Shown here in pieces: positions 1-64,000 of a stretch of 64,000 bases of DNA. Origin of the DNA: a virus (taxonomy: Duplodnaviria > Caudoviricetes); the IMG/VR virus record IMGVR_UViG_2930578203_000001, positions 32,001-96,000 of that record; one strand, written 5' to 3'. The notes under the pieces were generated by a model, which was not told the DNA's origin, searched no databases, and worked only from the letters and a program-made list of their open reading frames with translations. How positions within the stretch are numbered: position 1 is the stretch's first letter; each line of letters opens with the position of its first letter. The translations under genes and the position numbers were made by a program.

Positions 1-1131
1 TGGGTCCTTGGACGCGTCCTTGGCCGGGCGCACGTACCTCTCCCGGGGGATTCGCGAACCCTTCTTCCAGCGGCCGGCCTCCTCGAGTTCTTCGTCCGTC
101 GCGCCGTTCATGCCGAGGTCGGTGGCGCCGCCGGCGCGAAGGCTGTGCGAGGACACGGGACGGCCGTCTGTCTTGAGCCCGGCCGCCCCAAACCACAACT
201 TCACGCGCTCGTTGACGGTCTGCGGGCGCAGGTAGGCACCGCGCTTGGTGGCCCCCCGCCTCTCCCGGGTCTCCGCCGAGGCGACCTTGCCGCTCCGTAG
301 AACCTCCCGGAATACGGGGCCCGTGGTGATGCCCTGCTCGGCGAGGTAGCGAACCCAGCGGCGCAACCGGAAGACCAAGTTGAGGTCCGGCCGATCGTGG
401 AGAACGAGCGTCTGTTCCTCGCCCTTGTGGGTCTTGTCTTCAGCGAGCCATACCAACACTCGGTCGTCGAGGATGGTCACGTCCTCGAGGTCCAGGTCAA
501 CGTCTTCGATACTGCGGCCGAGGAACCGGTACCCGAAGGCGAACATCGCCGAGTCGCGCCAGCCAATCGGCCGGTTGTCGGCTTCAGTCTTCTCCATCAT
601 CGGGACCAGGTACGGCAGCGTGATGGGGAACGCTTCCTTCCTGCGCAGCGCCCGCTTGTTCTTCTTCCGGTACTGCGTCAGGAGCAGCAGGAAAAGGCTG
701 TTGTCCGGCTTCTTCCCGGGCGGCATGGACGTCCGGATCAGCGACATGTAGTGCCGGATCGTGGTGACCTTGAGCCCTCTCGCCATCAGGTGGCGGCCGT
801 ACTCGGTGTACGTCGCCGTCGTGCACGGTTTCGCCACCCGCCCCTGCTCCGCACACCACGCCTCGAACAGTCGCATCGCCGTACGCCGCTGCGGCGAACC
901 TTCCTCCTCGGCCTCCTTGAGGGCCTGGGCGGTCTCCTCGCTGACGTACAGGTCCCGCTCGGTGTACGTCGCGCGCGGGTCGTCACTGGTTGGGATGCCC
1001 TCGCCGGGCATCAGGACCGTGTGCGCGTCGACGAGCGGGCGGGCAGCCGGCGCCGTGCGCCCCAGCTCCCCGCCCTCGACGATCTCGGCGTAAACGACTT
1101 CCTCGTCCACGTCCTGGTTTCGCAGGCTCAC
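1..1131 (-). CDS. Tyrosine recombinase (Cre-like integrase/resolvase), runs off the left edge
   Basis: Manual translation (not in the ORF track): GYRFLGRSIED (R), EDKTHK (K), SSHSLRAGGAT (HxxR), AGRWKKGS (Cre-type W), ERYVR (Y). GTG start at 1131 overlaps the upstream stop (GTGA). Confidence 0.9.
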   Translation of the reverse strand, partial: MSLRNQDVDEEVVYAEIVEGGELGRTAPAARPLVDAHTVLMPGEGIPTSDDPRATYTERDLYVSEETAQALKEAEEEGSPQRRTAMRLFEAWCAEQGRVAKPCTTATYTEYGRHLMARGLKVTTIRHYMSLIRTSMPPGKKPDNSLFLLLLTQYRKKNKRALRRKEAFPITLPYLVPMMEKTEADNRPIGWRDSAMFAFGYRFLGRSIEDVDLDLEDVTILDDRVLVWLAEDKTHKGEEQTLVLHDRPDLNLVFRLRRWVRYLAEQGITTGPVFREVLRSGKVASAETRERRGATKRGAYLRPQTVNERVKLWFGAAGLKTDGRPVSSHSLRAGGATDLGMNGATDEELEEAGRWKKGSRIPRERYVRPAKDASKDP

Positions 1132-1490
1132 GCTGGAGCCGCGTCTTCCATCGCCTTCCTCCGGAGCGGAAGCAACAACGCGTGCAGGGTGATGATCTGC
1201 GAGGCGGTGGCTGTACCCGTCTCGGTGAGCTGCCGGACCAAGTGAAGGAGGCTTCCGGGCCCTTGCAGGTCCCGCCTGTACAGCAGGACCCGGGCGTTCT
1301 GGTCTCGAGGGAGCCGAGTCGGGAAGTGACCGATGCTCGCCGCGGCCAGCCCTTCCTCGATCCTCTCGAGGATCCGCGCTCCAGCAACCTGTTCGCCCGC
1401 CATGGTCAACAGCTCGAACACGCCTGTCTCGCGATACCCGCCGTCCGTCTCAAGCATCGTGGCGTACTTCTGCCAGCGTGTGTCTGTCAT
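1128..1490 (-). CDS. Hypothetical protein
   Basis: ORF from MTDTRWQKY; translationally coupled to both neighbours. Confidence 0.65.
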   Translation of the reverse strand: MTDTRWQKYATMLETDGGYRETGVFELLTMAGEQVAGARILERIEEGLAAASIGHFPTRLPRDQNARVLLYRRDLQGPGSLLHLVRQLTETGTATASQIITLHALLLPLRRKAMEDAAPA

Positions 1491-1675
1491 CGCGCAGTTC
1501 CTTCTGTGGCCGCCACGAACGAGGCGACCCACTCGTCCATGTCATCCGGCATCGGGTGCGGGTTGGGCTCCGGTGGGCGAATCAGGCGGAGCATCGTCCA
1601 CTGCTCCACGGGCACGCGCTCTGCGCGCGTGCCCACCGGGTAGCGGGCGTTCCACTCGTCTGCGTTGATGTTCAC
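1487..1675 (-). CDS. Small hypothetical phage protein
   Basis: GTG preceded by GAGAGGG; NADEWNARYPVGT; ATGA overlap with the next gene. Confidence 0.55.
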   Translation of the reverse strand: MNINADEWNARYPVGTRAERVPVEQWTMLRLIRPPEPNPHPMPDDMDEWVASFVAATEGTAR

Positions 1676-1683
1676 GGTCCCTC

Positions 1684-2631
1684 TCACTTCTTCGTGTAGA
1701 CGGTGCCGCAGTGGAAGCACAGGGCGACCTCTTCATCGGGCTCAGCGCGGGTGTTGGCCAACATCACTCCGTCCTGCCCGCAGGCTGGGCAATTTTGCAG
1801 TCCGGCCGTGTCGTCCTCGTCGAGGACTTCCTGCCAGTAGGACACGGCGGCGTCTGTGGGCGATTCAAAGGTCCGCAAACAGAACCGGCAAGCCACGGGA
1901 CTGTCGCCTACCACCAGAGCTACCCGTCGGCAGGACGGGCAGTGCACCACGCGCTCGGCGACCTCGTCCAGGCCGCCGGCCAGGTCCTGCTCGCGCTTCT
2001 TGACGAGCACTTCGATGTCCCGCAGACGTCTCCGGACGGCTTCCATCGTGGTGGCTACCTCCGTCGCTTCGGTCGACAGGCTCCGCTGCAGGTGACGCGG
2101 AACGAAGTCGATAAGGAAGCTCAGCACTCCGGCCGCGCGTGATTCGACGGCGTAGGCGCTGGCCTTATGCCCGTAGTGGGTCAGAGCGTTCCGAGTCTTC
2201 GCCAGGTCGCCAATGGCCTTGCGTTCCTTGGCGGTGATCGACACACCGACGATCTGCGTGAGGCGGTCCAGGGCGGCAGTTGTGCCGCAGCTATCGAAGC
2301 TGCCCGACTCGTACGCGGCGCGCGTGGCATTGCCCGGGTCCTTGAAGACCAGGCTCCAGTGCTCGCGCACGAGGCGGGCCTTGAGCAGTACCTCGGTGGC
2401 CGCCTGGAGATGGAGGACGCCGTACTTCAGGTGGCGGTCGCTGAGCCAGAGCGGGGCTGGCTGGGAGAACTGCGGGTGCTTAGCGGCTTCGGGCCACAGC
2501 GACCCCGCGTCCATCGGGACCTGAATCTTGCCCGTCAGGTACAGCACCGCGCTGCTGAGGTAGTCCATGCCGTTGCGCACCAGAGTGAAATCCATCTCGG
2601 GACGCTCGGGCAACGACTCGTCGCTGGGCAA
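1684..2631 (-). CDS. HEPN-like protein with C-terminal Zn-ribbons
   Basis: LHLQAATEVLLK helix and RNALTH (Rx4H); CPSC/CRFC/CPAC/CFHC pairs. Confidence 0.6.
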   Translation of the reverse strand: MPSDESLPERPEMDFTLVRNGMDYLSSAVLYLTGKIQVPMDAGSLWPEAAKHPQFSQPAPLWLSDRHLKYGVLHLQAATEVLLKARLVREHWSLVFKDPGNATRAAYESGSFDSCGTTAALDRLTQIVGVSITAKERKAIGDLAKTRNALTHYGHKASAYAVESRAAGVLSFLIDFVPRHLQRSLSTEATEVATTMEAVRRRLRDIEVLVKKREQDLAGGLDEVAERVVHCPSCRRVALVVGDSPVACRFCLRTFESPTDAAVSYWQEVLDEDDTAGLQNCPACGQDGVMLANTRAEPDEEVALCFHCGTVYTKK

Positions 2632-2673
2632 GTCCCCTCCCGGGGGTCGGTGACTGACGTGGCGCCAAGATTA

Positions 2674-2699
2674 CCGACAACAATCACAGTTGTTGTCGG
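2674..2699. promoter_or_regulatory. Perfect inverted repeat CCGACAACAA-N6-TTGTTGTCGG in a divergent intergenic region
   Basis: Read directly from the sequence; function inferred. Confidence 0.6.
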
Positions 2700-2736
2700 C
2701 TACTCATCAGTAACACCGTAGAGTCTTCCTCGAAGG

Positions 2737-2781
2737 GCGGAGAGCACCGCCCTGAGTCCCGAACGAAGGAGCACCGCCATG
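2737..2781 (+). repeat. Conserved ~45-nt leader repeat, copy 1
   Basis: GCGGAGAGCACCGCCCTGAGTCCCGAACGAAGGAGCACCGCCATG; similar copies at 3605-3646 and 8670-8713. Confidence 0.85.
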
Positions 2782-2967
2782 GCGGGCTGGATCAACAGCA
2801 CCCAGCAGCAGCGCGACCACAACGGGCAGCGGAACATCTGCGCCGCAGACGGCCAGCCCGGCACCGACGCCGACCCGCTCGTGAAAACGACCGACGGATA
2901 CCGCGTCCACCTCTCCGACACCACCGACCCGGCCAACGGCTTCTACGGCCAGCAGCAGGTGAGTTGA
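2779..2967 (+). CDS. Small hypothetical protein
   Basis: AAGGAG RBS, 62 aa. Confidence 0.6.
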   Translation: MAGWINSTQQQRDHNGQRNICAADGQPGTDADPLVKTTDGYRVHLSDTTDPANGFYGQQQVS

Positions 2968-2968
2968 G

Positions 2969-3244
2969 ATGCGCACCAAGTTGCGACTCCTTGCCTGGGC
3001 CTTGGGCCTCCTGGCTCTCGCCCACCCCGCCTTCGGCTCGTTCGCGCTCGACCTGCTCGGCATCGCCGTCGCCATGGCCGCCACCGCGGTGGGCGCAGTT
3101 GTCGGATGGGCCCTGGCGAACATCTCGCTGACCCTCACGGCCGTGTCCGGGGTTCTCCTGCTTCGCGCGTTCCCTGGCGTTCCGCGCTGGTTCCGCCATT
3201 CGTGGGTCGCTTCGGTCGCTGCCGTCGCCCCCGAAGAGGCGTAA
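2969..3244 (+). CDS. Small membrane protein
   Basis: Highly hydrophobic 91-aa ORF directly after the previous gene. Confidence 0.65.
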   Translation: MRTKLRLLAWALGLLALAHPAFGSFALDLLGIAVAMAATAVGAVVGWALANISLTLTAVSGVLLLRAFPGVPRWFRHSWVASVAAVAPEEA

Positions 3245-3321
3245 CAACCCGCCTGTTCGAAGCGTTCGATTCTTCGCTCAGAACGATTCTCCGCTCAGCC
3301 CTGCCGAGGAGCACAACTTGC

Positions 3322-3552
3322 ATGCCCGTCTCAGAAGCGCCAGAGCCGTCAGCCGAAGAGGTCGTGAAGGGACTATTCGAGGAGACCGGACTTCACCCGT
3401 CCCTCGTTCCCACTTACACCGCCGCGGTGCTCGCCCTGCGCGACCGCGAGAAAGCCGCGGAACTCCGCGCAGCCGGTTTCGGCGCCGCCGCTGATTTCAT
3501 CGAGCCGGACTCTGCCGTCATTGCCGAGGCGTTCGGCCGCGAGGACCAGTAG
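3322..3552 (+). CDS. Hypothetical protein
   Basis: GAGGAG RBS, MPVSEAPE start. Confidence 0.55.
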   Translation: MPVSEAPEPSAEEVVKGLFEETGLHPSLVPTYTAAVLALRDREKAAELRAAGFGAAADFIEPDSAVIAEAFGREDQ

Positions 3553-3604
3553 CCCCAACTCTCGCGCACCGCGCGACCGTACGGCGCCCGGTGCGCGAGT
3601 TCCA

Positions 3605-3646
3605 GCGGAGAGCACCGCCGGAGTCCCGAAGGAAGGAACCGCGATG
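3605..3646 (+). repeat. Conserved leader repeat, copy 2
   Basis: GCGGAGAGCACCGCCGGAGTCCCGAAGGAAGGAACCGCGATG. Confidence 0.85.
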
Positions 3647-4555
3647 TCCCGTCGCAAGATCGTCACCATCCTGCTCCCCCCGCCCGAGCCGGAGCCGGAG
3701 TACGAGCTGTACCAAGAGCTGAGGCACGACGCCGAGTTGAGGAGCCGGCCTCCGCTGGGACCGGACGACCTTCGGCGCATGACGGAGGTGTCCGCGCGCC
3801 GCGGCCGCGACTGGTGCACGGCCGTACTGGGGCGGGGCTTCCCTGGGATCGAACGCGTTTCCAGCGTCGACGGCTGGATGCTGGTCGCCGCCGACGAGCT
3901 GAACCTCGACCCGCCGCTCCCCCGCCGAATCGTCGAGGAGCGAGAAGCCGCGGAACAGCGGCGCAAGGCCGAAGCAACCCTGGCCGCGGTGAAGTTGGAG
4001 ACGGAGAAGCGCCAGTGGGACCTGCTAGTCGGCAGCGCGCCCGTCACGCTGACCGTGCACGAGAACACGCGGCACACGGGCCCGAATGGCTCCACCCGGC
4101 ACGCCGTGCCCCCGGCCGACGTCGTCTCCGGAAAGGCGCGGAAGCATCCCGCGGACAGGGGGCTGTGCGAGACGCCCGACCGCGCTGACCCACTGCACCT
4201 GGGCGATGCCGTCGACCTCCCGCCCAACTGCGTGCGCTGCCTGGACTACGCAGCCAAGATCCGCGCCGCAGACGCTCCGGCCCCGCCGACGGACGCCGAG
4301 GCGGCCCTGCTACGGCTCATCTCCTCCGGCATGGTCTTCACCTTCAGTGTCCGCGGCTGCATCACGATCCGAGACACCAGCCAGCGCAGCCGCGCCGCCT
4401 GGGGGCACCTGGGCCGGAAGGTCGACGTCGCGGTGAAGAAGCTCCAGAAGAAGGGCTGGGTGTCCCAGGACCAGGAGTACGGCGCGACGCAAAAGGGAGT
4501 CCGCGGCCACCGTTGGCGACTCACCGAAGCCGGTACCGCCGCACTGGAGGGCTGA
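3644..4555 (+). CDS. Hypothetical protein (Cys/His cluster, possible C-terminal winged helix)
   Basis: ATG within the leader repeat; H..LC...CVRC; VKKLQKKGWV...WRLTEAG resembles a wHTH wing. Confidence 0.65.
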   Translation: MSRRKIVTILLPPPEPEPEYELYQELRHDAELRSRPPLGPDDLRRMTEVSARRGRDWCTAVLGRGFPGIERVSSVDGWMLVAADELNLDPPLPRRIVEEREAAEQRRKAEATLAAVKLETEKRQWDLLVGSAPVTLTVHENTRHTGPNGSTRHAVPPADVVSGKARKHPADRGLCETPDRADPLHLGDAVDLPPNCVRCLDYAAKIRAADAPAPPTDAEAALLRLISSGMVFTFSVRGCITIRDTSQRSRAAWGHLGRKVDVAVKKLQKKGWVSQDQEYGATQKGVRGHRWRLTEAGTAALEG

Positions 4556-4559
4556 CGCC

Positions 4560-5195
4560 ATGGTCCGCATCACCGCCAAGCAGTACCGGGAAATCCTGGC
4601 GCAACGCCGCCGCGGGGCTCAGCCTCCCGCGGCGGCGGCCGCCGTCCCGAAGAAGCCGGCCGCGTCCCCGGGCCCACCGTCCATCCCGACGCCGCCCGCG
4701 GTCGAGCCGCTCCTCGCCGGGCTTCCCCACCCGGGACGGCACTGGACCCTGCTCATGCCGTACGCCGAGGAGATGCTGACCAGCAACAAGCGGTACCGGC
4801 ATTGGAGCGTTGAGCACAGCATCCGCAAGCGGCTCCGCGCGGACGCCACCGGCCTCAGCCGACCCATGCAGATACCACAGCTCCAACGCGCGGCCATCTT
4901 CTACGTGCTGCACCCGCGGAAACTCAACCGCTCCCGAGACCCCGGGAACTGGGCCCCGACCGCGAAGGCGTACGTCGACGGCTTGGTGACCCCCAACCCG
5001 GATCTGCCTCGCCTTCGTCACCTTCTCCCGGACGACGACCACGAGCACCTGCTCGGCCCGAACCCCCTCATGGGTGCGCCCGTAGAGACCGGCTTCGCCC
5101 GGATGTCCCTCGTCATCGTCGAACTTCACGGCACGCTGACCAGCGCGAACGGCGAAACCGTAACAGGAACCGGCACTTCGACGTACAGGAACTGA
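4560..5195 (+). CDS. RusA-like Holliday junction resolvase
   Basis: LTSN...RDPGNWAPTAKAYVDGL...LPDDD pattern of phage RusA-like nucleases. Confidence 0.7.
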   Translation: MVRITAKQYREILAQRRRGAQPPAAAAAVPKKPAASPGPPSIPTPPAVEPLLAGLPHPGRHWTLLMPYAEEMLTSNKRYRHWSVEHSIRKRLRADATGLSRPMQIPQLQRAAIFYVLHPRKLNRSRDPGNWAPTAKAYVDGLVTPNPDLPRLRHLLPDDDHEHLLGPNPLMGAPVETGFARMSLVIVELHGTLTSANGETVTGTGTSTYRN

Positions 5196-5235
5196 GGGCT
5201 GGCCCGCCCTCACCTCAACGAGGAGATGCCCCTCC

Positions 5236-5877
5236 ATGAGCACCAGACACCCCGTGTCCCTCCAGATCTACGACCGCAACGGCGTACCTGAGCACACGCC
5301 GATCTGGGACCGGGCGCGCTCCGTCAACACGGTCATCGCCGCGTTCGCCCGCGGCGGCACCCTCCTCGACCGCGACGGCGTCGACGAGCGCCTCGCCGAG
5401 ATCGCTGACAAGGCCGCGTGCTCGCTCCTCCGCGACCGCTGGAAGGACGACTTCCAGGTCGCCGCGTACGGCGAACTGCTCTGCACCATCGCCGCCCTGC
5501 GCGAAATCCTCGGCTACTCCCCCACGCCCACGGCCGTTGAGGTCTTCGACTGGGCCCGCCAGCAGAAGCAGAAGGCCGCCGAGGCGATCGACGGCCCCGT
5601 GCAGGACTTCGTCATCCAGTTCCTCAACGGGCCGTACTCCGGGGTGATCCTGACGTTCCCGGGCGAAACGCAGGGGCCGGGCGGAGGGCCGGGCCTATCC
5701 CTCACCGTCCCGATCGCGTGGGGGGACGACAGCGACCCCGGCCGCGGTGAAGCCCGGTACGCGCGGACCGAGGAGCCCACCGGCGAAGGACTGTGGCTGT
5801 ACCGGCTTGCTGAAGACGTTCCCGACGGCGCCCGCCCGCACATCACCGTCCCGGACCGGAAGGGCGTCCGCGCGTGA
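5236..5877 (+). CDS. Hypothetical protein
   Basis: GAGGAG RBS; GC-rich third codon positions. Confidence 0.65.
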   Translation: MSTRHPVSLQIYDRNGVPEHTPIWDRARSVNTVIAAFARGGTLLDRDGVDERLAEIADKAACSLLRDRWKDDFQVAAYGELLCTIAALREILGYSPTPTAVEVFDWARQQKQKAAEAIDGPVQDFVIQFLNGPYSGVILTFPGETQGPGGGPGLSLTVPIAWGDDSDPGRGEARYARTEEPTGEGLWLYRLAEDVPDGARPHITVPDRKGVRA

Positions 5878-6116
5878 TATCCCTGCTTACCGCCGTCATC
5901 CCGTCCCCCGCCGCCGACGCCGCTCACGACGCCGCGCACGCGACGGCCGCCCGCTTCCGACAGGGCGCCTACTCCGTGCCGTGCCCGGAGTGCCACGTCC
6001 CGGCCGGCGTGCTGTGCCTCGCCCGACGCGACGTGCACACCGCCCGTCGGAACGCATACCGGCAGAACCCCGAGACCACCGGCTTCGTGCCCCTCCTCGT
6101 GGCGCGTGTCCGATGA
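5874..6116 (+). CDS. Small phage zinc-finger protein
   Basis: CPECHVPAGVLC...VHTAR; GTGA coupling. Confidence 0.65.
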   Translation: MISLLTAVIPSPAADAAHDAAHATAARFRQGAYSVPCPECHVPAGVLCLARRDVHTARRNAYRQNPETTGFVPLLVARVR

Positions 6117-6373
6117 GCGAAACCACCGCGGCCGAAGCCGCCCGAAAAGCCGCCACCTGGGCGCACTGCGCCGAGGACGCCAACAAGTACGCGCACGACC
6201 ATGAGCAGCAGGCGAGGGAGCACGCGGTCCAGCGGGACAGCGGCCAGGCCGCCGCCTACACGTCGCGGGCCGAGGAGTGGGTGCGGCTTCGCGGCACGGC
6301 TGTGGACATGGCGAACATGTGGGCCAACGTTGCCGGCGCCCTGCAACTCGCTGAGCTGGGTGAGCACTCGTGA
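6113..6373 (+). CDS. Hypothetical helical protein
   Basis: ATGA coupling; MSETTAAEAA start. Confidence 0.6.
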   Translation: MSETTAAEAARKAATWAHCAEDANKYAHDHEQQAREHAVQRDSGQAAAYTSRAEEWVRLRGTAVDMANMWANVAGALQLAELGEHS

Positions 6374-7035
6374 CGGCCCTCGCGGTAGAGGCCCCAGCAG
6401 CCCGGCCCGAGTGGGACGGCCGCCTGGTCGTGCGCGCCGCGGGCCGCCCGCTCCTGCACATCGGCGCCGAGGGCGTCAACGCGCCCACGGTGCCCATGTT
6501 CACCGTGGCGCTGGAGTGCGCTCCGGACGCCGAACAGGCCCCCGGCGTACGGCCGTGGGACGGACCCGTCACCGAAGCGAACATCTGCCCGGCCTGCCTG
6601 CGCTCCCTGCGCGGTGAACCGGAGCCCGAGGCGCCCCGCCTCGTCCCCGCCGGCGTCGTCGAAGCCCTGCCCCAGCCAGTTCCCGAGCCAGCCCGCGACG
6701 GCCGCCACCTCCAGGCCGTTCCCAACCTCCCGGTGTACGCCGAGGCGCCTCTGCCCGCCGAGCACGGCGGCCGCCCGATCACCTGGTCCCGCTGGACGAC
6801 CGCGCCCGTCATCACCCACCACGATCCCTCGTGCGAGTGTTGCGGGGACCCGGGCCCCGGCGAGATGGCCGGCGGCCGCCAGAGCAACCCGATGTCGCGG
6901 ACCGACCCCTTGCGCCGCTACGTCGCCTACCGCTGCACCGCGTGCCAGGAGATGACCGCGTACGAGCAGGTCGGCAGCGAGCTCAACACCATCGCACATC
7001 ACAAGTCGCGCGCCCCGAAGGACTGCAACCGATGA
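6370..7035 (+). CDS. Hypothetical Zn-binding protein
   Basis: CPAC, CECC, CTAC motifs; coupled at both ends. Confidence 0.65.
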   Translation: MTALAVEAPAARPEWDGRLVVRAAGRPLLHIGAEGVNAPTVPMFTVALECAPDAEQAPGVRPWDGPVTEANICPACLRSLRGEPEPEAPRLVPAGVVEALPQPVPEPARDGRHLQAVPNLPVYAEAPLPAEHGGRPITWSRWTTAPVITHHDPSCECCGDPGPGEMAGGRQSNPMSRTDPLRRYVAYRCTACQEMTAYEQVGSELNTIAHHKSRAPKDCNR

Positions 7036-7295
7036 GCACCACCCTCACCCTCGTTCGCGACACCAGCATCCTCGAGCAGCGCGTCGCCCTGATCGCGTGC
7101 GGTCAGCGTCCCGGCAAGACCCAGGCGTGCGTAACCCACCGCAGCAAGGGCGCCGCCCTGCTGAACATCGCCTCCACGGGGGCCGCGGACGCCCTCGCAG
7201 CGGCGATCTGCGGAACCGGGAAGGGGCCCGCCTGCCACGACTGCAAGGACAAAGCCGCAGGGATCATCAGCGCCTACAACGAGGAGATCCGGTGA
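7032..7295 (+). CDS. Hypothetical Cys-rich protein
   Basis: ATGA coupling; two ACxxC/H-like units. Confidence 0.6.
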   Translation: MSTTLTLVRDTSILEQRVALIACGQRPGKTQACVTHRSKGAALLNIASTGAADALAAAICGTGKGPACHDCKDKAAGIISAYNEEIR

Positions 7296-7750
7296 CAACG
7301 GCCGTAGCGCTCCAGGACGCAGAGATCTTCGACGTGGACGGCACGCTCGTCGACGTCGAACCCATCCGCCACCTGATCAAGGGTCCCGGCGGATTCACCG
7401 CCTTCCACCGCGCCAGCATCAACTGCCAACCGCACCAGTACATCGTCGACGCCGCTCGCGAAGCCCACGCCCGAGGCTGGGCTGTGCTCATCGTGACCGG
7501 TCGCGATCGACGCTGGGAACGGCTGACCGCCATGTGGCTCGCCCTTCACGGTGTGCCGTCCGACGGGCTGTGGATGCGCGGCCGCGGAGACTACCGCCCG
7601 GACTACGTCATCAAGCGGGAGCTGCTGCGCTCCATCCGCCGGACGTACAACGTGGTCCGCGCCTGGGACGACAACCCGAACGTCATCCGCCTGTGGCACG
7701 AGGAGGACATCCCCGTCGAGGTGGTCCCCGGATGGGTGGACGAACAGTGA
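7292..7750 (+). CDS. HAD phosphatase resembling the T4 Pnk (PseT) 3'-phosphatase domain
   Basis: IFDVDGTL, IVTGR, LWMR..DYRPDYVIK, AWDDNPNV motifs. Confidence 0.8.
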   Translation: MTTAVALQDAEIFDVDGTLVDVEPIRHLIKGPGGFTAFHRASINCQPHQYIVDAAREAHARGWAVLIVTGRDRRWERLTAMWLALHGVPSDGLWMRGRGDYRPDYVIKRELLRSIRRTYNVVRAWDDNPNVIRLWHEEDIPVEVVPGWVDEQ

Positions 7751-8061
7751 GCCAGCCCGGGAACCACGAGATCACCGCCGCCGATCTGGCGACGGGCGAA
7801 CTGTCCTACGCGCTCCCCCTCGAAGGCTGGAGCGGCATGACACTGCACTGCCAGGTCGACGCCATCGGCCCGTCCGACCGACACCCCGACCTCGTGAAGC
7901 TCGAGGTGTCGTTCCCCCTGGTGGCGCGCGCCGGAACCAACTGCCCGACGTGCGGACCGACGACTCCCGAACAGCGTCACCGCCGCCCGGGAGTGCAGCG
8001 CTGCTCGAACTGCAAGGAGCACCTGGGGCCAAACCCGCTCGTCGACGGCGCAGTCCTGTGA
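7747..8061 (+). CDS. Hypothetical protein with Zn-ribbon
   Basis: CPTC...CSNC; GTGA coupling. Confidence 0.55.
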   Translation: MSQPGNHEITAADLATGELSYALPLEGWSGMTLHCQVDAIGPSDRHPDLVKLEVSFPLVARAGTNCPTCGPTTPEQRHRRPGVQRCSNCKEHLGPNPLVDGAVL

Positions 8062-8259
8062 GGGGCATCTACCACCTGGTCACCGACGGGCTCACCCAGA
8101 CCACCCCATGTAGGAAGCTGCACCAGGTGCATGAGGTCGTGATCTGGCAGCTGTGGCCGAGCGAACTCGCCCGCGACTGGCTCGGGCTGGAGCTGCGGCC
8201 GCTGCCTCTCCTCCCCCGTACGTGCGGACGCTGATGGAGACCGCCCGCCCCCTCCTCTC

Positions 8260-8291
8260 ATCTCGCCGAGATTGAGTAATCTCGGCGAGAT
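8260..8291. promoter_or_regulatory. Perfect 14-bp inverted repeat ATCTCGCCGAGATT-GAGT-AATCTCGGCGAGAT
   Basis: Read directly; each arm is itself a palindrome (ATCTCG-N-CGAGAT). Confidence 0.65.
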
Positions 8292-8329
8292 CTTCCAATC
8301 TCCCCAAAAGATCGTCACAATGAGGGCTG

Positions 8330-8611
8330 TTGCTGATCACGATGGGAGTGCCGATGCCGGCCGACACCGACTCACCACGAGTCCTACGGCTCACGTTCGA
8401 GTTCCACGTCCCGCGCGGCCTGCGGGTCAACATCCGGAACGACCGCCGTTTCACCGCTGTTGAAGCCTTGATTGCCGCGGTGCAGAGCCTCGCCGGTCAG
8501 GTCTTTCCGTGGGCCAGCAAGATGACGGTCCGGCACGAGTGGTCCTACGCCTGGTGGGACGAGACCGTGGAACGCGAGTTGCCGACCACGGAGAAGAACA
8601 CACCGAAGTAG
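8330..8611 (+). CDS. Hypothetical protein
   Basis: 93-aa ORF with globular composition; start uncertain. Confidence 0.55.
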   Translation: MLITMGVPMPADTDSPRVLRLTFEFHVPRGLRVNIRNDRRFTAVEALIAAVQSLAGQVFPWASKMTVRHEWSYAWWDETVERELPTTEKNTPK

Positions 8612-8669
8612 CCGCGGCCGCGCGACAGATCCACAACCGAACACCTGGCGTCATGGCCAGACCCCACCG

Positions 8670-8713
8670 GCGGAGAGCACCGCCGGAGTCCCGAACGAAG
8701 GAACACCGCGATG
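8670..8713 (+). repeat. Conserved leader repeat, copy 3
   Basis: GCGGAGAGCACCGCCGGAGTCCCGAACGAAGGAACACCGCGATG. Confidence 0.85.
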
Positions 8714-8773
8714 CCCTCGCGCACTTCACTCCCCTGCCGTCTCTCCACTCTCACCCTGTCGAGGTGAGGTGAC

Positions 8774-10777
8774 GTGTTCCGACCTGTAGATGCGCACGAT
8801 CACGTCACCTCGCCCGTCGAGAAGGTCCCCTCGGGGAGCCGTGCTCGCCAGGCCCTGGGCACCGTGTGCCGCCTGTGCGGCCGCCTCCGTTACGAGTTGA
8901 TCCCGGCCGCGGCCACCGCCAGCATGACGTGTCTGGGCTGGCTGCACCACGCCGTCGGCGTCGGCCCGGAGGGCTGGGGCGGCTACGGCCTGGGCCTCGC
9001 AGCCGCCGGCGCCCTGACGTACGGCGGACTCAAGTTCAAAAACGCGCCCGCCGCATCCCTCGGCGTCGCCTCCACCGGCGCCCTCGTGAACACCGCGGTC
9101 GGCGCGATGACCGGCCCGTCCGTCCCGTCGCTCATCGCGGGCGGGGTCGTCACGATCGCCTCGTACGGCGTCTACGTCCCGTGGCTCATCAAGACCCGCC
9201 ACGAGCGGATCGCCCTGCAGATCAAGGCCGCCAAGACCGCCCCTCTGCCCGACGGAATGGGCGTCAACGTCACCCAGGCCGGCGTAACCGGCGACAGCGT
9301 CGAGGAGACCGCCCTGCGGCGTGCTCTGGTTGCCCTCGGCGTCCCCGCTCAGGACGTCTCCCGCATCGTGTTCACCGACACCGGATGGCACGCCGCGGTG
9401 ACGCTCCCGCCCGGCAAGAACACCTCCGCCGAGACTGTCATCGCCAAGCAGACCCAGCTCGAGGCGAACCTCGACCTCCCCGGGAAGCTGCGCCTGGCCG
9501 TCGGCGCACAGGCCAACCAGCTCATCGTCCGCATGCAGACGAACGACCCGCTCGCCGAGACGATCGCGTGGCCGGGCCCCGCCATTACCTCGGTGGAGCA
9601 CGCGCTGCCCATCGGCATCTACCCGGACGGTTCGCAGGTCTTCATCGACCTCGTCGCCGGGCACGTCCTGATCGCGGGCGGCACGGACATGGGCAAGTCC
9701 GGCGTCATCAACTGCGTGATCGGCAACCTCGTTGCGTGCGAGGACGCCGAGATCCTAGGCATCGATATGAAGCCCGGTGCGCTCGAGCTGGGCCCGTGGC
9801 GCCGCAACATGCTTGCCCTGGCCGACGACGCCGACGGCGCCCGCCAGGTCCTCACCATGGTCAAGGCGGAGATGATCCGCCGCGGCAAGTACCTTGCGAC
9901 CCTCCGGGGCCCGAAGGGTGAGCCGGTCCGGAAGTGGACGAGCGAGCACGGCCCGTACTGGATTCTGGTCGTCGACGAGCTTGCCGAACTCCTGCGCCAG
10001 GCCCCGGACGTGGCCTCGGAGCTGGTCACGATCAACCAGGTGGCCCGCGCCATGGGTATCCGCGTGATCGCGGCCACGCAGTCCCCCAGCGAGCAGGCGT
10101 TTGGCGGCAAGGGCACGGACGCCCGGCAGCAGTACAGCACCCGCATCGGGCTGCCCGTGTTCGAGACCGAGCCCATCAACATGATCTTCGGCCGGGGCGC
10201 GTACGGCCGCGGATGGCGGCTCGACTGGCTCGACCTGCCCGGCAAGGTCATGGTCTCGTCCCGGCGCTACGCAGACCCTCGTGAGGGCCGCTGCTACTAC
10301 GTGACGGACCGCGACATCGTCGTCGTCTCCACGGAGCACGCCCGGCACGAGGACGAGGAGCCCGCCGAGCCCGCGTGGCCGCACCCCCAGCACGAGCCGG
10401 ACCCCGACCCTGAGCCGCCGACTCCGCCACCCGGCAGTGGCGGTGGGGGCCCGCGCGGCGGCCGGCCTCACCTCCGGCCCGTGCCGACCTTCCCGGACGG
10501 CTCCCGCATCCCCGACAACCGCATTGCGCTGTGGGAGGCCCTGCAGAAGGCAGGCCCCGACGGTGTGACGAAGCCCGAACTGGTCGCCGACGACATCGTC
10601 GGACACGGCTCCAGCGCCACCCAGCCGCTCACTCAGTGGACCAAGAAGGGATGGCTGGACGACTCCGGCAAGCGCGGCCAGGCCAAGGTCTGGCGCTTGG
10701 TCGCCGTAGCCCACACACCGCGCCCCGAAGTGACCAGCACCGACGAGGAGAACTCCGCATGTCCCGCAAGCCTGTAG
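8774..10777 (+). CDS. traB: FtsK/SpoIIIE-family conjugative DNA translocase (Streptomyces TraB type)
   Basis: N-terminal TM segments, Walker A GGTDMGKS, Walker B LVVDE, AATQ, Pro-rich linker, C-terminal wHTH-like region. Confidence 0.85.
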   Translation: MFRPVDAHDHVTSPVEKVPSGSRARQALGTVCRLCGRLRYELIPAAATASMTCLGWLHHAVGVGPEGWGGYGLGLAAAGALTYGGLKFKNAPAASLGVASTGALVNTAVGAMTGPSVPSLIAGGVVTIASYGVYVPWLIKTRHERIALQIKAAKTAPLPDGMGVNVTQAGVTGDSVEETALRRALVALGVPAQDVSRIVFTDTGWHAAVTLPPGKNTSAETVIAKQTQLEANLDLPGKLRLAVGAQANQLIVRMQTNDPLAETIAWPGPAITSVEHALPIGIYPDGSQVFIDLVAGHVLIAGGTDMGKSGVINCVIGNLVACEDAEILGIDMKPGALELGPWRRNMLALADDADGARQVLTMVKAEMIRRGKYLATLRGPKGEPVRKWTSEHGPYWILVVDELAELLRQAPDVASELVTINQVARAMGIRVIAATQSPSEQAFGGKGTDARQQYSTRIGLPVFETEPINMIFGRGAYGRGWRLDWLDLPGKVMVSSRRYADPREGRCYYVTDRDIVVVSTEHARHEDEEPAEPAWPHPQHEPDPDPEPPTPPPGSGGGGPRGGRPHLRPVPTFPDGSRIPDNRIALWEALQKAGPDGVTKPELVADDIVGHGSSATQPLTQWTKKGWLDDSGKRGQAKVWRLVAVAHTPRPEVTSTDEENSACPASL

Positions 10778-11085
10778 TTCCGACCAACGTCTACCCGGGC
10801 ATCATGGCGTCCCACATGCCCGTCGAGCAGTATCAAGCGGCGCACGGCTGCACCTGCGAGCACTCGCACGACCACGGTCAGGCACCCGTCCAGCAAATCA
10901 TCATCAAGCAGTCCGACCCGTGGGTCCGGTACATGGCGATCGGCTTCGCCGGGGCCAGCATCGGCCTCCTGGTCCTCGCGAGCGTCGTGGCGACACTGAT
11001 CGCTGCCGGCCTGTGCGCGCTGTGCATCGCGGTCGCCACCTGGGCGATAAGGGCCCTGCTCAGCGGCCGCAAAGACTCCAAGTAG
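10759..11085 (+). CDS. Spd-like (plasmid spread) membrane protein
   Basis: GAGGAG RBS; CxCxH followed by two hydrophobic helices; immediately after traB. Confidence 0.55.
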   Translation: MSRKPVVPTNVYPGIMASHMPVEQYQAAHGCTCEHSHDHGQAPVQQIIIKQSDPWVRYMAIGFAGASIGLLVLASVVATLIAAGLCALCIAVATWAIRALLSGRKDSK

Positions 11086-11179
11086 CCGTAGCGCGCGCCT
11101 GCTTCGGGGAAGGGCCCTGGCCGACCTGCTGGGGCCTTTGGCGTGTCCGTGTCGGATGGCCGTGCGATGATCCTCCGTC

Positions 11180-11635
11180 ATGGGGAGATACACATGGGGG
11201 AAGAGGGTCGCCGGGCTGGTCCTGGCCGCGACCATGGCGGCCGTAAGCGGCTGCAGCAGCTCGGACGACGAGAGCGACGCGAAGCCGGCCGCGAAGGCGA
11301 AGACGGTGAGCGTGGAGGCCGCGTCCACCACGTTCCAGGATGCGGTGACGAAGTTCGACACAGACGGCGGGTGCCTGGAGAAGGAGCCCGGTACGTGCTG
11401 GAAGCAGATGACCGCACTGATGGAGCCCGCGCGCGATCTGCGGAAGGCGATGAACTCGGAGAAGTCCGTGGGCGCGGACTTCTGGACGGACGCGTACGCC
11501 CTGATCGACACCATGGAGGACGGCATCGCCGTCGGTGAGGATCAGGGCGCCACCGCGTACGGCACAAACCGGCCGAAGGTCCTCGGGTCCGCGCACGATC
11601 TGTCCGACTGGCTCGACGAGAACCCGATCAAGTAG
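11180..11635 (+). CDS. Lipoprotein
   Basis: Signal peptide with lipobox VSGC. Confidence 0.75.
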   Translation: MGRYTWGKRVAGLVLAATMAAVSGCSSSDDESDAKPAAKAKTVSVEAASTTFQDAVTKFDTDGGCLEKEPGTCWKQMTALMEPARDLRKAMNSEKSVGADFWTDAYALIDTMEDGIAVGEDQGATAYGTNRPKVLGSAHDLSDWLDENPIK

Positions 11636-11645
11636 CAGAAACGAA

Positions 11646-11683
11646 GCGGCATCCGCGCGCGGCCGCGGCCCGCCGGATGCCGC
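11646..11683. terminator. GC-rich hairpin between convergent genes
   Basis: GCGGCATCC...GGATGCCGC stem. Confidence 0.5.
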
Positions 11684-11687
11684 CGGC

Positions 11688-12182
11688 CTACTCGCCCTTC
11701 GGCTTCCCTGCGGCCAGTCCGGGAGCGAGCCGGGCGCACCGCGCGGCGTACGCAGACAGGTGCTCGGTCTCGAACTCCGCGGCGTTCCAGTCCTCCTCAA
11801 GAACATCGCCGCCCGGCCAGATGTAGGCCCACCCTCTCGCGCCGGTGGACAGGGCCACTTCACGAAGGTCGTACCGCTCGTCCTCGAACGCGTCGAGGAT
11901 GCGCCACTCCTCGTTGCTCAGGTCGGTCAGGACCACTCCGGACGCGGAGCCGCCGAGCGCGTGCACGACGAGCCCTGGATAGAGGCGGTCTGCGAGCGCG
12001 GCCGCGCGGTACCCGGGAGCAGCCGCCGGGGCCTGCTCGGGTATCCGCCCCAATAGGGCCTTGAGGACGGCGTCGAACTGGAGCGTGCCGTAGCAGAACA
12101 GCACGTCGGGGCCTTGCGAGAGTCGGTCCCGGCGACCAGAGGTCTCCGGGACCAGGGCGGGGCTGGTTATCGTCTGGATCAT
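11688..12182 (-). CDS. Gamma-glutamylcyclotransferase (AIG2-like)
   Basis: LFCYGTL, YPGL, LDAFE..Y motifs. Confidence 0.85.
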   Translation of the reverse strand: MIQTITSPALVPETSGRRDRLSQGPDVLFCYGTLQFDAVLKALLGRIPEQAPAAAPGYRAAALADRLYPGLVVHALGGSASGVVLTDLSNEEWRILDAFEDERYDLREVALSTGARGWAYIWPGGDVLEEDWNAAEFETEHLSAYAARCARLAPGLAAGKPKGE

Positions 12183-12195
12183 TGGCGTTCCGGTC

Positions 12196-12768
12196 TCAGG
12201 GAGAGGGCAGGTACATCGCGTCGTAGACGGGCGACTCTGGGGCGTGCTTGATCTGTCCCATAATCGTGTACCCCCACCGCAGGTATGCATCGTGGGCAGG
12301 TTGGTTATCGACGATGCACGTCAGGGCTGTGGCGGTCTCCGCGCGGCCAGCAATGACCGCGTCGTGGATCTGGCGGCCGAGCCCGTTGTTCTGGAACTCG
12401 GGGAGCACCATCAGTTCCCGCAGCCAGAAGATTCTGCCGGCGTCGGCCAGGACGACGAGGTCGTTCGGCCGCCGGTTGCCGAGTGACGTCCACCAGGGCT
12501 TGTCGGCGGGCAGGGTCGCGCCGTGCACGTACCCGATGATTCGGCCGTCCTGCCAAGCGGTCACGGTCTCGAACCCCGCGGTATCGAACGCCGCCTCCAA
12601 TCGCTCCCGGAAGGAGTCGGCGGAGAAGAACGGGTCTCCCTTGTACGGCGGGACGTCGTACACGTGGGCGTAGACGTCGACCAGCTCGGAGGTTATGTCC
12701 TTCGCCGACTTCGCATCGTGCCGCTGGAACTGCGGTGCCACGGTGTGCACTCTCCTTTTCTCGCTCAC
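12196..12768 (-). CDS. GNAT N-acetyltransferase
   Basis: ELMVLPEFQNNGLGR (motif A); NQPAHDAYLRWGY. Confidence 0.88.
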   Translation of the reverse strand: MSEKRRVHTVAPQFQRHDAKSAKDITSELVDVYAHVYDVPPYKGDPFFSADSFRERLEAAFDTAGFETVTAWQDGRIIGYVHGATLPADKPWWTSLGNRRPNDLVVLADAGRIFWLRELMVLPEFQNNGLGRQIHDAVIAGRAETATALTCIVDNQPAHDAYLRWGYTIMGQIKHAPESPVYDAMYLPSP

Positions 12769-14096
12769 GCGACGTGAGCACGGATCTGTTCGAGCAAGTC
12801 CCCCACCCCGCGTGCGCGCTGATGGGGGATCATCCCGTTGTGGACGATCTTCAACTGCGAGGCGGTCCGCGTCGAGGACATGCCAGCCTCAACTAGACGT
12901 AGGGCTTCGGTGGCGGCAGCGAGGCCGTGGTCGACGTCGCCGTTCTCCACCGCCGCGACCGAGAGCCGCCCGAGGCACATCCCGCGGTTCCGGGAGTGGG
13001 CTGCATCCTGCAACGCCTCGGACTGAGCCAGGAGCGCCTGTGCGCGGGCTGTTTGGCCGAGGTCGAGGCGGCACATGCCTTCCAGGCAGGTCAGCTCCGC
13101 GAGGTTGAGGAACAGGGCCCAGTCCGGGTCTCGCTCGTCGTTGCCGCGTTCCCACTCCTGCCAGGCCCGCTTGATGGCCGCATCGCAGTTGAAGGTGTCG
13201 CCGAGGCGGGCGTACCCCTGCGCCTCTCGGATCGCAAGGAGGGCTATGACGCGGGTGGGCGCGTCCCACAGTTCCGCATGCCGTTGGCCGAGCTTGGCGA
13301 AGCGTACGGCCTCACGTCCCTTGTTCAGGTCGACGGCCTGTCGGGACATGTTGCTCAGCGTGCGGCTGGCCAGCACGTCGTCGCTGGTGTAGTTGGCCGC
13401 GTTCAGAGCTTCGGAGAAGTACTGGCGGGCCTTGTCCTGGAGGCCGGCGTCGTAGCAGAACCATCCGAGTGACGTGGTGAGCTTGCCAGCAAGAGCGTGG
13501 AGCTGCTGACCGAGGGCGTCATCGTAGATACCGCGGTCGATCATGTGGTGCACCCAGAGCAGGTGCGCCCGGGTCGGCCGCCACAGCCTGTTGGCGCCGA
13601 ACTGCTGGTCAATCGCGTAGTTGTCGTCCGCGGCGGCCGAGAGGAATTCGACCTCTTCTGGCACGATCCGCCACTCGCCGGACCTGCCGGTGCCGGTGCT
13701 GGTCTCGGCTAGCCACGGTGGCGGCGCCTCGTCGGCGAGGGGGGCCGGGCTGGTGGCGACCAGCAACGGGCCAGCTGCGGGTTCTTGGCTGATCAAAGGC
13801 ACCGGTGTGAGGACGACGGGGCCACCACCGCTCTCGGCGACCCGTGGCCGCAGGCCCAGCTCCTCAACGGGACGCCTCCAGTAGGCGGCCAGTACCGCGC
13901 GGGTGCCGGGGTGGGGCCACGGAGGGGGCTCCTTGCTTTCCCACTTCGAGAGTTGGCGGACGGTGAACGTCGGGAGCTTCTTGCCAATCCGCCGCTCGTC
14001 GAAGAGGCGCTTGGCGAGGGTGGTCAGGGCGTCGACCATCTCCTCTTGCGTCAGGTTCGCGTCCTCGCGTAACCGCTTGAGTTCACGCATCTCCAC
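12765..14096 (-). CDS. Xre-like HTH plus TPR-like transcriptional regulator
   Basis: LKRLREDANLTQEEM...LSKWES HTH; helical TPR-like C-terminus (LGWFCYDAG...ARQYF). Confidence 0.8.
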   Translation of the reverse strand: MEMRELKRLREDANLTQEEMVDALTTLAKRLFDERRIGKKLPTFTVRQLSKWESKEPPPWPHPGTRAVLAAYWRRPVEELGLRPRVAESGGGPVVLTPVPLISQEPAAGPLLVATSPAPLADEAPPPWLAETSTGTGRSGEWRIVPEEVEFLSAAADDNYAIDQQFGANRLWRPTRAHLLWVHHMIDRGIYDDALGQQLHALAGKLTTSLGWFCYDAGLQDKARQYFSEALNAANYTSDDVLASRTLSNMSRQAVDLNKGREAVRFAKLGQRHAELWDAPTRVIALLAIREAQGYARLGDTFNCDAAIKRAWQEWERGNDERDPDWALFLNLAELTCLEGMCRLDLGQTARAQALLAQSEALQDAAHSRNRGMCLGRLSVAAVENGDVDHGLAAATEALRLVEAGMSSTRTASQLKIVHNGMIPHQRARGVGDLLEQIRAHVA

Positions 14097-14183
14097 CGCC
14101 TCATCGCGATCCGGTGCGCCTCACGGTAGCGACTCCCGTCGCGGTGCGTGAGGGTTCGTCAATTGAAAGCCCTGGTCAGGAGG

Positions 14184-14239
14184 AAAGGGCGGGCGAAAGG
14201 GCGGGCAAAGGGCGGGCAAAGGGCGGGTAGGAGGCGGGC
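14184..14239 (+). repeat. Tandem 11-bp repeat AAAGGGCGGG(C/T) x4 plus one degenerate copy
   Basis: Copies at 14184, 14196, 14207, 14218 and 14229 in the divergent intergenic region. Confidence 0.9.
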
Positions 14240-14307
14240 AGAGTTCCGTCGAAAAGACCTGTTCACCGCCCGGCGACTTCGCTGCACTGGGTCACGCCGC
14301 ACACACC

Positions 14308-14934
14308 GTGTGTGCCGTGATGCCGGGAGGGCTCATGAAGACCCGCGAGATCGCCGAGCACGAGACCGTGTCCGCGTGGCTCTCCGCGGCGACGGCGCAC
14401 CCGGAGACGGCTACCGCGCTCTGGCATGAGAACCCCCACCTCCCGCGGCGCCTCGGGTGCGGCCAGACCTTTGACATCGTGCTGTCTGACCGATCGTTGG
14501 TCGAGGCGGCGTATCAGCTCCTCGACCAGTACGAGCAGCCGCTCGGGCCCGCCGTGCTGTTCTCCAACCTTCGCTCCGCGGCCGTTCTGGTTCCGCGAGG
14601 CACGGTGGCGGGCTGGTACGGCCTGATGGCCGCCTCACAGTGGCCCGAACGACTCCCCCGGCCGGCGTGCCTCGGCGAGGGGCACGCGATTCTCGTGCCC
14701 GCGCTTGTCCCCCGGCCGACGGCTGGGCTCGTTCGCTGGCTAGTGCCTCCCGACGGCGAGCAGTCCGTCGGGGGAGCGCCGCTGCTCACCAGCCCCGTCC
14801 CGCTCGCACGATGCCTCTCCGAGGCGGGTGCCCTTCTCGCGCCCGTAGAGCGGACTCCCCTCAGCAGGGCCGTGTCGGCAGTCAGGTCAGTCCTGCCGTC
14901 CCCGTCAGTCCTGCCATCCCCCAAGAGGACGTGA
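14308..14934 (+). CDS. Hypothetical protein (degenerate Prim-Pol-like Streptomyces family)
   Basis: AWLSAA...W...GQTFDIV...GPAV...LVP...CLG.G...VP...WLVPP pattern; start uncertain. Confidence 0.55.
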   Translation: MCAVMPGGLMKTREIAEHETVSAWLSAATAHPETATALWHENPHLPRRLGCGQTFDIVLSDRSLVEAAYQLLDQYEQPLGPAVLFSNLRSAAVLVPRGTVAGWYGLMAASQWPERLPRPACLGEGHAILVPALVPRPTAGLVRWLVPPDGEQSVGGAPLLTSPVPLARCLSEAGALLAPVERTPLSRAVSAVRSVLPSPSVLPSPKRT

Positions 14935-15428
14935 TGACGACGACAGCCGTACGACCGTCCCGCGCGGTGCCCCTCCGCGACGCGGACCTGGTGGACCAGT
15001 GGGTCGACATCGCGCCCCACTACGGCGGCCCGCTCCGTAAGGCAGACGCCCACCGCGTAGGCGTCCTACGCAGGATCGCCGCCGCCCGAATCCGGCACTA
15101 TGGCCTGGAAGACCTGCTCGACGAGGTGATGCTCCTCGTCTCCGAGTTGGTGACCAACGCGGTACTGCACAGCAGAACCAGCCGGATCGGCCTGATGATG
15201 GCCGTACGAGATGGCTTCCTGCACATCGACGTCATCGACGGTATGCCGGGCTACGCGACGCTCAAGAAGGTGAGCGCGGACGCCGAGTCGGGGCGCGGCC
15301 TCGCCCTGGTCGAAGCCGTGGTCAAAGAGTGCGGCGGGAACTGGGGCACGAGCGACGCCGGCAGGAAGACCTGGTGCCGCCTCGCTGTGCCGCAGGAGCC
15401 GAAAGGCGTGCCGGAGGAGTCGCAGTGA
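14934..15428 (+). CDS. HATPase_c-like ATP-binding protein (anti-sigma type)
   Basis: SELVTNAVLH, ESGRGLALV, WG...KTWC. Confidence 0.85.
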   Translation: MTTTAVRPSRAVPLRDADLVDQWVDIAPHYGGPLRKADAHRVGVLRRIAAARIRHYGLEDLLDEVMLLVSELVTNAVLHSRTSRIGLMMAVRDGFLHIDVIDGMPGYATLKKVSADAESGRGLALVEAVVKECGGNWGTSDAGRKTWCRLAVPQEPKGVPEESQ

Positions 15429-15856
15429 CGGCCCTCCAGGCTCTGACGCCCGGGTGGGCCCATCCCGTGCGTGCGGCCGTTCCCCCTTTCACCGAGGCCG
15501 GACTGAAAAGGGTCCTGGAGAAGGTGCAGCGATGGGCGCCGTACGTCGACGGTTCCTTACTCGACGACGTCGCGGCCGTCCTGGACGACTACACGCCCCC
15601 CGAAGACAAGGTCGAGGAGCACGCGCAGCGGCTCCGCGGGCATCTGATGCGACTCGTCAACCTCGCAGTCACCTCCCAGACGGATCAGAGGGACCAGCGA
15701 ATAGCCGACCTCGTCGAGCGGGGCCATCACATCCGATCCGAGGAAGTACCCAGCGACCATCGCCGTGCCGTTGGGCACGTCCGGCAGATGGCGTGGACGC
15801 TCAACGAACTCCTCGAACTGTTGGTGGGGAACCAGTGCCTTACGGAGGAGCCGTGA
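15425..15856 (+). CDS. DUF6415-like protein
   Basis: LLDDVAAVL...RLRGHLMRL...HVRQMAW pattern; contains an in-frame TTA at 15557. Confidence 0.55.
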   Translation: MTALQALTPGWAHPVRAAVPPFTEAGLKRVLEKVQRWAPYVDGSLLDDVAAVLDDYTPPEDKVEEHAQRLRGHLMRLVNLAVTSQTDQRDQRIADLVERGHHIRSEEVPSDHRRAVGHVRQMAWTLNELLELLVGNQCLTEEP

Positions 15857-16563
15857 CCTTCCCGTCCCTCAGACTCGCGTACAACCCTCGGGCCATAGAG
15901 CCCCGGGACCCGCGCCTGTCCCTAGTGCCCTACATCACGCAGAGGGCTGGGGAAGACGCAGCGCCGGAAAACCTCTTCATCGTCCGGCACGCGTCCGGCC
16001 CGCGGCTGTACTACCGAGATGAGGACCCCAGGGACCGAGACCCGCGAGGCGCCCTGTGGGCCCGGTGCGGCTGGAACCCCGTCGATGCGCAAGGCCGGAT
16101 CACCGGTGAACCGCAGTGGAAGCTGATGCACCCCCACCGGCAGATGGTGTGCATGCAGACGATGCTCTGTCAGATTTGCTCACTCCCTGCCAGGACGCCG
16201 CTCGGCTTCATCTTCCTCGCGGGCCCCCGGGACCACGACCCGGCCCAGGCGAGCATTCTCACGAACCAGCCTCCCGTGTGCCGTAAGCACGCCCGTGCAG
16301 CCGCGAAACTCTGCCCACACCTGGAGGACAACCCCATGGTGTTCCTTGCCAGGAGCGCGCCCCTGTACGGCGTGCACGGCACCGTGTACGGCCGCGACGG
16401 TGGAGGCGTGAAGGTCGTCGCCCAGCCGGACGCACCGTTGCCCTACGGCCACGCGAACATCGGGACCTTTCTCGCCTCGCAGTTGGTTCGCCGCCTCCAG
16501 TCGTTCCGCGCCGTCGGCCTCGACGAGCTGCTGGAGGACCTGGCGGCCCCCGCCGCCGCATAG
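15853..16563 (+). CDS. Conserved actinobacterial hypothetical protein (Zn-binding)
   Basis: VPYIT, HPHRQ..CM...LCQIC, PPVC..HA......CPHL. Confidence 0.7.
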   Translation: MTFPSLRLAYNPRAIEPRDPRLSLVPYITQRAGEDAAPENLFIVRHASGPRLYYRDEDPRDRDPRGALWARCGWNPVDAQGRITGEPQWKLMHPHRQMVCMQTMLCQICSLPARTPLGFIFLAGPRDHDPAQASILTNQPPVCRKHARAAAKLCPHLEDNPMVFLARSAPLYGVHGTVYGRDGGGVKVVAQPDAPLPYGHANIGTFLASQLVRRLQSFRAVGLDELLEDLAAPAAA

Positions 16564-16847
16564 ACCCCTGCCTGGTGCCCACACGACCGGCTCTGTGGCC
16601 ATCAGGCAGGCAGCAAAGCTCCGCCCGTACGACAACGGCATTCGGCGCGGGCGGAGACGAGGCGCTGGGGCTATACCCCCTGAGCCCCAGCGCCGGCCCA
16701 CTTCGCACGCGATTCGAAAGTTGATCGGTGCCCCTCGAGGCGCCACCGCCCTACGAGACCCACCCGCTGTCGGATCGCCTTTGGCGCCCTGGCGGCACCA
16801 GCACCAGAGCGACACACCTAGGCCCCCAAGAGAGAAGGAAGCTCCGC

Positions 16848-17750
16848 GTGTTCATCGACATCCCGAGCGAACTCGAAGCCTCTCTGATCGACTGTTCTCT
16901 CCCGCCCAGGGAACTGAACGGTTCGTTCCTGGCGCAGTCCACCATGGCGAAGTACCGGACCGAGCTGACGGCCACCCCGCGGTTCGAGGAAATCACCGCG
17001 ACCCTGCGCCACGCGCTGACCGGAAAGGGTGGCGGATACGCCGTGCTGCGCCTGGGAAACCTCGCCAAGGCGCTGGGGATCGAGGATGACCGGTTCCTGC
17101 GGCTGGTGACGGGCTTCGCGGCCGAGGTGGCTGTCCCCTTCTCGCCCTTCCCACGGTGGCCCCTTTGGAAGGACATCGGGGTCAAGGTCGACAAGGATCC
17201 CGGCAAGTCCAGCGGCATCGGGTACAACGCGTTTCACATGGACCTGGTGAACGGGACCCTGCCCCCGGACTACACCACGCTCCTCTGCGTTCGCCGCGAC
17301 CCGCTCGGCGGCGGCCCCAGCATCCTTTCCGACGCCCACGCGGCGGTGGCGAGGCTGTCGGAGGACAGCCGCGCTCTGCTGGCCGAGTCGGCCTACCACT
17401 ACGGGACCTTCTTCGACCTGTTCGGCGTGGGCGAGGAGTACAAGCCGTTTCCGATCCTGGACGGCTCCGACCCGGGCGAGGGGTTCGTCCGGTTCACCGC
17501 CAAGATGCTGGAGAGGTCCGAGCTCGGCCAGGCGCACGCCGACGCCGCCAGGGAACTCGCCGAAGAGCTCGTCCGGGGTCAGGTCTCCTTCATGCTTCAG
17601 CCCGGGGACTACCTCATCGTGAACCAGCGCCGTTTCCTGCACGGTCGGGAGGCGCTCCACAGCGGTCAGGAAACCGTCCCGGTCTCCGATCGGCGGCTAC
17701 TCCTCCAGTTGTTCCTGCGCGCGAGGGCCGGCGATGACTCCGCCGCGTAG
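16848..17750 (+). CDS. TauD/TfdA (clavaminate synthase-like) Fe(II)/2OG dioxygenase
   Basis: FHMD (HxD), LLCVR.D..GG, LQPGD.LIVNQ..FLHGR, RLL. Confidence 0.85.
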   Translation: MFIDIPSELEASLIDCSLPPRELNGSFLAQSTMAKYRTELTATPRFEEITATLRHALTGKGGGYAVLRLGNLAKALGIEDDRFLRLVTGFAAEVAVPFSPFPRWPLWKDIGVKVDKDPGKSSGIGYNAFHMDLVNGTLPPDYTTLLCVRRDPLGGGPSILSDAHAAVARLSEDSRALLAESAYHYGTFFDLFGVGEEYKPFPILDGSDPGEGFVRFTAKMLERSELGQAHADAARELAEELVRGQVSFMLQPGDYLIVNQRRFLHGREALHSGQETVPVSDRRLLLQLFLRARAGDDSAA

Positions 17751-17889
17751 CCAGCCGACGGCACCGGTGACCCACCGAGTGCCGCCCCCGGGTCCAGCCC
17801 CGGAGCACGCGGCACGGCCACGGGGCTGGGGCCGGTCGGGCGCCTCTGGAAACCGTCGCGCACCCGGTCCCCCGGGCCCGTGCACGGAT

Positions 17890-18663
17890 CTAGATGCGCG
17901 AGTTGCTCAGCGACTGCCACACAGCGCCGACGAGCGCCCGCGTCGCCCGCGGGACCGACAGGCGCTCGTGCCGGCGGTACAGGGCCCAGTTGTATTGCAC
18001 GAGCGACAGCTTGTTGGAGGACAGCGATCCCGCCTGGTGGGCCCTGTAAATCGCAAGTGGCTCAGCCAGGCCACGGGCGTCAGCGCCGTCCCGCATGATC
18101 GACAGCCACAGGGCGTAGTCCTGGCGTTTGCGCATCTCCGGCATCAGCCTCGTGCCCAGGACATTGCGGTCGTACATGGCGGTGAGTGCACCGATGTGGT
18201 CTCGGACCAGCATCGCGCGGTAGTCCACGTGCTCCCGCGCACGGACCACCCGCCCGTTCGGGACCCAGTCGGTGCTCTCACCGTCGTAGTCGGCGTCCAT
18301 CTTGAAGTACGAGGTGAACGTCAGCGGCGCATCACCTTCCGCGGCGAAGGCGAGCTGTTTCTCGGTCTTCTCAGGAAGCCACATGTCGTCGCTGTCAAGA
18401 AAGGCGATGTAGTCCCCGCGGGCCCGCTCGATCGCGAGGTTGCGGGCCCGGCCCGCACCGCCCCGTTCGGGTGCCGACTGAGGCAGGACGCGCTCGTCCT
18501 GCTTGGCGAACTCGCGGAGCAGGTCCATGGAGGCATCAGAGGACTGGTCGTCGGTGACCAGCAGCTCCAGGTCGCTGTGGGTCTGCGTGAGTACCGATCG
18601 GACGGCCGCGCCGAGGGTGGCTGCCGAGTTGTACACGGGCATCACGACCGACACCAGGGGCAC
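17890..18663 (-). CDS. Glycosyltransferase family 2 (TuaG-like)
   Basis: VSVVMPVYN, DDQSSD, YIAFLDSDD.W.PEK, KRQDYALWL, SLSSNK; AAGGAG RBS. Confidence 0.88.
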   Translation of the reverse strand: MPLVSVVMPVYNSAATLGAAVRSVLTQTHSDLELLVTDDQSSDASMDLLREFAKQDERVLPQSAPERGGAGRARNLAIERARGDYIAFLDSDDMWLPEKTEKQLAFAAEGDAPLTFTSYFKMDADYDGESTDWVPNGRVVRAREHVDYRAMLVRDHIGALTAMYDRNVLGTRLMPEMRKRQDYALWLSIMRDGADARGLAEPLAIYRAHQAGSLSSNKLSLVQYNWALYRRHERLSVPRATRALVGAVWQSLSNSRI

Positions 18664-19681
18664 AGCACTTCTCCTTGCCAGACCAGGAACGACGGTCCAT
18701 TCAAGCACCGGAATCGAGTAGGAGCTGCCATGCAGATAGTTGTCGCTGGTCAGGGCTATGTAGGGCTTCCCCTGGCCGTACGCGCGGCCGAGGTGGGACA
18801 CCGTGTCGTCGGCTACGACGTGAACACGGACCGTGTCCAGCAGCTCACCGCCGGCCAGTCCTACGTGCGGGACGTGGACTCCTCACGGCTGCGCGCAGTG
18901 CTGGACTCCGGGGCCTACTCCGCGACCGCCGACGGTGCCGCGCTGGCCGGCTTCGACATCGCGGTGATCACCGTGCCGACCCCGCTGCGGGACGGCGTGC
19001 CCGACCTCACCTACATCGAGTCCTGCGCCCGGACACTGGGTGGGCACCTGTGCCCCGGCGCGACGGTGGTCCTGGAGTCCACGAGCTATCCCGGCACCAC
19101 CGAGGAGCTGCTGCTGCCGATCCTGGAAAAGACCTCGGGCCTCAAGGGCGGGGCGGACTTCCTGGCCGGCTTCAGCCCCGAGCGGATCGGAAACAAGCGG
19201 TGGTCGTTCGACAGGACGCCGAAGCTGGTGTCCGGAATCGACGCCAAATCGCTCGACGTGATCAAGAGCTTCTACGACGGCATCTTCGAGACCACGGTGC
19301 CGGTGTCAGGGCCGAAGGTCGCCGAGCTGGCCAAGCTGCTGGAGAACACCTTCCGGTTCGTCAACATCTCCATGATCAACGAGATGGCGATGCTGGCCGA
19401 TGCCCTAGGCGTGAACATCTGGGAGGCGATCGACGCCGCCGCGACCAAGCCGTTCGGATTCACGAAGTTCACCCCGGGGCCGGGGGTCGGCGGGCACTGC
19501 CTGCCCGTCGACCCGATGTTCCTCTCGTGGAAGGCCCAGCAGGAGCTTGGCATCCCGTTCCGGTTCGCGGAACTCGCCGCCGACGTGAACCGGCACATGC
19601 CTGACTACGTCGTCCGGCGCCTCGTGGAAGCACTCAACAAGCGAGGCATGCCGGTCAGCGGATCGCGGATTCTGCTGCTAG

Positions 19682-20551
19682 AGGTTGTCCCGTAACTGCT
19701 GGCCAGAGGTGAGATGATCTTGCCGTGGCTGGTGTGATCACGGCGTCGGAGCCCTCGTGGATAGGCCCGTTCACCGGGCTGAGCCCTCGGCAGTTCAACA
19801 AGCTGATCACCGCGCTGCGGCGTGAGGGGGCCGATCCGGTCCGCAAGGGCCGACCGTGGTCGCTGCCGTTGGAGGACCGGGTGCTGCTGGTGGCCGCGTA
19901 CTGGCGCACCAACCTCACCCTGCGTCAACTCGCCCCGCTGTTCGGCGTCTCGAAGTCGGCGGCCGACCGGATCGTCGCCCACCTTGGGCCGGCTCTCGCC
20001 CTCCAGCCCCGGCGGCGGTTCCGTAAGGAGGCCGTGCTCATCGTGGACGGCACGCTGGTCCCCACCCGCGACCGGACCGTGGCCGCCTCCAGCAAGAACT
20101 ACCGCTACTCCACCAACCACCAGGTCGTCATCGACGCCGACACCCGCCTCGTGGTGGCCGTCGGCAAGCCACTGCCCGGCAACCGCAACGACTGCCGGGC
20201 CTGGCAGGACTCCGGCGCGAAGGCCGCCGTCGGCACCACCCCCACGGTGATCGCCGACGGCGGCTACCGGGGCACCGGGCTGACCATCCCGCACTACCGT
20301 CGGCACAAGGACGAGGAACTGCCGACCTGGAAGGAGGAGCACAACGCCTCCCACCGCAAGGTGCGAGCCCGCGTCGAGCACACCTTCGCCCGCATGAAGA
20401 GCTGGAAGATCCTCCGCGACTGCCGCCTCAAGGGCGACGGCGTCCACCACGCCATGCTCGGCATCGCCCGCCTGCACAACCTCACCCTCACCGGATGACA
20501 GGCAAACAAGCAGGTCAGCCTGCATGCCTCAAATCATTTACGGGACAACCT
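19682..20551 (+). mobile_element. IS5-family insertion sequence, 870 bp, CTAG target duplication
   Basis: Terminal IRs AGGTTGTCCCGTAA (19682) and TTACGGGACAACCT (20538-20551), flanked by CTAG at 19678-19681 and 20552-20555. Confidence 0.93.
19725..20498 (+). CDS. IS5-family DDE transposase
   Basis: LIVDGTLVP, IADGGYRG, RARVEHTFARMK. Confidence 0.92.
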   Translation: MAGVITASEPSWIGPFTGLSPRQFNKLITALRREGADPVRKGRPWSLPLEDRVLLVAAYWRTNLTLRQLAPLFGVSKSAADRIVAHLGPALALQPRRRFRKEAVLIVDGTLVPTRDRTVAASSKNYRYSTNHQVVIDADTRLVVAVGKPLPGNRNDCRAWQDSGAKAAVGTTPTVIADGGYRGTGLTIPHYRRHKDEELPTWKEEHNASHRKVRARVEHTFARMKSWKILRDCRLKGDGVHHAMLGIARLHNLTLTG

Positions 20552-20902
20552 CTAGGCCTGACCTACAAGTTCAACGCCACCGACCTTCGCAATTCCCCGT
20601 CGGCACGTGTCGCCGAACTTCTCATCGGCCTCGGCGCCGATGTCTGCGGCGCCGAACCCAACATCCCGGACGGCAACGACACCGGGCTGAACGTGCCCCG
20701 AGTCCCTGCCACCCCGGAAGAAGTAGCCGCCGCTGATGCGGTGGTTCTTCTGATGGATCATCCGCGATTCGACCTCGCGATGATCGAGGAGCACGCGCCG
20801 TACGTGCTCGACTGCCGAAACCGCCTGTCCGGAGCGAACGTCGAGACCCTGTAGCTCCCGAACCCTCCTGGCCTGCTGCTGACTTCAACCCCCGGAGTTC
20901 CC

Positions 20903-22288
20903 TTGCGTGAAGAATGGGAGCACGTCCACACGGACTACGCCCGGCCCGCGCATCGCCCCGCTCCTGCCTCGTTGGCCGAGAGCGAGGGCGACTGGCGCCG
21001 CTACCTGGAAGGTGACACCCCGAACGGTTGGCTGATCCAGCACAGCGCGATGGCGGAAGCGCTCGCCAGCGGCCGGCCTATGTACCTGCTGCACACCACC
21101 AGGGACATCGCCGCGATTCGCACCAGCGGTGAGCTGCACGTCTCCACCGGGTGCCTGGTCGGGACCCTGTACTGCTCCCCTCTGGTACCTCAGCGTGAAG
21201 GAATGCGTCCGCACAATCTCGGCGCCTACCTGATGCAGACGAAGCCCGACACCACGCCCATGATCTTCGAGGTCATCCCGGACGCTCCGATCCCAACCAA
21301 GGGTGTGGATTATCTGCATCTCGGTGCCATCCACCTGCGTACCTACCTGCGCTACCGGAGCTTTCTCACCCGGGCCGAGAACGACCAGCTCGACCATGCG
21401 GTGCTGGCCGGACTGGGCTCCGCGGCCGGATTCCTCGACCTGGCCCTGCGCAACGCAGTCGGCCGCACCACGGCGGCCCCCGAGTTCATCGACCAGTTGG
21501 CCGCTGCCGTGCCCGCCGTACCGTTTCTCGGCTACCTGTACTTCGAGGTGCTGTCCGAGTACCTGATGCTCAACTCCACGACTCCGGAGACCAAGGGCTA
21601 CGCCAATGCCGGAGAGCTGAACAACTGGCTGTACAAGCGACTCGCGTTCGCCGCCGTGGACGGCATGCACCGGTTGTTCGACCTGGCCCGCTTTCATCCG
21701 CGCCACCAGCAGCTCGTCCAGCTCATCGCCGGCATGGAACCGGCGCTCGCTCCGGGAGTCGCCGAGTACGTGCGGCAGCGACTGTCCCATCTGTTCGCCC
21801 GGCTCGCGCTGCACCCGTCCCAGGACGCGGCCACGGTGACCTTCCAGGGCATTGATCTCAGCGCACTCCGGTACGTCGCGCCGGGACTGATCGGGCAGAT
21901 GATCTTTCGCGAGATCCGGTACATGCCGCGCTATCGGCAGCTCTACCACTGCTTCGAGAAGGCCAAGGCACTGGAGGCTTGGGACTACTGGAACCACGAG
22001 GGCATCCCCACACCCTTCAACGGCATCCTCCCCAAGGGCGAGATCGGGATACACCCCGTCTACCCCCGGTCGGCCGTCAGGGCGTGGACGGCAAAGCAGG
22101 ACAGCAGAGGCTTCCTGCACCCAGCCCAGGAGATCACCGCGGTTCTCACGCCCCACCTGGCGTCGTGGTGGGCGCCCCCTCGCAGCCGCGGACGGGTGAT
22201 CACCACTGATCCGCAGGTCACAGTGGACCGTAGTGCCCCGTCCTCGGTTCCCGCACACCGATCATCCATCGAGGGGATCTCCGCGTGA
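20903..22288 (+). CDS. Hypothetical 461-aa protein (possible ART-like fold)
   Basis: Long ORF with GC3 bias, coupled to GT4; fold assignment is speculative. Confidence 0.75.
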   Translation: MREEWEHVHTDYARPAHRPAPASLAESEGDWRRYLEGDTPNGWLIQHSAMAEALASGRPMYLLHTTRDIAAIRTSGELHVSTGCLVGTLYCSPLVPQREGMRPHNLGAYLMQTKPDTTPMIFEVIPDAPIPTKGVDYLHLGAIHLRTYLRYRSFLTRAENDQLDHAVLAGLGSAAGFLDLALRNAVGRTTAAPEFIDQLAAAVPAVPFLGYLYFEVLSEYLMLNSTTPETKGYANAGELNNWLYKRLAFAAVDGMHRLFDLARFHPRHQQLVQLIAGMEPALAPGVAEYVRQRLSHLFARLALHPSQDAATVTFQGIDLSALRYVAPGLIGQMIFREIRYMPRYRQLYHCFEKAKALEAWDYWNHEGIPTPFNGILPKGEIGIHPVYPRSAVRAWTAKQDSRGFLHPAQEITAVLTPHLASWWAPPRSRGRVITTDPQVTVDRSAPSSVPAHRSSIEGISA

Positions 22289-23451
22289 CCACGAAACCCT
22301 TGACGATCCTCACCGGCATCAACCGCACGTCCGAGCCTTCGTCCGGCAGCATGATCCTGGTCAGCGACCTCTACCGCGCCATGCCCGACACCCATACGAC
22401 CTTCCTTGGCCGGACACCGGTCCATCAGGTGTGGATGACCGCGTTCGATCACCTGATCCCCCTCTCCACGACGAAACGACCCCAGGGCCCCGGCTTCGAC
22501 ACCTACGTGGACGAGCTGACGCAAGAGGTAGGGACGCTCATCGAGCAGATCCGACCGGACGCCATCCACGCCCAGAACGTTGGGTTCGCCCTCAGCCTCG
22601 CGTTCAGTCGCACCGCCGGAACCATCCCGATCATCTCCATCGCTCACGGCCCCGAAGTGATGGCGGCCGAGCGCAACACGGCGGAACACGAGGCCGTGCT
22701 CGAAGTCGCCGGCGCCAGCGCCGCGATCGTCACCCCGACCTCCGTCCTCGCCGACCGCATCGACCGCCTCACCGGGCGCCGGTTTACCGACCGCATCGCC
22801 ATCATCCCGTGGGGCATCCGTCTGGCCGATGCCCATGTACGCGATCAGCCTTCCGCAGGGACCGGACCCCTGTCTCTGGTGCAAGCCGGTCGCCTGGACG
22901 ACAACAAATCCACGATCACCGCTATCGAATCCCTCGCATTCACCGATCAGCCGCACCACTTGACCGTGATCGGCAACGGACCCATACGGGAGCATCTGGA
23001 ACAGCGGGCTATCGACGCCGGCCTGCGGGATCGGGTCCATTTTCATCCGTTCCTGCCCCGCGCCGAACTGTGGCGCCGTCTGCCGAACTTCGACGCCTGG
23101 GTCTTCACAACCACGGGTCTGGAGGCTTTCGGGCTCGTCCTCATTGAGGCTCAAGCTCACGGACTCCCGGTTGTCTACTCCGATCTTCCCGGAGTGAGGG
23201 AAATCCTCGGAGGCGCTGGCATCGCCTACACTCCGGGCGACCCGCGCTCGCTGGCTGTGGCCCTAGACGAGATGGGCCGGGACTCCCACCAGCGCCGGGC
23301 CCTGAACAAGGCGGCTCTCGATAACGCGCGCCGATACGACATCACTACCACCGGCCGCCAGCTTCGCGAACTGACGCTCCGCGTTACTTCCCCACGGGGC
23401 AGTCATCGGTGGGGCCCGTGCACCAAGGGCCCCACCGATGTTGGGGTGTAA
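22285..23451 (+). CDS. Glycosyltransferase family 4 (GT-B)
   Basis: RPDAIHAQ, AGRLDDNK, EAFGLVLIEAQAHGLPVV. Confidence 0.88.
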   Translation: MTTKPLTILTGINRTSEPSSGSMILVSDLYRAMPDTHTTFLGRTPVHQVWMTAFDHLIPLSTTKRPQGPGFDTYVDELTQEVGTLIEQIRPDAIHAQNVGFALSLAFSRTAGTIPIISIAHGPEVMAAERNTAEHEAVLEVAGASAAIVTPTSVLADRIDRLTGRRFTDRIAIIPWGIRLADAHVRDQPSAGTGPLSLVQAGRLDDNKSTITAIESLAFTDQPHHLTVIGNGPIREHLEQRAIDAGLRDRVHFHPFLPRAELWRRLPNFDAWVFTTTGLEAFGLVLIEAQAHGLPVVYSDLPGVREILGGAGIAYTPGDPRSLAVALDEMGRDSHQRRALNKAALDNARRYDITTTGRQLRELTLRVTSPRGSHRWGPCTKGPTDVGV

Positions 23452-23527
23452 CAGAACGCGGTCGTTGACGTTCCTGCTGTGAAGGGGGTGGCGCTTTACG
23501 TCAACCCAGCATGGATCCGGAGGAACG

Positions 23528-24037
23528 GTGACGACCGCTATAGCTGCCCTTTCGTCCACGGCCGGCAGGTCGCACCTGCAGGAGTCTCTGTTCTCTTGGC
23601 TCGCCCCGGAGAGCACTCCGCCCATGCCCGATACCAAGGCCCTGGTGGATGCCGACCCGGAAGGCCCGCCCGAGCCCCCAGCCGAGGAGGAGAAGGCCGA
23701 CCTCTCCCATGTCTGGGTTGTGGCCGCGGAGATCGAGGTCATCCCGAAGATTGCGAAGGTGGCCGACTACCGCGGCAGCTTCAAGGCGACCGAGGGCCAG
23801 CGCATCGACGCGCTCGAGGTCTACTGCAAGGGATGCCGGCGCCCGTACGACGAGGTCACCGGCCAGGACTGCTCAGCGAAGATCGACAACCGGCACTTGA
23901 TCGGCGGAGACCAGAGCACCCGGGCTAAGCGGAAGATTCCCGTCCCGCCCCGAAACGCCCGGGTCGTGCCCGGCGGCCGTATCCAGCGCCGCGGTATCGA
24001 GGCTTACGTGGGAGGGGTGTCCCGGCCCCCGCGCTGA
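23528..24037 (+). CDS. Hypothetical phage protein (start uncertain, possibly 23624)
   Basis: H.W...EVYCKGCRRPY...C; directly upstream of the head module. Confidence 0.65.
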   Translation: MTTAIAALSSTAGRSHLQESLFSWLAPESTPPMPDTKALVDADPEGPPEPPAEEEKADLSHVWVVAAEIEVIPKIAKVADYRGSFKATEGQRIDALEVYCKGCRRPYDEVTGQDCSAKIDNRHLIGGDQSTRAKRKIPVPPRNARVVPGGRIQRRGIEAYVGGVSRPPR

Positions 24038-24040
24038 CCC

Positions 24041-24071
24041 CGCGACACTAACTCCGCCCGCTGTCCACTGT
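24041..24071 (+). promoter_or_regulatory. Putative late promoter CGCGAC-N19-CACTGT
   Basis: Member of a repeated motif; GTG lies 7 nt after the downstream box. Confidence 0.65.
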
Positions 24072-24078
24072 GCGCGGC

Positions 24079-24432
24079 GTGACTACTCAGCGAACCTCCT
24101 GGGCGCTCGCGCGTGAAGCCGCCGGCCTGTTCCTCACCGCGTTCGGCCTGCTCGGCGTCCTCGTGGCGTTGGGCGCACTCCACTGGGCCGCCGGACTCTC
24201 CACCGCGATGGCCGGCCTCCTCGCCACGGGCCTGCTCATGCGCCCGAAGCCGACCGCGGCACCCTGGGCGCACCTTGCCCGTGCCGCCGTCTGCATCCTC
24301 GGCTACGGCGGTCTCACCGGCTGCGCGTTCGCCCTCTGCACCCCCCTGGGCTGGATCGGCGTCTCCCTGGCGGTCGTGCTCCTCGGCCTGTGGCTCACCA
24401 CCCGTGAGCACGAGGACGAGGGGGCCCGCTGA
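24079..24432 (+). CDS. Small multi-TM membrane protein
   Basis: About four hydrophobic helices; stop overlaps the portal ATG. Confidence 0.7.
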   Translation: MTTQRTSWALAREAAGLFLTAFGLLGVLVALGALHWAAGLSTAMAGLLATGLLMRPKPTAAPWAHLARAAVCILGYGGLTGCAFALCTPLGWIGVSLAVVLLGLWLTTREHEDEGAR

Positions 24433-26891
24433 TGCCCCGCCAGTTCCTCCCCACGCTCCGGGGACTCCTCGTTCCGCGCTCCCCTGCTCCCCCACCCGCG
24501 CCAACCGCTGAGACCAAGGACCTGCTCGCGGGCAACGCCTACGTGTCGATGACGTACGCCGGCGTCACCAACGTGTGGGGCACGCCCGGCCGCGCGGACG
24601 GCTGGGACATGGAACGCGTCATCGTCGAGGGCTACGAACGCTCCATCTGGACCTTCAAGTCCATCGAGGCGATCAGTAAGCACGCCAGCACCCTCCCGAT
24701 CCAGATCGGCCGGGGCGGAGACGAACGGCGCTTCGAGGAGACCCTCGACGACCACCCACTGTTGAAGCTGCTCAACAAGAAGGCCAATCCGCTCGAGACC
24801 GGCGATGTCTTCAAGAAACGGCTGAGCGCACAGCTCCTTCTGTCGAAGAAGGGCGTCTTCATCGAGAAGACCTACAGCCGCGGCGGCAACCTCGTACGCC
24901 TCGACCTGCTTCCCCCTGACCGCGTCCAGATCATCCCGGACGACCGCAACGCCGACTACGTGAAGCACTTCGAGTTCACGGACTACAGCGGCCACGTCCG
25001 GGAACTGCTGCCCAAGCACGTCATCTGGATTCGCGACCCCCACCCTCTCGACCCCTTCTGCGGCGTCACCCCGCTTGAAGCGGCGGGCCTGTCCATCGAC
25101 CTGGACGTCAAGGCCCGCACCTACAACATCAGCTTTATTGACAATGACGGCAGACCGGGCGGAATCGTCGGTATCGACCTGGACGGAGTCGACCAGCGCG
25201 AAGTCGACCGCATCCAGAAGCGACTGGCGCCCGGCGCGCACAACGCTGGCCAGCTCACCCTCGTCGGCACCGGGCCCGGCGGAGTCACCTACGTCGACAC
25301 CTCCGCCCGCCCTCGCGAGATGGCCTACGAGACGCTGTCCGGCACCTCCAAGGGCGAGATCCTGGCCGCGTTCGGTGTCCCCGAAAGCATCGTCGGCAAC
25401 GCCTCCGAGCGGACCTACGCGAACGCTGACCGCGAGGAATACAACTTCTGGGACCACACGGAGCTGCCCCACCTCAACCTGATCGCCTCCGGGTTCGACC
25501 CGGACCTCGATGACGAGTGGATCGTCCGCTTCGACACCTCCAGTGTTCAGGCGTTGGAGTTCCCCCGCCGCCAGGCCCGCGAGGAAGCCCGCAAGGAGTG
25601 GGAAGCCGGCCTCATCACGATCGACGAGTACCGGGAGATCGCGGGTCGACCGGCATTCAACGTCCCACAGTCCCGGGCCCTTTGGATCTCTCCGCAGAAG
25701 GCCCCCGTACCCGCCAACGACCAGGACGCCGCCGCACTGGGCCTCGGTCCCGACCCGGCCGCGGGCGGAACACCCGGAGCCGCGCCCACCGGTGCCCCGC
25801 TCCCGCCGGGCACCGCTCCGGATACCGCGGCCGCCGACGTCGCCGCCGCCCGCGCTCTGGACGCTGGCCCGAGCGCCGCCGCGGATGTCGCCGCAGCGCG
25901 GGCGCAGGGCACGCCCCTCGCCCTGCCTGCCGGTTCGACGGCTACCGACGCCGTCGCCGCGGCCCGCGCCGCCACTACCGACAGCGGCCCCGGTGACGCG
26001 GCCGCCGACGTCGACCGCGCCCGCAGCACCCAGGACGCTGCACTCCCCGGCGACGACGCCGAGGACGTCGACGCCGCACGCGCCGCGGTCGAGACCAAGG
26101 CCCTGCCCGAGGACGACGGATACGAGGTCACTGACGACGACTTCGACGCTCTGTCCATGGCCGTGTCCGCGGCCGTCACCGCGCTCCTCGCACGCCAGGA
26201 AGGCGTCATACTCGCCCGGCTCCGCGCCCCGAAGATCCGCAAGTACACGAGGTACTGGGAGCCCGAGAACGACGACGACGTCCGGCACGTCGACGCCGAT
26301 CTCGACCAGGACCGTGTGGTCAGCGCCGCCCGCTGGGCCGAGGAGACCAGCCAATCCCTGACCCCGATCCTTCAGCAGGCGGCCATCGCCACGGCACGCA
26401 AGGTCGGCCAGGCCCTCACCGGCACGGACGAGGTCCCGCCGTCCGCGGCCGCGGCCGCCATCGTCACCGCGGCGTACGCCGGCGAGGCCATCACCGGATT
26501 CCTCACCGAACTCGCCACCGTCCTCCGCGACGCCCAGCACGACGCCGCTGATGTCGGCGACTTGGCGCACGCCGTCGTCAGGTACTACCACTCCGCAGAG
26601 CCTGTTCTGATCGCCCGCGTCGCCGAGACGTGCGCCGTGGCGACCATCAACGGCGCAGCGGACGCCGCGGCAGAGCACGCCGGTCCGCACGTCGTCCGGA
26701 CCTGGGTCACCCGCGCAGACAACCGAGTACGGCCCGCGCACAAGGCCCTCCAGGACAAGACGCTGCCGGTCGGCACCCCGTACACCATCGACGGCGCCAG
26801 CCTCCGCTACCCCGGCGACCCCTTCGCCCCGATCGCCCTCACGATCAACTGCCGCTGTCGCCTGCACTACGCCACCGACTCGAAGGAGTGA
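24432..26891 (+). CDS. Phage portal protein fused to a MuF (gpF)-like domain
   Basis: HK97-like portal motifs (HPLLKLLN, GVTPL, ILAAFGVP..IVG..TYAN, GLITIDEYR); C-terminal WVTRADNRVRPAH...LRYPGDP...INCRC. Confidence 0.9.
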   Translation: MPRQFLPTLRGLLVPRSPAPPPAPTAETKDLLAGNAYVSMTYAGVTNVWGTPGRADGWDMERVIVEGYERSIWTFKSIEAISKHASTLPIQIGRGGDERRFEETLDDHPLLKLLNKKANPLETGDVFKKRLSAQLLLSKKGVFIEKTYSRGGNLVRLDLLPPDRVQIIPDDRNADYVKHFEFTDYSGHVRELLPKHVIWIRDPHPLDPFCGVTPLEAAGLSIDLDVKARTYNISFIDNDGRPGGIVGIDLDGVDQREVDRIQKRLAPGAHNAGQLTLVGTGPGGVTYVDTSARPREMAYETLSGTSKGEILAAFGVPESIVGNASERTYANADREEYNFWDHTELPHLNLIASGFDPDLDDEWIVRFDTSSVQALEFPRRQAREEARKEWEAGLITIDEYREIAGRPAFNVPQSRALWISPQKAPVPANDQDAAALGLGPDPAAGGTPGAAPTGAPLPPGTAPDTAAADVAAARALDAGPSAAADVAAARAQGTPLALPAGSTATDAVAAARAATTDSGPGDAAADVDRARSTQDAALPGDDAEDVDAARAAVETKALPEDDGYEVTDDDFDALSMAVSAAVTALLARQEGVILARLRAPKIRKYTRYWEPENDDDVRHVDADLDQDRVVSAARWAEETSQSLTPILQQAAIATARKVGQALTGTDEVPPSAAAAAIVTAAYAGEAITGFLTELATVLRDAQHDAADVGDLAHAVVRYYHSAEPVLIARVAETCAVATINGAADAAAEHAGPHVVRTWVTRADNRVRPAHKALQDKTLPVGTPYTIDGASLRYPGDPFAPIALTINCRCRLHYATDSKE

Positions 26892-26896
26892 CCGCC

Positions 26897-27109
26897 ATGT
26901 GGGCAGCGATTTGGATCGCATGGACCGCCGCGTTTGCCGTGGCAGAGGGCATCGCCCTGGCCAATCGGCGCGACGAGGACACCCTGTCGGAGAACGTCCG
27001 TCGCCTGTTCCGTACCCGCACCAGCAGAGCTGGGAGAGCCGCCTTCGCCGTCGGTTGGTTCGGGTTCTCGGGCTGGTTCGCTCTCCACATCCTCACGGAG
27101 AACATGTGA
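26897..27109 (+). CDS. Small two-TM membrane protein
   Basis: AAGGAG RBS; MWAAIWIAW...DTLSENVR...WFALHI. Confidence 0.7.
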   Translation: MWAAIWIAWTAAFAVAEGIALANRRDEDTLSENVRRLFRTRTSRAGRAAFAVGWFGFSGWFALHILTENM

Positions 27110-27118
27110 GTGCGGCCG

Positions 27119-27895
27119 TTACGGGCGCTTCGGAACCAGTTCCTCGGGCAGCCCCAGGTCACGGCATGCCTCTCTGATCAGCTTCTTCATGGGATCGCCC
27201 TTCAGAAGGGGGCTCATCACGCTCGCTGCTTGAAGCAGGGGAACGGGCATCCAGCACAGATCGGCGAGCCGATCGGCAGGCGACTGCTCGTACAAGGTGA
27301 CCTTGTCGTCCTCGACTCCTGAAACGAACGCCGAGGCCGTGAGGTCGGTGGTGTGGGCGTACGAGGACAGGTTCCGGTAAACCGGGTACATCATCGCCGA
27401 TCCGTACGCCTTCACCATGTTGTCGAAGTTGGACAGCTCGCCGACGAGTCGCCCATGTCGCTTGCGTTCCTCCTCCGTGTTGAAGCCGAAGTCGGGCTTC
27501 TCCCCGAGATCGACGCTCTCCGGCAGCTGCCACCCCACACCTTCCAGGTTGGTCAGCAGCTTCTCGCGGGACTTGTACGACTCGGAGACCAATGCCTTGT
27601 AGGCATCGTCACCGTTGTCGGCCAACCAATTGATGGCATAGGCGTGCCCCACAAGGTTCCTCATCAAAGGCACTACCTCGACTGTGAAACCCTGGTCGTA
27701 GAGGGCGATCATGGCGTCTGCCGTTCGGTTGGTGAACCGCCACCACCCTGCGAGAACCGCAAATACGGACGTCGATGTCTCAGCCGACGCCAACTCCTGC
27801 ACGTGTAGGGCAGCCCCAGCCCCCGCTGTCAGTTTCGGCACAATCGCCCGGACTCGCTTCGCGGTCTTCTCATCGGCTCGATACGCAAAGGTCAT
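27119..27895 (-). CDS. DUF5677-like (HEPN-related) protein, antisense moron
   Basis: LMRNLVGHAYAINWL and YRNLSSYAH motifs; lower GC; opposite orientation to the head genes. Confidence 0.65.
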   Translation of the reverse strand: MTFAYRADEKTAKRVRAIVPKLTAGAGAALHVQELASAETSTSVFAVLAGWWRFTNRTADAMIALYDQGFTVEVVPLMRNLVGHAYAINWLADNGDDAYKALVSESYKSREKLLTNLEGVGWQLPESVDLGEKPDFGFNTEEERKRHGRLVGELSNFDNMVKAYGSAMMYPVYRNLSSYAHTTDLTASAFVSGVEDDKVTLYEQSPADRLADLCWMPVPLLQAASVMSPLLKGDPMKKLIREACRDLGLPEELVPKRP

Positions 27896-27957
27896 AGCGA
27901 GCGACGCTACGCCCCGCGGGAGCAGCACGGCAGCCGAATATGGCCAGGTCGCCGGGG

Positions 27958-27988
27958 CGCGACGCTAACCACCTGTGCTGTGCATGGT
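27958..27988 (+). promoter_or_regulatory. Putative late promoter CGCGAC-N19-CATGGT
   Basis: ATG at 27996 lies 7 nt downstream (leaderless arrangement). Confidence 0.65.
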
Positions 27989-27995
27989 CCGCGCC

Positions 27996-30900
27996 ATGCT
28001 GAATCGCCCCAATGCACAGGCTGAGTCGCAGGACCTGAGTCGCGACCTCGAGGTCAAGGTCACGCGTCGGCCGTGGAACCCTGCTCTGCACCCCCGGGAC
28101 AGCAAGGGCCGCTTCATCGAGACCGGCGGGGTGGTGAGGACCTGGGGCGGCAAGCTCGCGCGCGTCATCCGCGCGCTCCCGCACGACCGCATCCTCGTCC
28201 AGGACCAGACCGGCCCGGACGAGTTCCGCGGCCGCAGGCACACCACCAGTGCCAAGTGGGTCAGCATGGTCGCGCGCCCCGACGGCAGCGCGCCCACCGA
28301 CGACGAAGAGAAGGTCGCCGAAGAGGACGAGCGGCGCACCCAGGACCCGCGCCGCGGCAACGGCGTTGCCCGCGACGACGACGGCGACCCCAACACCCCG
28401 AACGACCCGCACGACCAGGACGACAAGGGCCGCCCGATCGGCGAGGACGACGGCGACGGCCCGGACGACGATGACGACCAGGACGAGCCCGAGGACGGCG
28501 CCCACCCGGTCAACGTCGATGCCCTGCCGAACCAGCAGCACGCCGCCGGGGCCCGGTACGCCGATACCGCCGCCGTCCGCCGCCACTTCATGCAGGTTGC
28601 GGCCCAGCCCGGCACGAGCACGGACATGGCCACCTTCCTGCGCTCGGTGGCACACGACGACGACCTGCGGACCACCTCGTCCGGCCGACTCGTCATCCTC
28701 CTCGACGACCGGCCCGAGCACGCTGGCCGCTGGAACCTCACTGCAACCGGCTCCGGACAGCGCGTCGACGCCGCCGGCACCTTCGCCACCGCCGAGGACA
28801 CCGCCCGATTCGCCGAACACCTCGACAAGACCGCCGTGAACGGTCAGCTCACCAAGTTTCAGCAGCCGTTCGACTTCTCCGACCCGCAACTGGACCGGGA
28901 GGCCCGCGACTGGCGCTCCACCAGGGGCGAGAACATCCAGGGCGCTATCCAGCGGGCCCGTAAGGAGTTCGACGGCACGGACACCGCCCCGGCCTCCCCG
29001 AAGCCCGCACAGGCCCCCTCCGCCGCTGCCGCGGACGGACGGCGCTTCACCACCCTGCAGGACGTCCGCGCGCACTGGACTGACATGCGTACCCGCCTGA
29101 GCCAGGGCGGCCCCGAGACGCAGAACGCCGTGCGGATTCTGGACACCCTGATCAACGACGACCGGCTCAAGCTCGTAGGCCGTGGGCAGCTCGTCACGCG
29201 ACGAGACGAAAACGGCGACTGGCTCCTCGTCGCCACCGGCAGCGGCTACACCCTGCGCGGGCAGACCCTGCACCCCCGCTTCGAGTCGCAGGAAGAGGCA
29301 CAGCGCTTCGGCCGCTTCCTCGTCGCCTCCGGCATCAAGGGCGAGAACGGCGAGCCGCTGGACATGTCCCGCGGTGCCATCAGCCGGTGGCGCTCCGAGG
29401 ACAACCAGTCCTTCAGCGAGGTCGTCGACGAGGCTCTCGCCAAGTGGCAGAGGGAGCGCGGCGGAGACGCCCCGGCCGGACAGAACGCACCAGCGCCGGA
29501 CGCGCCGCAGGCCCATGACGAGACCGGCGCCCCTGCGCAGCCGGAGGCGGAACCCGCACCGGCCCCGGCCGTCCCCGAGGGTGCTAAACCCGTCGACGGG
29601 GTCGACGGCTACCACTACGTCAACGACGGCGGATCAATCACCCTGTATGGCCCCGACGGACAGGTCGCCGCGACCAGCGAGCGCGGCTACCCGCCGAAGG
29701 CCAAGATCGACGGCGTCACCGTGCCCGTCCCTCAGTACCCGAAGCAGGGCGCCGCGGTGATGGCCCGGCTGCACCGCGGCGCCCAGAACCCGGACCAGCG
29801 CGACCGGATCACCGCGGCGTGGGTGATGAAGCCCGGCAAGGACGGCAAGCCCGCCAAGCGGGTCATGGTCTTCCGCGGCACCATCAAGGGCGACGAGCGG
29901 GACTACGACGCCGTGGGCTCCACCCGCGCCATCAAGTGGGCCCCGTCCCTGCGGGCGTACTCGACCCAGTCGAACATGACCGAGGCCACGCGGGACGAGC
30001 GGATCTCCGAGGTCCTGTCCAAACTCGCCCGCCAGGGCCGCAACATCCACGTCACCGACGAGACCGCCGCGGGCAGCCCCGATGCACCGGCCAACGCCGT
30101 CGACGAGACCGAGGCCCTGCGCAAGGCCATCGCCAACGCGGACGACCCTCGCCTGTCGCAGTTGAAGTACGAGCGGTGGGCATCGCTCAACCGCACCCGC
30201 TCTGAGGCCAACCGCAAGCGTCTGAACTCTGAGATCGCAATGATCGACGACGAGTTGAAGCGCCGCCGAATCGAGCGGGACGAGGCCGCCGCCCGGGACG
30301 TCTCCTCGCTCAGCGACGACGACATCGCCAACCGCATCCGCGAGTCACAGGAGGAGCGCGGTACATACGGTGCCCGCAAGGGCCAGGACGCCAACGACGT
30401 CGAGCGGGCCATCTACAGCGAGCGCCGCCGCCGCTCGCAGGCCCTCGTCGACGACGACACCGACCTGACCACGGCCGCCGAGGACGACCTGGCCAAGGCC
30501 CGCGAGACCATCGCCGAACGCGTCCGCATGCACCAGGCCGCCGGCGACGACCCCGAGGCCGAGCGCACCATGCGCCAGGCCCTGCAGAACCGGCACGACG
30601 CCATCGTGGGCGAGCAGCAGAGCCGCCATGCCCAGAAGATCGCCGATCGGCCGCCGGTCGCCGACCTCACCGACGAGGAACTGTCGCAGGAGTACAACGA
30701 CTTGCTCCGGCGCGACTTCCGGAAGGCCCCTCCGGAGGCGCAGCAGGTCCTCGAGGGCCGCATGGAGGACGTCAAGCGGGAGCGCCGCGACCGGGAAAAG
30801 CGGGCCATCACCGACCGCGATGCCCCCGAGAACCTGAGCGATGAGGACCTGAAGGCGGAGTACACCGAGCTTCGCCGCACGCGCTCCTCGTACACCGGGA

Positions 30901-33900
30901 CCGACGACGTCAAGGCGGCCCGCAAGGAACGCATGGCCGCGCTGGAGGCCGAGCAGAACCGCCGCAGCTCCACGCCGGAGGTCGAGCAGCTCGTCGCCCG
31001 CGTCGACAACCCCGACGACAACGGCATGATCAGCATCGGCGGCGGCAGCGATTACGGCTACGTCGACTACCGGGACCAGACGCACGGGCACACGACCCGC
31101 GAGATCGGGTGGACCTGGGGCAAGCACAGTTGGGGGCACGCAGACACCGCCTATCCCTCCCGCGCCGCAGCTCTGGCAGCGATGGTCCAGGCGTACGACA
31201 ACGACCCCGACACCCGAGGTGAGCGCACCTGGGGCCGTAAGCGCCCCGTGTTCGTGCCGAAGATGTTCGTCGAGCTCTACCAGAACGAGCGTCTTCGCGA
31301 CCGGCTCGCCGGCGCCAGCGAGGAACGGCAGTACCTCTACAGCCTGTTCCGGGACCGGTACGGCTGGGACGACGGCGTGAACCCCCTGGTGCCCAGCAAC
31401 AAAAAGGGCCACCACATCAAGGGCCGGAAGCTGTGGGTGCCCGAAGGCCTCCTCGCCGAACTGAACCGGGTGACGGAGGAGCTGTCCCGGGACATGTCCG
31501 TGCGGGCCGCGGACCGGGACGCGGACAGTTCCGACCGCCAGAAGGCCAAGACCCGGCTCGCGTCCATCAACGTGGCTCTGCACGGCATTGAGGCGCAGCG
31601 CGAGTCAGTCCGCAAGAATGGCGGGGACGACGACCGAAAGGTCATCTCCCGCGAGGAGATCGAGGCACAGCAGGCCGCACTCCGTGCAGCGCTGGGAGGC
31701 GACGATGACGAACATGTTCAGTCCGATGGTCCGGGATCACTGGCGGACGTACCGGCCCAAGGAGTGGGCGGCGATGACCGATCCGGAGGCGTTCGTCGAG
31801 ACGAAGGCCAGGGAGATCGAGACTCAGATTCTCAAGGCCGAGGAGGCGCTGGAGAAGACCGTTCCGGAGCCGACGGAGTACGAGGAGCAGGTCGGCCGGC
31901 ACAAGCAGATCAGGGCGGACGCAACAGCGATGGTCCTGGCGGATCTTCTGCCGGAGCCGGAGCCCGAGGCGGAGAAGGCGCCGGAGCAGACGCCGATGGA
32001 GCAGCACCTGCAGGAGATCAGGGACCTGATGTACGACGCGTAGCGCGGTTCCGGCCTAACCCGGCCGACGCGCCCAAGGGCGCCCGCGCGCGTGCGACGG
32101 CCAACGTCGAGGCCATCCGCGTCCTCAAGAAGCTGGAGGCCGAGAACCGGCCGGCCACCGACGAGGAGCGCCGCATCCTCGCCCGCTGGTCCGGCTGGGG
32201 CTCGGTACCGATCCTCTTCGCCAACGAGCCGAACGAGAAGGAGCCCCGCTACCAGCAGGGCGGCACCCGGTACGGCAAGTTCGCCAAGGACCACGAGCGG
32301 TGGTCCGAGTACAGCGACATTCGCAGCGAGCTGCAGCGCGTGCTCACGCCTGTGGAGTTCCGGCAGGCATCCCGCGGCGTGCTGTCCATGCACTACACGC
32401 CGCAGCCCATCGCCGAGGCGATGTGGGAAGGCCTTCGGGCATTCGGCTTCGACCGCGGCGACGTCCTTGAAGCCGGCTCCGGCGCGGGCACTTTCTTCGG
32501 CGTCGCTCCGGACGGCGCCCGCCTGACCGGCGTCGAACTGGACCCGACCACGGCCCGGATCGCTCAGGCGATTTACCCGCATGCCAACGTCCTCAACGAG
32601 TCTTTCGCGGAGACCGACGCCCAGCCGGGCACCTTTGACGCCGCCATCGGCAACGTGCCCTTCGCCCGGGTCCCGTTCGATGACAAGCGGTACCCGGCAG
32701 AGAGCCTTCACAACGGCTTCGTCACCAAGGAGATCGCCCTCGTCCGGCCCGGCGGCATCACCGCCGTCATCACCTCCCGCCAGACCCTCGACTCCAAGGG
32801 CGACAAGGCCCGCCGCCAGATGGCCAAGTACGGCGACCTGGTCGGCGCCGTGCGCCTGCCCTCCGGCGTCTTCACCGACGCCGGCACCGGGGTCACCACC
32901 GACGTCCTCGTGTTCCGCCGCCGCGAGGACGGCACCGAGCCGGCCGACACGTCATGGCTGGACGCCCCTGAGCGGGACATCAACGGCACCGCACACCACA
33001 TCAACGCCTACTTCGACGAGCACCCCGAGCACATCCTCGGCACGCTGACCATGCAGTCCGGCCCGTACGGGCCCGAGGTGACCGTCAAGGGCGACCCGGC
33101 CAAGGCCGCCGAGCAGCTTCGAGCCGCGCTCGACGACATCGCCACCAAGGCGAAGGCCGACGGCCGCGGCTACGAGCCGCACCCCGACGGCGACAACCGG
33201 CCTCCGGTACAGCTCCAGACGGCCCGGGAGAAGCACGCGAACGACTGGACCGGCCGCCTCTACGAGGGCGATGACGGCCAGTTTTACCAGCACGTCAACG
33301 GTGCCGAACCGGTCCTGCTGGAGCCCGCCGACGGCAACACCGCCCAGCTTCGCGGCCTCATGCAGCTCCGCGACGTCGCCGCCGAACTGCGCGAACTGGA
33401 CCGGAAGAACGACGAGGAGGAGCGCGCCGAGGCTCTGCGCGCCCAACTCCGCGACCTGCACGCCGCCTACGTCGCCGAGTACGGCCCCCTGTCCAAGCCG
33501 GGCCAGCACCGCACCCAGGGCGGCCGCCCGACGGCGTGGGGCTACTTCCGGGCCGACCCGGACGCCGCGGCAGTCCTCGCTCTGGAACGGTGGGACGCCA
33601 ACAAGGGCGAACCCGTCCTCTCCCGCGTCTTCACCGAGCGCGCCGCGGCCCGTCGACAGCCGCTCTCCTCGACCAACGATCCGAAGGCGGCCCTGGCCGC
33701 GGTCGTCGCCGCCAAGGGCGAAGTGGACCTCGGCGAGATCGCCCGGCTTCTCGACGTCACCCCGCAGGAAGCGGTGAAGCGCCTCGGCAACGAGGTCTTC
33801 ACCGACCCTGAGACCGGCCGCCTCGAGCTGGCCAGCGCCTACCTGTCCGGCGCCGTCCGCGACAAGCTCGACGCCGCCCGCAAGGCCGCCGAGCGCGACC

Positions 33901-36900
33901 CGGCGTATGCGGTCAACGTGGCCGCGCTGGAGGCCGTTCAGCCGCCGGACCGCACCATCGGCCAGTTCACCCCGGAGATGGGCGCCCACTGGACGCCGCC
34001 GGAACTTCTACAGGGCTTCCTGCGCGAGTACCTGGGCGACCGCACACTCCGTGTCGCGCATGACGACCGGTACGGCTGGATTCTCAACACCGGCCGCGTG
34101 CCCGAGGCCAACAACGTCATGTACGGCGTTCCGGCCGTCGAGCCCGACCCGGATAACGGCATCAAGGGCAACAAGGGCAAGAACGCCGTGGAGATCGCCC
34201 GCGCGATCCTCGGCTTCGGCTCGCTGACCGTCTACGAGGACGACAAGCGCAAGGAAGTCGACGAGGCGACCTCCCGTCTGATCCGGCAGAAGGCCGACCA
34301 GATGCGGGCCGAGTTCGCCAAGTACGCCACGGCGAACGCTGATCGGCTGAGCGTCCTCACCGACTCGTACAACCGCATCATGAACGGGCACATCGTCCGT
34401 TCGTACGAGGGCATGTCGCCCACGCTGGAGGGCTTCACCCCCGACCGGAACCCCCACCCCTGGCAGCGTTCCGGCGCGGCCCGGATGCAGTTCGAGCGGG
34501 GCGTGATCCTCGCCCACGAGGTGGGCCTCGGTAAGACGTCCACGCTCGTCATGGGTACCCAGGCCCTCAAGGCGTCCGGGCAGATCGAGAAGCCCATGGC
34601 CGTGGTGCCGAACCACCTCGCGCGCCAGTGGTACAACGAGGCCCGGTGCCTGTACCCGAACGCCGATATCCACCTGATCACCTCGGCGGACCTGGCCGGC
34701 GACCGGCGCGGCAGCACGCTGGAGTGGCTGCGCGCCAACAGGCCGGATCTGGTGATCTTCACTGAAGAGGCGTTCGGCTCGATCAAGATGAGCCCGGAGG
34801 CTCAGGACGAGTACGAGTTCCGGGAGCTGGAGGCGCTGCGCGAGCAGCTTGACCGCCAGTACGAGGACGCCGACAACCCGAACCACCCGTTCATCGTCGC
34901 GAAGATCGAGCAGCGCATTGCGACGGTCAGCAAGAACATCAACAAGAACGCCGCCCCGATGCGGCGACCGGGTGAGACGTACTGGGACGACCTCGGATTC
35001 GACTACTTCGTCGTCGACGAGGCTCACCGGTACAAGGGCGTTGGCTTCCGCTCCAAGGAGGGTGGCGGCGACAAGGCGTCCATCCGCGGCGTCGACCTGC
35101 ATCAGAAGACGAGCGACCTGCACCGCCGCCGTCAGGGCCGTGCCACGATCACGCTCGCCACCGGTACGCCGCTGTCGAACAGCATCAGTGAGCAGTTCAC
35201 CATGCTGATGTTCGCGGCGCCGTGGGTGCTGGACGCCTACAAGGCGGGCGCCCCCGACCTGTGGGCCAACACCTTCGGTCGCAAGACCCTGCGCATCGAG
35301 AACGCCCCCGACGGCTCCGGCCTGCGCGTCGTGGAGCGGTTCTCCGAGTTCCACAACAAGCGCGCCATGAAGACCATGTGGGGCCTGGTCGCGGACACCA
35401 AGCGCGGTGACGACGTCGGCATTCCCCGTCCGAAGCTCAGGGGCGGCAAGCCGAACCTGATCATGGTCGACGCGACGCCCGACCAGAAGAAGCGTCTGAA
35501 GGGGCTCGTCGCCCGCGGTCGCGCGATCCACAACGGTGAGGTCGACCGCCACCAGGACAACATGCTCGCGGTGTCCAACGAGGGCACCAGCGTGGCCCTC
35601 GACCCGCGGCTCATCGACGCCAAGGCCCTGGCCGGCAACAAGCTGAAGGCCGTCGCGGACCGGCACATCGAGCGCTACCACCAGCACAAGGACCGGCTCT
35701 ATCCGGTCGCCCTCGACAGCCTCGTCAACCACCCGGTTCCGGGTGCTCTCCAGATGATCTTCCTGAACGAAGGCGTCCCGGGAGGAAAGAACAAGGGCAA
35801 CTTCGACGCTTACGCCGAACTCAAGCGGCTCATGGTCGCGGGCGGCATCCCCGCGGACAAGATCGCCTTCGTCCAGGACGCCAAGAAGTCCGGCAAGCCC
35901 GAGGACATGACGGAGCTGTTCCGGAAGGCCCGCGAAGGCGAAATCGCGGTCCTCATCGGCTCCAGCGCCGTCGCGGGTACGGGCATGAACGCCCAGGACC
36001 GCATGATCTCCCTCTCGCACGTCGACCTCGACTGGGGCGCCGCGCAGATGGAGCAGCGCAACGGCCGCATCCTGCGGTACGGCAACCTGAACCCCGAAGT
36101 CGAGATCGACATCTACGCGACCAAGGGCTCCATGGACGGCTGGAAGGCCGGATTCGTCGCAGCCAAGGCCGAGGGCTTGATCGACATTCAGCGGCCGGAG
36201 CCGGAAGACGGCGACTCCAGCGACGTTGTCCAGGAGATCGACGGCGCCGAGTTCGACTACGAGACGATGGAAGCCGAGATCGGCGGCAACCCCTTCATGA
36301 GCCAGCTCATGAAGGCGAAGCGCCGTCTCAAGGATCTGGAGATCGACCAGCACAACGAGGCCGCCGAGCGTATCCGCCGCGCCGAAGCCCTCGATGCGCT
36401 GCGCCAGGAATCCCAGGCCACCCGCGACGGCATCCACCGCCGCGAGCAGGCCCTGCCCCGCATCCAGGAGGCCGACGACCGGTTCCGTATGACCATTGGC
36501 GGCTCCCCGTACGGCGAGCGCTCCGACGCCGGCAAGGCCCTGCACCGCCAGATCACCTCCCGCCTCCTGGAGCACAACCGCGAGGGCCTGAGTGACTGGC
36601 ACATCCTTGGCCAGTTCCGCGGCTTGGACTTCGGTGTCCGCACCGAGAAGACAGCGGACGGCAAGCTCGTCGCGCACGTCGGCTTCCCCGACCTGCGGCA
36701 GTCCGACTTCGAGCGGACCGTGGAGGACTTGCAGAAGAAGGGCGCCGGGTCGGGCATGATCACCCGCCTCGGCAACGCCCTCGACAAGGCGCCCGCGTTG
36801 CAGGAGTCGGACCGGGCCAAGGTGCCGGAGCTGGACGAGCAGATAGCCCTGCTCCAGTCCGCGCACGCGGCCGCAGACCTCACCCCGCAGATCGACCACG

Positions 36901-39900
36901 CTCGCAAGCGGTCGAACCTGCTCGAGGAGATCGTCGCCCGCGTCACCAACCTGGACGCGAAGCCGGAGATCGACCCCGACGAACTCGACAAGGAGCGGTA
37001 CAAGAACAAGGACGACCGCGAGAAGATCGCCAAGGGGCGGCGCGAGGAACGCGAGCCGCTGCAGGCCGCCGTCGACGAGGCCGTCGCGAACCTGCACCGC
37101 TGGGACGAGGAGAACCCGGCACCGGAGCAGGACGACACGGTCCGCCTCTCCGAGGACGAGGTGCGCGAAGCCCTCGCCCGCCTCAGCCCGGAGCCCAGCA
37201 CCACCCCGCAGCCGGACGCCCCGGAGACCAGCGACCGCAGTTCCGAGGACGCCGACACCGACGTCGACGAGCCGAACACCGCCGAGACGGAGACACCTGA
37301 GACCACCGGCGGGGGCAGCAGCGACGAGCCGCCGGCCGACACGCCAGCCGCGGACGACACCGGCGCCCAGAACGACGGCCAGGACCAGGACGACGTCGTT
37401 CGCCTCTCCCAGGACGAGGTGAACGACACCCTCGCCAGCATCCAGCCGGACGCCGACACGACCGCCACCGACGAGCCGGACGAGCCCCTGCGGTACGCGT
37501 GGGACAAGCCCGAGGACTTCGTCACCCTGACCATGCCGGCCGCACTCGCCGACTTCCTCAACGTCGACGAGACCGCCGCCATGGAGGACCCCGACACCCG
37601 GAAGGCCCTCAAGGAAGCCACGCCAGGCCGCCGCGGCACACTCCAGGTGACCGGCCCGATCGAGGTACACCGCGCCCTCCTCCAGTGGGCATGGACGCTC
37701 GAGGGCGGCGAAGGCCTTGAGTCCGACCCCAGCGAAGTCCGGGCCTACAAGGCGTACGCCAAGCGCATCGACGAGGCAGACGCCGACCTGCAGCGCCGTC
37801 GCGCCGAGCGGGAGGCCGCGGCCGCCGCGGACACCGATGAGAACGACAGCCCGGACGCCGACAGCACGAACGACGGCGGCAGCGACGAGCCGCCGACCGA
37901 TGCCCCCAGCACGGCTGAGCCGGACGGCGAGGACGACCAGGACCAGAGCACCGACGAAGACACGGAGGCCAGCGACACTGTCACCCTGACTCCGGACGAG
38001 GTGTCCGACCAGCTCGACGCTGTACGCCCGGAGGGGTCCAAGGCTCCGTCCTCGATGGACGATGGCGAGATCCGCGACGAGATCGTCGACCTGATGGGCC
38101 GGGAGATGGCGGATGAGCTGTCCGGCGCGGACCACACCCGCCTGCAGGTCCTGCTAGCGGAGGAGGCCCGCCGTGCCGGCCGGGCCCCGAAGCAGGAGCC
38201 CAAGCCGAAGAGGACGACCGAGGAGCCCGGCGGACTCTTCGACGTCGACCAGCCCACCACCCAGCAGCCGAGCAGCGCCGCCGACGTCGACAACCCCGAG
38301 GACCAGCCCGACGACCTCTTCGGCACGCCGGACATGATCGCCGACGCCGAAGGCCGCAGCACCGAGGGCCTGCGCCCGGCGCGCATGCGCAACGCCGCCG
38401 ACCTGAAGCAGGGTGACCGGTACACCGACGCAGACGGCCGCACGCACACCGTGTCCGAGCCGCCGGTCAAGACGCCTCGCGGCCGGACCCGCATCGTCAC
38501 CGACGACGGCGAGGAGCGCTTCTACAACGCCGACGCCCAGGTGCGCCTGCGCGACCCCGACGAGGAGATCCCCGAGAACGAGACCGACGAGCGGTCCGCC
38601 GACGACGATGCCGACAACACCCCGGATGTCGACGAACCGGAGACCTCCGAGCCGGACGTCGACGAACCGGAAGCCACCTCCGACAGCAGCAGCACCAAGG
38701 ACCGCGCCGACCGCATGACCGGCCTCATCGACCAGGCCACCGACGGGGCAGGCGGTGACGAGCTGCCCGAGGTCAGCGAGGTCCGTGATGCGTTGGGCAG
38801 GGCCGAGGACTCCGACGACCCGGACGCCGAGCTCCGTTCCGCCGCCGACCGGCTCGACGACCTCGCCGAGATGTACGAGCTGGGAGGCCCCGAGGGAGAA
38901 CGCGCCGCAGACCTGTTCCGGCAGGCCGCCCGCATCGCGAGGGGTGAGGACGAGGACGATCGCCGCGGCGACGACAACGACCGCAACGAGGACGACAGCG
39001 AAGCCCCCGACGCTACGAACCAGGACTCCGAAGAGGACCAGGACGACGACGAGGAACGCCAGCAGCGTCGGAACGGGGACGCGGACAGCGACGCCGCCGA
39101 CCCGGACGGCGCCCCCGACGGAGGCGGCGCCGGTACCCCGGACACTCCTGCCGACAACGAGGACGAGGCCGGCAACCCCGACGATGCGCCCGACAACTCC
39201 GACGACGAGCAGGACGAGCCGGAGGCCGAGAAAGACGACGAGCAGGACGACCGCAACCGGCGTCGTCGCCGGCGTCGCCGCAACGGCGGTGGCGGCAGCG
39301 GCGGTCCCGGTGGCCCCGGCGGGCCCGGCCTGCCGCACCTGAACCTGCCCGACCTCAACACGCCGGACGCCGGAGGCGCCGACGGCAATGGGGACGGCGA
39401 AGACGGCCGCGGCACGCGCGACCGCGGGCGGACCCCTATGCGGCACCGCGACGTCGATTCGCTGCGCCGCGCCTGGAAGAACGGCGATGGGCTCACCCCT
39501 GCCGAGGAAACTCCGCAGCGGCGCGAGGCCCTGTCACAGGCGGCCGACCGGGACGGCTTGGCTCTGTCCCCGGGTGGGGGCCTGGTGACGTGGCCCGAAC
39601 AGCAGGAAGACGGCACCACCTTGTGGCGCTTCGCCCAGGCCCGCAACGGCGCCAACCTGACCGGATTGACCCTGACGACCGAAGACCCCGAAGAGGCCCG
39701 CGCGCTCGCAGGCCGCTTCGAGGAGATCACCGGTCGCGACGGGCAGCCCTTCGACTGGCAGCAGGCGTGGGGCCCGAGCACCGTGGGGCAGTGGCGCGAC
39801 GGGGAGGGCCGCAACCTGCAGCGGGCACTCCAGGCCGTCCTCGACGACTTCGAGCAGCAGCGGGCCGCCGCCGCCCAGCCGGAGCCGGCGCCGGAACGGA

Positions 39901-42900
39901 GGGCGCTGCCGGGCGACCTCACCGGCCTGGAAGACGACGAGCTGGTCGACGCGTGGAGCAACGACCTCAGCGACGAGGACCAGAAGCGCCTTATGGCGGA
40001 GATGGACCGCCGCGACGGCTACACCGACCAGCGCGTTCGTGACGTGCTGCCGGACACCCCGCCGGCCGACGCCGAAGAGGCCGAGCGCCGCGCGAAGGCC
40101 GTCGACGAGGCCCTCGGCTTTGGGGGCGCCGACGTCCCGCGCGTGCGCCGAACCCGTGAGGACATCATCCGTGCGGAGTTCGCCGACTTCGACGAAGCCC
40201 GCTACCAGGCCGCCATCGACGCCACGAACGGCTACTTCTACGCCCGGAAGTACAAGTACGGCAGCGGCATCAACGAACGAGACTTGTTCTCCGGTGGTGC
40301 ACTCGCGAAGCTCAACCTCTGGGAGAAGTACGCCAGCGAGGAACTGAAGGACTGGTACAAGGCCAACGGCGGTCGCATCACGTACAACCAGTTCCGGCAG
40401 ACCTACCGGGACAACGACCGCCAGGACCGGCAGCAGTTCGAGGAGGAGCAGCGCCGCCAGGCGGAAGCCGGGCAGACCGAGGAGCCCACCACCCCGGAGA
40501 CCGAGCCGTACGACCCGGCCACGCCGCGCTTCGCGGACGAGGCGACCCTTCGGGACCACATCCGCAGCGGGCAGCTCGACGAGGTGCCCGAGGAGCAGCG
40601 TGGAGACGTGCCCTCAGCCGAGGAACGCGCGGAGATCGCCGATGCCGAGAGCACCCAGCTCTCCGACGGCGGCCGACTCCTCATCTACGGCAACGAGGCC
40701 GGTCGCGCCGGCAGTCGCAGCGGGCAGCGGTTCGACGTGGCCCTTCCGGGCAGCATGCAGCCCCTGTTCCGAAGCGGCTTCCACAGCGCCGCGGAAGCCC
40801 GCCGCTACGCCAGCGTCCTCGACGGCATCAAGGACACGGACGGCAACGCGTTCCCGTGGGATGCCCCCGACGTCGCCGACCGCGCCCGCGCGTTCCGGAC
40901 CGCCGACGGCAACCGCCTGTTCGACGAGATCACGGAACGCCTGTACGGCTTCAACGACCTCTACGAGCCGTGGAACAGCGACCGCGGCCAGGCATTGCAC
41001 CACCGGACGTGGAGCCAGCAGGAAGCCGACTGGAACACCCGCGAGGAGGAAGCCGGTTACTCGATCCCCATCGACCTGACGGACATCCGTCCCGGTGACG
41101 AGATCAGCTTCCCCGTGGCCACGAGCCGCGGACAGAACACGCGGCCGCAGGACGAGTACGTGGGAACCGTGCACGCCACGGTGAGCGGCGAGGGAGAGCC
41201 CTTCCAGTACCGCTCGCAGTTCTCCGCCTTCGGGAACCAGCAGCTCTACCGGTTCCCGGCCGAAGGCTCCTGGATCAACCAGTACGGGGAGCACACCGAG
41301 ATCGACGAGGCGTTCCCGAACCTGGGTGTCGTCCGCCGCCGCCCGCGGCCCGACGAGGTGTCCAGCACGGCTGACGACCGCGACGACCGTTCGTCCCGCG
41401 CGGACACCCCGCAGGCGGAGACGCCGGGCACCGCGACGCCCCCCGCGCGCCAGCAGCCCGCCCCGGACCGCGCTCCTGCAGAGCCGGAGCCCGCCGCGCC
41501 CTCGGCGCCGGCCGACCAACCGCAAGGTGAACCCGATCCCGTGGGCGGTCAGCCCGCACACTGGGCGCGCGTCCGCGACCTGGTGCAGGGCGACATGGTC
41601 CGTATGGAGGGCCGCACCAGTAACGGCCGCGCCATCACGCGGTCCGGCTACGTCTTCACCGGGCCCGTCGACGTGGAGGTCACCCGCAACGGCCGCACGG
41701 AGCGGATGCTGCGCACGTACGTCACGGAGAACCCGGACGGCACCGGGAAGCGTGGCAACGTCTTCACGCCGCTGAACGCCACCGCGGCGCGGGCCGAGAC
41801 GCCCGACGACGTGGTGCCCGGGTCGCCGACCAGCGGCGCTCAGAGCGCCGTTCAGGCGGGCAGCCTCCCCGACCTGGTCCCCGCGGACCGGAACGGCCGG
41901 GGCTTGTTCCCGGGCAGCACCGTCACCGGCGTTGACGGGCTGCGTACCCGTGAGGGCACCGTCACGGGCGCCACCAGCACCACGGTGTCGGTGCGCTGGG
42001 ACAACGACGACACCGCCGACGGACTCTCTCCGAACACCCTCACCGTGACCGGTGGCGACCGCCCCGACGGCTGGACCTCATCCGGGCAGCGCGTGACCCC
42101 GCGGCACATCGTGACCGACACCGAGGGCGCTCTCCTCGGACCGGTCGACGAGGTCAACGGCGACCGCGTCACCATCACCACCGCCGAAAGCACCATCACA
42201 CGGAGCGCCGGAGACCTCCGCGTCGCCGGCGAAGTACGCGACGACGCCCCGGGCACCGACCCCGTCACCGGCATCGACGACCCGGCGGCCGCGGACCTCA
42301 AGGAGGACGACGTCCTGGTCCTGGACCTCGACGGCACGCCCACCACCGTGGCGGTCACCGGTATCCACCGCGAAGGCGACCGCGTCACCATCGACTTCGC
42401 CGACACCACCACAGGCGAGATCGGCCAGATCGACGTGGACGCCTCCCAGGTCATCCCCCGGGCCCAGGGCGCCGACGACACTCCGCCCGACCTCGGGCCG
42501 GACGACGCCCCGGACGCCCCGGACGACCTGACCGTGCACGAGCCGCCGCACCGCGTCGAACCCGTCACCGGCCCGACCGTCGACCCCGACCTAACGATGG
42601 GCGACCGAGACGTCATCGGTGACCTCGCCGACGGCCCGGACGACGACCCCGACGCCCAGCAGGCCGCCGTACGCATCACGGCCGACCTGCCCGTCCCCCC
42701 GGAACAGGCCGCCGCACTCGCCGCGCAACTCCGCGATTCCGCCGACCCCTCGACCCCGGAGGGCCGCGCCGCCCTGCGCGCCGCCAACCACCTGGACCGG
42801 GCCATCGGCCGGACCCCTCCGCCCGAGCTCAACCGGCCGCGGCCGTCGAACGCCGCACAGGTCGCGGAAGACGACACGATCGCCATACCCGACAACCAGG

Positions 42901-45035
42901 GCAACGGCGTACGCGTCTACCGCGTCCGGGGTGTCGAGGACGGCCCCGGCGGTACCCGCAGCCTCTTCCTGGAAGGCGAGGACGGCCGTACACGCCGCCG
43001 CGTCGTCCACGGAGCGATGCCGCTGTGGCAGCTCAGTGAGCCCCAGTCGGACGGCGAGAACGGATCAGACGACACTGCCCTTGTACCGGGCGCCCCGACT
43101 GCGCCGACCCCGAGCCTGCCGCCCGCCGGTGCTCCGCGGGACCCCAACCCGTCTCCGCAGTCCGACGCCGACCGCATCGTCGCCGACCACCCCCGCGCGG
43201 TCGCCGCACGGATCATCGACGCGGCGATTGCGGGCACCGAACCGCCCGGCGACATCCACGCGCTTCGTGAGCAGATCGCCCAGCGCCTCACCGCCGAGGC
43301 CCTGCGCGATGCACGTCAGGCCGCTCGCGACGACGCCGTGGCCGCGTTGGACGCCGCGGGTATCACCGGCCGCGACCGTTCCGCAGCGCTGCAGGCCCTC
43401 AAGCGGGCACGGCAGAAGGCGCACACCGCGACGGTGCGCGCCGCCCTGCGCACCATCAACGACCTGGAGCCGCTGCCTGACGAGACCGACGAGGACCTCG
43501 CCGCGCGAGCCCGCGACCTCCTCAGCCTCATTCCCGATCAGATGGGAGGCGCCCCCAACGGGCCCGACAACGGCGGCGATGCAGACGTCGCCCGCACCGT
43601 CGCCGGGCACGTCGACGACGCCGTGAATGCGATCATGCAGCAGCTCCAGGCCGCGGGCGTGGACCCGGGCGACGCCGACCGCATCGCCCGCGTCCTCGCT
43701 CAGCAGATGAACGGCTCCCGACAGGCCACCGCCCGGCAGATCGCCCGCCGAGTCACGGCCGTGTCCCCGCAGGCCGGCCGCCAGCCGGGTCTGCTCGCCC
43801 GGATCGTGGCCGCGCTTGTCCGTCTCGCCAAGCGCCTCGCGGAACTTGTGCGGGCCGCAGCCCGGAAGATCGCCGAGAAGTACCGCAGTGCCCGCGAGCG
43901 CCTGCGTCGCCTGCGCGCCTTCCTCGGCCGCCTCGTCCGCCGCGTACGGGAGTGGCCGGAGTCCCGGCGCCTGGCCCGCCTGCACCTCGCCCTCGACCTG
44001 CCCGAAGCCGACGGTGAGTCCCTGGCCGCCCGGATCTCCCACTGGGCCGGCCTGATGCCGGAGGCCGGTCGCTTCGGCCAGGCTCAGCGCCGTGTCACGT
44101 GGTGGAGGCCCACGACGTGGGCGCAGCTTGCCGCCGGGCGGTTCCCGGGCCGAAGCGACCGCACTCAGTGGGCGCCGGACCAGGCCGCGGATGGTGGCCC
44201 TGGCCTGACCGCGCTCCGCCATCTGGCAGCACTGAGGGCGGCCGGCGGCGACGTCGACCAGGACGTGACGCGCCGTCTGGCCGACGCTCTCGGCGACGAC
44301 TTCGGCGGCGACCCTCACGGCACGCTGCAGCGCGCGGACGACTACGTGGCGCTCACCGAACGCCGCCTGGTCAACCTCCAGGCGGCTCGGACGGGCGGCA
44401 CCCTGCCGGATGACCCCGACCTCGAGGTCGAGATCACTGCGGCTCGGGCCGAAGCCGCGGCCGCGCGCCGAGAGTGGGCGGACCTTCGGGCCCAGTACGC
44501 CGCGGCGGTCCCGGACGCGGTCGCGGCGACCCTCGCCGAGATCCGCAACATGGGCCCCGAGGGGAGCGCCAGCATCGTGTTCGGCCCGGACTCCACGCCG
44601 GACGCCGAGCGGGCCGTACGGGGCGTGCAGCGCCTCGTGCCTCGGGCGTGGCTCAACACCCCTGCCGCGCGCCGCGTGACGGCCGTGGACGGCGACGAGG
44701 GGCGGTACGAGCCCAACGAGCAGAGGATCACCGTCGCTGATCTCGCCGACGACGGGCTTGGCACGGCCGGGCACGCCTTGGCGCAGCACCTTGCCGAGCA
44801 CCTGGGAGACCTGGACGCCGCCCAGCGCGCGTTCTGGTTCAACCAGACCCACACCGGCCGGCCTGGCGCCCGTCGCATGCGGCGCAGCACTCTCAGCCGC
44901 ATCTTGCATCGCCAGCAGACGCAACCGGACACCGGTGACACCCTCGCTCGGTCCGTTCAGTCGATGTTCAACGGCGACTGGTACCTGGATGACGACCTTC
45001 GGGCGTTCCTCCTGGGCCTGCTCGCCACCCGATGA
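27996..45035 (+). CDS. Giant (~5,680 aa) DarB-like polyvalent protein: N6-adenine MTase, SNF2-type helicase, repeats and a degenerate zincin
   Basis: VLEAGSGAG/GVELD/GNVPF (MTase, ~32460-32665); AHEVGLGKT, VVDEAH, ATGTP, QRNGRILRYGN (helicase, ~34510-36090); N-terminal WNPALHPRDSKGRF. Confidence 0.9.
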   Translation: MLNRPNAQAESQDLSRDLEVKVTRRPWNPALHPRDSKGRFIETGGVVRTWGGKLARVIRALPHDRILVQDQTGPDEFRGRRHTTSAKWVSMVARPDGSAPTDDEEKVAEEDERRTQDPRRGNGVARDDDGDPNTPNDPHDQDDKGRPIGEDDGDGPDDDDDQDEPEDGAHPVNVDALPNQQHAAGARYADTAAVRRHFMQVAAQPGTSTDMATFLRSVAHDDDLRTTSSGRLVILLDDRPEHAGRWNLTATGSGQRVDAAGTFATAEDTARFAEHLDKTAVNGQLTKFQQPFDFSDPQLDREARDWRSTRGENIQGAIQRARKEFDGTDTAPASPKPAQAPSAAAADGRRFTTLQDVRAHWTDMRTRLSQGGPETQNAVRILDTLINDDRLKLVGRGQLVTRRDENGDWLLVATGSGYTLRGQTLHPRFESQEEAQRFGRFLVASGIKGENGEPLDMSRGAISRWRSEDNQSFSEVVDEALAKWQRERGGDAPAGQNAPAPDAPQAHDETGAPAQPEAEPAPAPAVPEGAKPVDGVDGYHYVNDGGSITLYGPDGQVAATSERGYPPKAKIDGVTVPVPQYPKQGAAVMARLHRGAQNPDQRDRITAAWVMKPGKDGKPAKRVMVFRGTIKGDERDYDAVGSTRAIKWAPSLRAYSTQSNMTEATRDERISEVLSKLARQGRNIHVTDETAAGSPDAPANAVDETEALRKAIANADDPRLSQLKYERWASLNRTRSEANRKRLNSEIAMIDDELKRRRIERDEAAARDVSSLSDDDIANRIRESQEERGTYGARKGQDANDVERAIYSERRRRSQALVDDDTDLTTAAEDDLAKARETIAERVRMHQAAGDDPEAERTMRQALQNRHDAIVGEQQSRHAQKIADRPPVADLTDEELSQEYNDLLRRDFRKAPPEAQQVLEGRMEDVKRERRDREKRAITDRDAPENLSDEDLKAEYTELRRTRSSYTGTDDVKAARKERMAALEAEQNRRSSTPEVEQLVARVDNPDDNGMISIGGGSDYGYVDYRDQTHGHTTREIGWTWGKHSWGHADTAYPSRAAALAAMVQAYDNDPDTRGERTWGRKRPVFVPKMFVELYQNERLRDRLAGASEERQYLYSLFRDRYGWDDGVNPLVPSNKKGHHIKGRKLWVPEGLLAELNRVTEELSRDMSVRAADRDADSSDRQKAKTRLASINVALHGIEAQRESVRKNGGDDDRKVISREEIEAQQAALRAALGGDDDEHVQSDGPGSLADVPAQGVGGDDRSGGVRRDEGQGDRDSDSQGRGGAGEDRSGADGVRGAGRPAQADQGGRNSDGPGGSSAGAGARGGEGAGADADGAAPAGDQGPDVRRVARFRPNPADAPKGARARATANVEAIRVLKKLEAENRPATDEERRILARWSGWGSVPILFANEPNEKEPRYQQGGTRYGKFAKDHERWSEYSDIRSELQRVLTPVEFRQASRGVLSMHYTPQPIAEAMWEGLRAFGFDRGDVLEAGSGAGTFFGVAPDGARLTGVELDPTTARIAQAIYPHANVLNESFAETDAQPGTFDAAIGNVPFARVPFDDKRYPAESLHNGFVTKEIALVRPGGITAVITSRQTLDSKGDKARRQMAKYGDLVGAVRLPSGVFTDAGTGVTTDVLVFRRREDGTEPADTSWLDAPERDINGTAHHINAYFDEHPEHILGTLTMQSGPYGPEVTVKGDPAKAAEQLRAALDDIATKAKADGRGYEPHPDGDNRPPVQLQTAREKHANDWTGRLYEGDDGQFYQHVNGAEPVLLEPADGNTAQLRGLMQLRDVAAELRELDRKNDEEERAEALRAQLRDLHAAYVAEYGPLSKPGQHRTQGGRPTAWGYFRADPDAAAVLALERWDANKGEPVLSRVFTERAAARRQPLSSTNDPKAALAAVVAAKGEVDLGEIARLLDVTPQEAVKRLGNEVFTDPETGRLELASAYLSGAVRDKLDAARKAAERDPAYAVNVAALEAVQPPDRTIGQFTPEMGAHWTPPELLQGFLREYLGDRTLRVAHDDRYGWILNTGRVPEANNVMYGVPAVEPDPDNGIKGNKGKNAVEIARAILGFGSLTVYEDDKRKEVDEATSRLIRQKADQMRAEFAKYATANADRLSVLTDSYNRIMNGHIVRSYEGMSPTLEGFTPDRNPHPWQRSGAARMQFERGVILAHEVGLGKTSTLVMGTQALKASGQIEKPMAVVPNHLARQWYNEARCLYPNADIHLITSADLAGDRRGSTLEWLRANRPDLVIFTEEAFGSIKMSPEAQDEYEFRELEALREQLDRQYEDADNPNHPFIVAKIEQRIATVSKNINKNAAPMRRPGETYWDDLGFDYFVVDEAHRYKGVGFRSKEGGGDKASIRGVDLHQKTSDLHRRRQGRATITLATGTPLSNSISEQFTMLMFAAPWVLDAYKAGAPDLWANTFGRKTLRIENAPDGSGLRVVERFSEFHNKRAMKTMWGLVADTKRGDDVGIPRPKLRGGKPNLIMVDATPDQKKRLKGLVARGRAIHNGEVDRHQDNMLAVSNEGTSVALDPRLIDAKALAGNKLKAVADRHIERYHQHKDRLYPVALDSLVNHPVPGALQMIFLNEGVPGGKNKGNFDAYAELKRLMVAGGIPADKIAFVQDAKKSGKPEDMTELFRKAREGEIAVLIGSSAVAGTGMNAQDRMISLSHVDLDWGAAQMEQRNGRILRYGNLNPEVEIDIYATKGSMDGWKAGFVAAKAEGLIDIQRPEPEDGDSSDVVQEIDGAEFDYETMEAEIGGNPFMSQLMKAKRRLKDLEIDQHNEAAERIRRAEALDALRQESQATRDGIHRREQALPRIQEADDRFRMTIGGSPYGERSDAGKALHRQITSRLLEHNREGLSDWHILGQFRGLDFGVRTEKTADGKLVAHVGFPDLRQSDFERTVEDLQKKGAGSGMITRLGNALDKAPALQESDRAKVPELDEQIALLQSAHAAADLTPQIDHARKRSNLLEEIVARVTNLDAKPEIDPDELDKERYKNKDDREKIAKGRREEREPLQAAVDEAVANLHRWDEENPAPEQDDTVRLSEDEVREALARLSPEPSTTPQPDAPETSDRSSEDADTDVDEPNTAETETPETTGGGSSDEPPADTPAADDTGAQNDGQDQDDVVRLSQDEVNDTLASIQPDADTTATDEPDEPLRYAWDKPEDFVTLTMPAALADFLNVDETAAMEDPDTRKALKEATPGRRGTLQVTGPIEVHRALLQWAWTLEGGEGLESDPSEVRAYKAYAKRIDEADADLQRRRAEREAAAAADTDENDSPDADSTNDGGSDEPPTDAPSTAEPDGEDDQDQSTDEDTEASDTVTLTPDEVSDQLDAVRPEGSKAPSSMDDGEIRDEIVDLMGREMADELSGADHTRLQVLLAEEARRAGRAPKQEPKPKRTTEEPGGLFDVDQPTTQQPSSAADVDNPEDQPDDLFGTPDMIADAEGRSTEGLRPARMRNAADLKQGDRYTDADGRTHTVSEPPVKTPRGRTRIVTDDGEERFYNADAQVRLRDPDEEIPENETDERSADDDADNTPDVDEPETSEPDVDEPEATSDSSSTKDRADRMTGLIDQATDGAGGDELPEVSEVRDALGRAEDSDDPDAELRSAADRLDDLAEMYELGGPEGERAADLFRQAARIARGEDEDDRRGDDNDRNEDDSEAPDATNQDSEEDQDDDEERQQRRNGDADSDAADPDGAPDGGGAGTPDTPADNEDEAGNPDDAPDNSDDEQDEPEAEKDDEQDDRNRRRRRRRRNGGGGSGGPGGPGGPGLPHLNLPDLNTPDAGGADGNGDGEDGRGTRDRGRTPMRHRDVDSLRRAWKNGDGLTPAEETPQRREALSQAADRDGLALSPGGGLVTWPEQQEDGTTLWRFAQARNGANLTGLTLTTEDPEEARALAGRFEEITGRDGQPFDWQQAWGPSTVGQWRDGEGRNLQRALQAVLDDFEQQRAAAAQPEPAPERRALPGDLTGLEDDELVDAWSNDLSDEDQKRLMAEMDRRDGYTDQRVRDVLPDTPPADAEEAERRAKAVDEALGFGGADVPRVRRTREDIIRAEFADFDEARYQAAIDATNGYFYARKYKYGSGINERDLFSGGALAKLNLWEKYASEELKDWYKANGGRITYNQFRQTYRDNDRQDRQQFEEEQRRQAEAGQTEEPTTPETEPYDPATPRFADEATLRDHIRSGQLDEVPEEQRGDVPSAEERAEIADAESTQLSDGGRLLIYGNEAGRAGSRSGQRFDVALPGSMQPLFRSGFHSAAEARRYASVLDGIKDTDGNAFPWDAPDVADRARAFRTADGNRLFDEITERLYGFNDLYEPWNSDRGQALHHRTWSQQEADWNTREEEAGYSIPIDLTDIRPGDEISFPVATSRGQNTRPQDEYVGTVHATVSGEGEPFQYRSQFSAFGNQQLYRFPAEGSWINQYGEHTEIDEAFPNLGVVRRRPRPDEVSSTADDRDDRSSRADTPQAETPGTATPPARQQPAPDRAPAEPEPAAPSAPADQPQGEPDPVGGQPAHWARVRDLVQGDMVRMEGRTSNGRAITRSGYVFTGPVDVEVTRNGRTERMLRTYVTENPDGTGKRGNVFTPLNATAARAETPDDVVPGSPTSGAQSAVQAGSLPDLVPADRNGRGLFPGSTVTGVDGLRTREGTVTGATSTTVSVRWDNDDTADGLSPNTLTVTGGDRPDGWTSSGQRVTPRHIVTDTEGALLGPVDEVNGDRVTITTAESTITRSAGDLRVAGEVRDDAPGTDPVTGIDDPAAADLKEDDVLVLDLDGTPTTVAVTGIHREGDRVTIDFADTTTGEIGQIDVDASQVIPRAQGADDTPPDLGPDDAPDAPDDLTVHEPPHRVEPVTGPTVDPDLTMGDRDVIGDLADGPDDDPDAQQAAVRITADLPVPPEQAAALAAQLRDSADPSTPEGRAALRAANHLDRAIGRTPPPELNRPRPSNAAQVAEDDTIAIPDNQGNGVRVYRVRGVEDGPGGTRSLFLEGEDGRTRRRVVHGAMPLWQLSEPQSDGENGSDDTALVPGAPTAPTPSLPPAGAPRDPNPSPQSDADRIVADHPRAVAARIIDAAIAGTEPPGDIHALREQIAQRLTAEALRDARQAARDDAVAALDAAGITGRDRSAALQALKRARQKAHTATVRAALRTINDLEPLPDETDEDLAARARDLLSLIPDQMGGAPNGPDNGGDADVARTVAGHVDDAVNAIMQQLQAAGVDPGDADRIARVLAQQMNGSRQATARQIARRVTAVSPQAGRQPGLLARIVAALVRLAKRLAELVRAAARKIAEKYRSARERLRRLRAFLGRLVRRVREWPESRRLARLHLALDLPEADGESLAARISHWAGLMPEAGRFGQAQRRVTWWRPTTWAQLAAGRFPGRSDRTQWAPDQAADGGPGLTALRHLAALRAAGGDVDQDVTRRLADALGDDFGGDPHGTLQRADDYVALTERRLVNLQAARTGGTLPDDPDLEVEITAARAEAAAARREWADLRAQYAAAVPDAVAATLAEIRNMGPEGSASIVFGPDSTPDAERAVRGVQRLVPRAWLNTPAARRVTAVDGDEGRYEPNEQRITVADLADDGLGTAGHALAQHLAEHLGDLDAAQRAFWFNQTHTGRPGARRMRRSTLSRILHRQQTQPDTGDTLARSVQSMFNGDWYLDDDLRAFLLGLLATR
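31705..32043 (+). CDS. TnpV-like small protein nested in the +1 frame of the giant gene
   Basis: GGGAGG RBS; HWRTYRPKEWAAMTDPEAF...YEEQVGRHKQIRADATAMVL; the giant's own frame is low-complexity G/D/R here. Confidence 0.7.
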   Translation: MTNMFSPMVRDHWRTYRPKEWAAMTDPEAFVETKAREIETQILKAEEALEKTVPEPTEYEEQVGRHKQIRADATAMVLADLLPEPEPEAEKAPEQTPMEQHLQEIRDLMYDA

Positions 45036-45045
45036 GGAGGTAGCC

Positions 45046-45315
45046 GTGCCGTTCGCCGTCACCGGCGCGTTCGAAGACGGGGCGACCTACAGCGTGCAGG
45101 TCACCGGGCTGGCCGACCGCCCGGTGATCGGGTCGCACCGTGCCACCGCCCTGGTGGAGCTCCACCAGGGGAGCCCGGTCTCCCTGTCCCCGACCGGCCC
45201 CGTCCGTACAGTGGCCGGGGACGACGAAGCGACCGTGCTCGCAGTGCTGCGAGAGTTCACCAGAGTCGTAGAGGAGGGGCCCGGTGCTCCCCGGCAGACC
45301 AGCGTTCCCGGGTGA
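45046..45315 (+). CDS. Small hypothetical protein following the giant gene
   Basis: GAGGAGG RBS and GTG start. Confidence 0.7.
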   Translation: MPFAVTGAFEDGATYSVQVTGLADRPVIGSHRATALVELHQGSPVSLSPTGPVRTVAGDDEATVLAVLREFTRVVEEGPGAPRQTSVPG

Positions 45316-45410
45316 TTCAGGAGCTTGCACAATTGCGCAAGAACGATCTTGGTTCGGGGTGGGGCGGGCGTGGCCGGGACACAAGCGGCCCCGCCCGTCA
45401 TCCTCCGCCC

Positions 45411-46016
45411 GTGACCAGATACGGATTCGCCATCAAGGCTCTCCCCAAGGGCGGTAAGCCGTTCGGGGACGAAGAAGACGACGAGCAGCCCGAGGGCACC
45501 GAGGAGGAGACGCTCGAGGGCGACGACCCCGCAGCAGCACTCGAGGACCCTTCCGCTGACATGGGCCAGGACCCCGCGGCGCCGCCCGAGGACCGGGCCG
45601 CGGCCCTGGAGGAACCAGCCGCCGAACCGCCCGCAGAGGGAGCCGAGCCCCCGGCCGAGGGCGAGGAGCCGGTCGACGTGCCGGAGCCGCCTGCCGACGA
45701 CGCCCGGCCGTGGGCGGGCGACATGTACGACGAGGGCAGCGAGACCGACCCGGCCGACTCCTTCTCCGCGTACACCGGCAGCAACGGAGAACAGGCTTGG
45801 TTGGATCGGGCCCCAGACGGCACACTGACCGGGTGGGTCAGGGACGGCACGGGCCAGGTGTGGCGCTACACCGATCCGGACGCGTGGGCGGTCGACGTGG
45901 ACGGCGCGCACATGACCCGCACGCACAGCCAGGCCGACGAACCCTCCGCCCCGCCAGCGGACGCCCCACCCGGCAACCGCGGCGTACAGGACTCGATGTT
46001 CCAGCAAGGGAGCTGA
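45411..46016 (+). CDS. Acidic hypothetical protein
   Basis: GTG 6 nt after CGGGAC-N18-CATCCT; acidic N-half, Trp-rich C-half. Confidence 0.7.
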   Translation: MTRYGFAIKALPKGGKPFGDEEDDEQPEGTEEETLEGDDPAAALEDPSADMGQDPAAPPEDRAAALEEPAAEPPAEGAEPPAEGEEPVDVPEPPADDARPWAGDMYDEGSETDPADSFSAYTGSNGEQAWLDRAPDGTLTGWVRDGTGQVWRYTDPDAWAVDVDGAHMTRTHSQADEPSAPPADAPPGNRGVQDSMFQQGS

Positions 46017-46017
46017 C

Positions 46018-46227
46018 GTGCAGTTGACCCGCAGCACCGCCCTCGCGCTCCAGCAGGAGGGCAAGGCCGCCTTTGAGGCGGGCGACCCCGCTGACTCCAG
46101 CCCGTACAACAGGTTCGGCAACGCGGAGCAGCAGTTCGGCTATCAGTTCTGGACCCGCGGCTACATCACGGCGCGTTCGGCCGCTGAGGGCGCCCAGGAA
46201 CCTGCAGGAGCCAGCGCAGGACGTTAG
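46018..46227 (+). CDS. Small hypothetical protein
   Basis: EGKAAF..G....SPY.........WTRGY motif of small phage proteins. Confidence 0.6.
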   Translation: MQLTRSTALALQQEGKAAFEAGDPADSSPYNRFGNAEQQFGYQFWTRGYITARSAAEGAQEPAGASAGR

Positions 46228-46286
46228 CCAGACGCGAACGGCACGGTGCCCGGCGGCCCACTGTCCACCGCCGGAGGTTCCCCGCC

Positions 46287-48206
46287 GTGCCGAGCGCTCC
46301 ACCCACCAGATCGTCACACCCGAACACCCTGCGAGGCACCAGCCGGGCAATCTACGCCGTCACTGGCGTGGTCGACGAGGTCAACGACCTCATCGTCCCC
46401 GGCGCCTTCGCTCACACCCTGGCCACCCGTCGCGTCAAGGCCGTATGGCACCACGAATGGAAGGACGCCGTCGGCGTCGTCCTGCACGTCGAGGAGTGGC
46501 TACCCGGCGACCCCAGGTTCGCCGACGTCCCCGACTGGCCCGCCGAGGCCGGCGCCCTGGTCGCAACCGTCGAGTACAACCGGCGTACCAGCAAGGGCCG
46601 CGACACCTACGAGCAGGTCAAGCAGTGGTACGAGCACGGCGAAGCCGCGTTCTCCATCGGCTACCGCGTGCCCGCCGACGGAGCCACCCGCCGCGGTGAC
46701 GGCGTCCGCGTCATCCACCGCCTCGACCTGTTCGAAGTGAGCCCCGTCCTGCACGGCGCGCACCCCATGACCCGGGCGCTCGAGGTCAAGGCTGCGGCCA
46801 ACCCCGGCATGGAGTACAAGGCGACGCCCAACGTCATCGAACTCGACGCAGGGACGGACGAGGACCGCATCAAGGTCGCCGGACTCGTCCTCAAGGCCGA
46901 GGACACCGGCCGCGTCCTGCTCATCCAGCGCGCCCTCGACGACGAGGACCCGGATGCCGGAACCTGGGAGTTCCCCGGCGGGCACCTGGAGAAGGACGAA
47001 GACGCGCTCGCCGCAGCGCTGCGCGAGTGGCAGGAGGAAACCGGCGCCGAACTCCCCGGATCGGCAAGCGTTGTCGGCTCCTGGACTTCCCCGAACGGCA
47101 TCTACCGAGGGTTCGTCGCCGTAGTCCCCGGCGAGTCCCACATACCGCTGAACCGGCCCCCCAGCGAACGACCGGTGACCAACCCCGACGACCCCCAGGG
47201 CGAAGCGCCAGAGGTCACCGCCTGGTGGCCGATCACCGCCCTCCCCGACATGTCCCTGCTCCGGCCTGCATGCCGTGAGACCCCCTGGTCCCTCCTGGCA
47301 GGCGCCACCCTGCCGCAGGGCCCGGCGGCCAAGAAGCCCAGAGCCGAGGCCGAGCAGTTCGCCGCCGGCGTCATGAACACCTACGCCGCTCTCGGCACCA
47401 CGGAAGCGAAGTCCGCGCGCGCCGCAGTGGCCTCCGCCCGCTCCGTCCTGCCGCGCATCGAGCACAAATCCGCCCGCTCCACGGTCGCCGAGGCCAAGAG
47501 CCATCCCACGCCCCTTCCGGAGGCTTCTGTGATGTCCCCCAACCCCCTGCTCGAGTCCCAAGAGCAGTTCCGTGCCCGTCTCTCGGACAGCGTCCGCGAA
47601 CTCCTCGACCAGGACGGCCAGACCTGGACGTGCATTGAGGGCACCTACCCGGACCGCGTCATCGTCTCCGTGCACAGCGAGGACGAGCGGCGCAGCAGCC
47701 ACTACGCCATCCCGTACACGGCCACCGCGAACGGCGAGATCAGCCTCGGCACCCCTAAGTCCGTCGAACTCGCCACCGTCGTACTCCCGGAGGGCGCCAG
47801 CGCGCAGCGCACGGCCACCGACGAGGAAGACGTCGACGCCCGCGTCGTGCAGCCCACCGTGGAAGCCCTCGCCGACGCCACCGCTCGCATCAACACCACC
47901 GAGGCCGACCCGGACCAACTCACGGGCGTACGGGACAAGGTGCGCACGCTGATCGCCGCCCTGTCCGCGAAGGGCCTCGACACCGCCGACGACACCGAAG
48001 CCCCGAAGGGCGCCCCCCGGGACCCCACGGCCGGCCCCATCGGCATGGACCTGTGGGACGAGTACTCGTTCAACGACGACGAGGACGAGGACGAAGTGCC
48101 CATGGAGGACGCTCCGCCGCCCGCCGAGGCGGACGTCGACGACGAGGACACGGTCCGGCTCGACGAGGACAAAGTGAAGTCGGCGCTCGCCATGATGCGG
48201 AGCTGA
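46287..48206 (+). CDS. HK97-type prohead protease fused to a Nudix hydrolase and a C-terminal extension
   Basis: VDEVNDLIVPGAF, WHHEW, FSIGY, LFEVSPVLHGA (protease); GGHLEKDEDALAAALREWQEETG (Nudix box). Confidence 0.9.
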   Translation: MPSAPPTRSSHPNTLRGTSRAIYAVTGVVDEVNDLIVPGAFAHTLATRRVKAVWHHEWKDAVGVVLHVEEWLPGDPRFADVPDWPAEAGALVATVEYNRRTSKGRDTYEQVKQWYEHGEAAFSIGYRVPADGATRRGDGVRVIHRLDLFEVSPVLHGAHPMTRALEVKAAANPGMEYKATPNVIELDAGTDEDRIKVAGLVLKAEDTGRVLLIQRALDDEDPDAGTWEFPGGHLEKDEDALAAALREWQEETGAELPGSASVVGSWTSPNGIYRGFVAVVPGESHIPLNRPPSERPVTNPDDPQGEAPEVTAWWPITALPDMSLLRPACRETPWSLLAGATLPQGPAAKKPRAEAEQFAAGVMNTYAALGTTEAKSARAAVASARSVLPRIEHKSARSTVAEAKSHPTPLPEASVMSPNPLLESQEQFRARLSDSVRELLDQDGQTWTCIEGTYPDRVIVSVHSEDERRSSHYAIPYTATANGEISLGTPKSVELATVVLPEGASAQRTATDEEDVDARVVQPTVEALADATARINTTEADPDQLTGVRDKVRTLIAALSAKGLDTADDTEAPKGAPRDPTAGPIGMDLWDEYSFNDDEDEDEVPMEDAPPPAEADVDDEDTVRLDEDKVKSALAMMRS

Positions 48207-48431
48207 GTCGCACGACCCGGTCTCACCCCTGCTCCCGCACCCTGTGCGCGTCATCCCGAAAAACCGCAGGTCAAACCTATGCGCTGCCCGCTCTTGACTC
48301 CCTGAGCGGGCAGCGCGCGACGTTAACCCCTCTCTCCCTCTTCACTCCCGCCTGGCGTTGAGGCTGTCCCGGTGCTGGCCGGGCGGAGCGACGCACGTCA
48401 ACCGCACCCCAGCACCAGGGAGAGAGCAGCA

Positions 48432-49721
48432 ATGCCCGACAACGCTCGCATCGAGGAACTGCAGAAGCAGCTCCAGGCCAAGAGCGCCGAGGCCGAGGAG
48501 ATCAGCAAGTCCTTCAAGGTCGAGGACGGCGGGTTCGTCGTCTCCACCGAGCAGGCAACCAAGTTCCGCAAGGTCTCCAGCGAGGCGCAGGAGATCAAGG
48601 CGCTCATCGACGCCGAGCAGGGCCTGGTCGAGATCAAGCAGTACCTCGACGCCCCGGAGACCACGCCGGCCGCGGCCGCGCACTACGGCAAGACCCCGAC
48701 CATGGAGGAGAAGTCTCTGGGCGACATGTTCGTCGACTCCGACTCCTTCAAGCGCGCCAGCGCCGCAGGCTTCGACGATCGCCCGTACATCCGCGCCGCG
48801 ATGGAAGGGAAGTCGATCTTCTCCCTGAGCGCCGGCACGGTCACGCACCAGACCCTCGGCAGCGTCCAGAACCTGGGCATCGCCGAGCGGGCCTACCGCA
48901 AGTGGCACATCCGGGACCTGTTCCCGAAGTCCTCGACCAAGCAGGCCGTCCTCTACGGCGCCCGGGAGACCGGCTGGACGAACAACGCGAGGCAGGTCAA
49001 GGAACGCTACGGCGCCGACGGCACCAGCCCGGCGACCGGCGCGGACACCGACACCTGGGGCCGCGCGCCTCGGTCGAAGCTGGCCCTGACCCCGGTGATG
49101 TACCCGGTCGCCGAGGTCGCGCACCTGATCGACGCGCACAAGAACATCCTGAGCGACGAACCGAGGCTCAAGACGTTCATCAACGGGCGCATGGTCGAGG
49201 GCGTCAAGTACCAGGAGGACTGGGACCTGCTCCACTCCGTCGGCGACGGCCAGTCCCTCACCGGCATCTACAACACCCCCGGCGTTCAGCAGTACACCGG
49301 GTTGGCGACCGACAAGTACTCGGTCCAGATCCGGCGTGCCATCACCAAGGCGCTCCTCGCCGAGTACGAGCCGACCGGCATCGTCCTGTCGCCCACGATG
49401 TGGGAGCACGTCGAGGTCGAAGAGGACGACAACGGTGCCTTCCGCGTCGCCATCGCCGTGGCCATCGGCGCGGAGAAAAAGGTCTGGCGCCTGAACGTCG
49501 TCGAGACCACGGCCATGTCGGATGGGGACTTCCTCATCGGCGCCTTCGGCCTCGGCGCGCAGCTCCACGACAGGGAGAACGTCAGCGTCACCGTCTCGTC
49601 GGAGAACGCCGACAACTTCGAGAAGGGCCTGATCACCTTCCGCGCGGACGAGCGCCTGGCGCTCGAGGTCCCGCGGCCGGAGAGCTTCGTCATAGGCACC
49701 TGGACCACTCCGACTGGCTGA
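48432..49721 (+). CDS. Major capsid protein (HK97 fold, N-terminal delta domain)
   Basis: Coiled-coil N-terminus; IRDLFP; LTGIYN; NFEKGLITFRADERLALEV.RPESF. Confidence 0.92.
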   Translation: MPDNARIEELQKQLQAKSAEAEEISKSFKVEDGGFVVSTEQATKFRKVSSEAQEIKALIDAEQGLVEIKQYLDAPETTPAAAAHYGKTPTMEEKSLGDMFVDSDSFKRASAAGFDDRPYIRAAMEGKSIFSLSAGTVTHQTLGSVQNLGIAERAYRKWHIRDLFPKSSTKQAVLYGARETGWTNNARQVKERYGADGTSPATGADTDTWGRAPRSKLALTPVMYPVAEVAHLIDAHKNILSDEPRLKTFINGRMVEGVKYQEDWDLLHSVGDGQSLTGIYNTPGVQQYTGLATDKYSVQIRRAITKALLAEYEPTGIVLSPTMWEHVEVEEDDNGAFRVAIAVAIGAEKKVWRLNVVETTAMSDGDFLIGAFGLGAQLHDRENVSVTVSSENADNFEKGLITFRADERLALEVPRPESFVIGTWTTPTG

Positions 49722-50135
49722 CTGCGCCGCGAGTGAGAGGGCGCTCGGGCGCCGGGGCACCCGGGACGGCCCTTGCCCGGCTCATCCCGTCTTGAGCGGT
49801 TTGAGCGTGCTGGTCGGCCACAGAAGCAGGTGAACACGGCCCCTGTAGATCATGGAGTTCTTTACCTTCAGGGTCCACAAGGGTGCCGTGTTCGTCCCGC
49901 TATCATCGCGCACCGATACTCCGCCCCTCTCGGCGCCCCGTCCTGATGAACTCCGTGGCCAAGTCATCCATCAGCAAGTCCGCAGATTGAGCGTCAAGTT
50001 GGATCCCATCGCTGATCCGCGTGGCGCGTTACCGACTGTCCTCGCTGATGGCTCCGGTGATCTATAGGATGACGGCAGCAGGTCACGACTCGATCATCAC
50101 GGCGGCCGAACGGGCATGACCAACCCGGATGGCGA

Positions 50136-50756
50136 TTACACGCCGAGCAAGCACTCCATACGAGACCAAACATAGGCCGCGACGTCTGCCTCGCTTTGGG
50201 TACAGTCGACACATAGAATCTCGCCGAAAAAATCGGCGGACCCCATAACATCGTCAAGCGATTTATATCCCGCCAAATTGTGATCACGCCCCAATTGTTC
50301 TTTGAGGCTCAACTCGGACCTGCTATTCACCCTCCCCCACAGCACATCAAATTCCGCAGAGAGATAGACTGTCAGGTCGACTGGGAATGCGCGGGCGGTA
50401 TCTCTGAATAGACTCCTACCGACGTCAGACACCCCTTCATCCAAGCGGGAAATGTCGTACGGAATGAATCTGTCGAATATCACCACCTGAGAGCCACTGG
50501 CCTGGGCTATTCCAATCCTTGCGTGGGTGCGCGCAAGCCTGATGAACATGTCAGAGCATGGAGAGAGTCTATCGAATCCGCCGTCGGACCGCTTAATCAC
50601 TTGTGTCATAGCAGCGATATTGGTGGACGAATCGGCGGCACCCCTGCCAATAACCGTGCAATCAACCCGCCGCTCAGCCAATATGGCACTGATGTTTTTC
50701 ACCAGCGTAGTCTTTCCGGCTCCGTCATACCCTTCCACTGCGAGGACAAACACCAT
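50136..50756 (-). CDS. Thymidylate/dNMP kinase-like P-loop protein
   Basis: AVEGYDGAGKTT, VIFDRF, DLTVYL...LWGRVNSR. Confidence 0.82.
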   Translation of the reverse strand: MVFVLAVEGYDGAGKTTLVKNISAILAERRVDCTVIGRGAADSSTNIAAMTQVIKRSDGGFDRLSPCSDMFIRLARTHARIGIAQASGSQVVIFDRFIPYDISRLDEGVSDVGRSLFRDTARAFPVDLTVYLSAEFDVLWGRVNSRSELSLKEQLGRDHNLAGYKSLDDVMGSADFFGEILCVDCTQSEADVAAYVWSRMECLLGV

Positions 50757-50771
50757 CCCCGTCCCTCCAGT

Positions 50772-51719
50772 TCAGTCTTCCGTGATAGATATACGAGACG
50801 TCACATATCGCTCGACAAAGAGCGTGACCAGGAATGTCACCACCAAGGCGACGATTACAGCAACGCTGACGAATACAGCAACGTTCAAAAACTCGCGATG
50901 CCGAATTGATTGCAACAGCGGGATACCGAGTGACGCCAGAAATGTCCCAACAGCCGCCACCATGACGGTTACGAGGGAGAGACGAAATGAACTCTTGGCC
51001 AGGAGAAGCTTTCCGGCTCGCACAGCCAAGAATCGGTGCATCGCCGACCGGTAGTGCAGGACTGTGAGCTGAGCGACGAGGTTCCGGTAGAACTGGCGAC
51101 CATTTGGGGGTACATGGTAGAACTGCCTCCGCAGTTCACTGTCAGAGTCGTAGATCATCTGAAACGAGTCCATTCGGTGAAATGTACACCGCGTGAAGAT
51201 CCCCTTCGTGTTGTCAAGACGTTGCTCGTACGGCCCTAGCTTGTCCTTCTTCCGGTCATGCTGAAAGCTCCTCAATAGCAGCTGGCTGGGTTGAGCAAAG
51301 AAAGAATCGATCCGCGCTCGGTTCTTTCCACCCGACTGCAGGTCGTACTGCTTAAGTGCAGAGTTCAGGTCAACCAAAGTCAGCAAGTGGTCATTGGCCT
51401 CTAGGTTCGTCTTAGCGTCGACCCCCTCTCGCCACTGCTTAGGCTGCATACTCTTCGAAGCGTATGTGTAGTCCACGATAATGAAGTCGTAGCGGCGGCG
51501 ACATACATCGATGAAATCCTGAAGCGTCTCCGCAGAGAACTTGTACCCGTCCGGTGTGTCATCGACGACGACCTTGAGTGTTTCAATTACCGGTTCGACC
51601 CTCCTACCGTCAACCTCAACCGATTGTCCGCGCAGAGTTTCAGCCAGTCTGCGCAGAACGACCTCGTCGTCATCAATGATAAGGGTGCGAAAGCTTACCT
51701 TCTTGACGTGTCCCATCAC
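50772..51719 (-). CDS. Receiver-like domain protein with two C-terminal TM helices
   Basis: TLIIDDD...YDFIIVDY; two hydrophobic helices at the C-terminus; AGGAGA RBS. Confidence 0.7.
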   Translation of the reverse strand: MMGHVKKVSFRTLIIDDDEVVLRRLAETLRGQSVEVDGRRVEPVIETLKVVVDDTPDGYKFSAETLQDFIDVCRRRYDFIIVDYTYASKSMQPKQWREGVDAKTNLEANDHLLTLVDLNSALKQYDLQSGGKNRARIDSFFAQPSQLLLRSFQHDRKKDKLGPYEQRLDNTKGIFTRCTFHRMDSFQMIYDSDSELRRQFYHVPPNGRQFYRNLVAQLTVLHYRSAMHRFLAVRAGKLLLAKSSFRLSLVTVMVAAVGTFLASLGIPLLQSIRHREFLNVAVFVSVAVIVALVVTFLVTLFVERYVTSRISITED

Positions 51720-51729
51720 GGATCTCCTT

Positions 51730-52842
51730 CTACCTGCGGTAATCGGGTTCCTTGAGCTCGTGCGCGGCCATGGATGGCTGCCACTGCAAATTCCTCAGAT
51801 TCCGGGCATAGGTTTGAAAGAATTGCGGATCCTGGTACAGCGATACACTGAAGCCTGAAGTCAACGTTTTCTTCAGAGCCCTCACGATTGCACTGACGAG
51901 CCCTGGATTCTGGTAGTCGATTCCCACCGGGACATCAGAGACTCCCCGGTCCAAAGCGAAGTAGAACTGGGCTATATCCTTCAGGCCGAGGCAAATTTGA
52001 CGTACCTGATATCGGTCAATCTCGTCGAATATTGCAGGGCTCTCGGCGAACGGTATTATCTCGTTTCTGAACAGCGATTCATACCTGTGGGCGAAGGATT
52101 CGAACTCGGCGTGGCTTGTTACAAACGGGCAGGCGAACGAGACTCTGGTTTCGAAAGGTGCCACCGCACTCGCCATGCACTCAACCCACTCGGGATGCAG
52201 CGATAGGTACCTCATCCCATGGTTGCCGAGTTCGGGGTTTTTCTCTACCGAGTCGAACAGATACTGCCCTAGCACCGGGTCGTCACTCCGGATATCAATT
52301 CCTCGCAAGACCACCTGAATCACATCGGGCAATTTGTCGACGATGCGCGCAAGAGAGGATGACATCCAGTGTGACAGCAGGTCTCGCCTGTAGCAGATTT
52401 CCGGGTCTTCTACGACTGCCTTATACATTAGGTGTTCGGCACGCACAAAGATCGTTTCGACACGTTTAAGATCCAACCCCGCGAGATCACTTTCGTCAAA
52501 TACGGCAGCCTGGAAGGACCCCGGAAAATTCTGGTATTCCTCACTGTTCGTGAAACCAGAGTTCACTCTTGCGGGAGCAAGGGTCCAAGAGTCCTGTATG
52601 TAGTCGAGTCGCTCCACCCTATGAAGGGGTATTCCCTTGATTCGGCAAATGACCTCGGCGTGACTATTGGCACCCTTCTCAAGAAAGAAAATCCCTTTGA
52701 CGTTCTCGATGAACCTGACATCGAGATCCTCTAGCTTGTGGAGATAGAGGACAACGTCCTGGCCTGGGATATGGCGTCCCGACTGGATTGCACATGGGAT
52801 TCCGTCAAGATCAACCACGCAGCTACCCTCCGGGATCAACAT
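51730..52842 (-). CDS. Minimal PEP-utilising enzyme (phosphohistidine swivel domain plus PEP-binding TIM barrel)
   Basis: GANSHAEVICRIKGIP; FVRAEH, VLRGIDIRSD, EKNPELGNHGMR, ESPA, LGLKDIAQFYFALDRG match the EI/PPDK/PEPS motif series. Confidence 0.8.
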   Translation of the reverse strand: MLIPEGSCVVDLDGIPCAIQSGRHIPGQDVVLYLHKLEDLDVRFIENVKGIFFLEKGANSHAEVICRIKGIPLHRVERLDYIQDSWTLAPARVNSGFTNSEEYQNFPGSFQAAVFDESDLAGLDLKRVETIFVRAEHLMYKAVVEDPEICYRRDLLSHWMSSSLARIVDKLPDVIQVVLRGIDIRSDDPVLGQYLFDSVEKNPELGNHGMRYLSLHPEWVECMASAVAPFETRVSFACPFVTSHAEFESFAHRYESLFRNEIIPFAESPAIFDEIDRYQVRQICLGLKDIAQFYFALDRGVSDVPVGIDYQNPGLVSAIVRALKKTLTSGFSVSLYQDPQFFQTYARNLRNLQWQPSMAAHELKEPDYRR

Positions 52843-53127
52843 TCAGATCAGGCTCCGCGGGGTCATGGCCGAAGCAGCGGCAACGACCGGCGGGGAGTCG
52901 AGGCAAACGCTTGGAGCGGACTAGGAGGTACCGTTTGGAACTTCCAATCAATGTGATCTTCCAAGAGAGTTGCATCCCGGTCTTGATTGAGGGCGAGATA
53001 CCCAATCGAATGCGGGCTCAATCTCGGTCCGCAGTACGCGAAGGGCTGGCCAGGGCCGTCCTCCGTGCCCGCATGATCGTCGGGGACCGTGACCTGGCCG
53101 TCGCCAACGACAGCCTCCGCAGCTGCC

Positions 53128-53335
53128 CTAATCGGGGCAGGAGCCTGGGTGGCGGACGCGACACACTGCTCGGTCCGGTAGCGCCTGGAGTTTGACGGGC
53201 CAGTTCTCCTGATCGCCCTTGACGGTCAGGAGATAGTGGGCGCCGCGCTCGTGCAGGTAGGTGGCGTGGGTCCGCTGTACGGGCAAGCGTCCACCGTGAT
53301 GACGGCACCGATCAGGTCGGCGTCCTCGATCATGC
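53128..53335 (-). pseudogene. ISAs1-family transposase remnant
   Basis: DLIGAVITVDA (frameshift) QRTHATYLHERGAHYLLTVKGDQ resembles ISAs1 ...YLLTVKGNQ. Confidence 0.65.
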
Positions 53336-53413
53336 AACCGCGGGCGCGACCGTAGCGCTCTCCGTCCCCCATCCTTCCGCGGCCACCACACCGGAAGCAG
53401 CGGAAGGAAACCC

Positions 53414-53875
53414 ATGGGGCTCTACCGAGAGAACGGGCAGCGGATCACGAAGGCGGCGTTCCCGGCCGTCGCCCTCACCGACCCGCCCAAGCGCATCACC
53501 GAGAACGTCTACCAGACCGAGCCGTACGGCCGCGGCGACGGCCGCCCCGAGGGCTCCCGCCGTCACCTGCTTTACGAGGCCGGGGACATGGTCCCTCAGT
53601 CCGTGATCGACCGGCTGTTCACTGCGGCGACGATCGGCACCGTCACACCGGCCACCGGCCCGGCCGCGGGCGGTACAACCGTCACCATCACCGGCACCGC
53701 CCTCGACGGCGTCTCTGCGGTGAACTTCGGCGCGACCGCTGGGACTGAACTCAACGTCGTCTCCGCGACCGAGCTGCGCGTCAAGACGCCCGCGGGCGCG
53801 GCCGGAGCGGTGAACGTCGTCCTCGTCGACGACGGCGGCAACATCACCAAGACGGGCGGCTTCACCTACGCGTGA
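53414..53875 (+). CDS. IPT/TIG (Ig-like) domain virion protein
   Basis: VTPATGPAAGGTTVTITGT...VNFG...VVSATELRVKTP...GGFTY. Confidence 0.85.
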   Translation: MGLYRENGQRITKAAFPAVALTDPPKRITENVYQTEPYGRGDGRPEGSRRHLLYEAGDMVPQSVIDRLFTAATIGTVTPATGPAAGGTTVTITGTALDGVSAVNFGATAGTELNVVSATELRVKTPAGAAGAVNVVLVDDGGNITKTGGFTYA

Positions 53876-53887
53876 GGACGAACACGC

Positions 53888-53921
53888 AAAGAGCCCCGGG
53901 GCTTGGGCCCGGGGCTCTTTT
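53888..53921. terminator. Bidirectional intrinsic terminator
   Basis: AAAGAGCCCCGGG-N7-CCCGGGGCTCTTTT. Confidence 0.85.
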
Positions 53922-53938
53922 GCTGCTTGCGGGTGGCC

Positions 53939-54055
53939 TTAGAACAGCTCGCCGGCTAGCCAACGCAGGAACTCCCACACAGCCCTGGCCGCCAGACTCA
54001 CGCCCAGACGACGGACCAGTGACTCCCTGTCCTTCGGTTCGTTCTGCTTTCTCAA
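53939..54055 (-). CDS. 38-aa antisense peptide MRKQNEPKDRESLVRRLGVSLAARAVWEFLRWLAGELF
   Basis: TTG start with AGGAAGGGGGG RBS; TAA just before the terminator; below the ORF-track size cutoff. Confidence 0.5.
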   Translation of the reverse strand: MRKQNEPKDRESLVRRLGVSLAARAVWEFLRWLAGELF

Positions 54056-54267
54056 GCATCACGCCCCCCTTCCTGAGAAGTACCTCGAGTTCTCGAGGCC
54101 TTTTGGCCCCTATCCACAAAGGTCTTCGTCCAGGAGAGCGAGCTGATCGTATCGCCGATCCCCCGTCATCTGACCCGCACTGCAGGGACCGGGCAGGACG
54201 CGACACAAGCCGCGTCCGGTGTGCAGGGTGCGCGTCGACCGGACTACCACCCGAGAGGGAGCCACCC

Positions 54268-54801
54268 ATGGCAGGCACCACCCGTACCCGTAAAACCGCC
54301 GCGGCGCAGCCCGCGGACGCCGGCGACACCCCCGTCGCCGAGGCCGAGAAGACCACCGCGGAGCCCACGGGTGATCCCGCCACCGAGGAGGCCACCACCG
54401 CGGCGACAGCCGGGGAGTCCCCCACAGTCGAGACCAGCCCGAAGGCGCCCGACGTGGCCCCGCTGGAGCCTTCGGCCGTCCACGAGGCGCCCGAGCCCCC
54501 GGCGGAACCCGGCTACGTCTCCCCGACCGAGGTCATCCCCGACGACATCGCCGAGGTCATCCTCGACGACGCCACCAAGCATCCCCCGGCCGACATCGAC
54601 GCCGTGTTCCAGCCCGTCACCCCGCACGGCTCCGCCTTCAGGTGCACCGTCCGCCTGGTCGAGCGGACCTACGTGGGCCCGCACAGCAACCCGATCGAGC
54701 GGCTGCTGCAGCCCAAGGGCGCCCACGTCTCCGAGAGCATCGCCGCCCGCATCCGTGAGCGCCTGGTCGCGCAGGCCGACGCCACTAGCACCGAGAAGTA
54801 A
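54268..54801 (+). CDS. Hypothetical virion-module protein
   Basis: GAGGGAG RBS; preceded by the promoter motif at 54199-54229. Confidence 0.7.
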   Translation: MAGTTRTRKTAAAQPADAGDTPVAEAEKTTAEPTGDPATEEATTAATAGESPTVETSPKAPDVAPLEPSAVHEAPEPPAEPGYVSPTEVIPDDIAEVILDDATKHPPADIDAVFQPVTPHGSAFRCTVRLVERTYVGPHSNPIERLLQPKGAHVSESIAARIRERLVAQADATSTEK

Positions 54802-54812
54802 GGGGGCCCGGG

Positions 54813-55679
54813 GTGTCGGTCGTCGACCACGAACCCATGTACGGCGGGGCGCACTACGACCCCGAACCGGCCGGCGGACAGGTCACCAGCCTCGTCCTCT
54901 ACAACGGCCCGGAACGCACCACCAAAGTTGCCGCGTCAGGGCCGGGCACTCGACTGCGGCCCGGGACGTACCGGTTCGCGTTGCCTGACGTGCCGCCCGG
55001 CCGGTACTGGGCCACCGTCACCTTCACCCCCAGCAGCGGCGCCCAGCCCGTCAAGGACCAGTCCCTACGGCTGGACCTTCCCCTCGGGCTGGGCCTCGCC
55101 ACCTCCCCGGAAGCCGTCGCCGACGACCTCGGCGTGCCGCTCCCACTCACCCCCGCTCAGCGCGACTCCCTGACGACCGCGATCCGCCGGGCTCAAGCCG
55201 ACGTCGAGGCGTACCTGGGCAGGCCCCTTGTTCCGCGCGTCGTCACCCGCACCGCGGTCACGCCCTACTGGCGTCCCAACGAGGATCTGGCCGACCCCGA
55301 GGCATGGCCGTTCGACATCGACGACGACTGGCAGGTGTCCGCCTACCGTGACCGCGGGGACGGCACGTATGACGTCGACCTCCTCGTCGGCCTGGACGGT
55401 GCCGCTGAAGACCCGATCGTCCGCTACGTCACCGCCCACGCCGCGGAGTCCGAACGCAACCGGCCCGGCGGCGTCGGCGCCCAGGGCCGCCGTGTCTCCT
55501 CCGTGAGCGCCGAAGGACAGTCGATCTCGTACGACTCTGCGCCCACGACCGGTCAGGCCGGCGCCCTGCCGACCATCGACACCCTGTCCCGGTTGAAGCG
55601 CCGCCTGTGGCAGCCGCTCAACATCCCACCGCGCCCTCCGTGGCCGTACTCCTCGACCCGCTACCGCAGCGGCCGCTGA
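54813..55679 (+). CDS. Head-tail adaptor-like protein
   Basis: AIRRAQADVEAYLGRPL...SVSAEGQSISY; gene position. Confidence 0.7.
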   Translation: MSVVDHEPMYGGAHYDPEPAGGQVTSLVLYNGPERTTKVAASGPGTRLRPGTYRFALPDVPPGRYWATVTFTPSSGAQPVKDQSLRLDLPLGLGLATSPEAVADDLGVPLPLTPAQRDSLTTAIRRAQADVEAYLGRPLVPRVVTRTAVTPYWRPNEDLADPEAWPFDIDDDWQVSAYRDRGDGTYDVDLLVGLDGAAEDPIVRYVTAHAAESERNRPGGVGAQGRRVSSVSAEGQSISYDSAPTTGQAGALPTIDTLSRLKRRLWQPLNIPPRPPWPYSSTRYRSGR

Positions 55680-55698
55680 CGAAGGGAGCTGCCCCGCC

Positions 55699-56031
55699 AT
55701 GGCCGTCGTGCTGCCGAACGCCAGGCTGACGGTGTACGTGCTCGCACACCCCTGGGAGCGCGACGCCAACGGCGTGCCGGTACCGCCGAACCCCAACGAG
55801 AAGCCGCCCCCGCGCGGCACCTGGCCCGGGTCGGTCCTCGAGCAGAGCGACGGTTCATGGTCGGTGCGCCTCGACCCGCAGGCGTGGCCACTGGAGGCCG
55901 GCGACACCATCACGGACAAGACCGGCCGCTCCTGGACCTTGTCCAGCGCCCGGCTCCACGCCGTTCCCGGCTGCGCGGATGCCGACTACGTCCAGGCCGC
56001 GGCCACGCTTAACCCTCCAGAAGTCCCCTGA
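55699..56031 (+). CDS. Head-closure-like protein
   Basis: RDANG.P...LEAGDTI...W; gene position. Confidence 0.6.
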   Translation: MAVVLPNARLTVYVLAHPWERDANGVPVPPNPNEKPPPRGTWPGSVLEQSDGSWSVRLDPQAWPLEAGDTITDKTGRSWTLSSARLHAVPGCADADYVQAAATLNPPEVP

Positions 56032-56561
56032 TGGCGAAGTTCACGCCCGCGCCGGGCCTCGAAGAGGCGCTCGCCAGGATGGTGGCGCCCTCCGTCCACC
56101 GCATCGCTCAGCAGGTAGAGATCGAGGCGAAGCGACTCGCCCCGCCCGTCAAACGGTGGGTCACCGTAGCCGACGACAAGGTGCGCCCGACCCACGTTGC
56201 TGCCCAGGGCCAAGAGGTCCCGGGCAATCTGCGGTTCGCCATCAACTCGATGGACTGGGACCGCCGTCACCGCGGCGTCGGAGCGAAGACGTACATGCGG
56301 GAGCCCAGGGACCAGTCGTCCCGCGCCGTCGCCAATATCAAGAACTGCCGGTGCACGACCCACAGCGACCCGGACGGCATCGCGAAGAACATCAACACGG
56401 GCCAGCCCGTCGTCGCCGGGAAGAAGGTCACCGTGACCGTCACCGCTCGCGGCAGCCTGGTCGTCGAGGCCGAAGTGGGCACTGTCTACCCCGGCAACCT
56501 CGTCGCCGACGGCGCGCACTTCATGTCCCGCGGCGCCGCCATCGTCGCCGCCCGACGCTGA
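56031..56561 (+). CDS. Neck (HK97 gp10-like) protein with an inserted MuF-like segment
   Basis: EAKRLAP...KRWVTVADDKVRPTH...NCRC...EVGT...HFM. Confidence 0.65.
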   Translation: MAKFTPAPGLEEALARMVAPSVHRIAQQVEIEAKRLAPPVKRWVTVADDKVRPTHVAAQGQEVPGNLRFAINSMDWDRRHRGVGAKTYMREPRDQSSRAVANIKNCRCTTHSDPDGIAKNINTGQPVVAGKKVTVTVTARGSLVVEAEVGTVYPGNLVADGAHFMSRGAAIVAARR

Positions 56562-56601
56562 GCACGCGACACAAGCGGCCCCCGCCCGCACAGTGCGCAC
56601 C

Positions 56602-56868
56602 ATGGCTACGAACACCACTCCCAGGAAGCCGGCGGAGGAGTCCGCCGAGACCGTTACCGACACCGCCGCGGCCCGCCCCGAGCGCGCCACCCGCCGGGCC
56701 CCGGCCCTCGTCGGCCCGCCCCTCGGCGAGGGCCAGGAGCCGGTCACCGTCACCATGTCGCATCACCTGCGCATCGACGGCACCGACTTCACACCCGGCG
56801 CCGAGATCACCGTGTCCCCCGACTACGCCCGCCGCCTCCGCGGACAGGGCTTCACCGCCCGCACCTGA
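56602..56868 (+). CDS. Small hypothetical protein
   Basis: ATG 7 nt after CGCGAC-N18-CACAGT. Confidence 0.65.
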   Translation: MATNTTPRKPAEESAETVTDTAAARPERATRRAPALVGPPLGEGQEPVTVTMSHHLRIDGTDFTPGAEITVSPDYARRLRGQGFTART

Positions 56869-57293
56869 TGGCCGAACTGACCCTCGCGGACGCCGACCCA
56901 GTCTCCGTACTCCTCGCCTGGCTCCAACAGAGCGCCGCGGCCGCCGACGCACTCGGCGGCCCCGGCCGCGTGTCCGGGATGGCCGAGGCCCCATGGCCGC
57001 ACCTCGCCATCGGGCACGGCCCCGGCGGAAATCTCCGTGACCTCCGTTGGGCCACAGCACCGGAGGTGACGCTCGAGGCGTACGGAGATCCCGGCGGCTG
57101 GCCGGGCAAGGCGGAGCTGCGGCGCATCCTCATCCGCTGCGCGAATGCCGCTCAGGACATCGTCGAGGCGCCCCACACGCCCGACCGGCCGGTCATCAAC
57201 GGTGTGAAGCCCTCCGGCCTCCTCGTCTGGTCGCCGCTCGTCGACGGCCAACCCCGGTGGTTGATGAACCTCTCCGTGACCCTCCACCCGTGA
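56868..57293 (+). CDS. Tail terminator-like protein
   Basis: Position before the tail tube gene; size and composition. Confidence 0.6.
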   Translation: MAELTLADADPVSVLLAWLQQSAAAADALGGPGRVSGMAEAPWPHLAIGHGPGGNLRDLRWATAPEVTLEAYGDPGGWPGKAELRRILIRCANAAQDIVEAPHTPDRPVINGVKPSGLLVWSPLVDGQPRWLMNLSVTLHP

Positions 57294-57365
57294 CCACGCG
57301 ACGTTAACCACCCCGGCTCTCCAAGGTGTCCGCGCCCTAGCACCGGACACCTTGGAGAGCACGTC

Positions 57366-57962
57366 ATGGCAGGCGAGAGCGCCAACAACAACGAGATCGT
57401 CATCCCGGCGATCACCCGGATCTACCTGGCCCCCGTCGGGTCGCAGGCCCCGGCCGACGCTACGTCGCCGATGCCCGAAGCCCTGCGGAACGTGGGCCTC
57501 ACCACTGAGGACAGCCTCAAGTTCAACAGCGAGCCGAACTTCGAGCAGGTGCGGAGCGCACAGTCCTCCTACCCGACCCGGACGTTCCAGACGACTGACG
57601 CGGCGACGATCGAAGTCGACCTGCAGCAGTGGTCCGGCGCAAACTTCCGGGCCGTGTACGGCGGGGGCGAGATCACCGAGATCACCGTGGCCGGCCAGAC
57701 CGGCGTCAAGCACTACAAGTTCGCCCCGCCGAAGATCGGCGGCCGCACCGAGGTCATGGCCGTCGTCGAGGTCGTCGACGGTGGCAAGCACTACCGGTAC
57801 GTCTTCCCGCGCGCGATGCAGATGGAAGGCGTCTCCAAGGACCTCGCCAAGACGAAGGAGGCCGTGCTGCCCCTGCGTCTCGCGGTCCAGGGCGGCGACG
57901 AACTCGACGCCTGGTACCTCATCACCGACGACCCGGCCTTCGCGCTGCCGACCACTCCGTGA
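57366..57962 (+). CDS. Major tail (tube) protein
   Basis: IYLAPVG...VGLTTEDSL...SAQS..P; actinophage tail-tube pattern. Confidence 0.82.
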   Translation: MAGESANNNEIVIPAITRIYLAPVGSQAPADATSPMPEALRNVGLTTEDSLKFNSEPNFEQVRSAQSSYPTRTFQTTDAATIEVDLQQWSGANFRAVYGGGEITEITVAGQTGVKHYKFAPPKIGGRTEVMAVVEVVDGGKHYRYVFPRAMQMEGVSKDLAKTKEAVLPLRLAVQGGDELDAWYLITDDPAFALPTTP

Positions 57963-58063
57963 CCCCTCGCGGCAGCGCGCGACGCAAGCCCTCACGGCTT
58001 GTCACTGTCCGCGCGCTGCCGCACCACCGCGACTCAGCTACGCAGACACGAGAGGTCACGCAC

Positions 58064-58588
58064 ATGTCGTTCGTCATCGACCTGGACGCCGAACGCCGCG
58101 AGGTTCAGTACCCCGACGGTATCCCGGTCAAGTTCGGCGGAGAGCAGTTCATCTTCCCCGCGGAGTTGCCGGCCGAAGCCCTCGATCCGATCCTGTCGGA
58201 CGAGTTGGACCTGGTCGGCCTCCTCGGTGACGTCATCGACTCCGCCGACGGCGACGCCGGTATCTCCGAAGTCGTCACCGCCCTGTTCCGGCGCCCGTCC
58301 CTGCCGCGGAAGTTCCTCGCCGCGATCCGGGAGACGTACGCGATCCTCCTCCGTGACCAGCACGAGGACTTCCTCAAGCAGCGCCCGTACATCGGCGACT
58401 ACGTCCGCCTGACGACCGCCCTGACTCGCGTCTACGGGGTTGAGCTGGGGAAACTCTTTCGGTCGGTCGGCTCCTCCGCGAACGATTCGCAGACGTCGAA
58501 TCCGACCTCTCCCGCTACCACGGCATCGACGCCCGACGCGTCTGGCTCCGACCAGGACAGCGCGGATTCCTCGGAGTCCGACGGCTGA
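58064..58588 (+). CDS. Tail assembly chaperone (G)
   Basis: Position between tube and TMP; slippery GGGGAAA at 58447-58453. Confidence 0.8.
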   Translation: MSFVIDLDAERREVQYPDGIPVKFGGEQFIFPAELPAEALDPILSDELDLVGLLGDVIDSADGDAGISEVVTALFRRPSLPRKFLAAIRETYAILLRDQHEDFLKQRPYIGDYVRLTTALTRVYGVELGKLFRSVGSSANDSQTSNPTSPATTASTPDASGSDQDSADSSESDG

Positions 58589-58896
58589 TCTCCCTCGTCG
58601 ACGGACTGCCAGACGGCTCCCGGGTCCGCTCCGCCCCCGTCGGGGGCTGGACCAAGGTCCTGGAACTTCTGGCGCTGATCGTCGACGAGGTCGGGCTCCT
58701 GGCCGCAGACAAGCGGCGTGAGGAGCCGACCCACGTCATCCGCCCGCCTCGCTCCAGCGAGGGCGCCGCACGCCAGCGCAGCGGTTCCGCACCGCAGGCA
58801 GCGCAGCCCGCCCCGGAGCAGCAGGCGCCCCGCATGACCGGCCACCGGCAAATGCTCGCGGCCGCCATGCAGAGAGGAATGGTCCGAAGTGGCTGA
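58444..58896 (+). CDS. Tail assembly chaperone -1 frameshift extension (T part of GT)
   Basis: The -1 frame is open from the slippery site (ERFADVESDLSRYHGID...RRLISLVDGLPDGS) to TGA 58896 and has no early start codon of its own. Confidence 0.8.
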   Translation, partial: AGETLSVGRLLRERFADVESDLSRYHGIDARRVWLRPGQRGFLGVRRLISLVDGLPDGSRVRSAPVGGWTKVLELLALIVDEVGLLAADKRREEPTHVIRPPRSSEGAARQRSGSAPQAAQPAPEQQAPRMTGHRQMLAAAMQRGMVRSG

Positions 58897-61800
58897 GGGC
58901 CTGCAGGCCGGTCGCCTCGACGTGCCGGTCGTTGCTGACCTTGCAGGCTTCGCCGCGAAGCTCCGCACCGAGGTTGAGTCGGCCGCCGAGGGACTGGCCG
59001 CCAAGATCAAGGTTGAGATCGACTCCAAGGGCCTCAAGCGCCGCTTGAAGGAGGTCGTCAAGGAGGCGTCCAAGGGCGTCTCCGCCACCGTCCGCGTCAA
59101 GGTCGACGAGGAGCGGTTCCGCGCCGATCTAGACGGCATCCGTCGCCGTCTCGATGACGCAAACCTCAACCTCCCTGTGCGCCCCAGTGTTGACGGGGAT
59201 GGAGAGCGAAGCGGCGGACTGCTCAGCGGACTGCGAAACCTGGTCACCGGCGCCCAGGGCGAGGCCGACCGGAACCCGGTCAACGTGCCGGTCCAGATAC
59301 GCCTGCCCGGCCGCGGCCGGGGCCTGCGCATGCTCGGCGTCGGCGCAATCGTCTCCCTCCTACAGCCCGCGGTCGCCCTCATCGGCCAGTACGGCGCCGG
59401 CCTGACCGCGCTCGTATCGGCGGCCGCGCCCGCGGTCGGTGTCCTTGGTGCGATACCCGGGCTGATCACCGCGGCGGGCACCGCAGCGATCGGCACGAAG
59501 ATCGCGTTCAAAGGCTTCGGTGAAGCGCTCAAGCAGTCGAACGCGGCGCAGCAGATGCTCGCCACGGACGGCAAGGTCACCGAGGCCCAGCAGAAGAAGC
59601 TCAAGGAGGCACTGGACAAGCTCTCCCCTTCAGCCCGCGACGCGGTCAAGGCCGTTTCGTCGCTGCAAGGAGCGTGGAGCAAGGTCCGCATGTCCGTCAG
59701 CGACCGTTTCTTCTCCAAGGTCGCCGACGACATCAAGCCCCTGGCGAAGACCGTCTTCCCGCTCCTCGAAGACGCCCTCGGCGACTCCGCGTCGCAGATG
59801 GGCTCCTTGGGGGAGCGCGCCGCGAAGGCGATGCAAAGCGGCCCGTTCCGCAAGGACTTCAAGACCGTCGCGTCCTCGAACTCGCGGGTCATCGGCCACC
59901 TGACAGATGGCATCGCCAACATGGCCGGCGCCACCGGGGACTTCCTCGTGGCCAGCGGCCCGTTCGTCGAGCGGGTCGCGCGTGGCGGTGAACGGCTGAC
60001 GCAGTGGGTCAGGGCCTCCGTGAAGGCCGGCCGGGAAACCGGCAGCCTCGCGAAGTTCCTGGACCACGCCGGAGACAAGGCCGCGCAGCTCGGACGGACC
60101 ACCGGCAGCCTCATCCGAGGACTTGGCGGTGTCGGCCGCGCGGCCATGGACACCGGCAACGCGCTGCTCAACGGTCTCGAAGGGAGCATGCTCCGGTTCG
60201 AGCGCTGGGCCAACTCGGGCGTCGGCCAGCGCGCCATGCAGCAGTTCTTTTCGGATGCTGCGCCCGTGTTCCACGAGGTCAACGCCTTGTTCGGCGACCT
60301 CATGCGCGGGATGGGCCGGTCCATGAAGGACGGCGGCATTCTCGACCTGGTCCGCCAGATCCGAACCGAACTGATGCCGGCCTTGGGCACCTTCTTCAAC
60401 GCCCTCGGTCAGACCGTCGGTCCGGCGATCATCTCAGTCATCTCGAACATCGCTACGGCGATCGGGAACCTCTCCGCGGCCGGGTCCGGGCTCGGCGTAC
60501 TGCTCGTGGCGTTCAGCGGCCTGCTCGAGGTCTTCAACACGCTCATGAGCATCATCCCCGGTGCGAACACCGTACTGGCTACCTTCCTCGGCACGATGCT
60601 CGCCCTCAAGGTGATCAGTGGCGTCGTCGGCATGCTGGGCCGCTTCGGTACCTCCGTCGCAGCCGCGGGAACGTCCGCACGCACGCTCGGCACCACCATG
60701 CGCGGAAGCCTGGGCCCCGGTGTCATGGGCCCTCAGATCACCACATGGCAGCGCATGGGCCTCGCCTACCAGGGCGCGGCAACACAGGGAAACCGCCTGT
60801 CCGGCGCCATGCGCGGAATCGGCGCGGCCAACCGCGTCGCCTCCCGAGCCATCGGCGGCATCACCTCTGCGCTCGGCGGGCCGCTCGGTATCGCGCTCAT
60901 CGGCGTCACTATCGGGCTCGGCCTGCTTGCCTCACGGCAGGAAGAGGCCGCCCGCGCCACCCAGGCGCACCAGGAGCGGGTGAAGTCGCTGACGGACGCA
61001 CTGGTCGCGTCCGGCGGGGCGATCGACGCCAACGTGAGGGCCCAGGCCGCCCAGCTACTCCAAGACACGGAGCTCGCCGACGGCAAGGGCAAGCTGGTCG
61101 ACAGTGTCCGCGAGGCAGGCGTCAGCCTCGGCGATCTGACGAACGCGTACCTCGGGCAGGGCACGTCCCTCGGTGATCTGCAGAAGAAGCTCCAGGAGAC
61201 AGCCGACGCGCACAAGGTGTGGGTCCGAACCGCGACCGGCGCCGCACAAGCATGGGACGACGAGGGCCTCGCCGCGATCCGGGCCCGGGACGCCATCGGC
61301 ACCGTGAAGGGCGAACTCCAGGACAGCCAGAAGAAGCATAAGGAACTCGCCAACGCCATCAACAACTCCGGCACCACCGGCACCGATGCGTACGGCCGGC
61401 TCCAGTCCGCCGTGACGACATTCAGCGACAAGACAAAGTCCGCGGACGAACGTGTCGATGCCCTCAAACGGGCTCTGGACGCACTGAACGGCAACACCCA
61501 GAGCTTCCATGACGCTGAGGCCCAGCTCAACGCTGTGATGCTGCAGATCGACGACACGATGAAGTCGAACATCGAGAAGGCCGATGGCTGGGGCAAGGCG
61601 TTGGTCGCCAACGACGGTCTGGTCAACACCACGACCAAGAACGGCCAGAACCTGAACGGTCAGCTCACGGAGCTGCGCGACGGCATGCTCGGAGTGGCGA
61701 CCCGGGCGCAGGAAGCTGCGGAACAGGGCCTGATGCCCATGTCCACCGCGATGGACAAGAGCCAGGAGGCGATGGAGCGGGCCCGCGCGAAGGCCATCCA

Positions 61801-62935
61801 ACTCGCCACGGACATGGGCATCCCGAAGGCTCAAGCCAAGGCACTCGCCGATCAGATGGGGTTCGTCCCGGACACCATCACCACCCTGGTCACCGCAACG
61901 GGCATCCCGGCGGCGACCGCCGAAATCCTCGCCCTGCGCGGCAAGCTGGAGAGCATTCCGCCGGGCAAGGGCATCCAGATCAAGGCACCCACCATCGAGG
62001 CCCGCACACAGCTCGAGGCCCTCGGCTTCACCGTGCAGCGAATCCCCGGCAGCAAGAACGTCTCAGTCACCGCCCCGACCGGCGGCGCGCGCGTGAACAT
62101 CTCCGCCCTGGCCCAGGACATCGCCAACGCGCCGGACAAGAAGAAGGTCACCGTCCAGGCGATCATCAAGCAGGCCGCTGGCGACCTGAAGAACGTCCAG
62201 GAGAAGGTGGCGGGCCTACCCAAGGGCAAGAGCATCGACGTCAAGGCGCCCACTAAGACCGCGCAACAGGCGTTGAAGGATCTCGGCTACAAGATCAAGA
62301 CGGTCGACGGCTCCAACGGCAAGACGGTCCGGATCACCGCCCCGACGAAGACTCCGCTCGCGAACGTGCAGTCCATCCAGCGGGCGATCAACGGCCTTAC
62401 CGGCAGGACCATCAACGTCACGGTGCAGTACAGCGAGTCGGGCAAGCCGTCTGTTGTCAGGACGCACGCGGACGGCGGGATCGTCCACTACGCCAACGGT
62501 GGCATCCGCGCGGCTACCAACCGAATCAAGGCGTTCGCGGCCGGCGCTGAGCGGCACATCGCACAGATCGGAAGACCGGGCGAAATACGCATATGGAATG
62601 AACCAGAGACTCATGGGGAGGCTTACCTCCCTTTGGCCCCCAGCAAGCGCAAGCGCAGCAAGGCCATCCTCGAGCGCGTTGCGGAGATGTTCGGCGGCCA
62701 GGTCGTGTACTTCGCGCAGGGCGCCCTTCGCCAGTACGCGAACGGCGCGGTGCGCTCCACCACGGCGAGCGCGCCCCGTTCCCGGGCGACCGCTTCACCG
62801 GCCGCCGCGGCACTCGTCGGCGGCGACCTCAACCTGACCATGACCGGCGCACCCATGACCCCGGGCGCGGCCCTGAGCGACGCTCTGTTCGAGCTGCGCC
62901 GTATCCGCCGAGGAGGCTCACATGCCACTCCGTGA
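58889..62935 (+). CDS. Tape measure protein
   Basis: 1,348 aa, Ala/Gly-rich helical; AGRLDVPV N-terminus; HADGG/EPETHGEAYLPL C-terminus. Confidence 0.92.
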   Translation: MAEGLQAGRLDVPVVADLAGFAAKLRTEVESAAEGLAAKIKVEIDSKGLKRRLKEVVKEASKGVSATVRVKVDEERFRADLDGIRRRLDDANLNLPVRPSVDGDGERSGGLLSGLRNLVTGAQGEADRNPVNVPVQIRLPGRGRGLRMLGVGAIVSLLQPAVALIGQYGAGLTALVSAAAPAVGVLGAIPGLITAAGTAAIGTKIAFKGFGEALKQSNAAQQMLATDGKVTEAQQKKLKEALDKLSPSARDAVKAVSSLQGAWSKVRMSVSDRFFSKVADDIKPLAKTVFPLLEDALGDSASQMGSLGERAAKAMQSGPFRKDFKTVASSNSRVIGHLTDGIANMAGATGDFLVASGPFVERVARGGERLTQWVRASVKAGRETGSLAKFLDHAGDKAAQLGRTTGSLIRGLGGVGRAAMDTGNALLNGLEGSMLRFERWANSGVGQRAMQQFFSDAAPVFHEVNALFGDLMRGMGRSMKDGGILDLVRQIRTELMPALGTFFNALGQTVGPAIISVISNIATAIGNLSAAGSGLGVLLVAFSGLLEVFNTLMSIIPGANTVLATFLGTMLALKVISGVVGMLGRFGTSVAAAGTSARTLGTTMRGSLGPGVMGPQITTWQRMGLAYQGAATQGNRLSGAMRGIGAANRVASRAIGGITSALGGPLGIALIGVTIGLGLLASRQEEAARATQAHQERVKSLTDALVASGGAIDANVRAQAAQLLQDTELADGKGKLVDSVREAGVSLGDLTNAYLGQGTSLGDLQKKLQETADAHKVWVRTATGAAQAWDDEGLAAIRARDAIGTVKGELQDSQKKHKELANAINNSGTTGTDAYGRLQSAVTTFSDKTKSADERVDALKRALDALNGNTQSFHDAEAQLNAVMLQIDDTMKSNIEKADGWGKALVANDGLVNTTTKNGQNLNGQLTELRDGMLGVATRAQEAAEQGLMPMSTAMDKSQEAMERARAKAIQLATDMGIPKAQAKALADQMGFVPDTITTLVTATGIPAATAEILALRGKLESIPPGKGIQIKAPTIEARTQLEALGFTVQRIPGSKNVSVTAPTGGARVNISALAQDIANAPDKKKVTVQAIIKQAAGDLKNVQEKVAGLPKGKSIDVKAPTKTAQQALKDLGYKIKTVDGSNGKTVRITAPTKTPLANVQSIQRAINGLTGRTINVTVQYSESGKPSVVRTHADGGIVHYANGGIRAATNRIKAFAAGAERHIAQIGRPGEIRIWNEPETHGEAYLPLAPSKRKRSKAILERVAEMFGGQVVYFAQGALRQYANGAVRSTTASAPRSRATASPAAAALVGGDLNLTMTGAPMTPGAALSDALFELRRIRRGGSHATP

Positions 62936-63866
62936 GGGCGAATGGAACCTCTCCTACAGCGCCAACGGGGTTCACCCGGCGGCCAACTTCACCTTCGGCA
63001 CGATCGGGTCCGGCTACTACCTGTTGGAGCCGTACGAGATCACCTACGCCGACGTCGACACCGGGGACACCCCTATGCCGCGCGAGGACGGGGCCCGGTT
63101 CGGCGAGGACTACCGCGGCCAAGCCACCGTCACCTTCGAGGTGGGCGTGGACACCGTCGACGACGCCGCGAACATGCTCGGCCGCCACGCTGCCAACCTG
63201 GACGCGGTCTCGGTTATGGGGCAGGCCTGGGACGGCAAGGCAGTCCGCAAGCGGATGGCAACCCCGGCGGTGCTGCGCACCACCCAGGGCGGCCGGCCGC
63301 GCCGCTTCTACGGCCGCCCCCGCAAGTTCGCTCCCGCCGGGTCCAGGCTCACCCGCCAGGGGTACACGCCGGTCGTGGCCACGTTCGTGTGCGTCGATGA
63401 CACCGCGTACGACGACACCGAGCAGACGCTCCGTGTTGACCTCAATCCGCCGCCGCATCGCGGGCTCGTTGGGCCGCTTGCGGAGCCGCTGTCGATGACA
63501 GGGCAGGGAGCGACCAAGGTGCCGGGCGAGGCAGTCATCGGGGGGAAGAGTCCCACCTGGCCCGTCATCAGGTTCTACGGGCCGATCAGCAATCCGACGT
63601 GCGAGGTTGTCGGCGGCTGGAAGCTTACGTTCAGTGGCCTGACGCTGGGCGCCGGACAGTACGTCACCGTCGACCCGCGGCCATGGGCTCGGACCGTCCT
63701 GCGGAACAGCGGGGCGTCCGTCGCGGGCGACATCACCCGCGGCTCTCCTCGACTGCAGGACCTGCTCCTGCCCGTGGGACGGCACGACTTCGTCCTCCGC
63801 GGGACCGACCCCACCGGCACGGCGTACATGACGATCGCCTGGCGCGACGCCTACCCCTACCTGTGA
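62922..63866 (+). CDS. Distal tail / minor tail protein
   Basis: Follows the TMP; DG.RFGEDY, FYGRPR, WPVIRFYGP, WRDAY. Confidence 0.8.
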   Translation: MPLREGEWNLSYSANGVHPAANFTFGTIGSGYYLLEPYEITYADVDTGDTPMPREDGARFGEDYRGQATVTFEVGVDTVDDAANMLGRHAANLDAVSVMGQAWDGKAVRKRMATPAVLRTTQGGRPRRFYGRPRKFAPAGSRLTRQGYTPVVATFVCVDDTAYDDTEQTLRVDLNPPPHRGLVGPLAEPLSMTGQGATKVPGEAVIGGKSPTWPVIRFYGPISNPTCEVVGGWKLTFSGLTLGAGQYVTVDPRPWARTVLRNSGASVAGDITRGSPRLQDLLLPVGRHDFVLRGTDPTGTAYMTIAWRDAYPYL

Positions 63867-63950
63867 CCCGGGAGCCCCGGCAGGGCGCGACGTTAAGGCC
63901 CGCCGGGGGTGAGCCTCCGCTGTCCATCAACAGCAGCGGAGGTAAAACAC

Positions 63951-64000
63951 ATGGCGTGGGATTCAGTGCCCTGGTTCACCGAGGGCGGCGCCGAGCACAG
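63951..64000 (+). CDS. Next tail gene, partial (MAWDSVPWFTEGGAEH...)
   Basis: GGAGG RBS; promoter-like motif at 63886; runs off the window. Confidence 0.65.
   Translation, partial: MAWDSVPWFTEGGAEH

What the first reader, a model, noticed from the sequence alone, without database searches (positions are those of the whole stretch)
31705..32043. TnpV-like gene fully nested inside the giant methyltransferase-helicase ORF
Seen: a 112-aa +1-frame ORF with a GGGAGG RBS and globular, helical sequence (HWRTYRP..W....DPEAF...YEEQVGR...IRA.A...VL). Across exactly this interval the giant's frame degenerates into G/D/R-rich filler, and the nested stop falls just before the MTase region begins. From recall: small TnpV-like genes occur next to DarB-like helicase-methylase genes in mobile elements. 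Inference: the giant arose by read-through fusion across an intact partner gene, giving true same-strand overprinting.
Basis: partly seen in the sequence, partly recalled or inferred. Interest (0 to 1): 0.8.

Follow-up and report, generated by a model that had tools for sequence, protein, structure and literature searches.

The report
Small gene hidden inside giant gene
A small, well-conserved gene related to TnpV is written in a second reading frame inside the flexible linker of a giant phage and plasmid anti-restriction gene, and the same two-in-one arrangement recurs in mobile elements of very different bacteria.

Summary
Window 31705-32043 is an intact 112-codon ORF in the +1 frame of a 5686-codon ORF (27975-45035). 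It has a GGGAGG Shine-Dalgarno 5 nt upstream. Across this interval the GC-by-codon-position signal switches from the giant frame to the nested frame.

The nested protein is real. It is conserved in 35 aligned Streptomyces and Actinacidiphila sequences, folds confidently (pLDDT 90), and is a remote relative of Pfam TnpV (hhalign 96.8%).

The giant frame is also kept open. It covers the nested ORF in 40 of 40 loci. No T-ending nested codon precedes a codon that would create a giant-frame stop (0 of 1160, against 166 of 2841 elsewhere).

The arrangement is not local. Among 80 viral contigs encoding the same methyltransferase module, 63 carry a TnpV or TnpV-like ORF: 65 hits, all in frame +1. These include 34-56% GC contigs, where a chance-open giant frame has median probability 0.0015. 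Cultured Vibrio, Agrobacterium, Klebsiella, Erwinia, Microcystis and Burkholderia phages show it too.

So this is true same-strand dual coding, and it is old and widespread, not a recent read-through fusion. The small protein's function is unknown. I found no published description.

The parts
27975..45035 (+). Giant ORF of 5686 codons (frame 0): a DarB-like, polyvalent methyltransferase-helicase protein
   Evidence: ORF list. Pfam Eco57I, SNF2, ResIII and Helicase_C hits. phrog_10089 'DarB-like antirestriction', E 2.8e-267.
27975..31704 (+). N-terminal module of the giant (1243 aa), frame 0, normal coding signal
   Evidence: GC by position 0.70/0.46/0.92 over 30000-31600. Only a weak DUF6158 hit. 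No PHROG or NCBIfam hit.
31694..31699 (+). Shine-Dalgarno GGGAGG of the nested gene, 5 nt before its ATG
   Evidence: Sequence. An SD-like motif stands upstream of the nested start in 34 of 36 Streptomyces-type loci. AAAGGAG- or AGGAGG-type motifs occur in most of the low-GC loci.
31705..32043 (+). Nested ORF in frame +1: a 112-aa acidic helical protein, remote relative of TnpV
   Evidence: Translation. Frame-specific GC. 35-sequence alignment with 19 invariant columns. AF2 pLDDT 90.1. Profile search: 687 representatives. hhalign to TnpV 96.8%.
31690..32043 (+). Overlap zone read in the giant frame: G/D/A/R-rich linker with no coding signature of its own, but kept free of stops
   Evidence: 0 of 1160 stop-creating contexts used. 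Giant-frame dN/dS 1.3.
32043..34300 (+). N6-adenine methyltransferase module, starting with RFRPNPAD directly after the nested stop
   Evidence: Alignment A5 with invariant N..PF and GxG motifs. Pfam Eco57I. PHROG DNA methyltransferase families.
34470..36084 (+). SNF2-type helicase module
   Evidence: Pfam SNF2-rel_dom, ResIII, DEAD and Helicase_C at residues 810-1347 of the translation that starts at 32043.
24432..26891 (+). Portal protein with a MuF-like C-terminus, upstream neighbour in the head module
   Evidence: Pfam Phage_portal 5.2e-42; Phage_Mu_F weak.
46287..49721 (+). Prohead protease (S78) fused to NUDIX, then the major capsid protein, downstream neighbours
   Evidence: Pfam.

Best explanation
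One stretch of DNA (about 31690-32043) encodes two proteins on the same strand.

1. Frame 0. Ribosomes that start at 27975 read straight through the stretch. They produce a G/D/A/R-rich, presumably disordered linker that joins the 1243-aa N-terminal module to the methyltransferase-helicase part of a giant DarB-like (polyvalent) protein. That protein is encoded in the head module of a Streptomyces provirus.

2. Frame +1. Ribosomes that bind the internal GGGAGG start at ATG 31705. They make a free 112-aa acidic, all-helical protein of the wider TnpV superfamily, ending at TAG 32041-32043, just before the methyltransferase module begins.

The nested frame dictates the nucleotide sequence. The giant frame tolerates whatever amino acids result, but it is kept free of stops and frame-breaking indels.

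The arrangement is an old module that travels with the methyltransferase-helicase pair through phages, phage-plasmids and conjugative plasmids of several phyla.

Shown here: both frames are open and conserved, selection acts on both, there is an internal start signal, and the distribution is wide.

Inferred: internal initiation, and translation of both products.

Guess (about 30%): the acidic small protein works with the giant. It could act as a chaperone or DNA-mimic-like shield of the giant's DNA-binding modules before packaging or transfer. The overlap would then guarantee co-inheritance and co-expression.
For: Nested frame is coding:
- The GC3 switch (nested position-3 GC is 0.89-0.98 in 38 loci).
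- The ORF is intact in all 35 aligned sequences, with 19 invariant columns.
- Nested-frame dN/dS is 0.53, against 1.3 in the giant frame, over 170 pairs.
- AF2 pLDDT is 90.1.
- The profile search finds 687 representative proteins at E<=1e-3, and the best 150 are all 75-331 aa.
- Bona fide stand-alone TnpV genes exist.
- Nested ORFs in 5 of 10 low-GC viral loci score 106-140 bits on Pfam TnpV.

Giant frame is maintained:
- It covers the nested ORF in 40 of 40 loci, while the third frame does so in 0 of 40.
- It runs more than 2500 codons in 34 of the 40.
- The chance of an open giant frame is 0.12-0.58 per Streptomyces locus.
- T-ending nested codons occur 0 of 1160 times before AA/AG/GA-starting codons, against 166 of 2841 elsewhere.
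- Nested-frame dS is 0.17 in the overlap, against 0.33 in both flanks.
- 17 of 36 loci, the window included, have no frame-0 ATG, GTG or TTG within 90 nt of the nested stop, so the methyltransferase part has no start of its own there.

Wide conservation:
- All six non-Streptomyces genome loci are +1 with the methyltransferase frame open upstream.
- A Brucella pseudintermedia plasmid giant is +1.
- Of 80 viral loci found with the methyltransferase module alone, 63 have a hit: 65 hits, all in frame +1 and none in the other five frames.
- 63 of the 65 hits are covered by an open frame-0 ORF. For the 22 loci with GC <= 0.56 the chance probability has median 0.0015 and maximum 0.14.
- The nested ORF is the longest or near-longest +1-frame ORF in low-GC giants.
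- Phages VvAW1, Atu_ph08, LASTA, PEp14, Mwe-JY07 and Stean are all +1 inside annotated giants of 3640-4985 aa (frames by my arithmetic on the listed coordinates). Bcep22 gp75 is also +1.

Internal start:
- An SD-like motif plus ATG or GTG in 34 of 36 loci, and in most of the low-GC loci.
Against: - There is no expression data. No RNA run holds the stretch, and neither Ribo-seq nor peptides were available, so translation of each frame is inferred.
- Nested-frame dN/dS (0.53) is only moderately low. Differences are spread 1873/1722/2221 over nested codon positions, not strongly third-position biased. This fits dual constraint but is weaker than for an ordinary gene.
- In high-GC DNA the giant frame would often be open by chance (0.12-0.58). 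The Streptomyces loci are related, so they are not independent trials.
- Two natural sequences join the small ORF in frame to a neighbour: P0082 to the methyltransferase, and PBC5 orf33 to the upstream module. The domain can therefore exist as part of a larger chain, and a frameshift product cannot be excluded.
- P1 darB, a Thermus phage and a Bacteroides phage DarB-like gene show no nested hit, and 17 of 80 viral loci show none. The giant does not need it.
- The iterated profile was trained on its own hits.
- The 80 loci are the best 80 of 415 candidates by likeness to my query alignment, not a random sample.
Confidence: 0.8

Rival explanations
1. Programmed frameshifting, not (or not only) internal initiation. 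Ribosomes reading the giant frame shift +1 near 31700 and make an N-module-TnpV-like fusion that ends at 32043. Alternatively, ribosomes in the nested frame slip -1 near its end and make a TnpV-like-methyltransferase-helicase fusion.
For: Both fused architectures exist once each in nature. PBC5 orf33 (2185 aa) runs from the upstream module into the TnpV-like ORF. P0082 runs from the TnpV-like domain into the methyltransferase start. From recall, SD-like sequences upstream of shift sites stimulate frameshifting in prfB and dnaX.
Against: No X_XXY_YYZ heptamer is in phase in the nested frame in any of 36 loci. The giant-frame codons around the nested start are ordinary GAC/GAT/GGC/GAA codons, with no stop. 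An ATG or GTG stands exactly at the N-terminus of the conserved domain, with SD spacing typical of initiation, across phyla. The nested C-terminal helix is conserved up to its stop. PBC5 differs from its relative Atu_ph08 by a frame change about 20 codons upstream, which looks like an indel or a sequencing error rather than a design.
Confidence: 0.1
2. The giant ORF is an artefact of open frames in high-GC DNA. In reality there are three genes (N-module, small gene, methyltransferase-helicase), and the linker is never translated.
For: In 69% GC DNA the frame whose first position is the coding third position is often open (23% for the window). The linker has no coding signature in the giant frame.
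Against: The upstream module has no stop, and the downstream module has no start codon within 90 nt in 17 of 36 loci. Both modules are always in the same frame (40 of 40). The same structure holds in 34-56% GC loci, where the chance of openness has median 0.0015. A passage of PMC9144972 reports the 4515-aa DarB-like protein of phage JC1 among virion proteins found by mass spectrometry. Its supplements, which might show peptide coverage, were not seen.
Confidence: 0.04
3. The nested ORF is a non-functional shadow: a by-product of a conserved giant-frame sequence, or a decaying relic.
For: The window protein has no direct Pfam, PHROG or NCBIfam hit and no structural neighbour.
Against: The coding signature lies in the nested frame, not the giant frame. 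The giant-frame translation is low-complexity. The nested frame is intact in every locus examined apart from one shortened copy (L007, 90 aa). Relatives exist as free genes. The predicted fold is confident.
Confidence: 0.03

Closest known systems
TnpV of Tn4451 and relatives (Pfam PF14198)
   Same: A small protein of about 110-120 aa with its own start, carried by mobile elements. Collinear profile-profile match over 86 columns, 96.8% probability. Bona fide TnpV ORFs are themselves nested +1 in giants in low-GC phage contigs.
   Different: The window protein does not reach the Pfam threshold. It lacks the N-terminal 'YxxxGDY..P' part of canonical TnpV. It is strongly acidic (pI 4.5, against about 6 for canonical TnpV). 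Stand-alone TnpV lies beside serine recombinases. One passage (PMC3158075) says TnpV was 'postulated to be involved in excision' on likeness to lambda Xis. No function has been shown.
DarB of phage P1, and the 'DNA methylase-helicase dyad' of polyvalent proteins (PMC5512222, passages seen)
   Same: An N6-methyltransferase plus SNF2 helicase in one large protein of phages and conjugative elements. It is encoded in a virion or transfer module and annotated as anti-restriction.
   Different: P1 darB shows no nested TnpV-like ORF. The polyvalent-protein paper has no occurrence of 'overlapping' or 'frameshift'. The window giant has 1243 aa upstream and about 2300 aa downstream with no family hit.
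comS inside srfAB of Bacillus subtilis (recalled, no call)
   Same: A small gene with its own ribosome-binding site, embedded out of frame on the same strand within a very large multidomain gene.
   Different: From recall, comS is confined to close relatives of B. subtilis and overlaps a catalytic domain. Here the overlap sits in a linker and is shared across phyla.
Rz1 embedded in Rz (phage spanins)
   Same: A complete phage gene embedded in the +1 frame of another; both products are made. The embedded class of Rz1 is mentioned in a passage of PMC9144972.
   Different: Rz and Rz1 are two small partners of one complex. Here the host gene is a 3600-5800-codon giant, and partnership between the two products is not shown.

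Membership tests
TnpV (Pfam PF14198) | Scores above the Pfam gathering threshold (27 bits) | tested here: not met
   P0001 has no TnpV hit at E<=10. 43 of 150 family members hit only below threshold, best E 1.7e-5. Nested ORFs of five low-GC loci score 106-140 bits.
TnpV (Pfam PF14198) | Homology detectable by profile-profile comparison | tested here: met
   A3 (150 sequences) against six bona fide TnpV: 96.8%, E 3e-10, 86 columns. The narrow Streptomyces profile A2 gives only 2.5%, E 0.019.
TnpV (Pfam PF14198) | Context beside a large serine recombinase, as in Tn4451-type elements | tested here: not met
   The window neighbours are portal, protease and capsid genes. The recombinase context was seen in phage phiNJ3 only.
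DarB-like / polyvalent methyltransferase-helicase proteins | N6-adenine methyltransferase motifs followed by an SNF2 helicase in one chain | tested here: met
   Invariant GxG and N.PF columns in A5. Pfam Eco57I, SNF2, ResIII and Helicase_C. phrog_10089, E 2.8e-267.
DarB-like / polyvalent methyltransferase-helicase proteins | Packaged into virions or transferred, and protects incoming DNA from restriction | not testable with these tools
   Only the position between the portal and the protease/capsid genes, and a passage on phage JC1 virion proteomics.
Same-strand overlapping (dual-coding) gene pair | Both frames open and conserved beyond chance across relatives | tested here: met
Same-strand overlapping (dual-coding) gene pair | Selection visible in both frames | tested here: met
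   Nested dN/dS is 0.53. Nested-frame dS is halved relative to the flanks (0.17 against 0.33). Giant-frame stops are avoided, 0 of 1160. The giant-frame amino-acid sequence itself is not conserved (dN/dS 1.3).
Same-strand overlapping (dual-coding) gene pair | Both products made | not testable with these tools
   No RNA holder was listed. No proteomics was available.
Programmed ribosomal frameshift site | Slippery heptamer, or a stop or rare codon at the shift site, conserved among relatives | tested here: not met
   0 of 36 loci have an in-phase X_XXY_YYZ heptamer. No stop in the giant frame near the nested start. Only canonical motifs were searched.

The most novel reading that the evidence does not exclude
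The TnpV or TnpV-like ORF embedded in frame +1 of DarB-like polyvalent giants is an ancient dual-coding module. It is shared by phages, phage-plasmids and conjugative plasmids of Actinomycetota, Pseudomonadota, Cyanobacteriota and low-GC bacteria. If so, it is one of the most widely conserved same-strand overlapping gene pairs in prokaryotic mobile elements, and annotation pipelines have missed it systematically. The overlap itself would be functional: it locks a small acidic partner protein to the anti-restriction giant genetically, and perhaps translationally.
Probability: 0.65. Interest if true: 0.9.

Novelty: new variant of a known kind. Interest (0 to 1): 0.85.

Why it matters
Long, conserved same-strand overlaps are thought to be rare in bacteria and their phages, and most proposed cases are young and disputed. 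Here the overlap is supported by frame-specific composition, by selection on both frames, and by recurrence across phyla and GC contents.

It hides a whole protein family inside genes that annotation shows as single 'DarB-like antirestriction', 'PLxRFG' or 'hypothetical' giants. As a result the small protein is missing from the phage and plasmid records that annotate only the giant.

The case offers:
- a clean system for studying how a disordered linker can host a second gene;
- a new candidate player in anti-restriction and establishment biology;
- a warning for domain surveys, since PBC5 orf33 carries a stretch that is out-of-frame coding in its relatives and this has entered a PHROG profile.

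Several cultured phages carry it, so it can be tested directly.

Tried and rejected
Structure neighbours. Foldseek of the AF2 model against PDB (best E 5.3) and BFVD (best E 2.3) gave nothing usable.

Direct family hits for P0001. Pfam, PHROGs and NCBIfam gave none.

Longer fused forms. The search for homologous proteins with 'longer' found none at E<=0.001, which the tool itself rates as weak evidence.

A 'shadow' Pfam family for the giant-frame linker. None was found in five giants.

P0001 against the phage collection. No match.

The apparent in-frame TnpV-like end of phrog_938. This traces to one protein, PBC5 orf33, which differs in frame from its relative. I therefore do not count it as a common architecture.

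The 'stand-alone' copies L002 and L015. They are remnants that still carry flanking fragments of the giant, so I do not count them as free genes.

Expression. No RNA holder was listed for window 30500-33500.

Literature. Searches found no description of a nested TnpV. Passages of PMC5512222, PMC3158075 and PMC9144972 were read. Supplements are closed and could hold peptide maps of DarB-like proteins.

Complex prediction of the small protein with the methyltransferase module could not be run.

The phylum sample (8 of 401 genomes with a match) includes one unpublished genome, G270 (L043). Only that tally rests on it; its locus was not analysed.
Full report
1. THE OBSERVATION

The window holds a 5686-codon ORF at 27975-45035 on the + strand. 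Inside it, offset by +1, lies an ORF from ATG 31705 to TAG 32041-32043. It encodes 112 residues. GGGAGG stands at 31694-31699, 5 nt before the ATG.

GC content by codon position makes the frame switch plain. The giant as a whole reads 0.74/0.49/0.90. Between 31705 and 32043 its three positions read 0.91/0.66/0.38. In the nested frame that is 0.66/0.38/0.91, the ordinary Streptomyces coding pattern.

A scan of the entire giant finds only this one strong switch, at 31575-32144 in 15 consecutive windows. The three other spots are marginal.

In the giant frame the interval is 27% Gly, 16% Asp, 14% Ala and 11% Arg. Directly after the nested stop the giant frame reads RFRPNPAD...ANVEAIRVLKKLE...WSGWG. 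This aligns with the start of the methyltransferase module in unrelated elements.

2. CONTEXT

The window is part of a 121,298-base record classed as a provirus, about 93% complete. The gene order around the giant is:
- a portal protein with a MuF-like tail (24432-26891);
- the giant;
- an S78 prohead protease fused to NUDIX (46287-48206);
- a major capsid protein (48372-49721).

After the overlap the giant carries an Eco57I-type N6-methyltransferase and an SNF2 helicase. It matches phrog_10089, 'DarB-like antirestriction', at E 2.8e-267. It is thus one of the large 'polyvalent' methylase-helicase proteins of phages and conjugative elements (PMC5512222, passages seen).

3. THE NESTED FRAME ENCODES A REAL PROTEIN

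tblastn against plasmids found eight homologous places. A scan of one genome per species found 32 loci in Streptomyces and Actinacidiphila.

In all of them the nested frame is intact. The 35-sequence alignment runs from 33 to 99% identity to the window protein. It has 19 invariant columns and only codon-sized indels. Nested third-position GC is 0.89-0.98 in 38 loci.

An SD-like motif plus ATG or GTG precedes the conserved N-terminus in 34 of 36 loci.

AlphaFold2 on this alignment gives a confident all-helical model: pLDDT 90.1, with helices at 6-16, 18-23, 27-52, 59-81 and 97-111. The model has no neighbour in PDB or BFVD.

A profile search of 1.84 billion representatives returns 687 proteins at E<=1e-3. 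The best 150 are all 75-331 aa, and the domain is mostly at residue 1. These database proteins may themselves be gene calls on short contigs, so they do not prove that the gene stands alone.

The family is strongly acidic: median pI 4.5 and net charge about -11.

4. RELATION TO TNPV

The window protein has no Pfam hit to TnpV. Of 150 family members, 43 hit PF14198 below threshold. A profile of the 150 matches six bona fide TnpV sequences with 96.8% probability over 86 columns. The narrow Streptomyces profile alone does not (2.5%).

'TnpV-like' is therefore fair as a superfamily statement, not as Pfam membership.

A truly free TnpV gene lies beside two recombinase genes in Streptococcus phage phiNJ3. 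One paper passage says TnpV of Tn4451 was only postulated to act in excision (PMC3158075).

5. THE GIANT FRAME IS ALSO MAINTAINED

In 40 of 40 loci, the window included, the frame one base upstream of the nested frame is open across the whole nested ORF. The third frame never is. In 34 of the 40 the open frame runs for more than 2500 codons.

The six shorter cases are:
- two remnants with flanking fragments of the giant (L002, L015);
- a fragmented Ruania plasmid gene (L006);
- three giants that stop further downstream (L024, L029, L034).

I resampled synonymous codons of each nested protein with local codon usage. This leaves the giant frame open in only 12-58% of trials per locus.

More telling is which codon contexts are used. 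A giant-frame stop needs a T-ending nested codon followed by a codon that starts AA, AG or GA. Such T-ending codons occur 0 times in 1160 such contexts, against 166 times in 2841 harmless contexts.

Over 170 sequence pairs of 80-97% identity:

| Region and frame | dN/dS | dS |
|---|---|---|
| Overlap, nested frame | 0.53 | 0.17 |
| Overlap, giant frame | 1.3 | 0.084 |
| Upstream flank, giant frame | 0.34 | 0.33 |
| Downstream flank, giant frame | 0.19 | 0.33 |

So the nested protein is under purifying selection. Its silent sites are additionally constrained. The giant's linker sequence is free as long as it stays open.

In 17 of 36 loci, the window among them, there is no frame-0 start codon within 90 nt of the nested stop. 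The methyltransferase-helicase part can therefore only be made by reading through.

6. THE ARRANGEMENT IS OLD AND WIDESPREAD

Genome sample. In a sample of 401 genomes of the phylum, 8 had a match (one of the 8 is an unpublished genome, which I did not analyse). In every other actinobacterial locus examined the small ORF is again +1 to the methyltransferase-helicase ORF, whose frame is open upstream through it. This includes a 45% GC genome.

In the simplest forms the giant starts only about 40-90 codons upstream of the small gene, with a short conserved N-terminal peptide.

A Brucella pseudintermedia plasmid has the small ORF +1 inside a 4953-aa 'PLxRFG domain-containing protein'.

Viral contigs. 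To sample without reference to the small gene, I searched viral contigs with the methyltransferase module alone. There were 415 candidates, and the best 80 were kept. An iterated profile run over all six frames of the 80 loci gave:
- 65 hits in 63 loci;
- every hit on the same strand in frame +1;
- no hit in the other five frames.

Of the 65 hits, 63 are covered by an open giant frame. For the 22 loci with GC <= 0.56 the probability of that by chance has median 0.0015 and maximum 0.14. In these low-GC giants the nested ORF (93-199 codons stop to stop) is the longest or near-longest +1-frame ORF, against medians of 11-26 codons.

Five of ten nested ORFs tested are bona fide TnpV at 106-140 bits. 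These lie 1.6-2.9 kb upstream of the methyltransferase, after a domain that looks ArdC-like to my eye (from recall; no call tested it), and again in a low-complexity stretch of the giant frame.

Cultured phages. Frames are my arithmetic on the listed coordinates.

| Phage | Result |
|---|---|
| Vibrio VvAW1, Agrobacterium Atu_ph08, Klebsiella LASTA, Erwinia PEp14 and Stean, Microcystis Mwe-JY07 | Small ORF +1 inside annotated giants of 3640-4985 aa |
| Burkholderia Bcep22 gp75 | Small ORF +1 |
| Pseudomonas Itty13 | Both frames open; annotated genes lie on the other strand |
| P1 darB, a Thermus phage, a Bacteroides phage | No hit |

In addition, 17 of the 80 viral loci show no hit. The module is common but not universal.

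7. RIVAL READINGS

Frameshifting. Two sequences carry the small ORF in frame with a neighbour:
- P0082, a 331-aa protein, runs from the TnpV-like domain into the methyltransferase start.
- PBC5 orf33 runs from the upstream module into the small ORF. It does so because its frame differs from that of Atu_ph08 from about 20 codons before the nested ATG, while the usual giant frame stays open beside it.

This one protein also explains why phrog_938 matches the small ORF at its C-terminal end.

I found no in-phase slippery heptamer in 36 loci and no stop in the giant frame at the nested start. Start codons and SD motifs are conserved. I therefore rate frameshifting at about 10%, possibly alongside internal initiation.

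Three separate genes. This would need stops and starts that are absent, and it fails in low-GC DNA.

A non-functional shadow ORF. This is contradicted by composition, conservation, the predicted fold and free relatives.

8. HOW IT LIKELY WORKS

Shown: two conserved, selected reading frames on one strand, and an internal start signal.

Inferred: the giant's mRNA is read by two sets of ribosomes. One set makes the full-length giant with a disordered linker. The other starts internally and makes the free 112-aa protein.

Because the nested frame sets codon positions 2 and 3 of the giant frame, its Glu/Asp/Ala-rich sequence forces Gly/Arg/Asp/Ser-rich filler on the giant. That is tolerable only in a linker. 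This explains why the overlap ends exactly where the methyltransferase begins.

The small protein's function is not known. It is acidic and helical, and it is fixed to anti-restriction giants that bind DNA. My best guess, at about 30%, is a partner that shields or escorts the giant. The co-fold test was not available.

9. NOVELTY

Eight literature searches and passages of three papers gave no description of this overlap. The polyvalent-protein survey never uses 'overlapping' or 'frameshift'. A 2022 paper on a Bcep22-like phage describes the giant and an embedded Rz1, but no gene inside the giant. In every cultured-phage and plasmid giant record I fetched, only the giant is annotated over the nested ORF.

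Overlapping genes as such are known; from recall, comS in srfAB and Rz1 in Rz. I therefore class this as a new variant of a known kind. It is unusual for its depth of conservation, its host gene and its place in a linker.

Noticed in passing
L053, L054, L006 (frame 0, upstream of the nested ORF): Minimal giants begin with a conserved N-terminal peptide, 'M..K....QPDLFSLFD'. From recall it resembles a beta-clamp-binding motif. It lies about 40-90 codons before the nested ATG.
   Followed up: no
L143 (Pseudomonas phage Itty13, NC_070969 5548-8823): The annotated CDSs lie on the strand opposite to the open giant frame and the nested TnpV-like ORF. This is probably a strand mis-annotation.
   Followed up: partly
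L150 (Sinorhizobium phage PBC5, AF448724 23739-28963): orf33 (2185 aa) runs in frame into the TnpV-like ORF because of a frame difference from Atu_ph08 about 20 codons upstream. This single protein puts a TnpV-like stretch at positions 2084-2161 of phrog_938 'endolysin'.
   Followed up: yes
L051 (G297:C7:141000-160900), 8437-8778 and 9050-9340: There are two TnpV-like copies. One is free, directly upstream, in the giant's frame and closed by a single stop. The other is nested +1 in the giant, which here starts only about 90 codons before it.
   Followed up: partly
L007 (Streptomyces sp. NBC_01232 plasmid), 5974-6246: The nested ORF is shortened to 90 aa by a deletion that keeps the giant frame open.
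   Followed up: no
window 46287-48206 and 24432-26891: The prohead protease (S78) is fused to a NUDIX domain. The portal carries a weak MuF-like C-terminal match.
   Followed up: no
window 50001-54000: GC drops to 0.54-0.61 against about 0.69 elsewhere. No ORF with the usual GC3 pattern was found there.
   Followed up: no
window 8774-10777 and 19725-20498: An FtsK/SpoIIIE-family protein (Tra-like) and a DDE transposase lie upstream of the head module.
   Followed up: no
L096 8031-8312; L148 9118-9499: Further TnpV copies lie outside a giant. One follows the giant's stop in a viral contig. One is in two frame pieces beside tet(O) in a Streptococcus suis phage.
   Followed up: no
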